Source: an uncultured Candidatus Actinomarina sp.
GTDB taxonomy: Bacteria; Actinomycetota; Acidimicrobiia; Actinomarinales; Actinomarinaceae
DNA length: 64,000 nt
NCBI GenBank assembly: GCA_902587025.1
Contig: CACIJJ010000004.1
Location: 4,510 to 68,509 of the forward strand
Direction: 5' to 3'
How positions within the stretch are numbered: the first letter of the stretch is position 1; the number at the start of each line of letters is the position of its first letter. Shown one piece after another: positions 1 to 64,000 of this stretch. The notes under the pieces were generated by a model. That model did not search any database, was not told the DNA's origin, and worked only from the letters and a program-made list of their open reading frames with translations. The translations under genes were made by a program, and so were the position numbers.

Positions 1-1077
1 TTTATCAAATGCAACATCCCAATCAAGTGTTGGACTACCCTCGTGACAACCAGCACCATCATTATTTGTTGTATTGTTTGCATAGAGATATGAGCTTGAG
101 TATGTAGCTCTATCAACAGAAAAGCTATTGTTTCCATTATGGTTTATCTTATATAACTGTCCAGTTCCATTGTTTATTGCATAAAGTTCATCTTTACCAA
201 AACCAAACACAGCACCTGCAGCATCACCAGAACTAGACCAGTTAGATGGTGTTGAAACACTTTGAGATTGAACATTTATTGATATTGACTCACTTCCACC
301 ACTATCACCTTGGTTCGTGTGTGATATGTATCCATATACAACTTTTCCATTTTTTCTGTCATAGCCAATTACATCTGGATTTTCCCCATCTGATAATCCG
401 GTAAAGTTCGCATTTGGTAACCAAGTAAAGTCTTTCGCTTTATTTGTGCCGCTCTCTCCAGTTCTGGACATTGAAATCTCAGTTGTTGAGCCATCTGTAT
501 TTAGTCTTATTGCAATATTATTACCCTTCATGAAACCATTTGAAGTCACCAAATATTTGTATCCATTTTTTTCGTAATATGTACCAGCATTATTATCTCC
601 ATCAGCCAATTGCTCGATAAAATCAGCTGTTCCATTGGTACCACTTGACGGCATATTTAATTTAAATAAGTACAGATCATCATCAGTTTGTTTAAGGAGG
701 GCATAGGCGTTTCCATCCCTATCCATCATGAATGAATTAACCTCGCTTATACTCGATCCATTGGATCCGTTATAAGGAGAAAAATCTGAATGTGTAAATG
801 TTGCAACAACTGTAGTATTTCCATTATTGCCATCAGTCTGACCAGTACTCGCTTGCCATCTGTAAACATCTAAATGATCGGAATCCCAGACACTTTGATA
901 AGCATATGCCCTTCCATCATTATTAAAACACGTGAATTCTCCAGTAGCATAAGCAGGTTCAGGATCAACTGTCTCAATTGTTACATATACAAGTGAGACA
1001 ATCATTAAAAATGACATAACTAAATTGAAAGTTTTCCTATTAAAGACGAACGAAAACAGCTTTTTAAACAAAAGCAC
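1..1077 (-). CDS. secreted or membrane-anchored repeat protein; only the N-terminal part is present because the gene runs off the left edge
   Basis: The minus-strand frame is open from the window edge to about 1017-1077. It is missing from the ORF track because no stop lies inside the window. My translation starts ..LLFKKLFSFVFNRKTFNLVMSFLMIVSLVYV, a charged n-region followed by a hydrophobic segment. G/N/S/T/D-rich segments with recurring aromatic-Gly motifs follow (e.g. FGFGKDELYAINNGTGQLYKI). The start is ambiguous: GTG 1077, TTG 1071 or ATG 1017. Confidence 0.55.
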   Translation of the reverse strand, partial: MLLFKKLFSFVFNRKTFNLVMSFLMIVSLVYVTIETVDPEPAYATGEFTCFNNDGRAYAYQSVWDSDHLDVYRWQASTGQTDGNNGNTTVVATFTHSDFSPYNGSNGSSISEVNSFMMDRDGNAYALLKQTDDDLYLFKLNMPSSGTNGTADFIEQLADGDNNAGTYYEKNGYKYLVTSNGFMKGNNIAIRLNTDGSTTEISMSRTGESGTNKAKDFTWLPNANFTGLSDGENPDVIGYDRKNGKVVYGYISHTNQGDSGGSESISINVQSQSVSTPSNWSSSGDAAGAVFGFGKDELYAINNGTGQLYKINHNGNNSFSVDRATYSSSYLYANNTTNNDGAGCHEGSPTLDWDVAFDK

Positions 1078-1171
1078 AACAAAGTTGAAGGCGTTTAATA
1101 TTTTTATATTCCCCACTTCTACAACAAATTCTTATTTTAACTTAGAAAAGTTTCTAATCAAACAAATTTTT

Positions 1172-2500
1172 CTACGAAAACTTTGCTTTTATTGATTCAA
1201 TGATTTGATTTTTTTGAGGACCTAAAGTCTCAAAATCCTCATCCTTATCAATCTCAGACACAGGAAAATCTTCGATAATTGGAGATATTACATTGCTGAA
1301 CTTATCAGGTGATGCAGTAGCTACAGCGACTGTTGGAACACTTGAATTTATATCTATAGCCATTCTTAAAGATGTAACCGTATGGGGATCAAAAACAAAA
1401 TTAAAAAGATCATTGAATGTTTTTATTTCCTCTTTTATCTTTTCATCATCAAAGGTCTGTGAGCTAAATATATGTTGTAATTTATCTCTGCTACCTTCCC
1501 TTAACATTCCTTTTTTATTTTCATTAAGATCTTGATAGAAAGATGATGCATCTGATTCAAAGTCATATATTAATCTCTCTAAACTAGATGGGATCTGAAT
1601 ATCCATACTTGGGGCAACACTGGGTTTTGTTGTTTGTGGTTCTAGGATTCCAGAATCAATAAAACGCTTCAAGACATCATTAACATTTGTTGTACACATG
1701 ATCTGATTTATTTTCAGTCCATGTGATCTACCAAACCATGCTGAGTAAGCATTACCAAAATTTCCAGACGGTATTGCAACATTTATTGGTGAAGTAAACT
1801 GTTTAGTCAACCAGACATAATAAGAGACCTGTCCCATAACTCGAAGCCAGTTGATTGAGTTCAAAGAGATAATTCTTCTCTCAAATGGATTGTCAGATAA
1901 TATCTCTTTTGCAATTCTCTGACAGTCATCGTATGACCCTTCAACTGCAATATTGAAAACATTATCTTTGATAACACTTGTCATTTGTTTTCTTTGATAT
2001 TCACTAATTTTGTTTGCAGGATGAAGAACAACAATATCAATGTTGTCTGAATCTTTTACAGCCTGGATGGCAGCACTACCAGTATCACCACTGGTTGCCA
2101 CAAGAACGAGTCCTCTCTCTCCTAATTCACTTAGTCTTTTATCAGCAATTGCCCCTAGAGGTTGTAGTGCATAATCTTTAAATGATTTTGTAGGTCCATG
2201 AAAAAGCTCCATAACGACAGTTGTATCATTTAAATCTTTAAGTACTGGTTCTGGAGAGTTTTCAAATCCAGAATATAGTGATAAGTCATCAACATATTTA
2301 GCTGAGTTTTTATCCAGTGCAATAAAGATTGTTTTTACAAAATCTTCATAACTTAAGTCTTCTTCAGTTAGATGATTGAGATTATCGATTGTTAATGAAT
2401 TAGGTAAATAAAGGCCTTTATCAGGTGCTAAACCTGAGAGAATTACATCTTTAAAAGAGAGTCTCTCTTTATGTCCCCTGGTTGATTGATACTGTACCAC
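1172..2500 (-). CDS. thrC: threonine synthase
   Basis: 442 aa. It has the N-terminal YQSTRG motif and the PLP-lysine context HGPTKSFKD. It lies directly downstream of hom with no intergenic base. Confidence 0.9.
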   Translation of the reverse strand: MVQYQSTRGHKERLSFKDVILSGLAPDKGLYLPNSLTIDNLNHLTEEDLSYEDFVKTIFIALDKNSAKYVDDLSLYSGFENSPEPVLKDLNDTTVVMELFHGPTKSFKDYALQPLGAIADKRLSELGERGLVLVATSGDTGSAAIQAVKDSDNIDIVVLHPANKISEYQRKQMTSVIKDNVFNIAVEGSYDDCQRIAKEILSDNPFERRIISLNSINWLRVMGQVSYYVWLTKQFTSPINVAIPSGNFGNAYSAWFGRSHGLKINQIMCTTNVNDVLKRFIDSGILEPQTTKPSVAPSMDIQIPSSLERLIYDFESDASSFYQDLNENKKGMLREGSRDKLQHIFSSQTFDDEKIKEEIKTFNDLFNFVFDPHTVTSLRMAIDINSSVPTVAVATASPDKFSNVISPIIEDFPVSEIDKDEDFETLGPQKNQIIESIKAKFS

Positions 2501-3757
2501 TTAGACGTATACGCGTAGTGTTGAGGTCACCGTAGTGACAGAATCTAATGCAGATATTTGATCAATAGAATTTTTAATATCTTTTTCTGGTGCTTCATGA
2601 GTGACAAGAACGAGCTCAGCCTTATCTCCCCTACCTTCTTGGATAACACTTTCAATACTGACATTGTTCTCTCCAAAAGTTCCAGATATATTTGCCAAAA
2701 CTCCAGGTTCATCATTTACAGACAAGCGAATAAACATGCTCGATTGAACATCTTCAAAATTTTTCATCTCACCTTTGAATTCTCTTAATGGGTACCAGTT
2801 TGTTTGATCGCTGCTTAGTTGATGGCAAGCGCTTAACACATCTCCAATAATTGCACTTGCTGTTGGTTCTGCTCCAGCTCCTGGTCCAGAAAATACAAGC
2901 TGATTTATATTATCCCCTTCAACAACGACTGCATTTAAGGCACCTCTTATTGCTGCGAGAGGATGCTTTGTGTCAATTAACACAGGGTGAACTCTTGCAT
3001 TAAATCCATTTTTGTTATCTATTTGTGCAACTAATTTTATTGTTTTACCAAGTCGTGCAGCCCACTCAAAATCTTCTTTTGTTATACCTGAGATACCATC
3101 AGTAAATAGATCATCAGAGGTTGGAGATGTTCCAAAACAAAGTAAAGATAAAATAACTGCTTTATATTTAGCATCTAAACCTTCAACATCATTTGTTGGA
3201 TCTGGTTCTGCATACCCTAGTTCTTGAGCAGTAGATAAAGCATCGTCATAGGTGCTTCCCTCTTCCATTGATGTAAGCATATAATTACTTGTTCCATTAA
3301 TAATCCCTGATACTTTTGTTAATTCCTCTCCTCGAAGACTTTCAATAATTGGTTTAAGTACAGGTATACCTGCAGCGACTGCTGCCTCAAAATATAAACA
3401 AGCATTATTTTCTTTTGCAGTATTAATTAGATCAGATCCAGAATCGGCAATGATATCTTTATTTGCTGTTATTACTGCTTTACCATTTTGCAAGAGTGCC
3501 TTTATGTAATCTTTACCGGGATCAATACCTCCAAGAACTTCTATAACAAGATCAATTGAATCATCATTTAAAATGTCATCAAAATTGTCGGTGAGAATAT
3601 CGTCTGATATTTCTCTTTTTTTACTTTTATCTTTTACTAAAACTCTTTTTACATTTAATCCAACTATTCCTTTATCTAAGTTCATGAGGCGTGAGATAAC
3701 AGCTGAACCAATATTGCCAGCACCCATAACAGCTACATTAAATGTTTTATTTTCCAT
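2501..3757 (-). CDS. hom: homoserine dehydrogenase
   Basis: 418 aa. It has the Rossmann motif GAGNIGSAV, a homoserine dehydrogenase core, and a C-terminal ACT-like region (FIRLSVNDEPGVLANISG). Confidence 0.9.
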   Translation of the reverse strand: MENKTFNVAVMGAGNIGSAVISRLMNLDKGIVGLNVKRVLVKDKSKKREISDDILTDNFDDILNDDSIDLVIEVLGGIDPGKDYIKALLQNGKAVITANKDIIADSGSDLINTAKENNACLYFEAAVAAGIPVLKPIIESLRGEELTKVSGIINGTSNYMLTSMEEGSTYDDALSTAQELGYAEPDPTNDVEGLDAKYKAVILSLLCFGTSPTSDDLFTDGISGITKEDFEWAARLGKTIKLVAQIDNKNGFNARVHPVLIDTKHPLAAIRGALNAVVVEGDNINQLVFSGPGAGAEPTASAIIGDVLSACHQLSSDQTNWYPLREFKGEMKNFEDVQSSMFIRLSVNDEPGVLANISGTFGENNVSIESVIQEGRGDKAELVLVTHEAPEKDIKNSIDQISALDSVTTVTSTLRVYV

Positions 3758-3800
3758 ATTTAGTAAGGATAAATGTTATTCAGATTGAAACAACAGTTTT

Positions 3801-6356
3801 TTATTCATCACCATCAGCGATTCCATCTGTGTCAGCATCTGAGCTTGCATTTGGGTCTAAAGGAAATGCATCTAAAGAGTCTAATACCCCATCACCATCA
3901 TCATCTGTGTCTGATGAATTATCGATACCGTCTCCATCTGTATCAACAGCAGTTAGTTTCCATCTTCTCATAAATTCATCTTCAAACATTACTATTCCTA
4001 CTTCAGGGTTCACCCAAAAATTTAGTATCTGTAAAGACCGGTGAAATGAACTTGATGCACCAACACTAACTTGTGAATGAGTAATTTTGTATGCATCGTA
4101 TGCACCGTGAGGTGTAACAACTAACTCTTGATTTACATAATTTGTAAAATTCCAAGTATCGTAATAAGTAGTGCCAAAAGTGGATGTATTTTCATATCTT
4201 GAAGAACAATCTGATTCATTATATTCACCTGTCTTCATGTAATGGTCAATGAATAGACAAGGATTTTGAAATTCTCTTTCAATAGAGCCGTCACTTGGTG
4301 TTGAACCGGCAAATATCTTTTCCCAACCAACAGTCTTTATAAAGTAATTACCATTGTTTATATAAAATAATATTCCAAATTTGTGGTTAACATCGCCTGT
4401 ATTAAATGGATTCACATAATTCATATCACAATTTTGTGTATCACACCAGTAAAAAGTTTCGTATGTAGTTCCACCATCCTCAATATCTGAGCCTTTTTCG
4501 ACATACATTGTTTTTGTTGCAGAAGTAGTTTCAGAAATTGATTCTGTAAAGCTATATGATGATGAACCACCATCAATTAATGGAAAATATGCTTTTGATT
4601 TTATTGAATAACTTCCGATGTCAACGCCATAATTTGTAGATGGCCCAAATCTGTCATATTCATGTGCATATTCTTGCATTACTCTCGAAGCATCAGATTG
4701 ATCATTTACTCCAGCACTTTGTGTGCCTTGTGTTCCATCATTTTGATAGTGGAAAGGAATGCCAAGATCATTTACTTCTGGAAATCCAGCACATGTTAAA
4801 TCTGGATTTGAATAAATTCCACAAAAAGCCATTCCATACCCTACGAGAGTTGAGAAAGGTTGGTCGCCTGTCTGATTATAAGCATGTGCATAATCGGTAA
4901 TTCCATCTCCTGTTGATCCAGGATTCGAACTTTGCTCTCTTGAATGTGCTATCCCCAAAGCATGTCCTAACTCATGTGGAAAGAGCTTGTTATTATATCT
5001 GTAATCCAAGCTTGTAGCTTTGAAAACATTTCTCCTGTCTTTTGTTGTATCTCTATATAAATATGAAGAACTTCCCTCTCCAGGAAGGAGTGCACCTACA
5101 ATATCAGCACCTTTTTTAACTTTAGTTTTGTGGACTTCTTGATCATATTGTAAAAAGTTTAAAATATTGCTACTTACGTCTGAGTAAGTCACATTCCAAG
5201 AATGGATATCCAAAACATTCATTTCCAAGTTAGTAATCTGACTATTCGTAAAAATCTCATTTTGATTTGTCTCTAACTGACCCTGAGCAAAAGAAAGCAA
5301 TTCACTGGTAGTATCGTAATCGCTTGGTGCAGATCCAATTGTGTCATTGTGGTAAACAAGTAAAAGATCTATGGAAAATTTTTCTGATATATCTGTCACG
5401 TTAACTGTAAAATTTTTGCAAGATATTCCCAAACTGTCAGTCACATTTGCAGTTGCTGAATAACTTGTCTTTTGCTCATAGTCAGCATTTGTATTTAAAG
5501 TTATTACTCCGTTTGAATCAACCGACATAAGTCTTGAATCACTTCCAGTAATTGAGTAAGACAATGTGCCTGATCCCGTTGCTGAAATGGTATCAATAGA
5601 TTTTTGATTTTCATTTATTGTTATTGGAGTAGTTAAATTAGTAATTGTTGGACCATTGCTACAGCTATCCTCAGAAGAATTTCCTGATCCAGTTCCACCA
5701 GTTCCAGGTGTTATTCCTGGGATGGGTTTTTCTATAAAATCAAAACCACTATTTTTTAATTGTTTATGTTCATCGCAGTCTCTATATGTAGTCCATTCAC
5801 CTGCTGCATTCCATAAAGTTCCAACTTCTCCATGCCACATCTTTCCACCATCATCACAATCAATTTTCTCACTTACTGTTTCCGTGATAATTTCATCAAC
5901 CTCTGTGATAACTTCATCGACCTTTAAGAGATTTTGTTTTATTGGTCTATTTTCAAAAAAAGTACATTCTTTGTAAGCTAAATAGTCACCGCAATCTATA
6001 AATATAGCTTTGACCTCCATCTCACAATTGTTATAAGTTGTCATAGCTTTATGTGTTGAAGGTCCAATAATGCCATCAACTCTAATCCCAATAAATCTTT
6101 GAAAATTTTTGATTGCTAGCCTAAGACTTTTTGTCATATAAGCTTCAATTTTTCCAGTGAAAAAACCTTCTTCATTGAGAAAATCATATAAATTACTAAC
6201 TTCAAGAAAATTTACATTACTGTAATTATTTTCAACACATTCCTGAGCAGTTTCCTTAAAGACTGATTCATTTACTTCAATTTGGGTTGGAAACATTAGA
6301 GTTGTGAAAATAATCAAAAATACAAAAATAAAACAAGTAAAAATTCTCCAACCCAT
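3801..6356 (-). CDS. secreted multidomain metzincin-type zinc metalloprotease with PG-binding, cadherin-like, protease and TSP3-like Ca-binding regions
   Basis: 851 aa with an N-terminal hydrophobic signal or anchor. A PG_binding_1-like segment is present (LAIKNFQRFIGIRVDGIIGPSTHKAM). A cadherin-like module follows (ITINENQ..SYSITGSD..VDSNGVITLN..ANVTD). The zinc motif is HELGHALGIAHS (HExxHxxGxxH). The C-terminus has DxDxDG repeats (DTDGDGIDNSSDTDDDGDGVLD..DADTDGIADGDE). Confidence 0.7.
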   Translation of the reverse strand: MGWRIFTCFIFVFLIIFTTLMFPTQIEVNESVFKETAQECVENNYSNVNFLEVSNLYDFLNEEGFFTGKIEAYMTKSLRLAIKNFQRFIGIRVDGIIGPSTHKAMTTYNNCEMEVKAIFIDCGDYLAYKECTFFENRPIKQNLLKVDEVITEVDEIITETVSEKIDCDDGGKMWHGEVGTLWNAAGEWTTYRDCDEHKQLKNSGFDFIEKPIPGITPGTGGTGSGNSSEDSCSNGPTITNLTTPITINENQKSIDTISATGSGTLSYSITGSDSRLMSVDSNGVITLNTNADYEQKTSYSATANVTDSLGISCKNFTVNVTDISEKFSIDLLLVYHNDTIGSAPSDYDTTSELLSFAQGQLETNQNEIFTNSQITNLEMNVLDIHSWNVTYSDVSSNILNFLQYDQEVHKTKVKKGADIVGALLPGEGSSSYLYRDTTKDRRNVFKATSLDYRYNNKLFPHELGHALGIAHSREQSSNPGSTGDGITDYAHAYNQTGDQPFSTLVGYGMAFCGIYSNPDLTCAGFPEVNDLGIPFHYQNDGTQGTQSAGVNDQSDASRVMQEYAHEYDRFGPSTNYGVDIGSYSIKSKAYFPLIDGGSSSYSFTESISETTSATKTMYVEKGSDIEDGGTTYETFYWCDTQNCDMNYVNPFNTGDVNHKFGILFYINNGNYFIKTVGWEKIFAGSTPSDGSIEREFQNPCLFIDHYMKTGEYNESDCSSRYENTSTFGTTYYDTWNFTNYVNQELVVTPHGAYDAYKITHSQVSVGASSSFHRSLQILNFWVNPEVGIVMFEDEFMRRWKLTAVDTDGDGIDNSSDTDDDGDGVLDSLDAFPLDPNASSDADTDGIADGDE

Positions 6357-6398
6357 AAAGAAAAATTCTAAGTTGTAAAATTTTCTATTTCAAATAAT

Positions 6399-6845
6399 TT
6401 AAGTCAGTTTTTGTTTGACTATTTTACTTACGACCGAACCATCTATGCCGTCACCTTTTGCCATAACTGCACCAATTACTCTTCCCATTTGGGAAATATC
6501 AACGTCACCTAATTCAGAAAGGACCTCATCAACAATTTTTTCAACTTCCTCTTCACCAAGTTGTTCTGGTAAATAGGTACTTAGAAAATCAATCTCAAAT
6601 TGTATTTTTTCTGCCATCTCTTGACCCCTATCACCCAAGGATTGATATTCTTCAACAGCCTTTATCATTTTTTTAACATATGAAGATATCACTCCAAGTA
6701 CAAGATCATCATTTACTTCTTCGCCTTTTTCAGCTTTCTTTTTTGCAATCTCTGTTTGGATTTGTCTAATAGCATCAAGTTTGGGTTTATCTTTTGCCTT
6801 CATTGCATCTTTTAATGCTGAGCTTAAGTCATCTGCTAGTGCCAT
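6399..6845 (-). CDS. yqeY: GatB/YqeY domain protein
   Basis: 148 aa. It resembles B. subtilis YqeY over its full length as I recall that sequence (L..ALK.AMK.KD...L..IR, YLPEQL.EEE, MG.V.GAVMAK..G..DG). Confidence 0.8.
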   Translation of the reverse strand: MALADDLSSALKDAMKAKDKPKLDAIRQIQTEIAKKKAEKGEEVNDDLVLGVISSYVKKMIKAVEEYQSLGDRGQEMAEKIQFEIDFLSTYLPEQLGEEEVEKIVDEVLSELGDVDISQMGRVIGAVMAKGDGIDGSVVSKIVKQKLT

Positions 6846-6864
6846 AATTTTCTTTCCTATCTAG

Positions 6865-7503
6865 TTAAAGTTTATCACCAATATCAGTGACCACACCATA
6901 AACTCCTGTATTTAAAATATTATCTATTTCATCTTTATCATTAACTGTCCACACAACACATTTATCTTTTGGTAGGTCAAACTTTCTAGAATGAAAAATA
7001 TCTTTCTGGATCATAAACATTAAATTATCATCTAAATTCGAAATAGATTTGCTTTCGAATAATTGATTTTCTTCATCAATCAAAATACCATATCTTGAAT
7101 TAAATTTTTCTCTGTTGCTTAAAATTGTTCCCCAATCAAATGAAGAAACAATATCATCAGGATTTGTTAACTCAATAATTTTTTCTACAAAGATGGTGTT
7201 TAGAGTTTCTTGTTTATTGTTTACTTTTAATTCAAAATTTACATCTCCCAATATTTGATCTCTAGATGTTAAATGATTATCACTTAGGTCAGTACTTTTA
7301 ATGTCTGATATCTCTTGTAATGACAAATCTTCAATTTCTTGATTATTAATTGTCGAATCATGAAAAAGAATTAACTCTTCATCTTTTGTTATCCGTACAT
7401 CTGTTTCAACGAAATCACATATTTCAAGGGCTTTATTGAGACTCAAAAAGGTGTTTTCAGGGTATAAATTGGGTAAACCTCTATGACCAAAAATTTTTTT
7501 CAA
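6865..7503 (-). CDS. glycerophosphodiester phosphodiesterase family protein
   Basis: 212 aa. The N-terminus has the GDPD signature GHRG..N.YPENT......A......VETDVR.TKD..L...HD. Confidence 0.75.
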   Translation of the reverse strand: MKKIFGHRGLPNLYPENTFLSLNKALEICDFVETDVRITKDEELILFHDSTINNQEIEDLSLQEISDIKSTDLSDNHLTSRDQILGDVNFELKVNNKQETLNTIFVEKIIELTNPDDIVSSFDWGTILSNREKFNSRYGILIDEENQLFESKSISNLDDNLMFMIQKDIFHSRKFDLPKDKCVVWTVNDKDEIDNILNTGVYGVVTDIGDKL

Positions 7504-7550
7504 AAATACTTCCTTATATTTCCAATTTTAGTACAATTAATTCACTAGAT

Positions 7551-7566
7551 TGTGAAACATTTCACA
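7551..7566. promoter_or_regulatory. CRP/FNR-type operator TGTGA-AACATT-TCACA in the divergent intergenic region upstream of the whiB1-like gene
   Basis: The sequence is a perfect match to the TGTGA-N6-TCACA consensus. The palindrome extends to 7550..7567. The site lies 15 nt upstream of GTG 7581 and 54 nt upstream of ATG 7620. Confidence 0.55.
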
Positions 7567-7580
7567 AAGTAAGGAATAAA

Positions 7581-7865
7581 GTGCAAATAGTAAATTTTGA
7601 CTTAGAACAAGAACTTTGGATGCAGGAAGGGGCATGCGTTTTTGCTGATCCCGACCTGTTTTTTCCAGTAGGTTCTTCTATGAAAGCATTAAAACAAGCT
7701 GCTGAGGCTAAGGCAATTTGTAATGAGTGTGACGTAAAAATTGAATGTTTAGAATATGCTATTAGAACAAATCAAGACTCTGGTGTTTGGGGTGGAGCAA
7801 CAGAGGACGAGAGAAAATCAATTAGAAGAGAGTATAAAAAAACAGGTACTCTTGTAACTTCCTAA
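7581..7865 (+). CDS. whiB: WhiB-family Fe-S transcription factor, WhiB1-like
   Basis: It has four Cys (C..x..CxxC..xxxxC) and the motifs DPDLFFPVG and QDSGVWGG..EDER. GTG 7581 follows an AAGGA Shine-Dalgarno sequence. The alternative in-frame ATG 7620 would give an 81-aa product of typical WhiB1 length. Confidence 0.9.
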   Translation: MQIVNFDLEQELWMQEGACVFADPDLFFPVGSSMKALKQAAEAKAICNECDVKIECLEYAIRTNQDSGVWGGATEDERKSIRREYKKTGTLVTS

Positions 7866-8086
7866 ACTAAGCCAGCTTCCCTTTTATCGGTATCATCAAC
7901 AAATTCAATGGAATGTATTTGTTTAGCGTTGATGCCAATCTCACCATCTTCATCTTTAATCCAATACATTCCACCATTTTGGATTAATTCTTCAATTTCT
8001 TTTGTAAATTTCTTCTTATCATCAACTTCGGTTTGAAATTCCTTCATTGAACCAAGTAGTGCGATTTTTACTTTTTGCTTTGCCAC
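7862..8086 (-). CDS. DUF3107-like small actinobacterial protein
   Basis: 74 aa. Its length and pattern (VKIALLG...E........I..A...GG....KD..G....I.A..I..IEF) match my memory of DUF3107 (TB9.4-like) proteins. It overlaps the whiB 3' end convergently by 4 nt. Confidence 0.55.
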   Translation of the reverse strand: MAKQKVKIALLGSMKEFQTEVDDKKKFTKEIEELIQNGGMYWIKDEDGEIGINAKQIHSIEFVDDTDKREAGLV

Positions 8087-8095
8087 TATATCTCC

Positions 8096-9073
8096 TTATA
8101 AAACGTTTTCACCCATAAAAATTGCAGAGACAGAATCATCCGCAAAAATAGATGTTAGTGCCGTTGCAATAATAGAGGAAACGGAGAGAATGTTTACATT
8201 TCCGATTTTTTCTATATTCCCATTTTGTTTAAGTGTGTCTGTTACGACGATTTCTTCTATAGGAGTGTCTTGAAGTTTATCGACACTTTCATCAGAAAAA
8301 ATTCCATGAGTTGCTGCTACGCTCACAGATTTTGCACCTCTCTCAATTAGAGCTCTTGATGCAGCAGCAATTGTGCCTCCTGTATCAATTATGTCATCAA
8401 ATAATATTGCGTGTCGATCCTCAACTTCACCGATGACAGTAAATGCCTTTACTTCATTATGTATCTTTGGATCTCTCTTCTTGTGTACAAAACCAACATA
8501 AGCCTCCATGTTTTTAGCAAAAGTTGTAGCTCTTCTCACTCCTCCAGCGTCTGGGGAAATTATTGTTATAGGCTCTTGAAATTTTTCTTTAAAGTAATTT
8601 ACAAATAATGGCATAGCTGTCAAATGATCGAATGGCTGATCAACAAATCCTTGAATCTGTTGTGTGTGTAAATCAATTGAGACTATCCTGTCTGCTCCTG
8701 CTGCAATAAATAGGTCGGCAACTAATCGAGCAGATATTGGCTCTCTAGGTAATGCTTTTTTATCCTGTCTTGAATATGGGTAAAACGGAAGTACAGCAGT
8801 GATTCTTTTTGCAGATGCTCTTTTTAAGGCATCTACAAGTAAAAGCTGCTCCATAATTGTAAAGTTAACTTGGCCTGAATGGCTTTGCATTACAAAACAA
8901 TCAGCACCTCTCACACTTTCTTGTAAACGTATATAAATTTCTCCATTTGCAAATTGAGTTTTATCTACTTCAGCAAGTTCAGTTCCTAATTCTTTTGCAA
9001 CTTTATCGGCCAATTCAGGATTTGAAGAACCTGAGAATATGAGCATTTTCTTTTTGCCAGCTCTCTCAATCAT
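8096..9073 (-). CDS. prs: ribose-phosphate pyrophosphokinase
   Basis: 325 aa. PRPP synthetase motifs are present (DLHTQQIQGF, DDIIDTGGT). It shows the usual actinobacterial glmU-prs pairing. Confidence 0.95.
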   Translation of the reverse strand: MIERAGKKKMLIFSGSSNPELADKVAKELGTELAEVDKTQFANGEIYIRLQESVRGADCFVMQSHSGQVNFTIMEQLLLVDALKRASAKRITAVLPFYPYSRQDKKALPREPISARLVADLFIAAGADRIVSIDLHTQQIQGFVDQPFDHLTAMPLFVNYFKEKFQEPITIISPDAGGVRRATTFAKNMEAYVGFVHKKRDPKIHNEVKAFTVIGEVEDRHAILFDDIIDTGGTIAAASRALIERGAKSVSVAATHGIFSDESVDKLQDTPIEEIVVTDTLKQNGNIEKIGNVNILSVSSIIATALTSIFADDSVSAIFMGENVL

Positions 9074-10443
9074 TTCTTTCCTTTTTTATTTTTTCGATCC
9101 ATATAGCCCTCAATATTTTTCTGATCATTTCTTTCAATACCAAGAGCACCTGGAGGAACGTCTTTTGTTATAACAGATCCAGCACCTACCATAGCTCCTT
9201 CACCAATGGTCACAGGTGCAACAAGCATGGTATCTGAACCTACAAATGCATTTTTCTTTATTTCAGTTTTATGTTTTTCTTTACCGTCATAATTTACTGT
9301 TATTGCTCCAGCTGAAAAATTAACATCTTCTTCTAATTCTGCGTCTCCGACATAAGCAAGATGAGGTACTTTACTGCCTTTCCCAATTTTTGAATTTTTT
9401 GTTTCTGCAAAAGCTCCGACTTTTACATTTTCATCTAGAATAGATCCTTTTCTTAAATGAGCATAAGGACCAATTGTTGCCTTGCCTTTTATTTCTGCTT
9501 CATCAATTACTGAAAATTGAATTACAGAGCCCTCTCCTATTTTTGAATCATTAATTATCGAGTTTGGTCCTATGACACAATCTTTTTCAATGATTGTTGC
9601 TCCCGTTAAATGACAATTAGCTAAGATTCTTGATCCGGAGGCTATCTTCACAGATTTATCTATATATGTTGAATTAGGATCTTGAAAGTATACACCATTT
9701 TCCATGTGGGATTCAATTAGTTCTTTCCGAAGCGTGTTCTCAACATCATTCAGCTGACTCATGGAATTTATACCTTGTATTGAATCTTCATTTACTTGTA
9801 CTATAACCCTTTCAAGATTGTTTTGAAAAGCTATATTTATTAAATCTGTAAGATAAAACTCTTTTTGATTATTTGAACTTTCTAAACTTCCGATATTTGA
9901 ATTCAAGAAATTTATATCTATGCAATATATTCCAGAATTAATTTCATTGATTTGTTTCTCGGCTTCATTCGCGTCGGATTCTTCAATTATCTTTTCAAAC
10001 TCTTCATTATTTTTTACAATTCTTCCATACCCAAACGGGTTTTTAACTTTTGCTGAAATTAATCCGATTGCAGCTTTATTTTCTATGACATCATTTACTA
10101 ATTTATCTAACTCGTCCTTTCTTATGAGAGGAACATCGCCTGGAATTACTACCAAGTATTGACTGTTATCACTTTCAAACTCGCTGCTTTCTAATAATGT
10201 AGAAATTGCGTGACCTGTACCAAGTTGTTCTTTTTGTACTATCGGAATAAAAGTCTCAAATATGGTTGAGGATACTTTTTCTGATTGATGTCCAACAACT
10301 ACATACTTACTATCAAAATGACTAATTGCTTCTTGAGCGTACTCTATCATTGGAATACCAAGTACGTTATGAAGAACTTTTGGAAGGGAGGACTGCATTC
10401 TTGTCCCCTGACCAGCAGCTAAAATTACACCTGAAATACTCAT
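9070..10443 (-). CDS. glmU: bifunctional UDP-GlcNAc pyrophosphorylase / GlcN-1-P acetyltransferase
   Basis: 457 aa. The N-terminus carries LAAGQGTRM and the C-terminus has left-handed beta-helix hexapeptide repeats. It overlaps prs by an ATGA. Confidence 0.95.
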   Translation of the reverse strand: MSISGVILAAGQGTRMQSSLPKVLHNVLGIPMIEYAQEAISHFDSKYVVVGHQSEKVSSTIFETFIPIVQKEQLGTGHAISTLLESSEFESDNSQYLVVIPGDVPLIRKDELDKLVNDVIENKAAIGLISAKVKNPFGYGRIVKNNEEFEKIIEESDANEAEKQINEINSGIYCIDINFLNSNIGSLESSNNQKEFYLTDLINIAFQNNLERVIVQVNEDSIQGINSMSQLNDVENTLRKELIESHMENGVYFQDPNSTYIDKSVKIASGSRILANCHLTGATIIEKDCVIGPNSIINDSKIGEGSVIQFSVIDEAEIKGKATIGPYAHLRKGSILDENVKVGAFAETKNSKIGKGSKVPHLAYVGDAELEEDVNFSAGAITVNYDGKEKHKTEIKKNAFVGSDTMLVAPVTIGEGAMVGAGSVITKDVPPGALGIERNDQKNIEGYMDRKNKKGKK

Positions 10444-10451
10444 TTAATTTT

Positions 10452-10526
10452 TGGCTGGGGGAGAAGGACTCGAACCCTCAACGTTGGGACCAAAACCCAA
10501 TGTGTTGCCAATTACACCATCCCCCA
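10452..10526 (-). tRNA. tRNA-Gln (anticodon TTG), CCA encoded
   Basis: The minus-strand sequence TGGGGGATGGTGTAATTGGCAACACATTGGGTTTTGGTCCCAACGTTGAGGGTTCGAGTCCTTCTCCCCCAGCCA folds by hand into a cloverleaf. It has a 7-bp acceptor stem, an anticodon stem TTGGG/CCCAA with loop TTTTGGT, and a T-loop TTCGAGT. Confidence 0.9.
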
Positions 10527-10541
10527 ATACTTGTCTTAATT

Positions 10542-11366
10542 CTAATCTGAAATTGTTTCCAAACTAAAATCAATTTTTTTTACTATTTTTACAATTCTAA
10601 ATTGGTTCTCATCTATAAGGTCAAACTTTTTTTGTAAGTTATCCAAAGTGCCAAGACAATACATCGAGCTACCACTCCCCGACAAAAAGAATTCTTCATC
10701 TGTTGATGATTCTAAGTAATCTTTAATTTTTATTAAATTGGGTTCAATTGTTGTTGATGGATTCCAGAAGTCGTTAAATATTTTTATATCTTTATATGTA
10801 TTTACTAAAGTTGAAGTATTTTTTAATCTATCAAATTCTGAAAATGCTTTTGCAGTTGAGACAATTTCATTAGGTACTACAAGCAACATATTCAATTCAA
10901 TATCAATTTTTTTTGGCTCAATAATATCACCAATTCCTGTGACAAACGCTGGTTGTCCATTAATGAAGAAAGGTACGTCACTACCAATTTTTTGAGCAAC
11001 TTCTTTATTGGATGGAATAGATAGGTTATATACTTCTGACAACTTCGACAATAACGCTCCTGCATTAGTACTACCGCCTCCAAGGCCAGATTCAGTTGGA
11101 ATATTCTTAGTTATATTTATTTCAAAATACTTAGAAAAATCATTTATTTCTCTTAATAAGTTTAAAGATTTAGATACAGTATTGTTTTCTGTAATATTCA
11201 TTGAGTCGAAAGAGATAATATCTTTATCATTCTTGATTTCTTTTATTTCAATAACGTCATAAAGATCTATTGGAACGATTAAGGACTCAATTTTATGAAA
11301 TCCATTAACTAATTCGTCTAACACTCTTAGGTTTAGATTTATTTTTCCAAAGGATTTAATTTTCAT
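10542..11366 (-). CDS. ispE: 4-diphosphocytidyl-2-C-methyl-D-erythritol kinase
   Basis: 274 aa. It has the KINLNLRV N-terminus and the GHMP kinase motif GLGGGSTNAGA. Confidence 0.9.
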   Translation of the reverse strand: MKIKSFGKINLNLRVLDELVNGFHKIESLIVPIDLYDVIEIKEIKNDKDIISFDSMNITENNTVSKSLNLLREINDFSKYFEINITKNIPTESGLGGGSTNAGALLSKLSEVYNLSIPSNKEVAQKIGSDVPFFINGQPAFVTGIGDIIEPKKIDIELNMLLVVPNEIVSTAKAFSEFDRLKNTSTLVNTYKDIKIFNDFWNPSTTIEPNLIKIKDYLESSTDEEFFLSGSGSSMYCLGTLDNLQKKFDLIDENQFRIVKIVKKIDFSLETISD

Positions 11367-12154
11367 TGTATCCTTTCTGCGATTGCTAAATAATCTTCAG
11401 GAGTTAACTCTTGTGGTCTTAAATCTAGATTTAACGATAATTTCTCAGCAATATCATCATCAATATATTTACTTAAGGCCGTTTTTATTTTCTTTCTTTT
11501 TTGTTGAAATGCGACTTTTGAGATTTCAAAAGCTTTTAGTCTTAATGCTTCATCAACAAGTGTCTCTCTTTGGATTGTTACAACTGTTGATAAAATTTTT
11601 GGTTTTGGTTCGAAACAGTTTTTACTTACATTGAACTGAATTTTTGTATTAGTAAATAATGAAGCGAGAACAGAAAGAGAGCCATATTGTTTGGTATTTG
11701 GCATTGCTACCATTCTTTCGGCAACTTCATCCTGGAGCATTACAACATATCGATGTATTTGAGGAACTTCGATAATTAGCTTAACCAACAATCTAGTTCC
11801 AATATTATATGGTAGATTACCAACCATAATCCACCAAGGGCCGGATAATTGGTTGTAATCATAATTCATTGCATCCTCATGAATCACCTCTATGTTCGGT
11901 ACATCTCCAAATCTTTCAGAGAGAATATTGACTAATTCTTTATCAATTTCTACAGCTTTAATCCTGTAATTATCCTTAAGTAATTCATTAGTAAGTGATC
12001 CTGTTCCTGGCCCAATTTCTATAATTGGATCAGCTAATTGACCTTGGACAAGTTTCGTAATTTTCCTTGAAATATTTGTATCAATTAAAAAGTTTTGTCC
12101 CAAATTCTTTTTTGGTTTTATATTTAATTTGTTAATCCAAAATACTTCGCTCAA
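11363..12154 (-). CDS. rsmA: 16S rRNA (adenine1518/1519-N6)-dimethyltransferase
   Basis: 263 aa. It has LGQNFL, the SAM motif EIGPGTGSLT and NLPYNI. Confidence 0.9.
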   Translation of the reverse strand: MSEVFWINKLNIKPKKNLGQNFLIDTNISRKITKLVQGQLADPIIEIGPGTGSLTNELLKDNYRIKAVEIDKELVNILSERFGDVPNIEVIHEDAMNYDYNQLSGPWWIMVGNLPYNIGTRLLVKLIIEVPQIHRYVVMLQDEVAERMVAMPNTKQYGSLSVLASLFTNTKIQFNVSKNCFEPKPKILSTVVTIQRETLVDEALRLKAFEISKVAFQQKRKKIKTALSKYIDDDIAEKLSLNLDLRPQELTPEDYLAIAERIQ

Positions 12155-12156
12155 GA

Positions 12157-12924
12157 TTACCTCTTTAATAACTCTCTGGAATTTCTAATTGTAATTTCAG
12201 ATAATTTATTTTCATCTATATCTAATAGACTCGAAATTTTTGATGCTGTGTGCTCAATAAAATTTGGTCTATTATCTTGTCCCTTTAATGGCATAGGTGT
12301 CAAGTATGGTGTGTCTGTTTCTAGTAATAACCTATTTATTGGTATCTCTTGTACAGATAATTGTAAATCTTTTGCAGTTTCATAAGTTACTATTCCAGAA
12401 ATTGAAAAGTAAACATCTAATTCTCTAAATCGTTTTGTCCATTTTCTGCCCCCTGTCCAAGAATGTAAAATAACCGATGATGGGTTGTTAAATTCAACTA
12501 ATAAATCGTAAGTGTCCTGAAAACTATCACGGCAGTGAATAATAATTGGTTTATTTAATTGTTTAGAAAATTCTAAGTGGAACAAAAAGTTTTTTCTCTG
12601 TTCCTCTTTGGTGGACAAATTTCTATAAAAATCAAGTCCTGTTTCCCCAATTAAATCCGCTTCTACAAAAAGCCTTTCAAGATCTTGTTTTTGAGTATCT
12701 AAAAGTTTTGCGTCATGGGGATGCAGACCAGCAGACCAGTAACTTTCTACTTCTAATGATGAACTTATCTCTTTTGCCTTTGAAGATGATTCAACATCAA
12801 CTCCAGGTATTATTAAAAATTCAATATTGTTGTAATGATTTTCGTCCAAATTTTTGTTTAATAATTGTAAATGACAATGAGTATCAACCCATTTGATTTC
12901 CATAAATGATTGCGATTTATTCAC
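12157..12924 (-). CDS. tatD: TatD-family metal-dependent hydrolase
   Basis: 255 aa. It has DTHCHL, EA..IGE.GLD, a HCRD-like IIHCRD motif and ETD.PYL. Confidence 0.85.
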   Translation of the reverse strand: MNKSQSFMEIKWVDTHCHLQLLNKNLDENHYNNIEFLIIPGVDVESSSKAKEISSSLEVESYWSAGLHPHDAKLLDTQKQDLERLFVEADLIGETGLDFYRNLSTKEEQRKNFLFHLEFSKQLNKPIIIHCRDSFQDTYDLLVEFNNPSSVILHSWTGGRKWTKRFRELDVYFSISGIVTYETAKDLQLSVQEIPINRLLLETDTPYLTPMPLKGQDNRPNFIEHTASKISSLLDIDENKLSEITIRNSRELLKR

Positions 12925-12951
12925 TACTATAAGAATAGGAGTATTAAAAAT

Positions 12952-13191
12952 ATGGTCAAAGGTAATAAATCTAAGATAGACAACCTAGGGAGGGTTGTAA
13001 TACCTAAATCTATTCGAAAAGCTCTTAATGTTGAACACAATGATGAAATATCTATGCATGTGGAAAATCAAGCATTAATAATTACAAAAAATAATAACGT
13101 TTGCACAATATGTGTAAAAGAAAAAATTGAAATACAAATTAAAGATAAATATTTATGTAAAAGCTGTGTGGAGACAATTAAAGGTTTTTAA
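12952..13191 (+). CDS. AbrB/SpoVT-type DNA-binding domain fused to a C-terminal CxxC..CxxC zinc ribbon
   Basis: The track ORF starts at 12910. I prefer ATG 12952 because it follows an AGGAG Shine-Dalgarno sequence at 12938..12942. The product is 79 aa, with GRVVIPKSIRKALNVEHNDEISM (a swapped-hairpin AbrB motif) followed by CTIC-x16-CKSC. Confidence 0.6.
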   Translation: MVKGNKSKIDNLGRVVIPKSIRKALNVEHNDEISMHVENQALIITKNNNVCTICVKEKIEIQIKDKYLCKSCVETIKGF

Positions 13192-14020
13192 TTAAATCGT
13201 ATATATTATTAACTTTTTCTTTAGTTATCGATGATATAATTTTTGCAATTTCTCTCTTTGGAACGCTATACTCAATCAACTTTTTCGCTAGATCTTCACT
13301 GTTTATATCAATAGTTTTTATTTTTTGTGATTTATCAATTACGAGTGTTACCTCTCCTTTATATTCAGTATCTGGAATATCTTTTAAAAGGGCCGCAGCA
13401 GTACCCCTATAAATTGTTTCAAATTTTTTCGTAAGCTCTCTGCATACAACTATTTCATTTTCTATGTTTTTATTAACAAATTCCTCGAGGTCTTTCTTTA
13501 ATCTATTTGGAGAAGTAAAACATATTAATGTCAATTGAGTTTCCTGAATATTGTTAAAAAATTCAGCTCTTTCTTTTCCTGATTTTGGAACAAAACCCAA
13601 AAACGTAAATTTTTCTGTATCAAAACCTGACAAAGTCAAAGCAACTAAAACACTTGATGGGCCAGGTATAGATACAATTTCAACGTTACTTTTTATTAAT
13701 TTCTTAACAAGCGTATTGCCAGGATCAGAGATGAGAGGCGTTCCAGCATCTGAAATCATTGCAATCGACTTATCATTGTCTAATAAATTAAGTATCTCAT
13801 CAATTTTTTTTACTTCATTTCCTTTGAAATATGAACGAACTTCTTTTTTTTGGTTCAAATGTGATAGTAATTTTTTTGCTACACGTGTATCTTCAGCATA
13901 AACAATATCTACATCAGATAAAACCTGGACCAATCTTGTTGATATGTCGTTTAAGTTCCCAATGGGAGTTGGACAAATGTAAAAAGTTCCCATTTTAAAA
14001 ACTTGTATTACATTGTTCAC
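13178..14020 (-). CDS. rsmI: 16S rRNA (cytidine1402-2'-O)-methyltransferase
   Basis: 280 aa of the tetrapyrrole-methylase fold. The N-terminus reads FYICPTPIGNLNDIS.R....L..VD.VYAEDTR, with DAGTPLISDPG further on. Confidence 0.85.
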   Translation of the reverse strand: MNNVIQVFKMGTFYICPTPIGNLNDISTRLVQVLSDVDIVYAEDTRVAKKLLSHLNQKKEVRSYFKGNEVKKIDEILNLLDNDKSIAMISDAGTPLISDPGNTLVKKLIKSNVEIVSIPGPSSVLVALTLSGFDTEKFTFLGFVPKSGKERAEFFNNIQETQLTLICFTSPNRLKKDLEEFVNKNIENEIVVCRELTKKFETIYRGTAAALLKDIPDTEYKGEVTLVIDKSQKIKTIDINSEDLAKKLIEYSVPKREIAKIISSITKEKVNNIYDLIKNL

Positions 14021-15386
14021 TAGAACAATTATTTAGAAAAGATACCATGAATTCTATATCGTTTGATAAAGCCAGTCTTAGATAATTTCCATCATTATAA
14101 ATCCAAAAGTTTGTATCACCTTCATATAAAATTCCTTTCCAGCTTGAATTGCTCGAACTTTTAGTAAATCTTGTTTGGAAATCTGCCCAATTTTCGAATG
14201 CATCTGAAATCTCATTCAATTCATTAACATCATCCCCTGATATCTTGACTGTCATAAATAAATCGTTTGAGTCATTAACATAGTCAACCCAAGATCCGCC
14301 ACCCAAACCAATTGCTGCATTAACTGCCTCGTTTTTACCTATTTTGGTTTGGAGCAAATATACCAGGTCTAATGAATCAATTTTTCCTTCGTCAATGACT
14401 GTAAAATTTTCTAATTCTAAAGTTTCAATATCAACATAAATATATGGTTCTTCAGAAAAATATTTTTCTGGTGAGTATATTTGTTCAGCGGTAGGTAATT
14501 TATAAAGAGCTTCATTAAGTGCCTCCATTTTTCCCTTAGAGTGAATCTGTTTACCTAACTTACCTCCAAAATCATAATAAAGATCTAATGGTATATAAAA
14601 ATATTCTGGAAGTGATACCGAGCATCTGAAATTTGGCCGTTCTGAAGCCATTCTTTGCCTATCATAGGAATCTAAATTAGATTCCCAATATGCTTGAACT
14701 AAATCTGCTTGAGCTTCTATGATGGACCTTCTGCCAGGATAATTCATAAAATCATCATTGTCTTTCATAGTTGTATACCATTCAGAAAGATCAACTATTT
14801 GACCTTGAAGCGAATGTACTAATTCATGTACTATCACAGATTGTTCCCAAAGATTCAACTTTGTCTGATTACGTTTTATTGGAACTCGTAATATTTGATC
14901 AAGTAAATTGTATGAACCAGCTGATGCACATCTTTGAAATTCTACTATCAACTCTTTCATTTTTTCAGGAGATGCGTTTGTTAGACCCCACATATTTTCT
15001 GATAACACAGCCCTCTCCCACTCTCCTTCTTCATAATCTTTTTCAAAATCGTCAAGATAAGAGGCGGCACTATAATCTCTGTACCCATCTAATGTATACA
15101 AATTAAATTTTGGATATTCTGAGTAAGACAAGCCTGTTCGTTTTTCAACAAACGCAATAAGTTCATCAAATTGCTGTTTCATTTCTGGGCTTACGTCAAG
15201 CAGTTCGATTCCAAATTCATCGACGACAATTTCCTCATCAATGTTTGGAACTGTTGTAGTAGTGGAAGATGTTGTAGTTGAGCTAGTCGTTGTCGAAGTT
15301 TCAAGAACTTCTGGCTCAGCTTCAGTATCTAAATTGCAGCTAGAAACTAAGCATAAAACAATTAAATAATTTATATATTTTCTCAT
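13995..15386 (-). CDS. putative lipoprotein with an HExxH zinc-protease motif
   Basis: 463 aa. It has a signal peptide with lipobox LVSSC, a Thr/Ser linker (TSTTTSSTTTSSTTTTVP), and VIVHELVHSLQG. I did not recognise a family. Confidence 0.55.
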   Translation of the reverse strand: MRKYINYLIVLCLVSSCNLDTEAEPEVLETSTTTSSTTTSSTTTTVPNIDEEIVVDEFGIELLDVSPEMKQQFDELIAFVEKRTGLSYSEYPKFNLYTLDGYRDYSAASYLDDFEKDYEEGEWERAVLSENMWGLTNASPEKMKELIVEFQRCASAGSYNLLDQILRVPIKRNQTKLNLWEQSVIVHELVHSLQGQIVDLSEWYTTMKDNDDFMNYPGRRSIIEAQADLVQAYWESNLDSYDRQRMASERPNFRCSVSLPEYFYIPLDLYYDFGGKLGKQIHSKGKMEALNEALYKLPTAEQIYSPEKYFSEEPYIYVDIETLELENFTVIDEGKIDSLDLVYLLQTKIGKNEAVNAAIGLGGGSWVDYVNDSNDLFMTVKISGDDVNELNEISDAFENWADFQTRFTKSSSNSSWKGILYEGDTNFWIYNDGNYLRLALSNDIEFMVSFLNNCSSEQCNTSF

Positions 15387-15439
15387 AGGACTTAAGAATA
15401 ATTGTAATCTTAACTATTGAGATACAAATAGGAGGATTC

Positions 15440-15847
15440 ATGGTAAAAGAGTTTAGAAATTTTATCAATAGAGGAAATGTAGTTGAACTTGGGGTTGCAT
15501 TTGTTATGGGTGCATCATTCAAATCATTAGTAGATGTATTTACTAAAAGGTTGATAGAGCCATTAATTGGATTAATTATTAATCTTCCAAACTTAGACAA
15601 TCTTGGACTTTTTGGTGATGTTGATCCAAATTCAGGATTGCAATCAGGTAGCTTTGGAGCTTTTTTAGCTGAGATAATCAACTATCTCATAATTGCATTT
15701 GTAATGTTTTTGGTAATCAAAGCATACAATCATTTTGAAGACATGGTTGATGATGAAGAGAATGAAGAAGTTGTTGCAACAGAATCAAAGGAAGTCACGC
15801 TTTTGAAAGAAATAAGGGATGGAATAAATAACCTTCAAACAAAGTAA
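15440..15847 (+). CDS. mscL: large-conductance mechanosensitive channel
   Basis: 135 aa. The N-terminus F.NFI.RGNVVELGVAFVMGASF is diagnostic of MscL. An AGGAGG Shine-Dalgarno sequence lies upstream. Confidence 0.9.
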   Translation: MVKEFRNFINRGNVVELGVAFVMGASFKSLVDVFTKRLIEPLIGLIINLPNLDNLGLFGDVDPNSGLQSGSFGAFLAEIINYLIIAFVMFLVIKAYNHFEDMVDDEENEEVVATESKEVTLLKEIRDGINNLQTK

Positions 15848-15853
15848 CATTGA

Positions 15854-17626
15854 TTGATAATGAAACAAAATAATTTTAAAGATCTCTATAAATATGCCCA
15901 AGAGAACGAAGCAAAAGTTAAAAGAGGAATAATTTACTCAGTTCTAAATAAATTATTTGATCTCGCTCCTCCCGTTTTAATTGGTATTGCTATAGATATT
16001 GTTGTTGAGGGATCAGAATCTTTTATCGGAAATTTTGGATTTGAGGACAGAAGACAGCAATTAATTATTCTTGCTTTTATTACGTTTGTAATTTGGGGCT
16101 TTGAATCAATCTTTGACTATGTTGCTGCAGTTACATGGAGAAATATAGCTCAAGACCTTCAACACTCAATGCGAACAGAGACGTTTAAGAAGACATTAAA
16201 TTTAGATTTATCTTTTTTTGAAAATAAATCATCGGGAAGGTTGATGGCAATACTTAACGATGATGTTAATCAAATGGAGAATTTTTTAAATGAGGCTGCA
16301 AATAGATTGATTCAAACAGCGACAACAGTAATTGTCATTGGTGCAACGTTTCTCTACATTTCTCCTCTTGTTGCAATATTTGCTTTCATTCCAATTCCAG
16401 TAATCGTTTTTGGTTCCTATAAGTTTGTTCAAAGAATTGGAGAAAGATATTCAAAAATAAGAAATAATGTTGAATCACTTAATGCACATTTGTCTAATTC
16501 CATTACTGGAATCTTGACAGTTAAAAGTTTCAATCGAGAGAAAAAAGAATATAAAAGAATAGATTCAGCTTCAAATGAAGTTAAAACTTCAAATTATGAT
16601 GCTATAAAGTTATCAGCTGCATTTATACCAATAATAAGAGTGGCTATATTATTTGGTTTTACAGCAACACTATTAATTGGTGGTTTTCTAGCACTAGACG
16701 GTCAGATAAAAGTTGGTATGTATTCAGTTATGCTTTTCATTACTCAAAGATTGCTTTGGCCTCTTACAGAATTAGGTATAATTTTTGACTCATTTCAAAA
16801 AGCTATGGCATCTTTCAGAAGAATAATGAATCTAAGAGATACAAATCCAACCATTGATGATGGTGAGACAGAATTATTAGAGCTTAGATATAAAATTAGC
16901 CTTGAAAATTTAAATTTTGAATATGTAAAAGATTTTCCGGTCTTAAAAAACATAAATATCGAAATTGAAAAGGGTAAAACAACTGCAATAGTTGGTAGTA
17001 CAGGATCAGGTAAATCAACTTTGATAAAATTAATTTTAAGATTTTATGAAAAGAATTCTGGAAAAATTTTATTTGATGAACATGAAATAGAATCATTGTC
17101 GTTAGAAAGCATAAGAAACAAAATTGGGCTTGTAAGCCAAGATGTATTTCTTTTCGAGGGAAGTGTCTTTGAAAATATTGCATATGGAAATGTCGAAGCA
17201 AACAGTGAGGAAGTTTGGAATGCAGCACGGCTTTCAGAGTCAGATAGATTTATCAATGATCTTCCAAATAAAGAAGATACAATTGTTGGGGAAAGAGGTC
17301 AAAAGCTTTCAGGTGGGCAAAGGCAAAGAATTTCAATTGCCAGGGCAATCCTTAAAAACCCAGAGATACTTATTCTTGATGAAGCAACATCAGCAGTAGA
17401 TAATGAAACTGAAGCAGCAATACAAGAATCACTCGAAACTTTAAAAGAAGGTAGAACTGTTATTGCAATTGCTCACAGACTTTCAACCATAAGAAATGCT
17501 GATTTAATTTATGTGTTAGAAGATGGTGAGATAGTTGAGAATGGAACACATGATCAACTTTTAGGAAATAATAATGTTTACGCTAATCTATGGGATGTTC
17601 AAACAGGAAAAACTAAAAAATATTAA
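15854..17626 (+). CDS. ABC exporter with fused permease and ATPase, MsbA/multidrug type
   Basis: 590 aa. The N-terminal half has six transmembrane helices. It has Walker A GSTGSGKST, the signature LSGGQRQR and Walker B ILILDEATS. Confidence 0.85.
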   Translation: MIMKQNNFKDLYKYAQENEAKVKRGIIYSVLNKLFDLAPPVLIGIAIDIVVEGSESFIGNFGFEDRRQQLIILAFITFVIWGFESIFDYVAAVTWRNIAQDLQHSMRTETFKKTLNLDLSFFENKSSGRLMAILNDDVNQMENFLNEAANRLIQTATTVIVIGATFLYISPLVAIFAFIPIPVIVFGSYKFVQRIGERYSKIRNNVESLNAHLSNSITGILTVKSFNREKKEYKRIDSASNEVKTSNYDAIKLSAAFIPIIRVAILFGFTATLLIGGFLALDGQIKVGMYSVMLFITQRLLWPLTELGIIFDSFQKAMASFRRIMNLRDTNPTIDDGETELLELRYKISLENLNFEYVKDFPVLKNINIEIEKGKTTAIVGSTGSGKSTLIKLILRFYEKNSGKILFDEHEIESLSLESIRNKIGLVSQDVFLFEGSVFENIAYGNVEANSEEVWNAARLSESDRFINDLPNKEDTIVGERGQKLSGGQRQRISIARAILKNPEILILDEATSAVDNETEAAIQESLETLKEGRTVIAIAHRLSTIRNADLIYVLEDGEIVENGTHDQLLGNNNVYANLWDVQTGKTKKY

Positions 17627-18810
17627 TTCAATATTTTAGATGCTATTGATTCACCAATTGCTAAAGAAGCTGTTGCTGCTGGACTTGGAGAGTTCAATAC
17701 ATGTAAGGAACTTGTTCCCTCTTCGAAAAGAAAATCATCAAGTAAATTTCCTTCTTGATCAACTGCCTGAGCACGTACTCCTGATGGAATTTGAGTAATA
17801 TCTTCTGAACTAACACCGTTAATTAATTTTTGAATCTCTTTAACAAATACTTTTTTATTTAAAGATCTATACATTTCAGACAAACCTGTTTTCAAATATT
17901 TTTTTCCGAGCTTAATCATGCCTGGATAGGTTAGAACTTTTGTTAAGTCGATAAAATTAATATCTGTCCACTTATAACCCTCTTTTGAAAAAGCCAAAAC
18001 GGCATTTGGACCCGCCTCAACATCTCCATTAGCCGTTTTAGTTAAGTGAATACCTAAAAATGGTAGATCTGGGTCAGCTAGAGGATAAATCATATTGTTT
18101 AGAATTGAATTCTTTGTATTTCTAATTTTGTAATACTCACCTCTAAATGGAATAATCTTAACATTTGGAGACATACCATCCATTTTTGCTATCTCGTCTG
18201 AAAAAAGACCTGCACAATTTATTAAAAATTCGCAGGTAAAAGAATTGTTTTTACTTATTATTTTTTTTACATAATTTACATTTTCTATTTCTATAATTTC
18301 TTCAATATATTGAATTTCTCCACCTAAATCGACAAATTCATCTGCATAGGTTCTTACAACTTCTCCATAATCTACGACACCAGCCTGAGGTACAAATAAT
18401 CCTTTTTTCATTACAGAATTTGGTTCGATAGACAACAAATCATCATTTTGAACGATATCTACTCCATCCATCTCAAGTTCTTTACTTCGACTTTGTAAAT
18501 TTTCTAATTTATCTAAATCATTATCAACAACTACTTTTCCTTCTTGACGATAATTGATACCTTTTTCATTTAAATATTGAATAAGAAGATTCCTACCTCT
18601 TATTGAAAGTTCAGATTTGAAAGAATTTGGCTTGTAATAAATTCCGGAATGAATTACTCCTGAATTCCTCCCAGATTGATGAAGACCGGGTTTTTTTTCT
18701 TTTTCAAGAACTAAAACACTTTTATTTTGTCTTTGTAAGTGAAGAGCGGTAGACAGCCCTACAATGCCAGCTCCAATTATTGCAAAATCATAGGTATTTT
18801 TTTTACTCAT
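17623..18810 (-). CDS. lhgO: FAD-dependent L-2-hydroxyglutarate oxidase/dehydrogenase-like protein
   Basis: 395 aa. It has GAGIVGLSTA and the LhgO-like motif HQSGRNSGVIHSGIYYKP. Confidence 0.7.
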   Translation of the reverse strand: MSKKNTYDFAIIGAGIVGLSTALHLQRQNKSVLVLEKEKKPGLHQSGRNSGVIHSGIYYKPNSFKSELSIRGRNLLIQYLNEKGINYRQEGKVVVDNDLDKLENLQSRSKELEMDGVDIVQNDDLLSIEPNSVMKKGLFVPQAGVVDYGEVVRTYADEFVDLGGEIQYIEEIIEIENVNYVKKIISKNNSFTCEFLINCAGLFSDEIAKMDGMSPNVKIIPFRGEYYKIRNTKNSILNNMIYPLADPDLPFLGIHLTKTANGDVEAGPNAVLAFSKEGYKWTDINFIDLTKVLTYPGMIKLGKKYLKTGLSEMYRSLNKKVFVKEIQKLINGVSSEDITQIPSGVRAQAVDQEGNLLDDFLFEEGTSSLHVLNSPSPAATASLAIGESIASKILN

Positions 18811-18825
18811 TCTATTTTATTATAG

Positions 18826-19163
18826 TGGAGGTGCGGGGAGTCGAACCCCGGTCCTTTTAAGCTACCCAACAGCTTCTCCGAGCGCATCTGGTGAAATACT
18901 ATTGAGAGAGTCACCAGAAACAAATTCTCAATAGTTTCTACCTTAAATCTTAAAAGTTAGCCGGTAATCTAACTTAGCATCCCACATTTCGACGCCGATA
19001 CTACCCGAGGTGGGAGCCCCGATAGTCGACGAGCAACAATTAAGCTGCTACGGCCAATTTAGGTTTGGCAGTTATCTTTTTTTTCCTACGTTTTTAATGA
19101 GGCCCTAGGACCCTCAGCTCGCTACTGAGAGGCTCGCTTCAAAGTCGAAGCCAGTTCACCCCC
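18826..19163 (-). ncRNA. ssrA: tmRNA (SsrA)
   Basis: The minus-strand 5' end is GGGGGTGAACTGGCTTCGAC and the 3' end is GGGGTTCGACTCCCCGCACCTCCA. The acceptor stem has a G3:U pair, the Ala identity element. The putative tag ORF is GCC AAA CCT AAA TTG GCC GTA GCA GCT TAA (19040..19069), giving AKPKLAVAA. smpB lies 5.4 kb away. Confidence 0.9.
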
Positions 19164-19171
19164 ATATCACT

Positions 19172-19200
19172 ATTATGCCTTTACAATAGTTATTAGCCAA
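19172..19200 (-). promoter_or_regulatory. candidate sigma70-type promoter of ssrA
   Basis: On the minus strand, TTGGCT (19195..19200) is followed by a 17-nt spacer and then CATAAT (19172..19177). The -10 element ends 8 nt before the mature tmRNA 5' end. This rests on pattern matching only. Confidence 0.3.
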
Positions 19201-19214
19201 TACATATTTATTAT

Positions 19215-19862
19215 ATGAAAATTGATAAACAAACTTTTGATTTAGATGAAGAACTAAATATCTCAATAGATTTTGAGGATAATGATGGTTTAATATTTAT
19301 ACCTAAAAATGTAAGTGTAGAAATTAAAATAGCTAACTATTTTGGAAAAATTGTTATAAATAATTTATCTATAAAACACCTTGAAGATGAGCTCTCCCTG
19401 TCAAAAGTTGGATTAGAGCAAAACCTAAATAATCTAGATCTTAAACTTCTCGATAGATTTTTATTTAAACAGTTGAGTGATAAATCAACGTTTAATTATT
19501 CACCATTCGATTCGTTTTTAGAATATGATTTTTCTGTATTTGAAAAATCAAGAAGACCGAGTGATCTTGATTGGTCTATGTTTGCATCCTTATATGTTTT
19601 TGCTTGTAATGTTATTCCCGAATCAATTAAAGTAGAGTTAACTCTTGCAAAACATTTAAGAGTATCTGAAGAAGTTTTTAAAAGACTATTAAAGAAAATT
19701 CCAGACAAAATATTTAGAAAAACAGGACACCTTGAATCTAGAGGTGGTAATTTAACTTTCGATGCTGAAGAGTTAATAAAGAAAAACCTTAACGACACTC
19801 AGGCAAAATTATTTGAAGAAAGTCCTTTTTTGAAATTTCACTCAGGTTCTGATTTGGTCTGA
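19215..19862 (+). CDS. hypothetical protein, possibly with a C-terminal helix-turn-helix
   Basis: 215 aa. I recognised no family. The segment LTLAKHLRVSEEVFKRLLKKI looks HTH-like. It overlaps the convergent PPOX gene by 25 nt. Confidence 0.45.
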   Translation: MKIDKQTFDLDEELNISIDFEDNDGLIFIPKNVSVEIKIANYFGKIVINNLSIKHLEDELSLSKVGLEQNLNNLDLKLLDRFLFKQLSDKSTFNYSPFDSFLEYDFSVFEKSRRPSDLDWSMFASLYVFACNVIPESIKVELTLAKHLRVSEEVFKRLLKKIPDKIFRKTGHLESRGGNLTFDAEELIKKNLNDTQAKLFEESPFLKFHSGSDLV

Positions 19863-20281
19863 GCTCTACTGACCATTGATATAATTTTACTGACATCAAT
19901 TTCCCATATTTCTCTGGATTTGAATCCTGCTTGCTCCCAAGTAACATCTTCTGTTCTACCATAGGGTTTACCTGAATATCTATTTGATAAATAATCTATG
20001 TGGTCATTTGCAGTTGAATCTTGAACAATATTTTTAACAACACCCCTTATCTCCCAACATGTATACATATCAGATGGATGAAATATAACGAGTGAAATAT
20101 TTGGTTCCTTCCTTATGTTTTCTGTTTTTTTTCTTCCTTGTTCTGTATTGATAAGAATTTTATTATCTTTGTAATCAACCCACATTAAATGATTTTGCAT
20201 CTCTTTTTCATTGATTTTGGTTGATAATGCACAAAAAGCATTGTTATCAATTGCTTGTTTAAGTTCACCTGGAAGTTGCAT
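19838..20281 (-). CDS. pyridoxamine 5'-phosphate oxidase-fold protein, PPOX class, possibly F420/FMN-dependent
   Basis: 147 aa. Its pattern resembles the split-barrel PPOX class (ALST....M.NHLMWVD......ILINT..GRKK..NI...P.ISL). Confidence 0.6.
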   Translation of the reverse strand: MQLPGELKQAIDNNAFCALSTKINEKEMQNHLMWVDYKDNKILINTEQGRKKTENIRKEPNISLVIFHPSDMYTCWEIRGVVKNIVQDSTANDHIDYLSNRYSGKPYGRTEDVTWEQAGFKSREIWEIDVSKIISMVSRAQTKSEPE

Positions 20282-20311
20282 ACGCTTTTATTTTAAGTAA
20301 AAATTACTTAT

Positions 20312-20875
20312 ATGGCATTTATAAAATTATTCAAATTTGAGGAATCATCTGGCTTATTAAAAAAAGAGTACGAAAAAGGTATGCGAAGAGCTGGAAGAAT
20401 TTGGAATGTTCTTACAATTCAATCACAAACTCCTGAAATATTAAAACACTCAATGAATCTATATGGATCAACAATGTTTGGTAATTCAAATATTTCGAGG
20501 TTCGATAGTGAATTATTAGCTGTCGTCACTTCTATTTCAAACGAATGTGAATATTGAATAAGGGCGCATTTGTATGATCTTCGGTCGGAGACAGATAATC
20601 AAAAATTAGTAGATGAAATAGCAGAGGATTGGACTACAAGCTCTATCTCACCAGTACAAATGGCAATGTGTGAATTTGCGAATAAATTAACTGAAAATCC
20701 AAATAAAGTTAATGAAAAAGATATTGAATTATTGAGGAGTTACGGTTTATCAGATAAAGATATTTCACAAATCGTACAAATTATTGCATATTTTAATTAT
20801 ATAAATAGAGTCGCAGATGGACTTGGATTAGAACCAGAAGAATTCATAGATAAAAAAGGTTATAAAAACAAATAA
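20312..20875 (+). CDS. AhpD/carboxymuconolactone-decarboxylase family peroxidase-related protein with an in-frame TGA (20555..20557); candidate selenoprotein
   Basis: Track ORFs 20312..20557 and 20570..20875 share one frame. Joined, they give 187 aa, which is typical for the family. The local sequence is SNECEY[TGA]IRAH, matching CxxCxxxH with the TGA at the second Cys. The downstream 106 codons are open. Confidence 0.7.
20578..20591 (+). promoter_or_regulatory. candidate SECIS apical hairpin tcttc-GGTC-ggaga
   Basis: The stem is 5 bp, including one G:U pair, and starts 20 nt after the TGA. The tetraloop GGUC begins 25 nt after the TGA. The stem is short, so this is suggestive only. Confidence 0.3.
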
Positions 20876-20913
20876 ATATTGTTTCATTGTTTTTCAAGAT
20901 ATAACATTAAACA

Positions 20914-21828
20914 ATGAGTAATAACTCAAGATTAGTTATATTGTTCATTGCATTAATTGGAATAGCAGGATTGTCATTTTTTATATTTTCTGAGGATAAT
21001 GTTGATCAGCAAACTAATATCCAATCAGAGGCTGAAATTGAGACGACTACAACAATTTCAATTAATTCAACAACATCAACTTCTACTACAACAACATTGA
21101 TGGAAACAACTACAACAACATCTACAACTAGTACGAGTACTACAACTACTATTCCACCAAATCAGACAGCAATATTTGCTACACAAGAAGAAATAAATAA
21201 TAGTAAAAAGATCTCTTATGATTACTTGCAAAGTGGGTGTAAAAAAGATGAGCCAAATAATACAGATGAAGAATGGATAAAACCTATTGAGGTATTTACA
21301 TATGACGAAAATAAAATAAATTTCAACTTACAAATAGAGTCAACAATTCAACTAAATGTTGATTGTATCGGAAAGTTAATCACTTCAATCCTTAATGATT
21401 CAAGAGGTTGGATTAAAGTAACAGATAAAGAATTTCAGCTTGTAGATAATGTCGAAAGTGAGTTTGAATTCATTTTTGCATCACCTGAAAAAACTGATGA
21501 GTTATGTTATCCACTCGAGACAAATGGAATATATTCGTGTAGAAATGAACAACAAATTGTTATTAATTATTTTAGATGGGTTAATGGTGCAATTGATTTT
21601 GGATCTGATTTAGAAACGTATAGATTGTATCTCATCAATCACGAAGTTGGACACATTTTAGAATGGGGTCATGTTGGTTGTCCAAAAGAAGGTGCTTTGG
21701 CACCAGTTATGATGCAACAAAGCAAATCTACGATGGGTTGTGAACCATATGGATGGCCAATATATGAAATCTTAGAAAAAGAATTTGGTATAAATACGTA
21801 TTCATATTTGCCCGATAGCGATAATTAA
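20914..21828 (+). CDS. DUF3152-like secreted or anchored protein with an HExxH motif
   Basis: 304 aa. It has an N-terminal transmembrane segment and a Thr/Ser linker. The motif YRLYLINHEVGHILEWGHVGCP..GALAPVMMQQ matches actinobacterial DUF3152 as I recall it. Confidence 0.65.
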   Translation: MSNNSRLVILFIALIGIAGLSFFIFSEDNVDQQTNIQSEAEIETTTTISINSTTSTSTTTTLMETTTTTSTTSTSTTTTIPPNQTAIFATQEEINNSKKISYDYLQSGCKKDEPNNTDEEWIKPIEVFTYDENKINFNLQIESTIQLNVDCIGKLITSILNDSRGWIKVTDKEFQLVDNVESEFEFIFASPEKTDELCYPLETNGIYSCRNEQQIVINYFRWVNGAIDFGSDLETYRLYLINHEVGHILEWGHVGCPKEGALAPVMMQQSKSTMGCEPYGWPIYEILEKEFGINTYSYLPDSDN

Positions 21829-21905
21829 TTGGTGCCAGTAACAACTAATTGGTTATATCATTATCATCAAATTTAATTGTTATAACAAATACTTTTTTTA
21901 TTTTT

Positions 21906-22832
21906 TTAAATATTTAGAACGCTTGAAAGCTCACCATTCAAAATATCAGAGACATTTTGCACTGTCTCCAAACCTGCTTTTAATTGTGCTTCATAAGTTG
22001 ATGCACCGAGGTGAGGAGTTGTAACTATGTTTGAATTTGAAAATGTTTCATTAATGTCAGGGGGTTCTTGACTAAACACATCTAAGCCAGCAAAAATAAA
22101 ATCCTCATTTGCTTTTTGAAACAGAGATTCTTCATCAATTATTCCTCCCCTTGATGTATTTACTAAAATCCCACCTTTTTTGATTAAATCTAGCTTTTCA
22201 GCATTGATTAAATTTGTTGTTTCTTCGGTTTTAATAACATGAATTGATATGACATCTGATGTTTTCAATAATTCATCAAGCTCAACTTTTTTAGCCTCGG
22301 TAATAGAATCATCTACATAAGGATCATAAAAAACTATATTCATTCCAAACGCAGACAATCTTTTTGCAACTTCTTTTGCCGCTTTTCCAAAGCCAATTAA
22401 TCCTAATTGTTTTTGATAAAGTTCAGTTCCAAGATATTTATTCCTATCCCATTTTTTATCTTTGAGGGAATTATTTGATACATGAATTTTTCTAGCAGCT
22501 GAAATGATAAGCCCAATTGTTAATTCAGCAACTGAAATTATATTTGCATTTGGAGAATTAGTAACGTAAATTTTTCTATTGGTTGCTTCCTCTACATCAA
22601 CGTTGTCCACTCCTACTCCACACCTTGCAATAATTTTTAAATTATCTGCATTTTCTAAAATTTCTTTGTTTATTTTGGTACCACTTCTAATAACAACAAT
22701 GTCTGTATCAACGATATTACTTATCAAATCTTCAGTTTTTGTTTTGGACTCAGAAATATTTGTAATTTCACCGAGCTCTTCAAATTTATCTAAAACTTTT
22801 TTTTCTAACCTATCGCAAACTAAGATTTTCAT
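21906..22832 (-). CDS. D-isomer-specific 2-hydroxyacid dehydrogenase, short SerA-like form without an ACT domain
   Basis: 308 aa. It has the NAD motif GLIGFGKAAKEVAKRL, then RGGIIDE and TPHLGAST. Confidence 0.8.
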   Translation of the reverse strand: MKILVCDRLEKKVLDKFEELGEITNISESKTKTEDLISNIVDTDIVVIRSGTKINKEILENADNLKIIARCGVGVDNVDVEEATNRKIYVTNSPNANIISVAELTIGLIISAARKIHVSNNSLKDKKWDRNKYLGTELYQKQLGLIGFGKAAKEVAKRLSAFGMNIVFYDPYVDDSITEAKKVELDELLKTSDVISIHVIKTEETTNLINAEKLDLIKKGGILVNTSRGGIIDEESLFQKANEDFIFAGLDVFSQEPPDINETFSNSNIVTTPHLGASTYEAQLKAGLETVQNVSDILNGELSSVLNI

Positions 22833-22833
22833 G

Positions 22834-23628
22834 TTATTTATTTTTTAATTTCTCTAACGCTAACTCATGGAGTTCTATAGATGCTGAGGCTAGAACATAA
22901 ACGTCTTTATCATCAAATGGAAGTCTGTTACCATCCCAGTCTGTCATGACACCACCTGAGCCTTCAACAATTTTTATAAGAGGTAAATAATCATGAGGAG
23001 CAGTAAGTTTTTCAGCAACAATATCTACATACCCACTAGCTAACAATCCATAGTTATAACAGTCGCTTCCAGTAGTCGTAACTTTAACACTTTCTTCAAG
23101 AGATTGATAAGCTCTCCATTTTTTCAAACCAAATTGATGACTAGAAGTTGTTGCCATTACTGAATTTTCAAGTTTGTCGATTTTTCTGCATTGAATAATA
23201 TTTCCATTTACCATAGTTATATTTTTCTCAAAGGAAACCCATCTTTCTTTTAAGGCTGGGCAATCAATAACTCCTCCAATAATCTCATCATTTTTGACCA
23301 ATCCAATCAAAGTTCCAAAATCATTTTTTCCAGCTATAAAACTTCTGGTTCCGTCAATTGGGTCAATATACCATGTATATTCAGATTCATTATTGAGAAC
23401 TTCAAACTCTTCACCAACAATATTATGCTTTGGATACTTTTTTTCTATTTCTCTTCTTATTACTTGTTCAATTTGTTTATCTGCAAGAGTAACTGGGCTT
23501 TCATCATTTTTAATTGTCAGATCTCTTATGTCGCGAAAATGAGCTAGTGCTATTTTTCCAGAAATATCTAGAGTTTCATTACAAAAATTTATAAAATCTT
23601 GAGAATTTATTTTATTATCCAACATCAC
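22834..23628 (-). CDS. inositol monophosphatase family protein, possibly HisN-type histidinol-phosphatase
   Basis: 264 aa. IMPase motifs are present (GEE, WYIDPIDGT, and a DCYNYGLLASG-type C-terminal motif). Confidence 0.75.
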   Translation of the reverse strand: MMLDNKINSQDFINFCNETLDISGKIALAHFRDIRDLTIKNDESPVTLADKQIEQVIRREIEKKYPKHNIVGEEFEVLNNESEYTWYIDPIDGTRSFIAGKNDFGTLIGLVKNDEIIGGVIDCPALKERWVSFEKNITMVNGNIIQCRKIDKLENSVMATTSSHQFGLKKWRAYQSLEESVKVTTTGSDCYNYGLLASGYVDIVAEKLTAPHDYLPLIKIVEGSGGVMTDWDGNRLPFDDKDVYVLASASIELHELALEKLKNK

Positions 23629-23633
23629 TAAAA

Positions 23634-23894
23634 TTATAGAGAGTTTAGTTTATCTATGAGCTCAACATCAGAGGGTTCAACTAAATAGCTTCCATCTTCA
23701 AAAACTATAGTCGGTATTCTAGGATTTTGATTTTGTAATTTCTTTGCTATTTCATAGGCGTCTTTATCAAAATCAATGTCAATTTCAGTAAATTTAATAT
23801 TCAACTTATCGAAAACTTTTTTGGATCTTACACAGTCTCCACACCACTGTGTGCTGTACATTACAATTCCTGATTGATTATCCATTTGAACCAA
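23634..23894 (-). CDS. glutaredoxin-fold, mycoredoxin-like protein
   Basis: 86 aa. It has YSTQWCGDC (a CxxC motif) and IPTIVFEDGSYLVEPS, which resembles M. tuberculosis mycoredoxin-1 as I recall it. Confidence 0.65.
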   Translation of the reverse strand: MVQMDNQSGIVMYSTQWCGDCVRSKKVFDKLNIKFTEIDIDFDKDAYEIAKKLQNQNPRIPTIVFEDGSYLVEPSDVELIDKLNSL

Positions 23895-24138
23895 ATGGAT
23901 CAGTCAGTACCGAGAGTAATTCACTAAGTTTTCCAAGATTTTCAAATAATGGCTCTAGTTGATTGAAGTTCTCTACTGCTTCTTCAATTTCAGGAAGCAC
24001 TTTTTTTATATCATCAATGGTTTGTAATGCAGTTTCAAATTGACCTGATAACTCATTTATTGTATTTTGAATATTTAAAATAAAGAATCCGAACAACAAA
24101 AGTATTAGCACTTGTAAAACTAATACAATTCGTAACAC
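23878..24138 (-). CDS. small membrane-anchored hypothetical protein
   Basis: 86 aa with a GTG start 2 nt after the trxA stop. It has one N-terminal transmembrane helix followed by an acidic helical tail. It overlaps the next gene by 17 nt. Confidence 0.4.
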   Translation of the reverse strand: MLRIVLVLQVLILLLFGFFILNIQNTINELSGQFETALQTIDDIKKVLPEIEEAVENFNQLEPLFENLGKLSELLSVLTDPFGSNG

Positions 24139-24140
24139 TA

Positions 24141-24452
24141 TTAACCTAGTGAAGTAATTTTTTCTTTTATAACTTCTTTTGGTTGAACGCCTACAAACCT
24201 ATCTTTAACTTCACCATCTTTTAAAATAACTACAGTTGGTACGCCCATAACTTGATTTTGTCCAGCAATTTGAGGATGTTGATCAACGTCAAGTTTAACG
24301 AACTCAACACCTTCTATTTCATCATCTAATTCTTCTAAAATTGGACTCAATACTTTACATGGTCCACACCAAGTAGCATGAAAATCAATAACAACTGGAT
24401 TTGATGAATTTACAATTTCTGAATATTCTTCAGCATTTATTTCTTTTACCAT
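24141..24452 (-). CDS. trxA: thioredoxin
   Basis: 103 aa with the WCGPC active site. Confidence 0.9.
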   Translation of the reverse strand: MVKEINAEEYSEIVNSSNPVVIDFHATWCGPCKVLSPILEELDDEIEGVEFVKLDVDQHPQIAGQNQVMGVPTVVILKDGEVKDRFVGVQPKEVIKEKITSLG

Positions 24453-24517
24453 TATTTCCTTTAATTTCTTACTAAGTTTATAAATTATAAATTTATAAAA
24501 GTAATTTAAAAAAGAAA

Positions 24518-24952
24518 TTATTTAAAGTCTCTAATTTCTTTTTTAACTCTTTTCTCTGTAATCTTTCTTCTTTTGTCGATATCTTTTTTACCTTTTGCAA
24601 GAGCTAATTGAATTTTAATATACCCATTTTGCTCAAAAACTTTTGTTGCAATAAGGGTAAGACCTTTTGTCGATATTAATCCGATAAGTCTTTTTATTTC
24701 TTTTTTATGGAGCAAAAGTTTTCTGGGGGTTTTGGGGTCATAATCAATTAAGTCAGCATATTTGTAAGGTTCAATATTCATTTCTCTTATTACAGCTTCT
24801 TCTTCCTCTATTGTGGCAAATGCATCAATAATCGAGATTCCTCCATTTCTTGCACTTTTTGTTTCGGGACCAGTAAGAACAACTCCAGCTTCAAAAAATT
24901 CAAGAAATTCATAGGAATTTCTTGCTTTACGATTCTCTGCAAAAACTTTCAT
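24518..24952 (-). CDS. smpB: SsrA-binding protein
   Basis: 144 aa. It has the typical SmpB N-terminus (NRKARNSYE..E.FEAG..L.G.E.KS) and a basic C-terminal tail. Confidence 0.95.
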   Translation of the reverse strand: MKVFAENRKARNSYEFLEFFEAGVVLTGPETKSARNGGISIIDAFATIEEEEAVIREMNIEPYKYADLIDYDPKTPRKLLLHKKEIKRLIGLISTKGLTLIATKVFEQNGYIKIQLALAKGKKDIDKRRKITEKRVKKEIRDFK

Positions 24953-26325
24953 CTATCTAAAAAGCAATAAGGATTCATTCTTCCTCTAGAAGTAGGATCT
25001 AAGTAAGGAAGGCTGCAACTAACAGAATTTGGATTCTTTAATCTTACTTCAAAATGTAAGTGTGGACCTGTTGATCTACCTGTTGTACCTACTGTTCCAA
25101 TCGTATCACCTGTAACAACAGTTTGGCCAACAGATGCTCGTATTTCATTCATATGAAAATAAAGTGTTGTCATTCCCCCGCCATGATCAATAAAAACTGT
25201 TCTACCAGCTAAACCATAGTATCTGGCAAGAATGACTACTCCACCTGCTGCAGCCTTTATAGGTGTACCTGTTCTTCCTGGAATGTCTATAGCTCCATGA
25301 AAACTAGTAGTACCCCTAAATCTTCTCCACTTGTAGCCACTTGAAACATAACTGCCGGTTATAGGCCAGGTTAGCTTATTTGGTGCTGCTCCACCAAGGG
25401 TGCTTAATCTGTTTATGTCCGCCTGAATAGCATCTTCAAGCTTTTCAAGATTTGCGTGTTCAGCATCTAATTTGGCCAATTGATTATTTGCTTCTGTCAA
25501 AAGGTTCTGAGCTTTCTTTCTTTCTGCTAAAACAGCAGCCTTTTTATTTTCAACTTGACGTTTTTCCCTTTCTACTCTATTTTTACTTTCCTCAACTTCA
25601 TCTGCGTACTCTTCAGCCTCGATAGAAATTTGATTTTTCTTTTCCTCTTCAACTTGAAGAGAGGAAATTATTTCTTCTCTTTCTTCTTCACGTTCTGATA
25701 AGAACTCTGTTTGTGTTTCTGACAAACTCTCAAACGAATTTAATGACTCAATAATTTCATAAGCTGTGTTTACAATTGCAGATGCATAACCTAATGCAGC
25801 AAGAAAATCAGATAAATCATTCAAATTAATAAATAAAGCTGTTGCTGGACTCATAACCCCATTAATGTACATATCTACAGCTTTTTCTTGTAACTCATCT
25901 TTCGCTGAATTTAGATTCTTTTGAGTTTCAAATAGATCATCTTTTACTTTTAAAATTTCATTTTTAGTTGTTCCTAATTTAACTTGTTCATTTACAATAT
26001 TTTGTTGAACAGCCGCAAGATTATCAAGAGATTCATCATATCCTTCAAGCGCATTTTCAAGCGCAAGCTCAGCTGCAACTAGTCTTCTTTGAACTTCAGC
26101 AAGCTCATCATTTACTTTTTTAAGTGATGAATCGTTTGCTAAAATTGCTTTTTCTAAATCTGTTTTATCACCTTCGTATTGTTTGATTTGGTTTGCAATT
26201 GCAATAAGCTGCTTTTCTACTTCTTCGAGTCTCTCCTCGGCTGTGATTGCAAAAGAATGATCAACAAATATTGTCTGTATAAAAATCAGAAATAATATTA
26301 GAACTGAAAAAAATTTTTTAGTCAT
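24949..26325 (-). CDS. coiled-coil M23 family metallopeptidase, probable FtsEX-associated peptidoglycan hydrolase
   Basis: 458 aa. It has a signal or anchor, about 300 aa of heptad-like Glu/Lys/Leu-rich sequence, and a C-terminal LytM domain. The HGAID (HxxxD) and HLHFE (HxH) motifs are intact. It overlaps ftsX and smpB. Confidence 0.8.
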   Translation of the reverse strand: MTKKFFSVLILFLIFIQTIFVDHSFAITAEERLEEVEKQLIAIANQIKQYEGDKTDLEKAILANDSSLKKVNDELAEVQRRLVAAELALENALEGYDESLDNLAAVQQNIVNEQVKLGTTKNEILKVKDDLFETQKNLNSAKDELQEKAVDMYINGVMSPATALFINLNDLSDFLAALGYASAIVNTAYEIIESLNSFESLSETQTEFLSEREEEREEIISSLQVEEEKKNQISIEAEEYADEVEESKNRVEREKRQVENKKAAVLAERKKAQNLLTEANNQLAKLDAEHANLEKLEDAIQADINRLSTLGGAAPNKLTWPITGSYVSSGYKWRRFRGTTSFHGAIDIPGRTGTPIKAAAGGVVILARYYGLAGRTVFIDHGGGMTTLYFHMNEIRASVGQTVVTGDTIGTVGTTGRSTGPHLHFEVRLKNPNSVSCSLPYLDPTSRGRMNPYCFLDR

Positions 26326-27193
26326 TTAGGGCTTTCCTGATTCCGACAAAGCTAGCAAAAAATCCGAAACCAATGGTCGACAATAACAAAATAAGAGTTA
26401 GATTTATCAAATATGTGTCAGAAATAGCAATATCAAAAATACTTTCAGCAATAAATGATGTTTTTGAATACTGAATAAATCCCCAACCAAGACCCACAGC
26501 TATGCTTGTTCCTATTAAGGATTCGAAAACTGCTTCGAAAATAAAAGGAAGTCTTATATATGTTGATGAAGCACCAATAGTTCTCATTATTTTTATTTCT
26601 TTTTTCTTTGCGTAAGCAGTAAGTCTTAACGTGTTGATAATTAAAATAAATGCTGCAAAGGCAATTAACGCAGCAAAAATTGTTGCAGATAAAACAAGGG
26701 TATTTGTTAAACTTAAAAGTCGTTCAATCGCTTCACCAGAAGCTCTGATCTCTTTAACAGCTGGGTTGCCGTCCATTCTTTCAATAATCAATTTATAATC
26801 TGCGGGGTCATTTAGATTTATACGTAATGACGTAGGTAATATATCAAAATCTACTTCTTGAAGTAATTCAGGTTGATCTTTGAATAATAACCTGAATTCA
26901 TCAGAAGCTTCAGATTTCGTAAAATACTCTACCATCCTGACTTCTGGATAACTTTCTAAAGTATCTTGAAGTTGCTTATGAGCTGTAGAAGTTACCCTAT
27001 CATCCAAAAAAATAACAACATGAACTCCATTTTGCCAACGCGATGTGTTGTTTTCAACGATTGCACGTGCGGAAAGTGTGGTGAAAACAAGAAATGAAGA
27101 TACCAATACTGCAAGCATTGTTGCAACTACTAGTAATGGATTTCTTCTCATGTTTATGAAAGTGTTCTTGAAAACATAGTTTAATTTTTTCAT
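26318..27193 (-). CDS. ftsX: cell division permease-like protein FtsX
   Basis: 291 aa. It has one transmembrane helix, an extracytoplasmic domain, and three C-terminal transmembrane helices. It lies immediately after ftsE. Confidence 0.85.
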   Translation of the reverse strand: MKKLNYVFKNTFINMRRNPLLVVATMLAVLVSSFLVFTTLSARAIVENNTSRWQNGVHVVIFLDDRVTSTAHKQLQDTLESYPEVRMVEYFTKSEASDEFRLLFKDQPELLQEVDFDILPTSLRINLNDPADYKLIIERMDGNPAVKEIRASGEAIERLLSLTNTLVLSATIFAALIAFAAFILIINTLRLTAYAKKKEIKIMRTIGASSTYIRLPFIFEAVFESLIGTSIAVGLGWGFIQYSKTSFIAESIFDIAISDTYLINLTLILLLSTIGFGFFASFVGIRKALND

Positions 27194-27199
27194 TAACCT

Positions 27200-27877
27200 T
27201 TAAACATACCTTCCTTGATCTACATCACTCATTAATTTGCCATCCTTTAGTTGTAACACTCTTTTTTTTCTTCTGTTTACTATCGATGAATCATGTGTTG
27301 CCATTAAGACAGTTGTGCCAGCCCTATTGATTTTTTCTAATAATGTAATAATTTGAATGCTAAGTTCTGGATCTAAATTGCCTGTAGGTTCATCACATAA
27401 AAGGACAAGTGGATTCGATGCTAGTGCTCTTGCTATACATGCTCTTGTTTGCTCTCCTCCTGAAAGTTGACTGGGAAATTTATACATACTTTCGTTTAAT
27501 CCAACTAAATCAATCAACGTACTGGTTTTCTCATCAATTTCTTTTTCTTCAAACCCAAGTACTTCAAGAGCAAAACTTATATTCTCAAAAGTTGTTCTAT
27601 CTTCAAGAAGCTGTGGTTCTTGAGTAACAATTCCTAATTTTCTTCTCAACAAAGGTATTTTCCATTTTGGCAGGCTCGTTACATCCATATCTACAACTTC
27701 TATATCTCCTTTTGTCGGAGAATATTCTTTGTAAAGAAGTTTAAGTAAGGATGATTTTCCACTTCCAGAATGACCAATAAGATAGACAAATTCACCTTCT
27801 GAAATCTCTGTAGATACGTTTGAAAGTGCAACACTTCCACCTTGAAAAACTAACGAAACATTATCTAACTTAATCAT
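27200..27877 (-). CDS. ftsE: cell division ATP-binding protein FtsE
   Basis: 225 aa. It has Walker A GHSGSGKSS, LSGGEQ and LLCDEPTGNLD. Confidence 0.9.
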   Translation of the reverse strand: MIKLDNVSLVFQGGSVALSNVSTEISEGEFVYLIGHSGSGKSSLLKLLYKEYSPTKGDIEVVDMDVTSLPKWKIPLLRRKLGIVTQEPQLLEDRTTFENISFALEVLGFEEKEIDEKTSTLIDLVGLNESMYKFPSQLSGGEQTRACIARALASNPLVLLCDEPTGNLDPELSIQIITLLEKINRAGTTVLMATHDSSIVNRRKKRVLQLKDGKLMSDVDQGRYV

Positions 27878-28974
27878 TTAATCCCTGTCTACGCCATTTT
27901 AGATACTCATTGATAAATATGTTAATATCTCCATCTAAAACTGACTGGATATTTCCAACTTCAATATTTGTTCTTGAGTCTTTAACTTGTTGATAAGGTT
28001 GCATGACGTATGACCTAATTTGCCTACCCCAGCCAGCTTCAACTTGTTCACCTCTAATTGAGTTAAGTTTTTTTAATTTTTCTTCTTTTTCTAACAGTAT
28101 TAGTTTTGATTTTAGAAGGGCCAAAGCACGAACTTTGTTTTGTAATTGTGACCTTTCTGCCTGACAAGCAACTACTATTCCTGTAGGAATATGGGTAACT
28201 CTTACTGCTGAATCGGTTGTATTTACATGTTGACCTCCAGCTCCAGAAGATCTATAAACATCAATACGGATGTCATCATCATTTAAATCAAACTCATCCG
28301 AATCATCAATTAATGGAATAACATCAACTCCTGCAAAACTAGTATGTCTTCTTTTGTTACTATCAAAAGGACTTATTCTAACTAATCTATGAACTCCTCT
28401 TTCACTTTCTAAATTTGCATAAGCTCTGAAACTTTCTACTCTTATCGATGCAGATTTTATTCCTGCTTCTTCTCCAGAAGAAATTTCCTCTATCTCATAG
28501 CTCATTTCTATACTATCTAAATATCTTGTGTACATTCTTAATAACATTTCTGCCCAGTCATGAGCATCAACACCTCCCGCACCAGCATTAACTGTAAGAA
28601 CAGCTGAATGATTATCGAACTCACTTGAGTACAGAGATTCTTCCTCTAGGTCTATAATCTTTTGCTCGATTTCTTCAAATTGAGGTTTTATTTCTTCCAG
28701 TTCAGATAGATTATCTTTGCTTAATTCTGTTAATTCTTCCAAATCTTTAATCTCATTATCTAAAGTATTTAATAAATTAATTACTTTCTCAATGTTTGAA
28801 GCATTTTTAACAATATTTTGAGGATTTGATATTTCTGACCAAAAATCTTTTTTTGAGATTATTATATTAAGTTTTTCTAGTTCTTCTTTTTTATTATCAA
28901 AGTCAAAGATACTCCTTGGCAGAAGTTAATCTTTCTTTAAAATTTTTTATTTTGTTTCGGATATCTTTATACAT
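27870..28974 (-). CDS. prfB: peptide chain release factor 2, requiring a programmed +1 frameshift: complement(join(27870..28904,28906..28974))
   Basis: The 0 frame runs ATG 28974 .. MYKDIRNKIKNFKERLTSAKEYL to TGA. After a +1 shift the frame continues DFDNKKEELEKL... into the track ORF. The SPF and GGQ motifs are present. The total is 367 aa. Confidence 0.9.
28902..28917 (-). promoter_or_regulatory. RF2 autoregulatory +1 frameshift site: AAGGAG TAT CTT TGA C
   Basis: The minus-strand sequence is AAGGAGTATCTTTGAC. It consists of an internal SD-like AAGGAG, a 3-nt spacer, the slippery CTT, and then UGA followed by C. The E. coli site is AGGGGGTATCTTTGAC. Confidence 0.85.
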
Positions 28975-31556
28975 CTATCATCTATTCCACATTTTTTATA
29001 TTTAATCCCACAACCCTCAGGACATGGATCATTTCTTCCAATTTTATCTTTATTATCAACATTTGATGTTTTTTTCTTTTCCTTGTTTAAATCATTATTT
29101 TCTTGTGAGATTTTGTCAAAGTTTAATAAAAGTCTAACAACAGATAACTTAACATTGTGAATTAAATCTTCAAATAAATCATATCCTTCTTTTTGATATT
29201 CAACTAAAGGATCTCTCTGACCCATTGCTCTTAATCCAATACCTGACCTGAGATAATCCATTTCTGAAAGGTGATTTTTCCAGGATTGATCTATAAACGA
29301 AAGTGAGCCCATTCTTGCTAAATTCATGAAATTATTTTTGTCTGATTCGAAATTTTTATTGTACAGGGATTCCATACTTGATATTATTTCTAAATTATCA
29401 TTTACTTCTATGGTTTGCAATAACTGTTTTTTTACATTGTCAGATAAAATTAAACTTAATTCATTTTCAACGAAATTTCTATAATCTTCAAGTGTTTCAT
29501 ATTGTGTTTTGTAGTTATCAACATTATTTTGTAATTCGTCAAATATGTCATCTCTCCAATCAGTGATCAGATTTTCTATATTGTCGGACATGAGGAGTTC
29601 TCGTCTCCATTTATAAATTACATCTCTTTGTTGATTAAGAACCTGATCGAACTTAAGAACATTTTTTCTTATTTCAAAGTTTAATGATTCAACTTGTGCT
29701 TGAGCTCTTTCGATACTCTTAGTTACCATACTCTGCTCAATCTTTTCATCATCAGGCAAGTTGAGCCTATCCATAATTGATTGAATTCTTTCACCTTGGA
29801 ATCTTCTCATTAAGTCGTCTTCAAGACTTATATAAAATCTTGATTCACCTGGATCACCTTGCCTTCCTGACCTTCCTCTTAATTGGTTATCAATTCTACG
29901 AGATTCATGTCTTTCTGTCCCAATTACATAAAGACCTCCAAGTTCAATTACTTTTTCTTTTTCGTCATTGATCAAAGAATCAAATTTCGAAATTAACTCC
30001 TCCATGTATTTTTCATCATCTAATTTGTTTTCTTTTTCTACTTCATTTTTAGCCATAAATTCACTATTACCACCTAATTTGATGTCTACACCTCTTCCTG
30101 CCATATTCGTTGCAACGGTAACTGCTTTTAATCGCCCGGCTTGAGCAATAATTGATGCTTCTTCCAAGTGATTTTTTGCATTTAAAACAGAATGCTTAAT
30201 ACTGTTTTTTGTTAATTCTTTTGAAATTTCTTCTGATGAATCAACTGAGACTGTACCTAGTAAAACTGGTTGTCCAATTTCGTGTCTTTTTTTTATATCA
30301 TCTACAACTGCATTTAGTTTGGCTTTCTTTGTTTTATAAACTGTGTCCTGATTGTCGTTTCTTGCTACTGGCAGATTCGTTGGTATCTCCACCACCTCAA
30401 GATTGTAAATTTGGATTAATTCCTCTTCTTCAGTTTTTGCCGTACCTGTCATCCCAGATAGATGTTCATACATCCTAAAATAATTTTGATAAGTGATCGA
30501 TGCTAATGTTTGATTTTCATCCTGAATACTTACATTTTCTTTGGCTTCAATTGCTTGATGTAGTCCGTCAGAATAGCGTCTTCCTTCTAAAACACGTCCT
30601 GTAAATTCGTCTACTATTTTTACCTGTCCATCAGATTTTATGTAATCAATATCTTTTTTATAAATTTCTTTAGCACGTAGTGAAGCTGTTAAATAATGAA
30701 TAAAGTTTGTAGATGTGTTTTCATATAGATTATCAATACCTAATTTACCCTCGATAAATTCAATCCCCTCCTCTGTAGGGTGAATTTGTTTTTTTGATTC
30801 ATCTACTTCATAATGGATATCTTTTTTCATTTGCTTAACTAATTTTGAAAATTGTAGATACCATTTCGTTGACTCCTCAACCCTTCCAGAAATAATTAAA
30901 GGTGTTCTGGCCTCGTCAACTAAAATTGAATCAACTTCGTCAATTACTGCATAAAATAGGTTACCTTGAGTTAATTGCTCTGAGGATTGTGCCATGTTGT
31001 CTCTTAAATAATCAAAACCAAATTCATTGTTAGTTCCATAAACAATGTCTTTTTTATATTCTGAAACTTTTTCTTGGTAATCTTGATTTGAATAAATAAG
31101 GCCAACTTCAAGTCCTAAAAAGTTATAAATTGGACTCATCCATTCAGCATCTCTTCTTGATAGATAGTCATTAACTGTTACAACATGAACACTTTGATCA
31201 AAAAGCGACATAAATGATATTGGGAGTGTAGAAACAAGTGTTTTGCCTTCCCCTGTTTTCATCTCAGCTATTTTATTTCTTAATAAAACCATTCCCCCGA
31301 ACAACTGAACATCATAATGGCGTTGTCCAATTGTTCTTTTAGATGCTTCCCTCACTAATGAAAATGCATCAACCTCAAAATCAAATTTGTTTTCTGAGGT
31401 TATCTCTTTTTTTAAATTTTGAAATTTATTTTTAATTTCTTCATCAGAATATTTTTCAACTTTAGATTCTTTAGAGTTAATTAACTCGACTTTTTTATCA
31501 AGCTCTTGTGCAAGTTTTCCACTTCCTACAGATAAAACTTTTTTAAAAATACTCAA
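28947..31556 (-). CDS. secA: preprotein translocase ATPase SecA
   Basis: 869 aa. It has DEAD-like motor motifs (MKTGEGKTL, DEVDSILVDEARTPLIISG, TNMAGRGVDIKLGG) and a Cys-rich C-terminus. Its 3' end overlaps the prfB start by 28 nt. Confidence 0.95.
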   Translation of the reverse strand: MSIFKKVLSVGSGKLAQELDKKVELINSKESKVEKYSDEEIKNKFQNLKKEITSENKFDFEVDAFSLVREASKRTIGQRHYDVQLFGGMVLLRNKIAEMKTGEGKTLVSTLPISFMSLFDQSVHVVTVNDYLSRRDAEWMSPIYNFLGLEVGLIYSNQDYQEKVSEYKKDIVYGTNNEFGFDYLRDNMAQSSEQLTQGNLFYAVIDEVDSILVDEARTPLIISGRVEESTKWYLQFSKLVKQMKKDIHYEVDESKKQIHPTEEGIEFIEGKLGIDNLYENTSTNFIHYLTASLRAKEIYKKDIDYIKSDGQVKIVDEFTGRVLEGRRYSDGLHQAIEAKENVSIQDENQTLASITYQNYFRMYEHLSGMTGTAKTEEEELIQIYNLEVVEIPTNLPVARNDNQDTVYKTKKAKLNAVVDDIKKRHEIGQPVLLGTVSVDSSEEISKELTKNSIKHSVLNAKNHLEEASIIAQAGRLKAVTVATNMAGRGVDIKLGGNSEFMAKNEVEKENKLDDEKYMEELISKFDSLINDEKEKVIELGGLYVIGTERHESRRIDNQLRGRSGRQGDPGESRFYISLEDDLMRRFQGERIQSIMDRLNLPDDEKIEQSMVTKSIERAQAQVESLNFEIRKNVLKFDQVLNQQRDVIYKWRRELLMSDNIENLITDWRDDIFDELQNNVDNYKTQYETLEDYRNFVENELSLILSDNVKKQLLQTIEVNDNLEIISSMESLYNKNFESDKNNFMNLARMGSLSFIDQSWKNHLSEMDYLRSGIGLRAMGQRDPLVEYQKEGYDLFEDLIHNVKLSVVRLLLNFDKISQENNDLNKEKKKTSNVDNKDKIGRNDPCPEGCGIKYKKCGIDDRCIKISETK

Positions 31557-31558
31557 AT

Positions 31559-32803
31559 TTAGCTTGTGCCATGCTCCCAGGAGTCGAGATATTCAATTTG
31601 CTCTTTAGTAAGGATTTCTAATTCTCCACCCATGAGTCCTAATTTTGTAGCTGCAATTTTTAAATCAACTTCATTCGGAAGAGTATAAACTTTTGGCTCT
31701 AGATCTTCATGATTATCTTTTATCCATTCTGCAGCCAAGGCCTGGTTGGCAAATGACATATCCATCACTGAAGCAGGATGGCCAGTTGCAGCAGCTAAAT
31801 TAACTAGTCTTCCTTCAGCTAGTACTAAGATTTCCTTACCATCGTACAAATAGCTTTCTACATGATCCCTAACTCTATGTACTTCAGCACTATCTTGTTT
31901 TAATGCTTCTAAATTGATTTCTACATCAAAATGTCCTGCATTAGCTAAAACTACTCCATCTTTCATTACATCAAAATGTTTCTTGTCCAATGCATGCATG
32001 TTTCCTGTTACAGATACAATTACATCAGCAATTTTTGCAGCATTAACACTACTTTTTACTTCATATCCATGCATTAAAGCTTCTAGAGCACGTACCGAGT
32101 TAGGCTCAACGACTGTCACTTTAGCACCCATTCCATATGCTCGTTCTGCTACTCCTTTACCACAATCACCAAAACCGATAACAACCACATCTAAACCAGC
32201 AATCAAGAGATCGGTTGCTCTTACAACACCATCCATAGCACTTTGACCTGTTCCGAACCGATTATCAAATAAATGCTTCGTGTCAGAGTCATTAACAGCA
32301 ACGACAGGAAAACGAAGTTTATTATTTTTTTCCATTGACTTAAGTCTTATTACCCCAGTTGTTGTTTCTTCCATTGAACCCATAACTGAAATATCAGATC
32401 TATCAGTTAAAAGCAGGGTAACTAAATCAGCTCCATCATCCATCGTTATGTCAGGTTTTGTGTCTAAAACAGAATTAAGGTGCTTAAAGAATTCATCATT
32501 TGATACTCCATGTACTGCATGTACTTCAACATCATTTTCAGCTAGGTAGGCAGCGACTGAATCTTTAGTTGATAGTGGGTTCGATGCACACAATGCAACG
32601 TTTGCCCCGGCAGCTTTTAAAGCGAGCATTAAATTAGCTGTTTCTTTTGTTACGTGCATACATGCACCTATATTCAAACCATTTAATGGCTTATTATTTG
32701 AGAACTCTGTTTTAATTTCTTCAAGAACTTTCATTTGTCTAGCAGCCCATTCAACTTCTTGTTGACCTACAACTGCTAGATTTTTATCTTTTATAGTGGA
32801 CAT
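31559..32803 (-). CDS. ahcY: adenosylhomocysteinase
   Basis: 414 aa. It has the NAD motif VVIGFGDCGKG and is AhcY-like over its full length. Confidence 0.95.
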   Translation of the reverse strand: MSTIKDKNLAVVGQQEVEWAARQMKVLEEIKTEFSNNKPLNGLNIGACMHVTKETANLMLALKAAGANVALCASNPLSTKDSVAAYLAENDVEVHAVHGVSNDEFFKHLNSVLDTKPDITMDDGADLVTLLLTDRSDISVMGSMEETTTGVIRLKSMEKNNKLRFPVVAVNDSDTKHLFDNRFGTGQSAMDGVVRATDLLIAGLDVVVIGFGDCGKGVAERAYGMGAKVTVVEPNSVRALEALMHGYEVKSSVNAAKIADVIVSVTGNMHALDKKHFDVMKDGVVLANAGHFDVEINLEALKQDSAEVHRVRDHVESYLYDGKEILVLAEGRLVNLAAATGHPASVMDMSFANQALAAEWIKDNHEDLEPKVYTLPNEVDLKIAATKLGLMGGELEILTKEQIEYLDSWEHGTS

Positions 32804-33798
32804 TATCCTCCTAATAATTTTTTTAAATTTTCAATTGTATCAATATTTTTTGGGTCAATAGTTAATCTGTTTGCTAAGTTTAAACTAACTAAATCACCTA
32901 GTAATACTAACTCCAATAGGGTTTTTAGCGTACTTTCCTGATTGTTTAAATTAACTTCAACAATATTTACTTTCTCTCTTATCAATTCTTTGGTAAATTC
33001 AAATCTTTTACTAATTTGTTCATGTTCATTTCTATCCCGAATCAGAATAACAATATAATTATTTTTACTTCCATCTATGTCAGTATCCCATGAGAGAATT
33101 TCATTGTGATGTACCTCTGGTAGATAACCAACAAAAGCTTTGGATTTTGCGTTCTCATTAATCTGAGTTTTCCAACGTGTCGATACAACCTTTGACATAT
33201 TGGTTCCTGAATATATGATCACAGTTTTTTTGTTGATACTTTCACATATATCTAAAGACAATTTGTTGATGTCAGAATCTTCAGCCTTTTCAGTTAGTTT
33301 TTCTAAATATGAACTTGCTTCATTCAATTGAGATACATAATCTGAACTCTCAACAATATCTAAGATTCTTGAAATAGCTAAAGTAAGATATCCAAATGCT
33401 GCCCTTGGTTGTAATCCACTTGGTATCTTAATATACTCCTTACCTTCTTCTTGTGCGATATCAATTAACTTCCCGCCGCTTGAAATAACGATCCAATCTA
33501 AATTATTTTTTTTGGCATCAGATATACCTGATAACGTTTCTTCTGTATTGCCAGAATATGAAATAAATAAACATAAAGGTCTAAATTTTAAAAACTGTTT
33601 TGGGATTGAATAATCTTTGTGAACAATTATATTTTTATCAGATATTTCATTAGAAAGTACTTTCATCACATCTCCTGCGACACCTGAACCACCCATTCCC
33701 ATAATTAATAAATTCTCATATGTAATTTTTTCAAGATTACTAGAAGACTCAAGATCAGATATTATTTGATTTTTTAGGTCGAATGCGATATTTAACAT
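32803..33798 (-). CDS. SIS-domain bifunctional phosphoglucose/phosphomannose isomerase family protein
   Basis: 331 aa. It has SIS motifs (GMGGSGVAGD, SYSGNTEET). It sits between pmm and ahcY, as in mycobacteria by my memory. Confidence 0.7.
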   Translation of the reverse strand: MLNIAFDLKNQIISDLESSSNLEKITYENLLIMGMGGSGVAGDVMKVLSNEISDKNIIVHKDYSIPKQFLKFRPLCLFISYSGNTEETLSGISDAKKNNLDWIVISSGGKLIDIAQEEGKEYIKIPSGLQPRAAFGYLTLAISRILDIVESSDYVSQLNEASSYLEKLTEKAEDSDINKLSLDICESINKKTVIIYSGTNMSKVVSTRWKTQINENAKSKAFVGYLPEVHHNEILSWDTDIDGSKNNYIVILIRDRNEHEQISKRFEFTKELIREKVNIVEVNLNNQESTLKTLLELVLLGDLVSLNLANRLTIDPKNIDTIENLKKLLGG

Positions 33799-33801
33799 CT
33801 A

Positions 33802-35139
33802 TTAATCTATTATATTTGAAATTTTTTCAATGATGCTGTCTAAAGTTTTTTGATTGATTGCTTCTGCATTTAATCTAAGCATGGGCTCAGTATTCGATCC
33901 CCTCACATTAAACCAAAAGTCATCAGAAAAATATGATATTCCATCTAATTTATCAAATTCACCCTCAAAAGAATTTTCAATTTTTTTTAAACTTGTCTCT
34001 ACATCTTCGACAATGTAATTTATTTCACCAGATGACGGCTTAAAGTTGTAATTTTGTAAAAGTTCTGAACTTTTAATATTTTTCTCAGATAAAATTTTTA
34101 AAAATATTAATAATGTCAATATTCCGGAATCAGCATAAAAATTTTCTCTCAAATAAAAATGAGCGCTATGTTCTCCACCAAAATCTGCGTCATTATCTCT
34201 CATAATTTTTTTTATGTATGAATGACCAACTTTAGATCTTATTGTCTTTACTCCTTTATTTTTTAAATATTCAATAACAGATGGTTGAACATTTACATTA
34301 TGAACTATCTTTATTTCAGATTTCTTTTCAAATAACCAATCAGAGATTAAACAAGTCATCATACTTCCACTAATTACGTTTCCTTTATCATCGACAAATA
34401 CAGACCTGTCAGCATCTCCATCGAAAGCAACTCCAAAATCAAAATTTTGTGACAATACTTTATTTTTTAAATCAAAGAGATTGTCTTGGTGTGAAGGATC
34501 TGGTGGATGATTTGGGAAGTTCCCATCTACTTCCATATAAAGGCCTTCAAAATTTAAACTAAACGATTCTGCTAGATCTTCAATAATTGCACCAAGTACA
34601 CCGTTTCCACCATCAATAGCAAATTTCACTTTGTCACTTATTTCAGATGGATCAACTATATTTTTAAAATGTTCTAGATAAAGTTGATTCATAGTTTGCA
34701 TTTCAGGCAATTCTGACATATTTAAATCATCATTAAATTTTTCTGCTAAATTCTTGATTTCATTTAATCCTGTTTCTTTACCGATCGCTACTGCTCCACT
34801 GTTGCAAAACTTCAAACCTGTGTACTCTTTTGGATTATGAGATGCTGTAATAATTAAACCAGGTAAATTCTTAATCCCTGAAAGGGTATAAACAACATCT
34901 GTTGGAACCATACCAACATACAAAACTTTTTTATTTACTGAATGTATTCCAGAACTTATAGCTGCAAACATTTCATTATTTGAAATACGGCCATCATGCC
35001 CAACAATAATTTCATTTGAATCTACAAAGGATGCAAAAGCTGCGCCTATTTTGAAACCAACTTTTGGTGTAATTGTTTCATTAAAAACACCTCTTACATC
35101 GTAAGCCTTAAAAATTAAATCTAGTTTATTTTCATCCAC
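33802..35139 (-). CDS. phosphomannomutase/phosphoglucomutase
   Basis: 445 aa. It has the active-site loop TASHNP, the metal loop FDGDADR and the sugar loop GGEHSAH. Confidence 0.85.
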   Translation of the reverse strand: MDENKLDLIFKAYDVRGVFNETITPKVGFKIGAAFASFVDSNEIIVGHDGRISNNEMFAAISSGIHSVNKKVLYVGMVPTDVVYTLSGIKNLPGLIITASHNPKEYTGLKFCNSGAVAIGKETGLNEIKNLAEKFNDDLNMSELPEMQTMNQLYLEHFKNIVDPSEISDKVKFAIDGGNGVLGAIIEDLAESFSLNFEGLYMEVDGNFPNHPPDPSHQDNLFDLKNKVLSQNFDFGVAFDGDADRSVFVDDKGNVISGSMMTCLISDWLFEKKSEIKIVHNVNVQPSVIEYLKNKGVKTIRSKVGHSYIKKIMRDNDADFGGEHSAHFYLRENFYADSGILTLLIFLKILSEKNIKSSELLQNYNFKPSSGEINYIVEDVETSLKKIENSFEGEFDKLDGISYFSDDFWFNVRGSNTEPMLRLNAEAINQKTLDSIIEKISNIID

Positions 35140-35154
35140 TCCATATGTATTGTA

Positions 35155-35895
35155 ATGTTTATGAAAATGAACAACATGATTAATAATTTTTCAGTTGTAA
35201 TACCAGTATTTAATGAAGAAGAAATCTTTTTAGAATCTGCTAATAAAATCTTCAATATTTGCAAAGAGATGAATATGCCTTTTGAAATTATTTTTTCTGA
35301 GAACGGATCTATGGACAACACAAAAAATCTCATTCAAGCTTTTACAGAAGATAAAGATAATTGTTTTACGATTAATAGTGATTATGCAAATTATGGACTT
35401 GCATTAAAAAATGGATTTGAAATTGCAAAAAATGATATTGTAATATCATTTGACATTGATTATTTTTCAAAAAAATTTCTTAAGCAATCATTAGAACTAG
35501 ATGAGAATTACGTAGCACTAGTTGCATCGAAAAGATTAAATGAATCTGAGGATGAAAGAATATTTATTAGAAAAATGGCAACATCAATATTTGTATTAAT
35601 TTTAAAACTTTTATTTCAAACCTCCCTTAGTGATACTCATGGAATGAAAGCCATAAGAAGATATAATATTCAAAAAGAAATCAATAACGTGATATCAACA
35701 CAGGATATTTTTGATACTGAACTTTTAATTAGAATAGAGAAATCAGGATATAAAATTCTTGAAGTACCGGCAAAAGTAAATGAGATTAGACCAAGTGTAT
35801 CTGTTATTTTTACAAGAATTCCTAGAACACTAAAAAGTTTATTTTTATTACGGCTTCAATTATTTAAAGAGTCTTTAAATACAAACAATTTATAA
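35155..35895 (+). CDS. family 2 glycosyltransferase, polyprenyl-phosphate sugar synthase-like
   Basis: 246 aa. It has FSVVIPVFNEE, a DGS/DxD-type motif (SENGSMDNT..FDIDY) and a GtrB/Ppm1-like architecture. The true start may be an internal Met. Confidence 0.75.
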   Translation: MFMKMNNMINNFSVVIPVFNEEEIFLESANKIFNICKEMNMPFEIIFSENGSMDNTKNLIQAFTEDKDNCFTINSDYANYGLALKNGFEIAKNDIVISFDIDYFSKKFLKQSLELDENYVALVASKRLNESEDERIFIRKMATSIFVLILKLLFQTSLSDTHGMKAIRRYNIQKEINNVISTQDIFDTELLIRIEKSGYKILEVPAKVNEIRPSVSVIFTRIPRTLKSLFLLRLQLFKESLNTNNL

Positions 35896-36326
35896 ATTAA
35901 ATATTTAACGGGAAGAATGAAACCATGTATCAAAACAGTCGCTATTAAAAATTGTATTTCGTTATCTTGAATTGATGGTCTGATCAAGTCAATTAAAAAC
36001 CAGATAAACAATGGAACAACTAAGTTGATTAAATTAGTAACCAAAAATTTTACAAATTCTTTAATTCCCCCCTCGTAAATAGATAATTTGAAAATAATTC
36101 TTCTAGATAAAAAATATGAAACTAGAACTCCGATCGAAAATGCAAAAATATTTGTTAGGTAAGTTCTTAAAGGAATTTCAATTGAATAAAAAACAAAAAA
36201 TTGAAATAAATAGCTTATTCCAAGACCAAATACTAAATTGAATCCACCAACAATATACGTTCTTAATAGCTGTGCATAAGTGGAATCACCTGTTAACAAT
36301 CTAGAATTTTTAAGTTTTTTTAACAT
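35856..36326 (-). CDS. GtrA-family small membrane protein (putative lipid-linked sugar flippase)
   Basis: 156 aa with four predicted transmembrane helices. Its size and pattern match the GtrA family. Confidence 0.7.
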   Translation of the reverse strand: MLKKLKNSRLLTGDSTYAQLLRTYIVGGFNLVFGLGISYLFQFFVFYSIEIPLRTYLTNIFAFSIGVLVSYFLSRRIIFKLSIYEGGIKEFVKFLVTNLINLVVPLFIWFLIDLIRPSIQDNEIQFLIATVLIHGFILPVKYLIYKLFVFKDSLNN

Positions 36327-38508
36327 TTTTTATAGATCTAATAAAAATAATCAATGATAAGAATAATGAAAATATTGAAAAATAGAAGCTGTTTTTTTCG
36401 AGTGTGGTTATTTCAAAGTTGATCTCCACATATTCTTGATTAGGTATTACTGACATGAATGAGGGAGAGGTTCTAAATGGCCCTAACCCATTTGAAATAG
36501 ACCAATTTGGAAAGTAAGAAACTTTAATTAAATGTAATTCGCCAGGATTGTTTGTAAAAAATGATATTTTCTTATTTGTAATTTTTATGTCTGTAACTTC
36601 TAAATCGTTCTTATTCGATGGCTGTATCAATATTTTATTAGTTACTTCAATAACTCTCTTTTCATCAAGTTCATCAAAATTTTCATATGCTTTTTGAAAA
36701 AAATTAGTTATATTAGTATCTCTAAAAACTGAACTAAGAATACCTTCTTGTTTGTTTACTTTTGAAAACACATCAATATCTTGATAAATTAATTCTACTT
36801 TTAAGGAATTGACTTCAAATACTGAAAACGGCTCTGATGAAAAAAGAAATGTCAGTCTTTCCGAATTCATTGCTTTACTTTCAATTTCTTCTGTATACGT
36901 AATAAAATAATCTACACCTAGGTCATAAAGATAATCTACACCTTTATCAAATTGGTTATTTATATATGACAGTCCACCTACTGGATTTGATGGTCTTTTT
37001 GCCAAACCAGATACAGAGATAAAATGAAATGGGGTTGTAATACTTGAATCAAAATATAAACCTTCCATACTTGTATGTTTTGTAAAATAAGGAATTGTCA
37101 TTAGTGTCATTGGGGTTCCATATTTATTCATATCTGAATTAGGTTCCCACATAATCCTTCCAGGTTTTAAATTATCTAATTGTGTGTATAAGCTTTGAAT
37201 TTGATTCCAGTCGTTCTTTCCTTCGTAGCCTGTAAAATTCCAATTAAGCCAATGTGGCAAGAAGGATATAGTAGAAAAAATAATAGAAACAATTAACAAA
37301 TTAAGTTGTACAACAACATTTTTTAAATTTAGAATTGCAAAAATCAATATTATAAAAATGATTGGTAGATAAAGATTTAAATATGATTGGTTAGTAGACC
37401 ATTTTTCATAAAATATATACAAACAATAAATTGTTCCACCTAAAAATAAAGCCGTTAATACATTGACTCCCTGTTGAAAAAGATTTATATCATCAATAAA
37501 AATTTCTATTGCTTTGAAAGATAAAAAAATAATTCCAAGATTGAAAAATGGTATCAATCTACCATTCCAAAGAGCACCTTCTGGGACATAAAAATAAAGC
37601 AGAATAGATGAGGAGATAAGATAAAGATCAAATAAGTTTAATGTCTTCTTTTTAATCAGATTTTTATGCTTTGCTATAAATAAACCAACCAAGATAAAGA
37701 TGATGGGTAAAATATCTTTCTTGATCAAATCATCTAATCTAGTAAATGGAGTGTAACTCATATTTGTTGTATATTCTAAATTCATCAACAATGAGATAGA
37801 CCATCTTGATGCAAGTGCTAAAAAAATAAAGATTGAGAGTATTCTTTGATTTAGATTTTGTTTTTTTGATAACCAGTAAAATGCATAAATTGGCGAATAG
37901 ATAATAAATGGAATTACATGAGACAACAAACAGAGAGCAAGAAAGATTGAACTAATTGTAAATCTAAAATTATTTTCAGATTTTATTAAATAAAAAATTG
38001 ATAGATTTGCAAATGCTAAAGAATACGCAAAAGAAAACTGCCCTGCCAATGTTGATGCTAAATTGCCACCATAAATAGTAAACGACTCAGTAAAAACGTA
38101 AAACAATCCAGCCGTAGCACCATATATTGAAATTTGATTCGATGTTTTTCTCATTAGTTTTTCTATAGAGTAAACAACTAAAATGGTGGACATTACAACC
38201 ATAATTTTGAAAGCGATTCCAAAAGGAAATATAAGATTAAAGATAAATGTGATTATGGCTGGAAGAGGGAAATAAAAATAGTACAGAGGATATCCACCAA
38301 ACCAATCATTTGACCATCCGTTTATTTGAAGATTTGGCATAAAGTCTTTTATAAAAGTATCTATCGCAACAATATGAGCTCCCATATCTCCACCGGTAGG
38401 TGTATTGTTTTCAAAAACTAAATCAATTCTTAGAAATAAAACTAAAACCAGTAAATAAAATAATTGTTGCGAAATATTTGAATTTAAACTTTTAATAATT
38501 GATTTCAT
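36310..38508 (-). CDS. large polytopic membrane protein, putative GT-C-type glycosyltransferase
   Basis: 732 aa. It has about 12-14 hydrophobic helices, a roughly 270-aa soluble domain and a final transmembrane helix. It is linked to the GT2 and GtrA genes. I did not recognise the family, so the function is inferred from context. Confidence 0.45.
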   Translation of the reverse strand: MKSIIKSLNSNISQQLFYLLVLVLFLRIDLVFENNTPTGGDMGAHIVAIDTFIKDFMPNLQINGWSNDWFGGYPLYYFYFPLPAIITFIFNLIFPFGIAFKIMVVMSTILVVYSIEKLMRKTSNQISIYGATAGLFYVFTESFTIYGGNLASTLAGQFSFAYSLAFANLSIFYLIKSENNFRFTISSIFLALCLLSHVIPFIIYSPIYAFYWLSKKQNLNQRILSIFIFLALASRWSISLLMNLEYTTNMSYTPFTRLDDLIKKDILPIIFILVGLFIAKHKNLIKKKTLNLFDLYLISSSILLYFYVPEGALWNGRLIPFFNLGIIFLSFKAIEIFIDDINLFQQGVNVLTALFLGGTIYCLYIFYEKWSTNQSYLNLYLPIIFIILIFAILNLKNVVVQLNLLIVSIIFSTISFLPHWLNWNFTGYEGKNDWNQIQSLYTQLDNLKPGRIMWEPNSDMNKYGTPMTLMTIPYFTKHTSMEGLYFDSSITTPFHFISVSGLAKRPSNPVGGLSYINNQFDKGVDYLYDLGVDYFITYTEEIESKAMNSERLTFLFSSEPFSVFEVNSLKVELIYQDIDVFSKVNKQEGILSSVFRDTNITNFFQKAYENFDELDEKRVIEVTNKILIQPSNKNDLEVTDIKITNKKISFFTNNPGELHLIKVSYFPNWSISNGLGPFRTSPSFMSVIPNQEYVEINFEITTLEKNSFYFSIFSLFLSLIIFIRSIKNVKKT

Positions 38509-38749
38509 TTAAAATCTTTCCAAGATATTTAGTACTTCTTTTACCATTTTCTGACCACTCAGCATACCAGTACGGTCCATGAGGACAACTATTACAAGAT
38601 TCTCTTCCACATTTGATTAATTTTTGCCTATAGGATATTTTTTGTTCATTTCTTGTCGGCCCAAGCTTGTTATCAATTAGGATACGTAATCTTTTTAAAT
38701 CCGATTCTCCTAATTCAGATATTGCTTCTAGAATTTCTCTATCTACCAT
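38492..38749 (-). CDS. small Cys-rich protein with motif C-x5-C-x2-C-x-HGPYWY
   Basis: 85 aa containing KCGRESCNSCPHGPYWYAEWSENGKRSTKYLGK. It overlaps the start of the 732-aa membrane protein by 17 nt. Confidence 0.45.
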   Translation of the reverse strand: MVDREILEAISELGESDLKRLRILIDNKLGPTRNEQKISYRQKLIKCGRESCNSCPHGPYWYAEWSENGKRSTKYLGKILNEINY

Positions 38750-38789
38750 TATTAAAATGTTAATGGAATATTGGTAAGAGTAATAAAGT

Positions 38790-39686
38790 ATGAAAAAAAT
38801 TGTTTATTTATCAGGTGGAATTGGTGGAGCAAAACTTGCAAAAGGTTTTTACAATCTCGACGAAATCGACCTAACAATAATTATCAATACGGGTGATGAT
38901 GAAACTATACAAGGAGTTAGGCTATCTCCAGATATAGATTCTGTAATTTATGCATTAGCTGGAATTGAGGGTGATCTTGGATGGGGCCAAAAAAATGACA
39001 GTTTTGTTGTAACTGAAGAATTTAAAAAATATTTTCCTCAAGAATTTACTATTGGCGATAAAGATCTTGCTTTAAACCTTTTTAGAAATCAATTATTTTC
39101 TGAGGGCAAATCACTTACTCAGATAACAAAGATAATTTCTGATAAATTTGGATTAAATTGCAAAATATTTCCAATGACAGATAATTTAGTTAGTACAAAA
39201 TTGAAAACCACTGAAAATAAATTATTAGACTTTCAAGAATATTTTGTTGAATTAAAATCCGAACCTGATTTAAGTGATATTATTTATTTAAATTCTGAGG
39301 ATGCAGATATAACTAATGAAGTTTCTAAAGCAATTGAAGAAGCTGACAAAATAGTGATTGGACCTTCAAATCCAGTACTTTCAATTGGACCAATTCTCTC
39401 TATAAAAAATTTAAAGGAAAAATTAATTAACGATGATACAACATATATTGTTTCACCATTCATACAAGATAAAGCAATTAAGGGTCCTTCCAAGAAAAAT
39501 TTTGAAGATCTCGGTTATAAAAGTGACATAAGTGGAATAAAAGAGTTTTATGATTATGTTGGAAATTTCTATGTAGTGCATAATGGTGATTCCGATGGGG
39601 CTGAAAATACAATCGAAACAAATATATTATTTAAATCTATAGAAGACTCGACCACATTAGCTAAATTCATTATTGATCATGAATAA
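38790..39686 (+). CDS. cofD: 2-phospho-L-lactate (or EPPG) transferase, F420 biosynthesis
   Basis: 298 aa. It has the diagnostic CofD/FbiA motif LSGGIGGAKLAKG....L..IINTGDD....G...SPDIDSV.YALAG. Confidence 0.85.
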   Translation: MKKIVYLSGGIGGAKLAKGFYNLDEIDLTIIINTGDDETIQGVRLSPDIDSVIYALAGIEGDLGWGQKNDSFVVTEEFKKYFPQEFTIGDKDLALNLFRNQLFSEGKSLTQITKIISDKFGLNCKIFPMTDNLVSTKLKTTENKLLDFQEYFVELKSEPDLSDIIYLNSEDADITNEVSKAIEEADKIVIGPSNPVLSIGPILSIKNLKEKLINDDTTYIVSPFIQDKAIKGPSKKNFEDLGYKSDISGIKEFYDYVGNFYVVHNGDSDGAENTIETNILFKSIEDSTTLAKFIIDHE

Positions 39687-40377
39687 CATAAATATCATTC
39701 CTATTAAAAATCTACCTGAATTTTCACCTAAGCATGATTTAGCCGATGAGTTAATTAAAGGATTTGAAAAAAACAATATTGCTCTAGAAGACAATGATGT
39801 AATTGTTGTAACCCAAAAGATCGTATCTAAAGCTGAGAATAGATTGATAGAAAACAATTTTGTAAATATTGAAGAATTGATTAAAAAAGAATCTTTAGAA
39901 ATTTTAAGAAAAAGAGGCGATACGATAATCGCAAGAACAAAACATGGTTTTATCTGTGCAAATGCAGGTATAGATAAATCAAATATAAAAAAAGGTTCTG
40001 TTTTACTATTGCCTGAAGACCCAGATAAGACATCTAGAGACATACAAAAGAAAATTGAATACAAAACTAATAAAAAAGTCAGCGTGATCATATCCGATAC
40101 GTTTGGAAGAGCATGGAGAAAAGGGCAAACTAATGTTGCTATAGGTTCATCTGGAATTGAACCTTTGGAAAGCTATATTGGTGAAAAAGATGCTTTCGAT
40201 AATGAGCTTTTTGCCACTGAAATTGCAATTATTGACGAACTAGCTGGTGCTGCTGAATTAGTTATGAAAAAAAGTGACAATATTCCTGTAGCAATCATAA
40301 GAGGTGTTGATTATAAATCCTCTGATTTGGGAGTTGGAGAATTAATAAGAAAAGAAGACGAAGATTTTTTTCTTTAA
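39673..40377 (+). CDS. cofE: F420-0:gamma-glutamyl ligase, single-domain form
   Basis: 234 aa. It has VVTQKIVSKAE, ICANAGIDKSN and SDTFGRAWR. No C-terminal nitroreductase-like domain is present. It overlaps cofD by 14 nt. Confidence 0.8.
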   Translation: MIMNNINIIPIKNLPEFSPKHDLADELIKGFEKNNIALEDNDVIVVTQKIVSKAENRLIENNFVNIEELIKKESLEILRKRGDTIIARTKHGFICANAGIDKSNIKKGSVLLLPEDPDKTSRDIQKKIEYKTNKKVSVIISDTFGRAWRKGQTNVAIGSSGIEPLESYIGEKDAFDNELFATEIAIIDELAGAAELVMKKSDNIPVAIIRGVDYKSSDLGVGELIRKEDEDFFL

Positions 40378-40383
40378 TAATTT

Positions 40384-41319
40384 TTATGAATTCTTAAACC
40401 AATCTACTAATTCTTCAATACCTTTATTTAAATCATATTCTGGTTCCCAACCCAAACTTTTCTTCGCTTTGTTGTTATTTAAAACACTCCTCAGCAATTC
40501 TCCGTCTCTTTTAGGTTTGTAATCAGGATCTCCATCCCATGAAGTTTTTAATGCGATTAATGACACTAACTCATTTACAGATGTTTCAACACCAGTACCT
40601 ATATTTAAAAATAAATCATTATCATTTTCAGATGATTTAATTAGTGCACTCACAACATCCGTAACATATATGTAATCTCTTGTTTGGTTTCCATCACCAT
40701 AAATTATTGGTTTTTCATTATTTAACATTTTTCCGGTAAATATTGACATTACTCCTGCTTCTCCATGGGGGTCTTGACGCGGACCATAAACATTTGATAA
40801 ATTCAAAATTGAGTATGACATTTTTTCATTTTCTAACATCAATTTTATAAAATCATTAAGCTTTTTTTTTGCTACACCATAAGGAGAAACTGGCTCACCT
40901 GCAAAGTCTTCTTCAGTAGTTGGAATTACATCAGGTTCACCAAATATTGTTCCTCCAGAAGAGCTAAAAACAAACTTCTTACAATCTGTATTTATTAATG
41001 TTTGTATTAACTTAATAGGCTGTAAGAGATTATGTTCAAAATCTAGTAACGGTTCTTCTACAGAAATTACAACTGAAGATTGCGCTGCTAAATGAAAACA
41101 AATTTCAGGATTAAATTTTTCAATTTCTTTTGTTGATTCATCAGATCCAAGGTCATCATAGATTACATCTACGTTTTCTAACCTGTCTAGATTTGTTTTT
41201 TTTCCGGTCAATAAATTATCAATAACTAAAACTCTTACATTGTTTTTCAGTAATTCCTCTACTAAATGGGAACCAATAAATCCAGCTCCACCTGTTACTA
41301 ATGCTTTTTTATACTTCAT
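40384..41319 (-). CDS. NAD-dependent sugar-nucleotide epimerase/dehydratase, GalE-like
   Basis: 311 aa. It has TGGAGFIGSH and the SDR catalytic motif YxxxK (YGVAKK). Confidence 0.8.
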   Translation of the reverse strand: MKYKKALVTGGAGFIGSHLVEELLKNNVRVLVIDNLLTGKKTNLDRLENVDVIYDDLGSDESTKEIEKFNPEICFHLAAQSSVVISVEEPLLDFEHNLLQPIKLIQTLINTDCKKFVFSSSGGTIFGEPDVIPTTEEDFAGEPVSPYGVAKKKLNDFIKLMLENEKMSYSILNLSNVYGPRQDPHGEAGVMSIFTGKMLNNEKPIIYGDGNQTRDYIYVTDVVSALIKSSENDNDLFLNIGTGVETSVNELVSLIALKTSWDGDPDYKPKRDGELLRSVLNNNKAKKSLGWEPEYDLNKGIEELVDWFKNS

Positions 41320-42179
41320 GATTTAAAAATTTCGTCATTTATTACTGCCTCATCTTCAATTATCGCTTCACTGCAAATTATTGAATTATTAATTTGAACA
41401 CTATTTCCGATGGAACTTGAACCTAATATAACGCTATTCTCTATCAATGTGTCTTTTCCGATGGTCGCTGAATCAGAAATCCAATTGGTTTGATTTTCTG
41501 TATGAGCATATATATACGACTCTCTCGTTCCTACATCTAACATATTTCCATTTACATGAAAACAATCCAATAAATTGTTTTTCGCTAATTCAGGAAATAC
41601 ATTTTTCTCAAAAGAACAGGGTACTTCCAAATTGTTTTTGATTTCTCTGATATCTTTTTTGTGAAAACAATAGACACCTAGGCTTATATTTCTTCCATAT
41701 TTCATATCTTTTGGCTTCTCAATAAAGTTTATTATTTTTGTACCTTCCAACTCGAGTACGCCATATCTTGATGGATCTTCAACGGGTATTGAACAGATAG
41801 TTGAATTTTTTGAATTATTTGCCACTTCCAGGAATGATTCAAAATTCATATCAATGAGTAAATCTCCGTTCATACACAAAAATTTATCATCAAAATCTTC
41901 TATATTCTTAATTACATATCCACCAGTATCTAATTTTTCATGTTCAAAATGTAAGTTGACATTATATTTAGAATTTTTTTTGTAATCTATCCAGTAGCTT
42001 TCATGCTTTATTGAACAAATTAAATTTATGTTATCTAAATTTGATTCTTCCAAATTCTCAAGAATTAAATCTATTAATGGTCTTCCTTTTACCGTAAGTA
42101 ATGCTTTAGGGATACCCTCTGAAAGAGGTCTAAGTCTTGTAGCTTCTCCTCCTACTAAAAGATATATGTCTTTAATCAT
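41316..42179 (-). CDS. sugar-1-phosphate nucleotidyltransferase
   Basis: 287 aa. The N-terminus reads LVGGEATRLRPLSEGIPKALL, and a short hexapeptide-repeat C-terminus follows. Confidence 0.75.
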   Translation of the reverse strand: MIKDIYLLVGGEATRLRPLSEGIPKALLTVKGRPLIDLILENLEESNLDNINLICSIKHESYWIDYKKNSKYNVNLHFEHEKLDTGGYVIKNIEDFDDKFLCMNGDLLIDMNFESFLEVANNSKNSTICSIPVEDPSRYGVLELEGTKIINFIEKPKDMKYGRNISLGVYCFHKKDIREIKNNLEVPCSFEKNVFPELAKNNLLDCFHVNGNMLDVGTRESYIYAHTENQTNWISDSATIGKDTLIENSVILGSSSIGNSVQINNSIICSEAIIEDEAVINDEIFKS

Positions 42180-43551
42180 TGTCCAAAAAATTTAAAAGTT
42201 CTTTAAAGCCAGATTCTATATCGATTTGTAATATGTTTTCCCATAAATTTTCAGCTTTTTTATTTGAAAAGTAATTTTCAACATTTTGCACAAATTTATC
42301 TTTCAATAAGGGTATAGCCTCAACCCTCCTATCTGGATGACCAATAGGAGTTTCAATTTTTACTTTATCAGAAAATGAGCCATCGTTATATTTAAAGTAA
42401 ATCTCATTTGAAATATGTCGTTTAGCAATATCATAATAATTTTTTGTAAAGTCTTTATTTTCATAAACTTTTATCTTCTTTCTCAAAGAATTTACTTGGT
42501 TTAAACCATGAAAATTATCACTATACGTTTCCGAGGTTAAATCTTTAAAAATTAGAGCAGCAGATACCATATATTCAAGAGAGTGATCTCTATCCGAGGA
42601 ATTGTTAAGTTCATTTTTATTACTAATGATTCTCAATGCTGGCTCATGCGTTTCAATAATTACTTCCTTAATATCTTTCTCTTTTTCATGAAATAAATCA
42701 GATAATTGAAAAGAAGCCTCAACTGCAGATTGTCCATGAAACTCTGCCGGATACAATACCTTATACAATATGTTTTGAATTACCCAATCATTAAGTTCTT
42801 TACCAAAGGATAAAATATTTTCATCTAAAAAAACTTTGTTAAATCCCCAAATCTGATCATCTTGTATCTTTTCGTAAATATTATCAGGAAACTCACTTAT
42901 TTCAGCAATTTCAATACCTCTTGATGCGGCATCCCCTGCAGCCCAGCTTTTTCTTTTTCCAACATTTGGTGCCTGTCTATAAGATCTTAAATTGAGGCCA
43001 TCTTGTAGAATGTTATTTACTGTTCTTGATATTGATTCTTCATTTTGATTTGATAATAAAGACGAAAATACTACACCCGATGCAAGTTTGACATAAAAGA
43101 CATGGTCATAACCTTTTTCGTTTAAGGAGGTACCCAATGCTAAGCAACCTTGTATCTCATACATTTGGATTATAGATTGAAGAAATTGTGATAAATTTTT
43201 GTCTTTGTGGTTAAAAAAGTAACTAAATGCTGTTCCAATGTTATCAGACGGATGTGCCCACTCTTTTGCCAAAAAGGTATCGTTATAATCAAACCATCTG
43301 GTCAATATTGAAAGATACCTTGTAATTTCTTTGGCAGATTGCATATCATTTATAATCAAAAAAGGATTTGTATTAGAACCATACTTACCTCGTGTTGCAA
43401 ATCTCATTGGATCTTCATAAGTTGAAGCATTATAAATACAACCCAGAGTATCTAACAGTGACAATTTCGTGGCAAGTAAATTTTCCTCAGAAAATACAAT
43501 ATTCTTTGTAAGATAATTCGAGATTATTTTATCAATATTTTGTTGAACCAA
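42172..43551 (-). CDS. prpD: MmgE/PrpD family protein (2-methylcitrate dehydratase-like)
   Basis: 459 aa with PrpD-like pattern throughout. It is adjacent to a citrate/2-methylcitrate synthase gene. Confidence 0.75.
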   Translation of the reverse strand: MVQQNIDKIISNYLTKNIVFSEENLLATKLSLLDTLGCIYNASTYEDPMRFATRGKYGSNTNPFLIINDMQSAKEITRYLSILTRWFDYNDTFLAKEWAHPSDNIGTAFSYFFNHKDKNLSQFLQSIIQMYEIQGCLALGTSLNEKGYDHVFYVKLASGVVFSSLLSNQNEESISRTVNNILQDGLNLRSYRQAPNVGKRKSWAAGDAASRGIEIAEISEFPDNIYEKIQDDQIWGFNKVFLDENILSFGKELNDWVIQNILYKVLYPAEFHGQSAVEASFQLSDLFHEKEKDIKEVIIETHEPALRIISNKNELNNSSDRDHSLEYMVSAALIFKDLTSETYSDNFHGLNQVNSLRKKIKVYENKDFTKNYYDIAKRHISNEIYFKYNDGSFSDKVKIETPIGHPDRRVEAIPLLKDKFVQNVENYFSNKKAENLWENILQIDIESGFKELLNFLDND

Positions 43552-43554
43552 AAA

Positions 43555-44604
43555 TTAGTCTCTTTCTTCAACTCCGATATATTTTGCAGCAGGTCTAATT
43601 AATGTATCGTCTGCTCTTTGTTCAAAATAATGAGCTGCCCAGCCAACTGATCTACCTGCAACAAAAATAGGAGTGAATAAATTTACATTAAAATCTAACT
43701 CGGAGAGCAAAAGACCACCATAAAAATCAACATTTGGAAATAATTTTTTTTCTTTATCCATGATTTCATCAATTTTCTGAGCGATTTCATATCTCAGTTT
43801 TGCATCATCATCAGAAATTAGTTTCTCAACCCAGCTTTTAACAACCGGACTTCTAGGATCTTGAATTTTGTAAACACCATGACCAAATCCCATAATTTTT
43901 TTCTTTTCTTCAAGCATTTTCATAACACCTGATTTTGCATCATCTACATCTTTAAATGAGTTTATTAATTCAACTGCTCGCTCGTTTGCTCCACCGTGCA
44001 ATTCACCTTTCAACGTTCCAATACCAGAGACAATTGAACTTGTTAAATCTGACCTTGTAGAACCTGTAACTCTTGTAGCAAATGTTGAGGCATTAAATCC
44101 ATGCTCTGCATAAAGAATCAAGATATCATCTAGCGCTTGTAACTGATCACTTGATGCATTATTACTTAACATAGAACTTGCAACTGTATACTTGTCATCT
44201 AATTCGCTCGTATCATTCTCGTTGTAACTCGCTATGACATAAGCTACAGCGGCAGAAATTTGAGTTGTTAAATCTAAATCAGATTTTTTGTCTGATTCTC
44301 CAATATAAGAAACAATTGTTCTAATAACATCCATTGGGTGGAGTCTTGATTTAATTTGTTTGAAAAGATTATTAACATCATTGTCCCCATTTAATTCTGA
44401 ATAGTATTGCTTGAAAAAAGTTGTAAAATCAGAACCGTTTAAATCATCACTTATTATTAGGGATGCAACATCTTCATACGTATGTGTTTCTGTAAGCTTT
44501 ATTGCATCATAACCACGATATCTTAAAGAGGTGCCTTCCATTCCGACGGTAGAAATTTTAGTTTCTCCAGCAATTACTCCTCTTAAGCCAGGTGAATATT
44601 CCAT
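43555..44604 (-). CDS. citrate synthase / 2-methylcitrate synthase, short type
   Basis: 349 aa. It has GLRGVIAGET.IS, HGGANE and GFGHGVYK..DPR. Confidence 0.8.
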   Translation of the reverse strand: MEYSPGLRGVIAGETKISTVGMEGTSLRYRGYDAIKLTETHTYEDVASLIISDDLNGSDFTTFFKQYYSELNGDNDVNNLFKQIKSRLHPMDVIRTIVSYIGESDKKSDLDLTTQISAAVAYVIASYNENDTSELDDKYTVASSMLSNNASSDQLQALDDILILYAEHGFNASTFATRVTGSTRSDLTSSIVSGIGTLKGELHGGANERAVELINSFKDVDDAKSGVMKMLEEKKKIMGFGHGVYKIQDPRSPVVKSWVEKLISDDDAKLRYEIAQKIDEIMDKEKKLFPNVDFYGGLLLSELDFNVNLFTPIFVAGRSVGWAAHYFEQRADDTLIRPAAKYIGVEERD

Positions 44605-44680
44605 AGTTAATTAATTCTACATGTAAATTAATAAATTCGACTAGTGCAAAGTTGAATTTTATGAATACTAAAATCTTTTC

Positions 44681-47635
44681 ATGGCACAAATTCATGAACT
44701 TGAATCAAAATCAAGATTTGGCACTAGGTATATAGTCGGAATAATTTTAGCAATTTCAACTCTTCTAGTCGCTGGTTGGATTGGATTTTTTGTGTTTCTT
44801 CCAATTAAATCTGGAATGAGTACGATATATGAACTTGAAGATAGATTTCTTCCAAGAGCAGAAGGAATGGTATTAGATTTTGTATCTTTATCAGAGCCAT
44901 CAATAATTATTACAAGTGACGATGTAATTCTTGATGAGTTACATGATGGATTAAATCGAGATCCAATTAAATTATCTGATGTTCCTCCATTTGTTATTAA
45001 CACTTTGCTAGCAGCGGAAGATAGTAATTATTATCAACATGAAGGTGTAGATTTTATTGCAATTTTAAGCGCTGTTCTTGATAACTTAAGAGGTGTAACC
45101 AGAGGTGGATCTACAATAACATCACAAGTAGCTAAACAATCATTTGTTGGAGATGAAATATCAATAAGGAGAAAAGTAGCAGAAGCAGTAGTTGCAGCTG
45201 AGCTTGAAAGAAGGTATACAAAAGATCAAATATTAGAGTATTACATTAACTCTATATATTGGGGATCGGGTGCATATGGACTTCAATCTGCAGCATTAGA
45301 ATATTTCAATAAAGAGGTATCTGAACTTACGTTAGATCAAGCTGCAACCTTGGTTGTAATTATCAGAAGTCCCGCATATTACAATCCGAGAAAATATCCT
45401 GACAGAGTTCTTGAGAGAAGAAATGATGTATTAGATATTATGTTAAAAGAAGGGTTCATTGTTGACGTCCAGCATAGGTCAGCAAGGTTGGCCCCTTTGG
45501 TTATATCAGAACCAAATAATATCGAAAACAATGCAGAGCACGTATCAGCTGAAGTTAAAAGACAATTACTAAATGAACCTCAGTTTGCATTTTTAGGAGA
45601 TACCAAAGAAGATAGAAAGAAAAAACTTTTTGGTTGCCCGTCTGACGATACAAGTTGTACTGGTGGAGGTGGATTAAAAATTTATATAACTGTGAACCTC
45701 GCATTGCAAGAACATGCAAATTCAATTCTTAACAAATGGGTTCCATCTTCAATTGATGAGGATTCAGAAGAGGAAGATGAACCAAAACCGACAGGGGTAA
45801 TAACACTGTTAAATAACTTTACAGGTGCAATTGAGGTAATGGCGTCAGGAATTCCTTTTGATGAAGAGCAATATAATTTAGCTACTCAAGGTAAAAGAAA
45901 TCCAGGTTCTGCATTTAAACCAATTACACTACTTGCAGCATTAGAAACAGGCTCTCAATTGTACAGTCATCGAGACTCCAGATCTCCTACTGAAATTGAT
46001 TGCGGATATCCATGTGCTCCAGATGGAGTTGGAACTAATTGGGTTGTAAGAAACTATGGAACATCCATCACTGCTGACAGATACATAAATAAAATTGCTG
46101 CCCAAGACCGTGCGATTGAACTTCAATGCATTGGAACCCACATAGATGAAATTAAAAATAAAGACTTTATAGAGCAGTTTCCTTTAGCTGAAGGCCTTGA
46201 TGATATTGAAGAAGATAGTGATAAATTATTAGAGATAGGAAAGGCACTAAACCAATTTGATGAAGAAGGTGTTCCAATAATTTATAGTGAAAATGAAAAT
46301 ATTGAGAAAGAAGAGAATCAAACTGTAGTTTCAGATGAAATACTTATTGATGAGCAAAGTAACTTAATACAAATTAATCTTGAAGCTGAGAAGCAATATA
46401 TTTTCAAACCATGTCAGGACAAATCGGAGTACAACAGATCTATAAAACTACTTGATACATCTGGAATGGTATCACTTGAGGAAGCTACTAGAAGATCAAT
46501 TAATACAGTTTTTGCTCAGTTGGCATCAGAAATTGGAGGGGAAAAACTCGCCAGTACGGCAAAAAGAATTGGTATTGATTCAGAACTTGAACCAGTAATT
46601 TCTTTAACTCTTGGTGCTGGAGCTGTTACACCCATTGAATTAGCGTCTGCATATTCATCCTTTGCTACAAATGGAAAATTAGCACCTCCATATTTAATAG
46701 ATAAAATTGAAGACTCAAATGGACAACTACTATATAAACATATTGTCTCTACTAGAACAAGTATTCCAGATCCAGCAGCAGCTGCTGCAGTCAGAAAAAC
46801 ACTTGAGGTTGCAGCTCAAATTGGAACAGGTACAAGGGCAGTTTTAGACGATAGACCAATCGCCGGTAAAACAGGTACCCACCAAGGATTCAGAGAAGCA
46901 TGGTTCATAGGATTCATTCCTCAATATACTTCCTCAGTTTGGATTGGTTTTGCTGAGGAACAATTACCACTTACTGATGTAGAGATTAATGGTGAGCTCA
47001 TTAAAAATGTTTCGGGAGGTAGAGTTCCCGCGCCAATTTGGAAAGAATTTATGGAAGAAGTCGTTCAGGGTTTACCTATTCAAGAATGGCCTGAAGATCC
47101 TATTGATATAGATAGATATTATGAAATTCCTAAAATAGAAATTCCAGAATTAGTTGGATTAAACGTTCTTGATGCAGAAGAAATTGCTTTCTCTGGGTAT
47201 ATACTTCCAACAATAAACCTCGTTGACTCAGAAGAAGCACCTGGATTAGTCCTAAAACAAAATGTTAAAAATTGTAATCGTGAAGAAGAATCCAATGATT
47301 CAGATGAAAATGATAATAACTCTGAAGAGGAAGACGACTGTATTGGAGTTGAAATGCCTGAGGGTACAGAAGTCATTCTTGAAGTATCAGGTAAAAAATT
47401 TACTGGAAATCTTCCAAATTTACCACCTTGTGAATACACAATCGATGAGGCAGAAAGTTTAGTTAAGGAATTTATGAGAGAGACAAATGTAATACTTTTC
47501 CTTAAAAATACATTTGAAGAAACCGACTTAATAAATTGTGAAGGAAAAGTCATTGGAACTAATGTTGCTCAAGGTGGTGCGGTATCTACTGGCGACACAC
47601 TTTCATTTATTATTGGAAGTAAAAACGAAGACTAA
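44681..47635 (+). CDS. class A penicillin-binding protein (GT51 transglycosylase plus transpeptidase) with two C-terminal PASTA-like domains
   Basis: 984 aa. It has the GT51 motifs EDSNYYQHEGVD and RKVAEA, and the transpeptidase motifs SAFK, SIN and KTGT. PASTA-like segments follow (IPELVGLNVLDAEEIA...). A large acidic insertion separates SxxK from SxN. Confidence 0.85.
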   Translation: MAQIHELESKSRFGTRYIVGIILAISTLLVAGWIGFFVFLPIKSGMSTIYELEDRFLPRAEGMVLDFVSLSEPSIIITSDDVILDELHDGLNRDPIKLSDVPPFVINTLLAAEDSNYYQHEGVDFIAILSAVLDNLRGVTRGGSTITSQVAKQSFVGDEISIRRKVAEAVVAAELERRYTKDQILEYYINSIYWGSGAYGLQSAALEYFNKEVSELTLDQAATLVVIIRSPAYYNPRKYPDRVLERRNDVLDIMLKEGFIVDVQHRSARLAPLVISEPNNIENNAEHVSAEVKRQLLNEPQFAFLGDTKEDRKKKLFGCPSDDTSCTGGGGLKIYITVNLALQEHANSILNKWVPSSIDEDSEEEDEPKPTGVITLLNNFTGAIEVMASGIPFDEEQYNLATQGKRNPGSAFKPITLLAALETGSQLYSHRDSRSPTEIDCGYPCAPDGVGTNWVVRNYGTSITADRYINKIAAQDRAIELQCIGTHIDEIKNKDFIEQFPLAEGLDDIEEDSDKLLEIGKALNQFDEEGVPIIYSENENIEKEENQTVVSDEILIDEQSNLIQINLEAEKQYIFKPCQDKSEYNRSIKLLDTSGMVSLEEATRRSINTVFAQLASEIGGEKLASTAKRIGIDSELEPVISLTLGAGAVTPIELASAYSSFATNGKLAPPYLIDKIEDSNGQLLYKHIVSTRTSIPDPAAAAAVRKTLEVAAQIGTGTRAVLDDRPIAGKTGTHQGFREAWFIGFIPQYTSSVWIGFAEEQLPLTDVEINGELIKNVSGGRVPAPIWKEFMEEVVQGLPIQEWPEDPIDIDRYYEIPKIEIPELVGLNVLDAEEIAFSGYILPTINLVDSEEAPGLVLKQNVKNCNREEESNDSDENDNNSEEEDDCIGVEMPEGTEVILEVSGKKFTGNLPNLPPCEYTIDEAESLVKEFMRETNVILFLKNTFEETDLINCEGKVIGTNVAQGGAVSTGDTLSFIIGSKNED

Positions 47636-48972
47636 TCTAAATTTTTAAAAAATTCATAAAGTGATAAAACTCCAAATCCAGTTGCACCCTTTCTATTATC
47701 TGAGCGTGCCGGACCGGCTATGTCCAAATGTATCCAGTCATTTTCACCAATAAACTCTTTTAAAAGAAGTGCGGCAGTTATTGCTCCACCAAATCTCCCA
47801 CCAGTATTTTTCATATCAGCTAAATCTGAATCAATTAGATTTCTGTAACCATCGAATAATGGAAGAGGGTGAAAATTTTCATTTGTATTTTTGGCAGATT
47901 CAATGAATTTTTTTTCTAAATCACTGTTGTTTGAGAATATAGCACCAATATCAAGGCCTAATGCTACGTATGAAGCTCCTGTTAAAGTAGCGATATCACA
48001 GATTAAATCTGGATCAGTCTCTGCAGCAAATGCCAAAGCATCAGACATAATTAATCTTCCTTCTGCATCAGTATTCATGACTTCAATTGTTTTACCATTT
48101 CTTGTTTTAAGTACATCACCGGGTCTGATCGCGGACCCACTAACCATGTTTTCTACAATCGGAGTGTAAACTGTTAAACCTATGTCCTGATTTGTTCTTG
48201 CAATGATATTGATTACACCCCAGGCACTAGCTGCTCCTGACATATCCGTTTTCATTGTTTCCATACCAGTAGGACTCTTTAATGAGTATCCACCTGTATC
48301 AAAAAGCACTCCTTTTCCAATCAAAGATACTTGATATTTTGCTTTTGAATTGTATTTGCCAACCAAAAAATATGGGGGCCTATCGGAGCCTTTCCCAACA
48401 CCCAAAACACCACCAAAGTCATTTTCCTCAAGCCACTTTTGATCATAAACTTCAACTTCTATTCGTGAAGAGTCAACTAGTTCTTTTACCTTGTTAATAA
48501 ATTGCTCTGGTGACTTATCCAAAGCAGGTGTATTTATTAAATCTCTTACCCAAAATACTGAGTTCTTTTTTATTTCATTTTCTGAGGAATCTAGATCTTG
48601 AAATGTAATATTGTTTACAGAAGAATCATCATCAGATTTATAGTTATTGAATTTATATTGAACATATAAGATTCCATCAATAATTAAATTTGTATCTTCC
48701 ACAACGTTCAAAAATTTAATTTCTGCATCGGAACTAATTTTTGATCCAATTAAGGTCCCCAGATCATAAAAATTAATATCATCTTTATTTTCACCAAGGC
48801 CAACGATTAATGTTAAATTCTCACTCTTTGAATATGATGGTGGAACTGAAAGAATCTGATTCTTTTTACCTTCAAAAGAATGGGTTTCGCAATATTCTTG
48901 AAACAAATCATTATCGAAGTATTCATCATGACCGTTCATTTCATCATTCAGAAATAATATATCAATTTTCAT
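47632..48972 (-). CDS. pepA: leucyl aminopeptidase (M17)
   Basis: 446 aa with the M17 signature NTDAEGRL and GKGVLFDTGG. Confidence 0.9.
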   Translation of the reverse strand: MKIDILFLNDEMNGHDEYFDNDLFQEYCETHSFEGKKNQILSVPPSYSKSENLTLIVGLGENKDDINFYDLGTLIGSKISSDAEIKFLNVVEDTNLIIDGILYVQYKFNNYKSDDDSSVNNITFQDLDSSENEIKKNSVFWVRDLINTPALDKSPEQFINKVKELVDSSRIEVEVYDQKWLEENDFGGVLGVGKGSDRPPYFLVGKYNSKAKYQVSLIGKGVLFDTGGYSLKSPTGMETMKTDMSGAASAWGVINIIARTNQDIGLTVYTPIVENMVSGSAIRPGDVLKTRNGKTIEVMNTDAEGRLIMSDALAFAAETDPDLICDIATLTGASYVALGLDIGAIFSNNSDLEKKFIESAKNTNENFHPLPLFDGYRNLIDSDLADMKNTGGRFGGAITAALLLKEFIGENDWIHLDIAGPARSDNRKGATGFGVLSLYEFFKNLD

Positions 48973-49520
48973 TTACTTGGTGTCCAATCATTCTCAAACT
49001 CTCTTGCTAGCATCCATAAAAGATCGGATAGTCGATTTAAATATATCACTACTTCGGAATCGGTTATTTCAAGATGTTTTTGCCATCTTACACATTTTCT
49101 TTCAGCTCTTCTTGAAACTACCCTAGCCCAATCAAATTTTGCGGAAATATTATTTTCACCAGGAACTACAAAAAATTCAGGAATTCCATTTTTTTCTTCA
49201 AGAAAATCGATATCTTTTTCAAGTTGTAAAATCATTTTTTCTTCAACTAAAGTTTTGTTAGGTTCAAGTTTTTTTCTATTTTCTTTTGTTGTCGCTAATT
49301 CAGCTCCAACAATAAACAATTCTCTCTGAATCCTTAGAACATTTTCTTGGACTTCAATTGGTAAGTCTTTATCTGCTCGTATTAAGCCCAGTGCAGCAAC
49401 AAGTTCATCGACAGATCCATATGCATCGGGAGCTAAATCATCCTTTGAAACTGCATCACCAAAAAGCATGCGGGTTTCACCTTTATCTCCTTTTTTTGTA
49501 TATATCTTCATTACTATCAA
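48969..49520 (-). CDS. PduO-type ATP:cob(I)alamin adenosyltransferase
   Basis: 183 aa. The N-terminus reads IYTKKGDKGET, and the rest is a PduO-type helical bundle. Confidence 0.85.
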   Translation of the reverse strand: MIVMKIYTKKGDKGETRMLFGDAVSKDDLAPDAYGSVDELVAALGLIRADKDLPIEVQENVLRIQRELFIVGAELATTKENRKKLEPNKTLVEEKMILQLEKDIDFLEEKNGIPEFFVVPGENNISAKFDWARVVSRRAERKCVRWQKHLEITDSEVVIYLNRLSDLLWMLAREFENDWTPSK

Positions 49521-49527
49521 TATAGTC

Positions 49528-50181
49528 CTAGGACAAAAGTAAAAGACCTCCAGAAGCTCCTAGTGAAACAATTAATGACAAATAACTCAATCCTGTAGAA
49601 GCCATAACTCCTGTATATGATTTTTCACCCAACGATTTATAGGAAGCAAACGACAAAATTGATGTAGAAAGAAAAAGTATCAAGATTACATTTTTGAATA
49701 TATTCTCAATATCTTGACCAATAAATTCAAAAAAGACAAGTGGTATAAGAATTAAAGATTGAAAAGTACTGGTAATAGCTATTTTTTTCATACCTTCTTT
49801 TGATATTGTTGGGTCTACCAAAAACCAATGACCAATCATCATAGATGAAAAAACACCACTTACTAAGGATATTGGAAACAAATAATTTAGGAAAAAATCG
49901 AAAATGTTTAAATTTAATATATTGAAAATCTCAAAGTTAAGCAAGGTAAAACTTGAACCATAAAAATAGGGATATATTTTTTTATTTTTTATAAGCAAAG
50001 TTGCGATCAACAAGAGAGTGCCAAGTACAGTTAAAAGGCTAAAATTTAGCAAGATAATAGTAGAAATAATCGAAATAAATAATATACTGAATCCTTTTCT
50101 TGGCTTAATTCTGAAGTTTGAATATGAAAGATAGGGAATACAAAATGTTAGTAAAACATAAACAAATAGGTTCAATTCCAT
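49528..50181 (-). CDS. hypothetical integral membrane protein
   Basis: 217 aa with about six hydrophobic helices. I did not recognise a family. Confidence 0.45.
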   Translation of the reverse strand: MELNLFVYVLLTFCIPYLSYSNFRIKPRKGFSILFISIISTIILLNFSLLTVLGTLLLIATLLIKNKKIYPYFYGSSFTLLNFEIFNILNLNIFDFFLNYLFPISLVSGVFSSMMIGHWFLVDPTISKEGMKKIAITSTFQSLILIPLVFFEFIGQDIENIFKNVILILFLSTSILSFASYKSLGEKSYTGVMASTGLSYLSLIVSLGASGGLLLLS

Positions 50182-50203
50182 ATATCTTTTACAATAACAA
50201 TAT

Positions 50204-50548
50204 ATGTTAAAGAATATAAATCAGCTTAGGATTTTAAAAGCGGTAGTCATATCATTTATATTCATTTACATTACAAATAATGTTTTTAATTTGAATGAAT
50301 TTACTCTAGGTATAAATTTTTTCATATCCTTGGGTATTTATTCAATTCTTAGCTACGTAGCCCTTATTGGTTATAACTTAAATAAGCTGGTTGGTTTAAT
50401 ATTGTTTTTTTCAATTACATTTCTTTCACCAAATATGTACCCTGAACTAGAGGGACAACTTTTTCCAGTTACATATGTTATTTTTGCTTTATTTTTAACA
50501 TATCACTTTGGTGTTGAAATGTATAAAAAGTGGAAAACGACTATCTAA
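50204..50548 (+). CDS. hypothetical integral membrane protein
   Basis: 114 aa with 3-4 hydrophobic helices. It is divergent from the previous gene. Confidence 0.4.
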   Translation: MLKNINQLRILKAVVISFIFIYITNNVFNLNEFTLGINFFISLGIYSILSYVALIGYNLNKLVGLILFFSITFLSPNMYPELEGQLFPVTYVIFALFLTYHFGVEMYKKWKTTI

Positions 50549-50585
50549 ATTAAATAAATTAGAAAGGGTAGGTTAGAATAGAATA

Positions 50586-53558
50586 ATGTTACGGGGCGTT
50601 TTCAAATTTACATCATACTTTCTCTTTGCTGCAGTTTTTGTGATATCCATAGGACAGACAGAAGCACTTTCTAATACCCATTCTCATTCAATTGTCAGAC
50701 ATGATGTAAATATAGGTTGTGCAGACAATGCTGTTGCACCATTGAATTCAATAAAAGATATCCAAACATTTTTAAACTGTAACGGTTTTAGTCCAGGTCC
50801 GATAGATGGTGTATCTGGTGGAAGAACTACCGGGGCTATAAAAAGTTTTCAAGCTAGCGTAGGACTAACTGCTGATGGCGTTGTTGGTCCGGCAACAAAG
50901 CAGGCAATGAGAAGTTATAGTTCAACTACTTTTACTTTTACTGGGAGTGGATGGGGGCATGGTGTTGGCTTAAGCCAGTATGGAACAAAAGGCTTAACAG
51001 AGCTTGGTGCACAATTTTGTAGTAACACAAGTTCTTGTACTTCTGACGAGGTTGTTAAATATTATTTTCAAGGTACAAATGTAAGAAATTTAGGAGATAT
51101 TTCTCTGTCTTCACCAGATATAGCATCAAATAACAATGCTTTATGGGTGGGTCTAGCTAGGAACGCAAAAAGTATAACATTAACAACTTTGCCTTCGTCG
51201 AGTCCACCATCTCTTAGTATCTGTCAAGATGGATTGTCAAATACTGCTGGAGTGCAATTATTTCTCACTTCAAGAGGATTTGAGCCAGGTCCTATTGATG
51301 GTGCCTATGGTGATAAAACGGCAGATGCAATAAGAAATTATCAAGCATCTGTAGGATTAGGTCAAACAGGATCTATAAATGATGAGCTAATCAATAAAAT
51401 AAAATCTGATTCAACATCTGATGGCCCATGCGAATCTGCTTGGGGTCCTTTGAAAATTGGTGGTGGTGCAACTATCAGTGTAATAAACAGTGGAAGTGAA
51501 TGTTACATGACAGGCCATCCACTTGTTCCAAAAATAAGAGCGAGTTGCAATATGAGCATTAAATGGTCTGATGGTGGCAGAATTAGAGTTGGACCCAGAG
51601 AACATAAGCACGGAATTTTAAAATTGAGATCAAAAAATGTATCATCTGGTTTTCATGTTGTTTTGGCAGTAAACATAGAAAAATATTTATATGGCCTAGC
51701 TGAAATGCCCTCTCATTGGAATGTTAAAGCGCTTGAAGCCCAGGCTCTTGTTGGGAGAAGTTATGCAGTTTTCCATTATTTAGATGAGAATATACCATCT
51801 TCGTCAACAAATCTAGATGCTGGCTTAAGTGAAAAACAAAAGGCTTATTGTTGGTGTCATATAGGATCTACGGCTTCTAGCCAGTATTATTATGGTTATC
51901 TTAAAGAAATTTCCGGACCAAATTGGGTACAAGCTGTAAACAATACCTCTGGAAAAGTAATTACTTATGACGGTTCATATACTCGTAGCTCAGTAATTCA
52001 AGCATTTTATTCTTCATCAACTGGTGGTAAGACGAACACAAATGTTGTTGGATTTGGATCTGCTACACCGTGGCCTTACCTTAAAACCGTTGATGATCCA
52101 TGGTCAATAGATAATAGAGTTGGTAATTCTAAAGCTGCGTGGTCCTTTGACTTCAATACCTATCAACTATCTAAAAATATATTATGTGGTGATACTCCTT
52201 GTTTTGATGCAATTACTGACATTTATGTTTCATCAGTTGCAGAGTCTGGTGCTGCTTTAGAAGTGACAATGAAAGGTTTCAAAAATGGATCAGCAAAGTC
52301 AGTAATAAAATCTGGAAGAAATATTAAATCACAGTTAGGATTTCGATCTCATTACTTTAAAACTTCAAGTACGTCTGACGTTTCAAACCTTGCAGTAGGT
52401 CCAGTTCAAGCTAATACTTCTTCAAGCGCTAACGGTGCATCAGAGAGTTTGTCAGCAGGAGAAACAGCTCAATATGCAACTTCTAGCGCAGGACTTTCTT
52501 ATCTTGCAAAAGCAGGTTTAATAAATAAGTGTGATGGTAATTCATCTGGTTGTCAGGCAAAAACATTGACTAGAGAAGAAGCTGCAGCGATTATCACTGT
52601 AGTTGGAGGTATTCCACAAGATTCACCAAATGCTTATAGTGATGACGATACAAGTATTTACCAATCTGCAATTAATGGATTGCCATACTATGGAATGCAG
52701 GTATGTTTTGGAAGTCCATTCGAAATTTTACCCAAAGAAACAGTCGCTAGAGATGAGTTTGCATGTCTATTAGTTAGATCAATTAAAGCTGGAACAACAA
52801 CAAATCTTTCTGGATCAGTTGATAAATATTCAGATGAAGGTGCAAGTAAGTGGACAAATGAGATAAACACCCTTGCAGCTAACGATGTGATTCCAGCATG
52901 CAGTTCAATAAGTGATAAATTTTGCCCGAGTAGAAAAATTTCAATAGGAGAAGTCTCATACATTATTGATAAGCTTGTAGGTAAATCATTAATTTCAAGT
53001 AATTTATTTGATTCATCACCTTTTAATAACTCTTGGGAACCATCTGGTGGTGAGGTTGAAAATGTAGCTGAAACGGCTGTTTCAAATCCCAACGCGGGGA
53101 ATGATGCTTGTGTGCCAAAAGATAATTCTGGAATCATAATTAATTCAGTATTAGATGTTCAACAATTTCTTGCTAATAACGGATATAACCCTGGGCCTGT
53201 AGATGGCCAATCTGGACCAAAAACTAAAGCTGCTATCAAGGCATTTCAGCAAAAAGCGGGTCTGTATGCAGATGGCATTGTTGGTAATAAAACTAAAGCA
53301 GCAATGAAAGCTTACACCGGTTGTGAGTCTGGAAACGTTTGTAAAGCAAGGGATAATAGTGGAGCAAAACTTGATAGCGTTGCAGGGGTACAAACATTTT
53401 TAGCAAATAATGGATTTAATCCTGGAATTATTGATGGTGAAATGGGTTCATACACCAGAGAGGCTATAAAAGCATTTCAAAGAAAAGTTGGTTTGATCCC
53501 TGATGGAGTTGCGGGAACAAGAACTAAAGCAGCAATGAAATCTTATACAGGTTGTTAA
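50586..53558 (+). CDS. secreted SpoIID/LytB-domain cell-wall protein with four PG_binding_1 domains and three SLH-like repeats
   Basis: 990 aa with a signal peptide. SpoIID motifs are present (GSGWGHGVGLSQYG, YLYGLAEMP..W...ALEAQALVGRSYA, FYSSSTGGKT). The PG_binding_1 pattern (FL..NGF.PGP.DG..G..T..AI..FQ...GL..DG..G..T) occurs at about aa 55-110, about 215-270 and twice at the C-terminus. SLH-like segments are also present (..LTREEAAAII.., ..VARDEFACLLVR.., ..ISIGEVSYIIDKL). Confidence 0.75.
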   Translation: MLRGVFKFTSYFLFAAVFVISIGQTEALSNTHSHSIVRHDVNIGCADNAVAPLNSIKDIQTFLNCNGFSPGPIDGVSGGRTTGAIKSFQASVGLTADGVVGPATKQAMRSYSSTTFTFTGSGWGHGVGLSQYGTKGLTELGAQFCSNTSSCTSDEVVKYYFQGTNVRNLGDISLSSPDIASNNNALWVGLARNAKSITLTTLPSSSPPSLSICQDGLSNTAGVQLFLTSRGFEPGPIDGAYGDKTADAIRNYQASVGLGQTGSINDELINKIKSDSTSDGPCESAWGPLKIGGGATISVINSGSECYMTGHPLVPKIRASCNMSIKWSDGGRIRVGPREHKHGILKLRSKNVSSGFHVVLAVNIEKYLYGLAEMPSHWNVKALEAQALVGRSYAVFHYLDENIPSSSTNLDAGLSEKQKAYCWCHIGSTASSQYYYGYLKEISGPNWVQAVNNTSGKVITYDGSYTRSSVIQAFYSSSTGGKTNTNVVGFGSATPWPYLKTVDDPWSIDNRVGNSKAAWSFDFNTYQLSKNILCGDTPCFDAITDIYVSSVAESGAALEVTMKGFKNGSAKSVIKSGRNIKSQLGFRSHYFKTSSTSDVSNLAVGPVQANTSSSANGASESLSAGETAQYATSSAGLSYLAKAGLINKCDGNSSGCQAKTLTREEAAAIITVVGGIPQDSPNAYSDDDTSIYQSAINGLPYYGMQVCFGSPFEILPKETVARDEFACLLVRSIKAGTTTNLSGSVDKYSDEGASKWTNEINTLAANDVIPACSSISDKFCPSRKISIGEVSYIIDKLVGKSLISSNLFDSSPFNNSWEPSGGEVENVAETAVSNPNAGNDACVPKDNSGIIINSVLDVQQFLANNGYNPGPVDGQSGPKTKAAIKAFQQKAGLYADGIVGNKTKAAMKAYTGCESGNVCKARDNSGAKLDSVAGVQTFLANNGFNPGIIDGEMGSYTREAIKAFQRKVGLIPDGVAGTRTKAAMKSYTGC
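53106..53555 (+). repeat. tandem duplication of a roughly 70-aa Cys-flanked PG_binding_1 module within the CDS
   Basis: Unit 1 is 53106..53324 and unit 2 is 53337..53555. Both run C-x-x-x-DNSG ... FLANNG(Y/F)NPG ... AIKAFQ(Q/R)K.GL..DG..G..TKAAMK.YTGC. They share an identical 18-nt run, actaaagcagcaatgaaa. Confidence 0.7.
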
Positions 53559-55468
53559 TTCAATAAACTTCTTATTTCATCAGATATTTTTTCAGCATTA
53601 AAGTTAAATTTTTCAGCTAATTGATCGATCGGAGCTGATTCACCAAAAGAATCTATTGAGAATGATTTTTTAATGTTCTGAATATACGTATCCCAACCTA
53701 TTGTTCTTCCCAACTCAATTGTAAAAATATTTTGATTAAGACTTAATGATTCAAGCCTCTCTTCATCTAATCTATTTAAAATTGGCGCGCTAATTATTTG
53801 GACAGATAAATCTTTTAATTTCCTACTTATTTCAAACGCAAGTTCAAGTTCTGAACCTGTTGCAATTAAAGAAATGTCTGAACCAGGCATAAATTCATAA
53901 GCACCTGTTTGAAAATCCTTATAGCTAATGTCATTATCAAAAAATTTCATGTTCTGTCTTGATAAAATTATTGCTTTAGGATTATCTCTTTTTTCCAATG
54001 CATATCTATAAGAATGAATTAACTCCATGCTGTTTGATGGCCTAATAACATCAAGATTAGGTATCAGTCTTAGCGACATTAAGTGTTCGATTGGCTGATG
54101 TGTTGGTCCATCCTCTCCAAGATATATTGAATCATGAGTAAATATAAATAACGAATTAACATTCATCAAAGATGCTAATCGTATACTTGGCCTCATATAA
54201 TCGGAGAAAACTAAAAAAGTTGATCCATATGGTATTAATTTACTATGTAATGCTAGACCGTTTACAATTCCACCCATTGCATGTTCCCTAATTCCAAATT
54301 CAATACTGTTTCCTCCAAAATTATTTGAGCCAAAGGTATTATCACTAATTATTTGTTTTGTTGAAGCAGCTAAATCTGCAGATCCACCAATAATAAATTT
54401 GTTAGATAAACCATACTCATTTAATATTTTGCCACCGACAACCCTTGAAGCTTCATCGCTTGACCATTCCAATTCAACCTCTGGGGTTTCTAAATTATTA
54501 AACTGGTTCCATAAATTCCTAAAATTCTTGTCAGATTGAAGTTTCAATTCTAAGTTAGCTTTCCATTCATCATATTTTGAATTATCATCTGCTCTTTTTT
54601 CATCAAAATATGAATAAATTTCCGAATCATGAATAAAAGGATCAACTGAAAAACCGATATTCTCTAAAAATAGTTCAAATTCATTTTCACCTAGTGGAGA
54701 ACCATGAACTCCACTTGTGTTTTCTTTATTTGGAGCGTATTTACCAATTGTTGATTTAGAAATAATCAACGTTGGCTTATTAGTAACACTTTTTGCAGAT
54801 TCAACTGCGTCAATAATTTCATTTTCTTTATGTGCATCAATTTCGTGCACATCCCATCCCATCGAAATAAATTTTTGTTTTTGGTTTGTTGCTGATACTT
54901 GAGTAACATTTCCGTCAATAGATATGTTATTGTCATCAAAAAAGTAAATTAGTTTTCCGAGCTCCCATAATCCAGCTAATTCTGCGGCTTCAGTTGAAAT
55001 ACCCTCCATTAAATCACCATCAGAAACAATCCCATAAATATGATGATCCACAACATCCTCTCCAAATACAGAGGCTAGATATCTCTCAGCTACTGCTAAA
55101 CCTACGCCATTTGCAAATCCTTGACCGAGTGGTCCTGTTGTTGTATCTATTCCAATCTCAAAATCTTTTTCTGGATGTCCTGCAGTCTTTGATCCTAATT
55201 GTCTAAAATTTTTTATTTCATCTAAAGATATATCGAATCCATTAAAGTGTAAAAGACTATATAGAAGCATTGAACCGTGTCCTGCGCTTAAAACAAATCT
55301 ATCCCGATTGATCCAGTCTGGATGTTTATTTGATACTTTTAAAAAGTTTTTGTACAAAACAACACCAATATCCGCCATACCTAGTGGCATACCAGGATGT
55401 CCAGAGTTTGCTCTTTCAACAGCGGCAGCAGAAAGAACTCTTATAGATTTTGTTACATCGTCAAACAT
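53555..55468 (-). CDS. tkt: transketolase
   Basis: 637 aa. It has SGHPG, the TPP motif GDGDLMEG-like SDGDLMEG, and transketolase Pyr and C-terminal domains. Confidence 0.95.
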   Translation of the reverse strand: MFDDVTKSIRVLSAAAVERANSGHPGMPLGMADIGVVLYKNFLKVSNKHPDWINRDRFVLSAGHGSMLLYSLLHFNGFDISLDEIKNFRQLGSKTAGHPEKDFEIGIDTTTGPLGQGFANGVGLAVAERYLASVFGEDVVDHHIYGIVSDGDLMEGISTEAAELAGLWELGKLIYFFDDNNISIDGNVTQVSATNQKQKFISMGWDVHEIDAHKENEIIDAVESAKSVTNKPTLIISKSTIGKYAPNKENTSGVHGSPLGENEFELFLENIGFSVDPFIHDSEIYSYFDEKRADDNSKYDEWKANLELKLQSDKNFRNLWNQFNNLETPEVELEWSSDEASRVVGGKILNEYGLSNKFIIGGSADLAASTKQIISDNTFGSNNFGGNSIEFGIREHAMGGIVNGLALHSKLIPYGSTFLVFSDYMRPSIRLASLMNVNSLFIFTHDSIYLGEDGPTHQPIEHLMSLRLIPNLDVIRPSNSMELIHSYRYALEKRDNPKAIILSRQNMKFFDNDISYKDFQTGAYEFMPGSDISLIATGSELELAFEISRKLKDLSVQIISAPILNRLDEERLESLSLNQNIFTIELGRTIGWDTYIQNIKKSFSIDSFGESAPIDQLAEKFNFNAEKISDEIRSLLN

Positions 55469-55489
55469 TGCTCTAAGTATATTTATATA

Positions 55490-57118
55490 TCAAACAGAGG
55501 CAAAGGAATCTTTTGCATGATATGAAGATCTTACAAGAGGTCCTGATTCAATATGAGGGATACCAAGCTCTTGGCCGATAGTTTTATATTGCTCAAATTC
55601 TTCTTCTGATACATACCTATCAATTAATCTATGTCTTTGAGTAGGTCTTAAGTACTGTCCAATAGTGACGATATCTATATTGATACGAGATAAATCCTTA
55701 AGTACGGCTATTACCTCTTCAAATTCTTCACCCATGCCAACAATTAAACCAGTCTTGGTCTTTCCGAGAAAATGAGACTCCTTAGCGTATTGAAGTAGAG
55801 CTAGAGAACGACCATAAGATGCCGCAGTTCTTATTTCTCTTTGAAGGCGTGGAACAGTTTCTAAATTATGATTCAATACTTCAGGATTGGCATTTATGAT
55901 ATTATCTATTGCCTCTTTACTACCTTTAAAATCAGGAATTAAGACCTCAATAGATGTTTGATTATTTTTAAGTCTGACCTCATCAATGGTTTTTGCAAAA
56001 AATGCAGAACCTCCATCATCAAGATCATCTCTATTTACAGAGGTTATAACAGCATGGGTAAGGCCCATAATTTTTACACTTGCTGCGACTCGATAAGGTT
56101 CATCCATATCTAGATCACATGGTTTTCCTGTATTCACATCACAAAATCCACATGCTCTTGTACAGGTATCACCCATAATCATGAATGTTGCGGTGCCCAT
56201 GGACCAACATTCATATATATTTGGACATGATGCTTCTTCACATACTGTGTTAAGACGTTTTTCTTTAATTAAACTTTTTAGAGAGAGGTAATCTTTACCA
56301 AGGTTGGCTTTGACTTTCATCCATTCTGGTCTCTCTGGTTCACTCTTTACTGATGAATTTAAAGTAATTGGGACGGAGTTTTTAGAAGCATTGAACACAC
56401 CGTTGTTTACCAATTGATCGATATGAAATTCTTTTTTCTTCTTTAATTGTCTTGGGGTAAATTGAGAAAACTGTTTATCTACTTTCTCATATTTAAATAT
56501 TTCAACAAATTTTCTTGAAATTATTTCGGTGACTTCTTTAAATGAAACTGTCTCATCATATTGCTGGATAGAAACTACATGTTCATCACTGCTTCCACAC
56601 GGATTTATAAAATCAAACCCTTTTGTATTTTCACTTATATTTAATGAGAATCCGTGAAGTGTTGTCCATTTACTGACTTTTATTCCAATAGAAGCAATTT
56701 TTCCTTCTTTGGTCCATACTCCAGTATCATCAGTTTTTGAGAAAGCCTCTATTGATAGTTCAGCAAGTGTATCAATAATAACATTTTCAATTTTACGAAC
56801 AAAAGGAACTACTTTTTTTGGATCATCTAATCTAATTATTGGATATCCAATTAATTGACCATCACCATGAAAGGTGATATCTCCCCCTCTATCTGTTTCA
56901 AAAAATTCAATATTATTTTCATTTAGTATATTTTTTGAAACTAGTAAATTGTTAATATCTCCCGATCTTCCAATTGTCACTACATTATTGTGTTCTAACA
57001 AAAGTAAGTAATCAAATGGTGAATTTTCTAGGCTAGTAGCCGAGTGAAGACCTTTTTGAAGTATATAGGCTTCTCCATAAGGTAATTTTCCTAGCCATCT
57101 GATATTTAATTCTCTCAT
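55490..57118 (-). CDS. lipB-lipA: fused octanoyltransferase LipB and lipoyl synthase LipA
   Basis: A single frame of 542 codons runs from ATG 57118, which forms an ATGA overlap with the E2 stop. The N-terminal about 215 aa are LipB-like (RGGDITFHGDGQLIGYP, SIGIKVSKWTTLHGFSLN). The C-terminal part is LipA-like (CEEASCPNIYEC, radical-SAM CTRACGFC). The track ORF starts 18 nt further upstream. Confidence 0.85.
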   Translation of the reverse strand: MRELNIRWLGKLPYGEAYILQKGLHSATSLENSPFDYLLLLEHNNVVTIGRSGDINNLLVSKNILNENNIEFFETDRGGDITFHGDGQLIGYPIIRLDDPKKVVPFVRKIENVIIDTLAELSIEAFSKTDDTGVWTKEGKIASIGIKVSKWTTLHGFSLNISENTKGFDFINPCGSSDEHVVSIQQYDETVSFKEVTEIISRKFVEIFKYEKVDKQFSQFTPRQLKKKKEFHIDQLVNNGVFNASKNSVPITLNSSVKSEPERPEWMKVKANLGKDYLSLKSLIKEKRLNTVCEEASCPNIYECWSMGTATFMIMGDTCTRACGFCDVNTGKPCDLDMDEPYRVAASVKIMGLTHAVITSVNRDDLDDGGSAFFAKTIDEVRLKNNQTSIEVLIPDFKGSKEAIDNIINANPEVLNHNLETVPRLQREIRTAASYGRSLALLQYAKESHFLGKTKTGLIVGMGEEFEEVIAVLKDLSRINIDIVTIGQYLRPTQRHRLIDRYVSEEEFEQYKTIGQELGIPHIESGPLVRSSYHAKDSFASV

Positions 57119-58398
57119 GATATTTCCTGAGACCAATCTGTATTTTCAAGCTTATTTTTAATTGAATTTAAAAACATCAGAGCTGTAGACCCATCAAAAA
57201 CTCTATGATCCCAAGTTAAACTCAATATGCCAATGTGGCGAATTGCAATTGAGTCAGAACCATCATCCATCTCTAAAACTACTGGTCGTTTTTTAACTGA
57301 CTCAGTGGAGAGTATTGCTACATTCGGTTGATTTATAATTGGTGAAGTGAGAAATGAGTTAAATGATCCGTTATTTGATATCGTAAAGGTACTTCCTGTT
57401 ACATCGTCTAGATTAAATTTTCCATCCCTTAAAAGCTTTGAAATTTCAGTAATTTTTCTTGCAGTACCTTTTAAATTATAGGAATCAGCTCCTCTGATAG
57501 TTCCAACAAGAAGTCCTTCTTGATTTATATCAACTGCAATACCTAGTTCAATATTCTCATGAACTGTATGAACTCCTTTTTCTAAATCAAATGAACTATT
57601 GACTACTGAATGCTCTCTCAATGCACTAACAACAGCATTTGCAATAAATGGCAAATAAGTTAATGAAAAATTATTTTCTTTCTTAAATTTATCTTTTACC
57701 TTGCTTCTTATATTCTCTACATTTTCGAAATCTACCTCTACTGATGTCATCACGTGTGCAGAAGTTTGTTTTGATAAAATCATATTTTCAGCAATTTTTT
57801 TCCTCAACCTTGGAATCTCTGATGTACCAATATCAGCAGATTTTGTTTGTGTCGTTGAGGGTTTTTCTTGACTACTAATTTTTCCAGAGCCATTGTTTAT
57901 ATAGTGGTCAATATCTTTTCTTGTGACCCTACCATCTTTACCTGTTCCCTGTACAGATTTTAAATCAATATTATTTTCTGATGCTAGTCTTCTGACTACT
58001 GGTGAGACTTTACCGATATTTTCTACTTTAGTTGTTGGCTGATCTTCTTCTACAACTTCTTTATTTTCTTCAACTTCTTCGACTAGATTTTGATCAGTTG
58101 GAGCATCTACAACCTCTTCAACCACATTATTCGTATCACTTGTAACATCCTCTGAAGAATTTTTTCCATCCAATTCAAGTAGTGGAGACCCAACTTCTAC
58201 AGTTTCACCCTCTTCAACTAATAATGCAGAAACTGTTCCAGAAAAGGGACTTGGCACTTCAGTATCAACTTTATCTGTAGAAATTTCTAATATTGGATCA
58301 TCTTCTTTTATTGAATCTCCAACATTTACAAGCCACCGGAGTATCGTACCCTCAGTAACAGTTTCCCCAAGCTGTGGCATAGTTATGCGTTCACTCAT
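57115..58398 (-). CDS. dihydrolipoamide acyltransferase, E2 of a 2-oxoacid dehydrogenase complex
   Basis: 427 aa. It has a lipoyl domain (EISTDKVDTEVPS), a peripheral subunit-binding domain (SPVVRRLA..NIDL..V.GTGKDGRVTRKD) and the catalytic motif DHRVFDG. Confidence 0.9.
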   Translation of the reverse strand: MSERITMPQLGETVTEGTILRWLVNVGDSIKEDDPILEISTDKVDTEVPSPFSGTVSALLVEEGETVEVGSPLLELDGKNSSEDVTSDTNNVVEEVVDAPTDQNLVEEVEENKEVVEEDQPTTKVENIGKVSPVVRRLASENNIDLKSVQGTGKDGRVTRKDIDHYINNGSGKISSQEKPSTTQTKSADIGTSEIPRLRKKIAENMILSKQTSAHVMTSVEVDFENVENIRSKVKDKFKKENNFSLTYLPFIANAVVSALREHSVVNSSFDLEKGVHTVHENIELGIAVDINQEGLLVGTIRGADSYNLKGTARKITEISKLLRDGKFNLDDVTGSTFTISNNGSFNSFLTSPIINQPNVAILSTESVKKRPVVLEMDDGSDSIAIRHIGILSLTWDHRVFDGSTALMFLNSIKNKLENTDWSQEIS

Positions 58399-58402
58399 AT
58401 AG

Positions 58403-60409
58403 TTATTGTAATTCCTTTAGGGCATTTATAACTTTTTCAACGCTTGGAATAAATGCATCCTCTAAAACAGGGGCAAATGGAATATGGGTATTTGGAGATG
58501 TAACTTTTTTAATAGGGTTATCAAGATTCCAAAAACCTTTTTCAGCAACAAGTGATGAAATTTCTGAAGCAACTGATGAAAATGGAACATCTTCTTGAAG
58601 AATGCAAATATTTGATGTTTTCTCGACAGAATTCAATATTATTTCTTCATCAAGAGGAACTACAGTTCTTATATCGACTATCTCTACCGAGATATTTTCT
58701 TTTTCAAGTTTTTCAGCAGCTTCTTGTGCAACTGAAACCATACCTGACCAAGTAACTAAGGTTACATCAGATCCTTCACGAACAACTTTTCCTTTACCAA
58801 TCTCAACCTCATAAAGTCCTACTGGTACATCCATTTTGAGATCTGGTTTTCTATAAAGTTTCTTATGCTCTAAGTACATGACCGGATTGGGGTCATTAAC
58901 TGCAGCAACTAATAGTCCTTTTGCATCATAAGGATTAGATGGTGCAACAACTTTAATCCCAGGGTGATGAGCTAATAAAGATTCAGGACTAATTGAATGA
59001 AATGGGCCGGATCTTGTTCCTGCTCCAGTTGGTCCTCTAACAACCATTGGCACAGCTTTTCCAGCTTTCCAATAATATTTTGCAGCTTCGGTTGTTAATT
59101 GATCAAGTGCTGGATAAACAAAATCATAAAATTGCAATTCAACAATCGGTTTTTGACCAGCCAATGCAGCACCTACTGCAGCACCTGTGAAACCACCTTC
59201 AGATATTGCAGTATCAATTACTCTAAACGGTCCAAATTTATCAAATAATCCTTTTGTTGCTTTGAATGCTCCCTCAAACACACCAACATCTTCACCCATA
59301 ATGAATACACCTTCATCAGCTGTCATTAGTTCGTCTAAAGCATTATTTATTGCTTCAATATAATTCATTGTTTTTAAATTATTTAAATTATTTTCAATAA
59401 TTGGTTTTGTTCGAATAGCAAACATATCTTTAAGTTCATCATTAGGATCAGGATCTTCCTGGCTTTTTGCCCACTCAAGGGTATCTCTAATTTCAACTTC
59501 TAAATTAGATCCTAAATCTAAAAAGTCTTGTTCTGTAAATAGTCCTTCATTAACTAATGAATCTTCAAACCTAGCTATAGGATCTCTTTTCATCCAAAAA
59601 TCTCTAACTTCATCCTCAACGTAATCAGCTGGATCATGTCCAGCGTGTCCATAATGTCTAAATGTGACTAATTCAATTAATGTTGGACCTTGACCGTTCC
59701 GAGCATTTTCACATGCTTCGTGAATGGTATCAATGATGTCATAAATATCATTACCGTCAATTATTAAAGATGGAATACCGTATCCTGCTCCTCTATCAGC
59801 AACATTAGGAGTTCCAAATTCAGTCTCATTCGGTGAAGAGTACGCAAATTGGTTATTTTGAACTGTAAAAACGACTGGAAGGTTTAGAACGCCAGCCATA
59901 TTTACACTTTCATGCCAAGTTCCCGTTGCAGTTGCACCTTCACCACAGTTTGCAACAGCTACAACACCACTTCCTTGTTGTTGAGAGGCTAATGCCCAAC
60001 CTACTGCAACAGGTGCAGAATCAGGGAGTGGAGAAACAACCATTAAAGTTCCTTTATCAACTACTCCAAAGTGACTGTTTCCATCTCTTCCTTTTGATGG
60101 ACCATCTTTTTTTCCAAAAAAGTTAAGTGCAACTTCCTTTAAAGTTACACCTTTCATGAGTTGGACACCTAAATCACGATGAGTTCCTCCAAATATATCT
60201 TGTTTAGCCATTCCTGCCCCTATACCTGCCATTGAAGCTTCCTGACCAATTCCTGGATAAACTGCACCGCTTAATTGTCCACCTTTGTACATTTTTAATA
60301 AACGATCCTCAAGAAGTCTTTGTGTTTTCATAGATTTATATACTTCCCAAAGTTGTTCACTTGAGAGAGTTGATGAATATCCTTTTCTTACTATTTTTTC
60401 TACTTTCAC
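58403..60409 (-). CDS. 2-oxoacid dehydrogenase E1 component with fused alpha and beta subunits
   Basis: The alpha-like TPP-binding part (GEGATATGTWHESVNMAG..LPVVF) and the beta-like part (MNYIEAINNAL...IMGEDVG) sit in one frame. I place the start at GTG 60409, which overlaps the lpd stop as TAGTG, giving 668 aa. The track ORF runs on to 60517, inside lpd. Confidence 0.8.
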   Translation of the reverse strand: MKVEKIVRKGYSSTLSSEQLWEVYKSMKTQRLLEDRLLKMYKGGQLSGAVYPGIGQEASMAGIGAGMAKQDIFGGTHRDLGVQLMKGVTLKEVALNFFGKKDGPSKGRDGNSHFGVVDKGTLMVVSPLPDSAPVAVGWALASQQQGSGVVAVANCGEGATATGTWHESVNMAGVLNLPVVFTVQNNQFAYSSPNETEFGTPNVADRGAGYGIPSLIIDGNDIYDIIDTIHEACENARNGQGPTLIELVTFRHYGHAGHDPADYVEDEVRDFWMKRDPIARFEDSLVNEGLFTEQDFLDLGSNLEVEIRDTLEWAKSQEDPDPNDELKDMFAIRTKPIIENNLNNLKTMNYIEAINNALDELMTADEGVFIMGEDVGVFEGAFKATKGLFDKFGPFRVIDTAISEGGFTGAAVGAALAGQKPIVELQFYDFVYPALDQLTTEAAKYYWKAGKAVPMVVRGPTGAGTRSGPFHSISPESLLAHHPGIKVVAPSNPYDAKGLLVAAVNDPNPVMYLEHKKLYRKPDLKMDVPVGLYEVEIGKGKVVREGSDVTLVTWSGMVSVAQEAAEKLEKENISVEIVDIRTVVPLDEEIILNSVEKTSNICILQEDVPFSSVASEISSLVAEKGFWNLDNPIKKVTSPNTHIPFAPVLEDAFIPSVEKVINALKELQ

Positions 60410-61773
60410 TAATGCAACCCTTTCCCAGTCAAACCAAGTAATGATTCTCCTACTGCCTCGCTTAATGTTGGATGAGCATGAATAAACTCTGCTGCCTCTT
60501 CTGGTAGAGCCTCCCATCCAACCATGTACATTATTTCATGTATCATTTCTCCAGCAGAAGGTCCACAAACACTTGCGCCTACTATAGGCCCCTCTTTTTC
60601 TGCATAGACTTTTACTAATCCTTGGTTTTGATCTGTAATCATTGCTCTTCCTACCCCAGCAAAGCTATGCTGAGATTGTTCAATTTCAATATTTTCTAAT
60701 TTAGCTTTTTCGGCATTAAGCCCAATTTCTGCCAATTCTGGCCTTGTATAAACAACATATGGTATTGCTTTATAATCTAATGGCTTTTTTTCACCAGAAG
60801 CAATGTATGTAATCGCCGATATTGCTTCGGCAAAAGCTGCATGAGCTAATTGAGGTGTATTGTTCACGATATCCCCAAGTGCAAAAATATTAGCAACAGA
60901 TGTTTCAAAGGTGTCTAAATCTACATTTATAAAACCATTTTCTGAAGTAATATTTACCTTATCTAATCCAATGTTTTCAGTTAATGGAGCTCTGCCAACG
61001 GCAATTAACACTGCATCGAATTCTTTCTTTTCACCATCTGAAAAATTAACAGTCTTATCATCTATTCCATCAATTGATGTATTTAGCTTAAACTCAACTC
61101 CTCGCTTGGTTAGTTGCTTTCTTAGTTCTCCCGATGTTCTCTTATCCAAACCAGGAAGTATCTCTTTAGCTAATTCAACAACTGTCACTTCTGATTCAAG
61201 ATCATTTAACAGACTTGCAAATTCACAACCAATCGCACCAGCACCAACAATACAAACTTTTTTTGGCGGCTCTTCCCAGTTCAATGCAGTATCTGATGTG
61301 ATAATGAAGTCTTCATCTGGTTCAATATTTGGAAGATTTCTTGGTTTAGATCCAGTCGCAAGAATAATATAATCGGAATCAATTTTTTCGCTGGTTCCAT
61401 CTGATTTTTGTACTAAAACTGAAGACTGACTTTCAATAGAGCCCCATCCTTCTATGACATTTACATTCTTACTTTTTAAAAGCATTTTTATGCCAGATAC
61501 AAGTTTTTCTACTATTTCAACTCTTTTAAGTGATGTTTTATTCCAATCTATTGATTTCCCATCCACATTTATTCCATAATTTTTTGATGTTGAAATTTCA
61601 TGGTTTAACTCTGCAACATGGAGCCAATATTTTGCAGGTATACAACCACGGTTTAGACATGTTCCACCTAAGACATCAGACTCTACAAGTGTTACTTCAA
61701 GATTAAAGTTGTGAGCGTATAGTGCAGCTGCGTATCCAGCTGGTCCCCCGCCAATAATTGTTATTTTTTTCAA
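60409..61773 (-). CDS. lpd: dihydrolipoyl dehydrogenase (E3)
   Basis: 454 aa. It has GGGPAGY and the redox-active disulfide GGTCLNRGCIPAK. An AGAGG Shine-Dalgarno sequence lies upstream. Confidence 0.9.
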   Translation of the reverse strand: MKKITIIGGGPAGYAAALYAHNFNLEVTLVESDVLGGTCLNRGCIPAKYWLHVAELNHEISTSKNYGINVDGKSIDWNKTSLKRVEIVEKLVSGIKMLLKSKNVNVIEGWGSIESQSSVLVQKSDGTSEKIDSDYIILATGSKPRNLPNIEPDEDFIITSDTALNWEEPPKKVCIVGAGAIGCEFASLLNDLESEVTVVELAKEILPGLDKRTSGELRKQLTKRGVEFKLNTSIDGIDDKTVNFSDGEKKEFDAVLIAVGRAPLTENIGLDKVNITSENGFINVDLDTFETSVANIFALGDIVNNTPQLAHAAFAEAISAITYIASGEKKPLDYKAIPYVVYTRPELAEIGLNAEKAKLENIEIEQSQHSFAGVGRAMITDQNQGLVKVYAEKEGPIVGASVCGPSAGEMIHEIMYMVGWEALPEEAAEFIHAHPTLSEAVGESLLGLTGKGLH

Positions 61774-61820
61774 ATTACCTCTTTCAAGATAGGGTTTCTA
61801 TCAAATCGAGATAATAACTA

Positions 61821-61851
61821 CACCATATCTAGGGGTTCCCTGAATATGGTG
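61821..61851. promoter_or_regulatory. strong inverted repeat CACCATAT-N15-ATATGGTG in the divergent region upstream of the lpd operon
   Basis: The arms are a perfect 8 bp. The spacer contains a nested AGGG..CCCT pairing. The repeat lies 48-78 nt upstream of the lpd ATG. A second small repeat, GATAG-GGTTT-CTATC, lies at 61787..61801. Confidence 0.5.
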
Positions 61852-61937
61852 ATCAAAGTTATTTTCACTATTAAATCTAACCTAAAAGATGGCATCCTCC
61901 AACTCAAGATAACTCATTAATAAGATAAAATACTTTT

Positions 61938-62024
61938 ATGCAAACTAGACATCTAATAATTGCTTCCCTGATTACAGCGATAGTTATTGTTGTTGCATTT
62001 GGTGTTTGGGTGATGACTAACTAA
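61938..62024 (+). CDS. possible 28-codon hydrophobic micro-ORF
   Basis: The sequence is ATG..TAA, encoding MQTRHLIIASLITAIVIVVAFGVWVMTN, a single transmembrane-like helix. It ends 1 nt before the TTG start of the MBL gene. No clear Shine-Dalgarno sequence is present, and in AT-rich DNA such an ORF is notable but not conclusive. Confidence 0.25.
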   Translation: MQTRHLIIASLITAIVIVVAFGVWVMTN

Positions 62025-62025
62025 A

Positions 62026-62991
62026 TTGAAAAGTTTTAATCTTGGTCACGGCATATTACATTTCCCTTTAAAACTTCCTTGGGCTCCTCCAGGTTTTGTA
62101 AACATTTATTTAATTGAGGATGATGAAGGCTTCATCATGATTGATTGTGGAGTTAATGGGGATGAGTATTTTGATGAACTAAAAATAAATCTACAAAACT
62201 TAAACATTAATTTTTCAGATATAAATTTATTGATCGGTACACACATGCATTCAGACCACATCGGTCTTTCTGGAGTTTTGAGAGAGGAAGGATTGAAATT
62301 TGGACTTTATGAAAATTCTGAAGAGTTTATTCCCAAATATAATGATTGGACTGATCGATTTAGATTTATTAGTGAGTTTGCAAAAAAACAAGGTGCTCCA
62401 AAAGAATTTGTAGAAGATCTTAACTCGATTACAACTCCATCTACGACTGGCAACCTAACCACCCCCGATGTTCTATTGAAAGAAGGGAAAATAAAAGATA
62501 TAAGTCGAAATCTAGAAGTTATTTTTACACCCGGACATGATATTTCAGAAATATCAATTTATGACCCATCAAGTAAAATTATCTTTTCTGGTGATCACAT
62601 ACTTCCAAGAATTACACCTTTCATTCCTATTCATGATGAAGAAACAAGTATGTTAAATCATTATGTCGACTCACTAAATAAAATGAAGTCCTTTGAACAT
62701 ACAAAAATTGCACCTGGTCATTTTGAAATGATAGATAATCCACAAAATAGGGTTGAGCAAATACTTCTCCACCACGAAAAGAGGTCTGAGAAAATAATTA
62801 ATATTTTAAAAGATGGTGAACTAACGGGATGGGAAGTTACGAAGAAATTATTTTCGCGACCGCTTGATTCAATGAATCTTCGTCTAGCTTTCCAAGAAAC
62901 CATGGCACACCTTAAATATATTGAGTCACAGGGGAAAATTAAACAAAAAGTTTCAGATGTGAATACTTGGAGCCTTACTTTAAAGGTTTAA
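62026..62991 (+). CDS. MBL-fold metallo-hydrolase
   Basis: 321 aa. It has the metal motif GTHMHSDHIG and, downstream, TPGHD and GDH. Confidence 0.8.
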   Translation: MKSFNLGHGILHFPLKLPWAPPGFVNIYLIEDDEGFIMIDCGVNGDEYFDELKINLQNLNINFSDINLLIGTHMHSDHIGLSGVLREEGLKFGLYENSEEFIPKYNDWTDRFRFISEFAKKQGAPKEFVEDLNSITTPSTTGNLTTPDVLLKEGKIKDISRNLEVIFTPGHDISEISIYDPSSKIIFSGDHILPRITPFIPIHDEETSMLNHYVDSLNKMKSFEHTKIAPGHFEMIDNPQNRVEQILLHHEKRSEKIINILKDGELTGWEVTKKLFSRPLDSMNLRLAFQETMAHLKYIESQGKIKQKVSDVNTWSLTLKV

Positions 62992-63181
62992 AACTTCTAT
63001 TCTTTGCTTCCTCTAAAGAATCAGGAGCAAAAGATTGTAATTGATTGTTTTTAACAAGTTCTTTTTCTTCTTCAAGTTGTTCTAGTGCTTTAAAATGATC
63101 GGGATTATCACAATCATAAACTTTCATATTTTTTCTATATCCTATAAATCTGTAACTTTCGAATTTTGGAAGTCTTGGCAA
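62975..63181 (-). CDS. hypothetical small protein
   Basis: 68 aa from a TTG start, or 50 aa from the internal ATG (MKVYDCDNPDHF...). I did not recognise a family. It lies immediately downstream of the acyl-CoA dehydrogenase gene. Confidence 0.3.
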   Translation of the reverse strand: MPRLPKFESYRFIGYRKNMKVYDCDNPDHFKALEQLEEEKELVKNNQLQSFAPDSLEEAKNRSFKPLK

Positions 63182-63182
63182 T

Positions 63183-64000
63183 TTATAAACTTAAGAGTCT
63201 GGATACATCATTTCGAGCAGATTTGGCAGTTCCAAAAATAAGCGAATCAGATTTAGCTTTTTTAAAATAAAGGTGTGCTGGATGCTCCCAAGTAAACCCA
63301 ATTCCACCATGAACTTGAATGTTATCTCCTGATACTTTATTGAATACATCGGAACAATAAGCTTTTGCCATTGAAGAACTCATTTCTAGTTCAACAATAT
63401 CGTCAGAGTCAACTCTTACAGAACTGTAGGCAATAGATTTTGCACTTTCGATTTGAAGAAGCATATCCGCACACATATGTTGTACTGCTTGGAAAGATCC
63501 AATTGGTCTTCCAAATTGAATTCTTTCTTTTGCATATTGAGTAGACATATCTAAACAAGCTTGTGCTCCCCCAACTTGCTCCATAGCAAGAAAAGAGATG
63601 GATATATGCTTTACCTTATTCCATATATTTTCATCTTCTTGAATATCGAACATAAAGTTTTCATTACCAACCTCGACATTCTCAAGTATTATCTCAGCCA
63701 TTGGTCTTGTTTGATCTAAGGAAGTTGTTTCTGAAATTGTTACTCCAGGATTATCTTTATCTACCATTATGAATTTGAATCCATCTTCAGATTTAGCAAG
63801 AATAGCAAAATAATCAGAAGTATCTCCAAACATCACATAACTTTTCTTGCCATTAAGTATGTATCCACTGTCATTATTTTCAGCTACTGTTGAAATATTT
63901 TCATCATTAATCTCATATCGGTCATTTTCATAAATGCCAAAGGAACCAATCTTTGAGCCTGAAACTATTTCAGGAAGAATTTTATTTTTGAGTTCGGAAG
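63183..64000 (-). CDS. acyl-CoA dehydrogenase; only the C-terminal part is present because the gene runs off the right edge
   Basis: The frame stays open upstream of the track ORF's first Met as far as position 64000 (..GYILNGKKSYVMFGD..). The C-terminal ACAD motifs are FGRPIGSFQAVQHMCADM and IQVHGGIGFTWEH. Confidence 0.85.
   Translation of the reverse strand, partial: SELKNKILPEIVSGSKIGSFGIYENDRYEINDENISTVAENNDSGYILNGKKSYVMFGDTSDYFAILAKSEDGFKFIMVDKDNPGVTISETTSLDQTRPMAEIILENVEVGNENFMFDIQEDENIWNKVKHISISFLAMEQVGGAQACLDMSTQYAKERIQFGRPIGSFQAVQHMCADMLLQIESAKSIAYSSVRVDSDDIVELEMSSSMAKAYCSDVFNKVSGDNIQVHGGIGFTWEHPAHLYFKKAKSDSLIFGTAKSARNDVSRLLSL

Follow-up and report, generated by a model that had tools for sequence, protein, structure and literature searches.

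Organization of the locus

The window analysed here is a stretch of 64,000 nucleotides from an uncultured Candidatus Actinomarina sp.; its GC content is 28-35%, and that of the genome is 31%. On the forward strand, two open reading frames (20312..20557 and 20570..20875) lie in the same frame and are separated only by the TGA that ends the first of them and by four sense codons, ATA AGG GCG CAT (I R A H). Gene callers break the region into fragments of 81 and 101 amino acids. Translation across the TGA would give 187 residues; around the TGA these read S-N-E-C-E-Y-[TGA]-I-R-A-H, and the C-terminal half downstream of UGA-82 contains the peptide VADGLGLEPEEFIDK. At the local base composition, the chance of finding 105 stop-free codons 3' of the TGA is about 2e-4. 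The statement of the original prediction that this downstream part is coding was upheld, as it is open and under purifying selection, but the number of sense codons had to be corrected from 106 to 105.

The features of the locus and of the other genes discussed below are listed in Table 1. The AhpD-like gene is flanked by a PNPOx-like gene and a DUF3152 gene, and no peroxiredoxin or ahpC gene adjoins it among its neighbours in the window. The whole window was also searched for other genes with an in-frame TGA; the remaining cases were antisense shadows or adjacent genes that share a frame by chance.

Table 1. Positions of the features in the window
Feature	Position	Strand	Remarks
PNPOx-like gene	19838-20281	-	neighbour of the AhpD-like gene
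AhpD-like / CMD-fold gene	20312..20875	+	187 codons including Sec82 (predicted), then TAA stop
Redox motif C79-E-Y-U82-I-R-A-H86 (CxxUxxxH)	20546..20569	+	from alignment with CxxCxxxH homologues
In-frame UGA (codon 82)	20555..20557	+	sole in-frame stop; second-Cys position of the redox motif
SECIS-like hairpin UGAUCUUCGGUCGGAGACA	20575..20593	+	2 bp, bulged A, 5-bp stem, GGUC apical loop
DUF3152 gene	20914-21828	+	neighbour of the AhpD-like gene
prfB (RF2)	27870..28742	-	RF-1 and PCRF domains
prfB +1 frameshift site AAGGAG-N-CTT TGA C	28902-28908	-	classical site retained
LipB-LipA fusion gene	55490..57136	-	TGA-terminated
E2 acyltransferase gene	57115..58398	-	TGA-terminated

Similarity to AhpD-like proteins

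With Cys placed at the position of the stop, the protein matched the NCBIfam profile TIGR01926 'peroxidase-related enzyme' with 140.7 bits (cut-off 81.8), residues 16-176 being aligned with profile positions 15-176 of 178. The Pfam domain CMD (PF02627) was matched with 35.3 bits (cut-off 23). The best profile was thus TIGR01926 and not the AhpD equivalog. The profile NF041238 (AhpD_rel_CFYUT) scored 52.1 bits, below its cut-off of 175, and was matched only in the C-terminal part of its 357 positions; the gene is not a member of this family.

Five homologues of known structure (PDB 3c1l, 2pfx, 2prr, 2oyo and 6k40) were found with E values from 9e-26 to 2.5e-20. The alignment with 3c1l (E = 9e-26) was a single one that covered residues 17-177 and crossed the TGA. 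Together with the profile match, this bore out the claim that the two frames form one gene, the product of which, with 187 amino acids, matches the family from end to end. The TGA was aligned with the second Cys of the CxxC motif in the solved homologues (NHCYYCLTAH in 3c1l, NRCVYCAVSH in another), and its predicted place at the second Cys of C-x-x-C-x-x-x-H was thereby confirmed. Cys-form homologues (L206 and L207) have TGC at the codon-82 site, and two further homologues (L203 and L204) have a genuine Arg codon there (CGA or AGA).

Conservation of the TGA codon and translation across it

A scan with one genome per species yielded 22 loci, most of which are named Candidatus Actinomarina or OCS155, while the rest are filed as Acidimicrobiaceae, Actinomycetota or Acidimicrobiia. 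Together with the window, 23 sequences were available for comparison. The 22 loci are syntenic with the window, and their proteins share 72-97% amino acid identity with the window protein. TGA was present at codon 82 in 23 of 23 sequences, and other stops or frameshifts occurred in none of them; the codon was kept in all 22 species genomes without the decay that, according to the original prediction, would have marked a pseudogene. TGA was also found at this site in two distant homologue lineages with GC contents of 43% and 67%. For the part before the TGA the dN/dS ratio was 0.03-0.11 and for the part after it 0.12-0.24, and synonymous sites were saturated between the more distant pairs (dS about 1-2.6).

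The exact 81-residue N-terminal fragment occurred on at least 1000 independent public contigs. The TGA is therefore not a read error, and the question of read support that had been raised for it was settled in favour of a real codon. A nonsense-mutated pseudogene or a sequencing or assembly error, in which TGY or TGG had become TGA in a decaying gene, would take only one base change from TGY and would fit the two fragments given by gene callers, but it was ruled out by these comparative data (a TGA in 23 of 23 sequences free of further lesions, strong purifying selection downstream despite saturated synonymous sites, and recurrence of the fragment on so many contigs) and has practically no chance of being right.

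The codons of I83, R84, A85 and H86 change synonymously while the residues are kept, and C79, Y81 and H86 are invariant in Actinomarina while their codons vary synonymously. This synonymous variation at C79, Y81 and H86 shows translation of the four codons that lie between the TGA and the presumed start of the second frame. Codon 87, with which the second open reading frame begins, is TTG, a possible start, in 7 of 23 sequences, TTA in 9 and CTA in 7. As it can serve as a start in only seven sequences, there is no conserved restart. These data bear on the possibility of a conserved split gene, in which pieces of 81 and about 101 amino acids are made separately, with re-initiation at TTG 20570, and then assembled. 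Both halves are indeed conserved, and in the window the TTG lies four codons past the TGA. The intervening codons, including that of the invariant catalytic His86, nevertheless have the synonymous pattern of translated DNA, and such an arrangement would lose the catalytic residue and would cut the CxxCxxxH helix that is continuous in the solved homologues. With a start-capable codon in less than a third of the sequences, it is extremely unlikely. Judged by the pattern of substitutions, UGA-82 is shown to be translated and not to act as a stop, and the region encodes one polypeptide.

Decoding of UGA and selenocysteine machinery

At the codon-82 site, many full-length proteins in the databases have 'W'. 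The DNA of three such entries (P0030, P0053 and P0055) was checked and had TGA at this position in every case; the 'W' stems from the use of translation table 4 in gene calling on short AT-rich contigs. In the window, UGA is an ordinary stop. The stops of 50 non-overlapping open reading frames of at least 120 amino acids were 36 TAA, 10 TGA and 4 TAG, and some of the TGA stops form ATGA stop/start overlaps. The observation that the E2 gene ends in TGA and that prfB has its frameshift site, which had been put forward with the original prediction, was correct. The prfB frameshift site works only if RF2 takes UGA as a stop. That UGA has been reassigned throughout this genome is excluded.

To locate selD, genomes were scanned for the active site S-H-G-A-G-TGA-[A/G]-C-K with a DNA pattern biased towards AT. 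About 26 loci of Ca. Actinomarina were obtained, in which an in-frame TGA is conserved. A first SelD pattern (MRLT...GUGCK) had matched MedAcidi-type Acidimicrobiales and no Actinomarina; the latter were missed because their motif is GUACK. The search for related loci with a MedAcidi SelD as the query was dominated by other phyla. In at least 13 cases, selD and the AhpD-like gene were present in the same single-cell genome. These genomes include AG-453-E11, AG-891-I09 (AhpD-like locus L002, selD locus L180), AG-913-G17 (L003 and L130, respectively), AG-422-J23, AG-337-K14, AH-736-J19 and AG-422-C10. Actinomarina SelD has 340-346 amino acids and shares 38-43% identity with its E. coli counterpart (E about 1e-80). 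Its in-frame TGA is codon 12 (RLTEYSHGAGUACK) and belongs to the GAGU-ACK site. In selD, then, UGA is conserved at the catalytic Cys of a gene that is unrelated to the AhpD-like one, and Sec decoding in the lineage is thereby supported independently.

No tRNA-Sec was found by ARAGORN in the window or in 48 Actinomarina loci. Searches by tblastn with E. coli SelA, SelB and SelD gave no match in the window or in loci L001-L022; in the selD loci, SelD alone was found and no SelA or SelB. Sec use by Actinomarina was reported in April 2026 in the preprint 'Actinomarina, resolved' (bioRxiv 10.64898/2026.04.03.716425). According to this preprint, selA, selB, selC and selD are present in 84 of 84 complete genomes, selB is divergent, about five selenoproteins are predicted per Actinomarina genome, and SelD is itself a selenoprotein. 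The original prediction had named selA, selB, selD and tRNA-Sec as the genes to look for. For selD this was successful, as a SelD with an in-frame TGA was found in at least 13 of the same genomes, while selA, selB and selC are reported for the lineage by this one preprint only. The accompanying statement that no Sec use was known from such streamlined actinobacteria has been outdated by the same work.

These findings also bear on whether UGA-82 might be read by a standard tRNA, either as Trp (code 4) or Gly (code 25) or through near-cognate insertion of Trp, Cys or Arg stimulated by a hairpin. The W in many public protein entries and the real Arg codon (CGA or AGA) in two homologues could be taken as signs of such decoding. 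The W entries, however, have TGA in their DNA, UGA ends 10 of the 50 long reading frames, and RF2 keeps its UGA-sensing frameshift. Moreover, the site is that of the family's redox Cys, in a lineage that has SelD(Sec) and for which selA, selB and selC have been reported. Reading of UGA-82 by a standard tRNA is therefore very unlikely.

Hairpin downstream of the UGA codon

The original prediction had described a hairpin, tcttc-GGTC-ggaga, at 20578-20591, starting 20 nt past the TGA. It was found as described, with a 5-bp stem (20578-20582 paired with 20587-20591) and a GGUC loop (20583-20586). The core was thus correct, but the conserved element is slightly larger (20575-20593) and starts 17 nt past the UGA. 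Counted from the U of the UGA, two lower pairs, U21-A39 and G22-C38 (U-A and G-C), lie beyond a bulged A23, and the GGUC loop is at +29..32.

Across the 23 sequences, the longest stretch of the gene without any nucleotide change is 20582-20593 (CGGTCGGAGACA), and codons 91-94 (CGG TCG GAG ACA) are the gene's only run of invariant codons longer than one. The amino acid is invariant at 100 of 185 positions and the codon at only 15, so that 85 of the 100 invariant residues vary in codon. These codons are rare in the genome: among the codons for Arg, CGG has a share of 1.9%, and the corresponding shares are 5.1% for TCG (Ser) and 24.5% for GAG (Glu). The probability of the codon choice in the invariant run, given the amino acids, is P = 3.3e-5. 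Leu90 is encoded by CTT or CTC only (CTY). The consensus of the hairpin core in Actinomarina is UCUYC-GGUC-GGAGA, in which the constrained bases lie in the loop and the 3' half. Where C and U alternate in the stem, pairing is preserved, pair 27:34 being C-G or U-G. The two distant TGA homologues (GC contents of 43% and 67%) show the hairpin GACCUC-N6-GAGGUC in register with that of Actinomarina, and between the two groups pair 24:37 is exchanged from U-A to C-G. Compensatory change, which had been proposed as a means of judging the hairpin, was therefore seen in that pairing is kept in both cases, but the covariation is thin and amounts to one or two events.

The calculated stability of the hairpin was -3.3 kcal/mol for the window variant and -6.2 kcal/mol for the majority variant. 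Neither the minimum free energy of the 66 nt after the UGA (z = 0.64) nor the folding energies of the 19-mers (z = -0.43 and -1.76), the element being very short, were significant. As the minimum free energy structures differed from species to species, only the short conserved hairpin was retained; the 60 nt past the UGA gave no other conserved structure. Bacterial SECIS elements are poorly covered by Rfam. No SECIS or other RNA family of Rfam was found at the locus, either in the whole window at the gathering threshold or in 20450-20750 at E<=10, and no SECIS was detected with Rfam models in the preprint (bioRxiv 10.64898/2026.04.03.716425).

The Actinomarina selD genes also carry a hairpin, GCUCAR-GUW-YUGA-N-GC, at +31..46 from their TGA. 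Nine distinct sequences were compared, and the hairpin is paired in each of them; the pair that closes the loop is A-U in some and G-C in others, and the changes between the two are synonymous. The GUW loop is at +37. In sequence this hairpin is unlike that of the AhpD-like gene, and it lies 7-8 nt farther from the UGA.

It is conceivable that Sec is inserted at UGA-82 but that SelB uses another element, the GGUC hairpin being conserved because of a protein constraint on D-L-R-S-E-T, codon-pair effects or a ribosome pause site. The weak thermodynamic significance of the hairpin and the different sequence and position of the selD hairpin would agree with this, as would the survival of the hairpin core in GC-rich homologues with Arg or Cys at the codon-82 site. 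Across the wider family, the peptide D-L-R-x-E could explain some of the conservation. As the core persists in the Arg and Cys forms, the best argument for an RNA function is the synonymous-site constraint within Actinomarina and not covariation. An amino-acid constraint cannot explain invariant rare codons in 23 lineages in a gene whose conserved residues otherwise mostly vary in codon. In addition, the loop, bulge and stem lengths match those of the experimentally defined minimal SECIS of E. coli, and the 60 nt past the UGA hold no alternative conserved structure. Use of another element by SelB is on these grounds unlikely. From codon usage across the 23 sequences, selection at the nucleotide level is shown to act on the hairpin at 20575-20593, and this candidate element is probably the SECIS of the AhpD-like gene. 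That the Arg codons (CGA/AGA) of the two hairpin-bearing homologues are sense-codon-recoded Sec sites is scarcely credible.

Proposed function and significance

We conclude, with a probability of about 0.9 on comparative evidence, that the locus is a single functional AhpD-like selenoprotein gene with Sec at UGA-82. Sec-tRNA(Sec) would be brought to UGA-82 by SelB, which would be recruited by the in-gene mRNA hairpin (2 bp, bulged A, 5 bp, GGUC) 17-20 nt past the UGA. The predicted product has the CMD fold, and its redox centre would be C79-x-x-U82-x-x-x-H86. Sec82 would act as the nucleophile and join Cys79 in a selenenylsulfide, by analogy with the CxxC pair of AhpD-type hydroperoxide/disulfide reductases. 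The predicted role is most likely that of a peroxide-detoxifying or thiol/lipoamide-linked reductase. An AhpD-like selenoprotein would fit oxidative-stress defence in a photoheterotroph of the sunlit surface.

In public annotation this abundant marine gene is split into fragments or given a false Trp, and its redox centre is thereby hidden. The identity of the gene, its genus-wide conservation, a candidate SECIS, an independent confirmation of SelD(Sec) and a record of this systematic miscalling in public data are added here. The result is a taxonomically placed addition to a known selenoprotein family, AhpD-like CxxU selenoproteins having been known since 2005, and general knowledge of selenoproteins is unchanged by the Actinomarina gene.

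The G-U in the loops of the two Actinomarina hairpins (GGUC at +29 in the AhpD-like gene, GUW at +37 in selD), both of which are farther from the UGA than in E. coli, leads to a wider and rather doubtful idea. Sec recoding in the Actinomarina genome of about 1.1 Mb might be pared down, with the AhpD-like protein and SelD as the core reason why the pathway is kept; the divergent SelB may then need only a mini-hairpin with G-U in an apical loop of 3-4 nt. If this were true, Actinomarina, whose cells are among the smallest free-living ones, would keep the Sec pathway for an AhpD-like reductase and SelD.

Comparison with known selenoproteins and SECIS elements

The window protein resembles M. tuberculosis AhpD (Rv2429) and the solved TIGR01926-type proteins in its CMD fold and its motif, which is CxxCxxxH in those proteins. 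All of these have Cys where the window protein is predicted to have Sec. The nucleophile of M. tuberculosis AhpD is the second Cys, Cys133, whose position is that of the predicted Sec in the window protein. AhpD in the strict sense, as in M. tuberculosis, reduces AhpC and is linked to lipoamide. The window gene has no adjacent ahpC, and an AhpC- and lipoamide-coupled mechanism would be only an analogy for the window protein. In GC-rich relatives, the gene for the Cys-form homologue lies directly 3' of an E2 lipoyl-acyltransferase gene. This adjacency may recall the mycobacterial AhpD-lipoamide link and is only a lead. The curated selenoprotein family NF041238 (AhpD_rel_CFYUT) has Sec at the same CxxU position, but with the motif C-F-Y-U-T in place of C-E-Y-U-I.

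The closest experimentally defined counterpart of the hairpin is the minimal 17-nt SECIS of E. coli fdhF, in which UGA codon 140 is followed by GGU-UGCA-GGUC-UGCA-CC (2 bp, bulged U, 4 bp, GGUC loop). That GGUC is the apical loop of this element, as stated in the original prediction, was verified on the E. coli genome. Both elements lie in the coding region past the UGA and have a GGUC loop and a single-nucleotide bulge on the 5' side, and their calculated stabilities are similar, with -4.2 kcal/mol for the fdhF 17-mer versus -3.3 to -6.2 kcal/mol for the Actinomarina element. They differ in the bulged base (A in Actinomarina, U in fdhF), in the stem (5+2 bp versus 4+2 bp) and in the position of the loop (+29..32 versus +22..25). 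The Actinomarina element starts 17 nt past the UGA and that of fdhF 11 nt past it, so that the former does not have E. coli-type geometry; unlike fdhF, it also has no conserved long lower stem reaching the UGA. Bacterial SECIS models tolerate a wider range of UGA spacing.

The Sec trait described in the preprint concerns the same genus, and its SelD(Sec) was confirmed independently here. Neither the text nor the supplement of the preprint names an AhpD-like or peroxidase-related selenoprotein, and the supplement has no list of selenoproteins (bioRxiv 10.64898/2026.04.03.716425). The identity of the AhpD-like gene and the hairpin go beyond it: one 'uncharacterised' selenoprotein implied by the preprint receives a likely function and a name, and there is now a concrete candidate SECIS where Rfam models gave none.

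The closest relatives of the predicted protein are known from the sea, and the marine-metagenome precedent cited in the original prediction is well documented. AhpD-like (COG2128) CxxU selenoproteins became known in 2005 through 27 sequences from the Sargasso Sea (Zhang, Fomenko & Gladyshev, PMC1088965). In the GOS data, 'AhpD-like 1' was the fourth most abundant prokaryotic selenoprotein family, with 299 sequences (Zhang & Gladyshev 2008, PMC2398784), and the AhpD-like family is also included in a review of 2022 (PMC9312934). By its published description, marine AhpD-like 1 is like the window gene in being of the COG2128/TIGR01926 type, in having a CxxU motif with Sec at the second Cys, in coming from the surface ocean, and in having a stem-loop with a G in a small apical loop just past the UGA. 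The marine AhpD-like 1 sequences, however, are unassigned reads, whereas the window gene is placed in Ca. Actinomarina and is conserved in 22 species.

Public gene calls of the selenoprotein gene

The AhpD-like selenoprotein gene is misrepresented in public gene calls in two ways. The full-length protein entries (P0001-P0036, P0053 and P0055), which are metagenome gene calls, have tryptophan in place of Sec as a result of gene calling with translation table 4 on short contigs rich in AT. In other pipelines, the gene was called as two pieces, of 81 aa and 101-104 aa. The false tryptophan and the split calls reflect an annotation error that affects AT-rich selenoprotein genes systematically.

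SelD of Candidatus Actinomarina

The Actinomarina SelD is itself a selenoprotein. TGA is codon 12 (GAGU-ACK) in the selD genes at loci L118, L129, L130, L132, L146, L166, L180 and others, and a hairpin of the form GCUCAR-GUW-YUGA-N-GC is located downstream of the TGA, at +31..46. The closing pair of this hairpin is either A-U or G-C, switched by synonymous substitutions. Compared with the hairpin of the AhpD-like gene, the sole common feature is G-U in a small apical loop. The GC-rich Actinomycetes MAG YF2.bin99 (L051) possesses a compact Sec cluster of 4.5 kb, comprising selD (with TGA), tRNA-Sec, selB and selA, whereas no tRNA-Sec, selB or selA was present within about 4 kb of the Actinomarina selD.

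Genomic surroundings

The tmRNA gene, with the tag peptide AKPKLAVAA, precedes the selenoprotein gene by 1.1 kb, and a 215-aa ORF is situated between the two. The order tRNA-Gln, tmRNA, AhpD-like gene is common to nearly all of the 22 syntenic Actinomarina loci. The prfB gene of the window carries a classical frameshift site; its ORF0 reads MYKDIRNKIKNFKERLTSAKEYL-stop, and the +1 frame carries on as DFDNKKEELEKL... The E1 and E2 genes are directly followed by a gene in which a lipoyl(octanoyl) transferase domain (LipB) is joined to lipoyl synthase (LipA). The stop codon of this fusion is TGA, and its frame match with the next gene, encoding transketolase, is due to chance.

Features in the window and in the compared loci
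Feature	Position	Strand	Remarks
ORF, 463 aa	window 13995-15386	-	no Pfam match at E <= 1e-3
tmRNA gene	window 18823-19163	-	Rfam, 155 bits
ORF, 215 aa	window 19215-19862	+	no Pfam match at E <= 1e-3
prfB body	window 27870-28742	-	main ORF with PCRF and RF-1 domains
RF2 programmed +1 frameshift site	window 28902-28908	-	AAGGAG TAT CTT TGA C
LipB-LipA fusion, 548-aa ORF	window 55490-57136	-	LplA-B_cat, LIAS_N, Radical_SAM
E2	window 57115-58398
E1, 704 aa	window 58403-60517		fused alpha/beta form
Sec cluster	L051, about 7074-11500
tRNA-Sec	L051:8263-8356
Arg-form metagenome homologue	L203:601-1164		GC 67%
Arg-form metagenome homologue	L204:1501-2082		GC 54%
Cys-form homologue	L206:1001-1570		GC-rich relative
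Cys-form homologue	L207:1001-1570		GC-rich relative

Homologues with arginine or cysteine at the Sec site

Both Arg-form homologues retain the first cysteine and carry a genuine arginine codon (CGA or AGA), each one base from TGA, exactly at the TGA/TGC position of the other homologues. A GACCUC-N6-GAGGUC hairpin is still present downstream of the site in both. Sec could have been lost in a single mutational step, or the cause could be a stranger one. The two Cys-form homologues, one of which is from a 2.6-Mb contig, are devoid of the first cysteine and have the motif N-S-T-R-Y-C. Their genes immediately follow a gene for a 2-oxoacid dehydrogenase E2 (lipoyl) protein; a functional link between lipoyl-E2 and this subfamily is possible, comparable to the known link of the mycobacterial AhpD.
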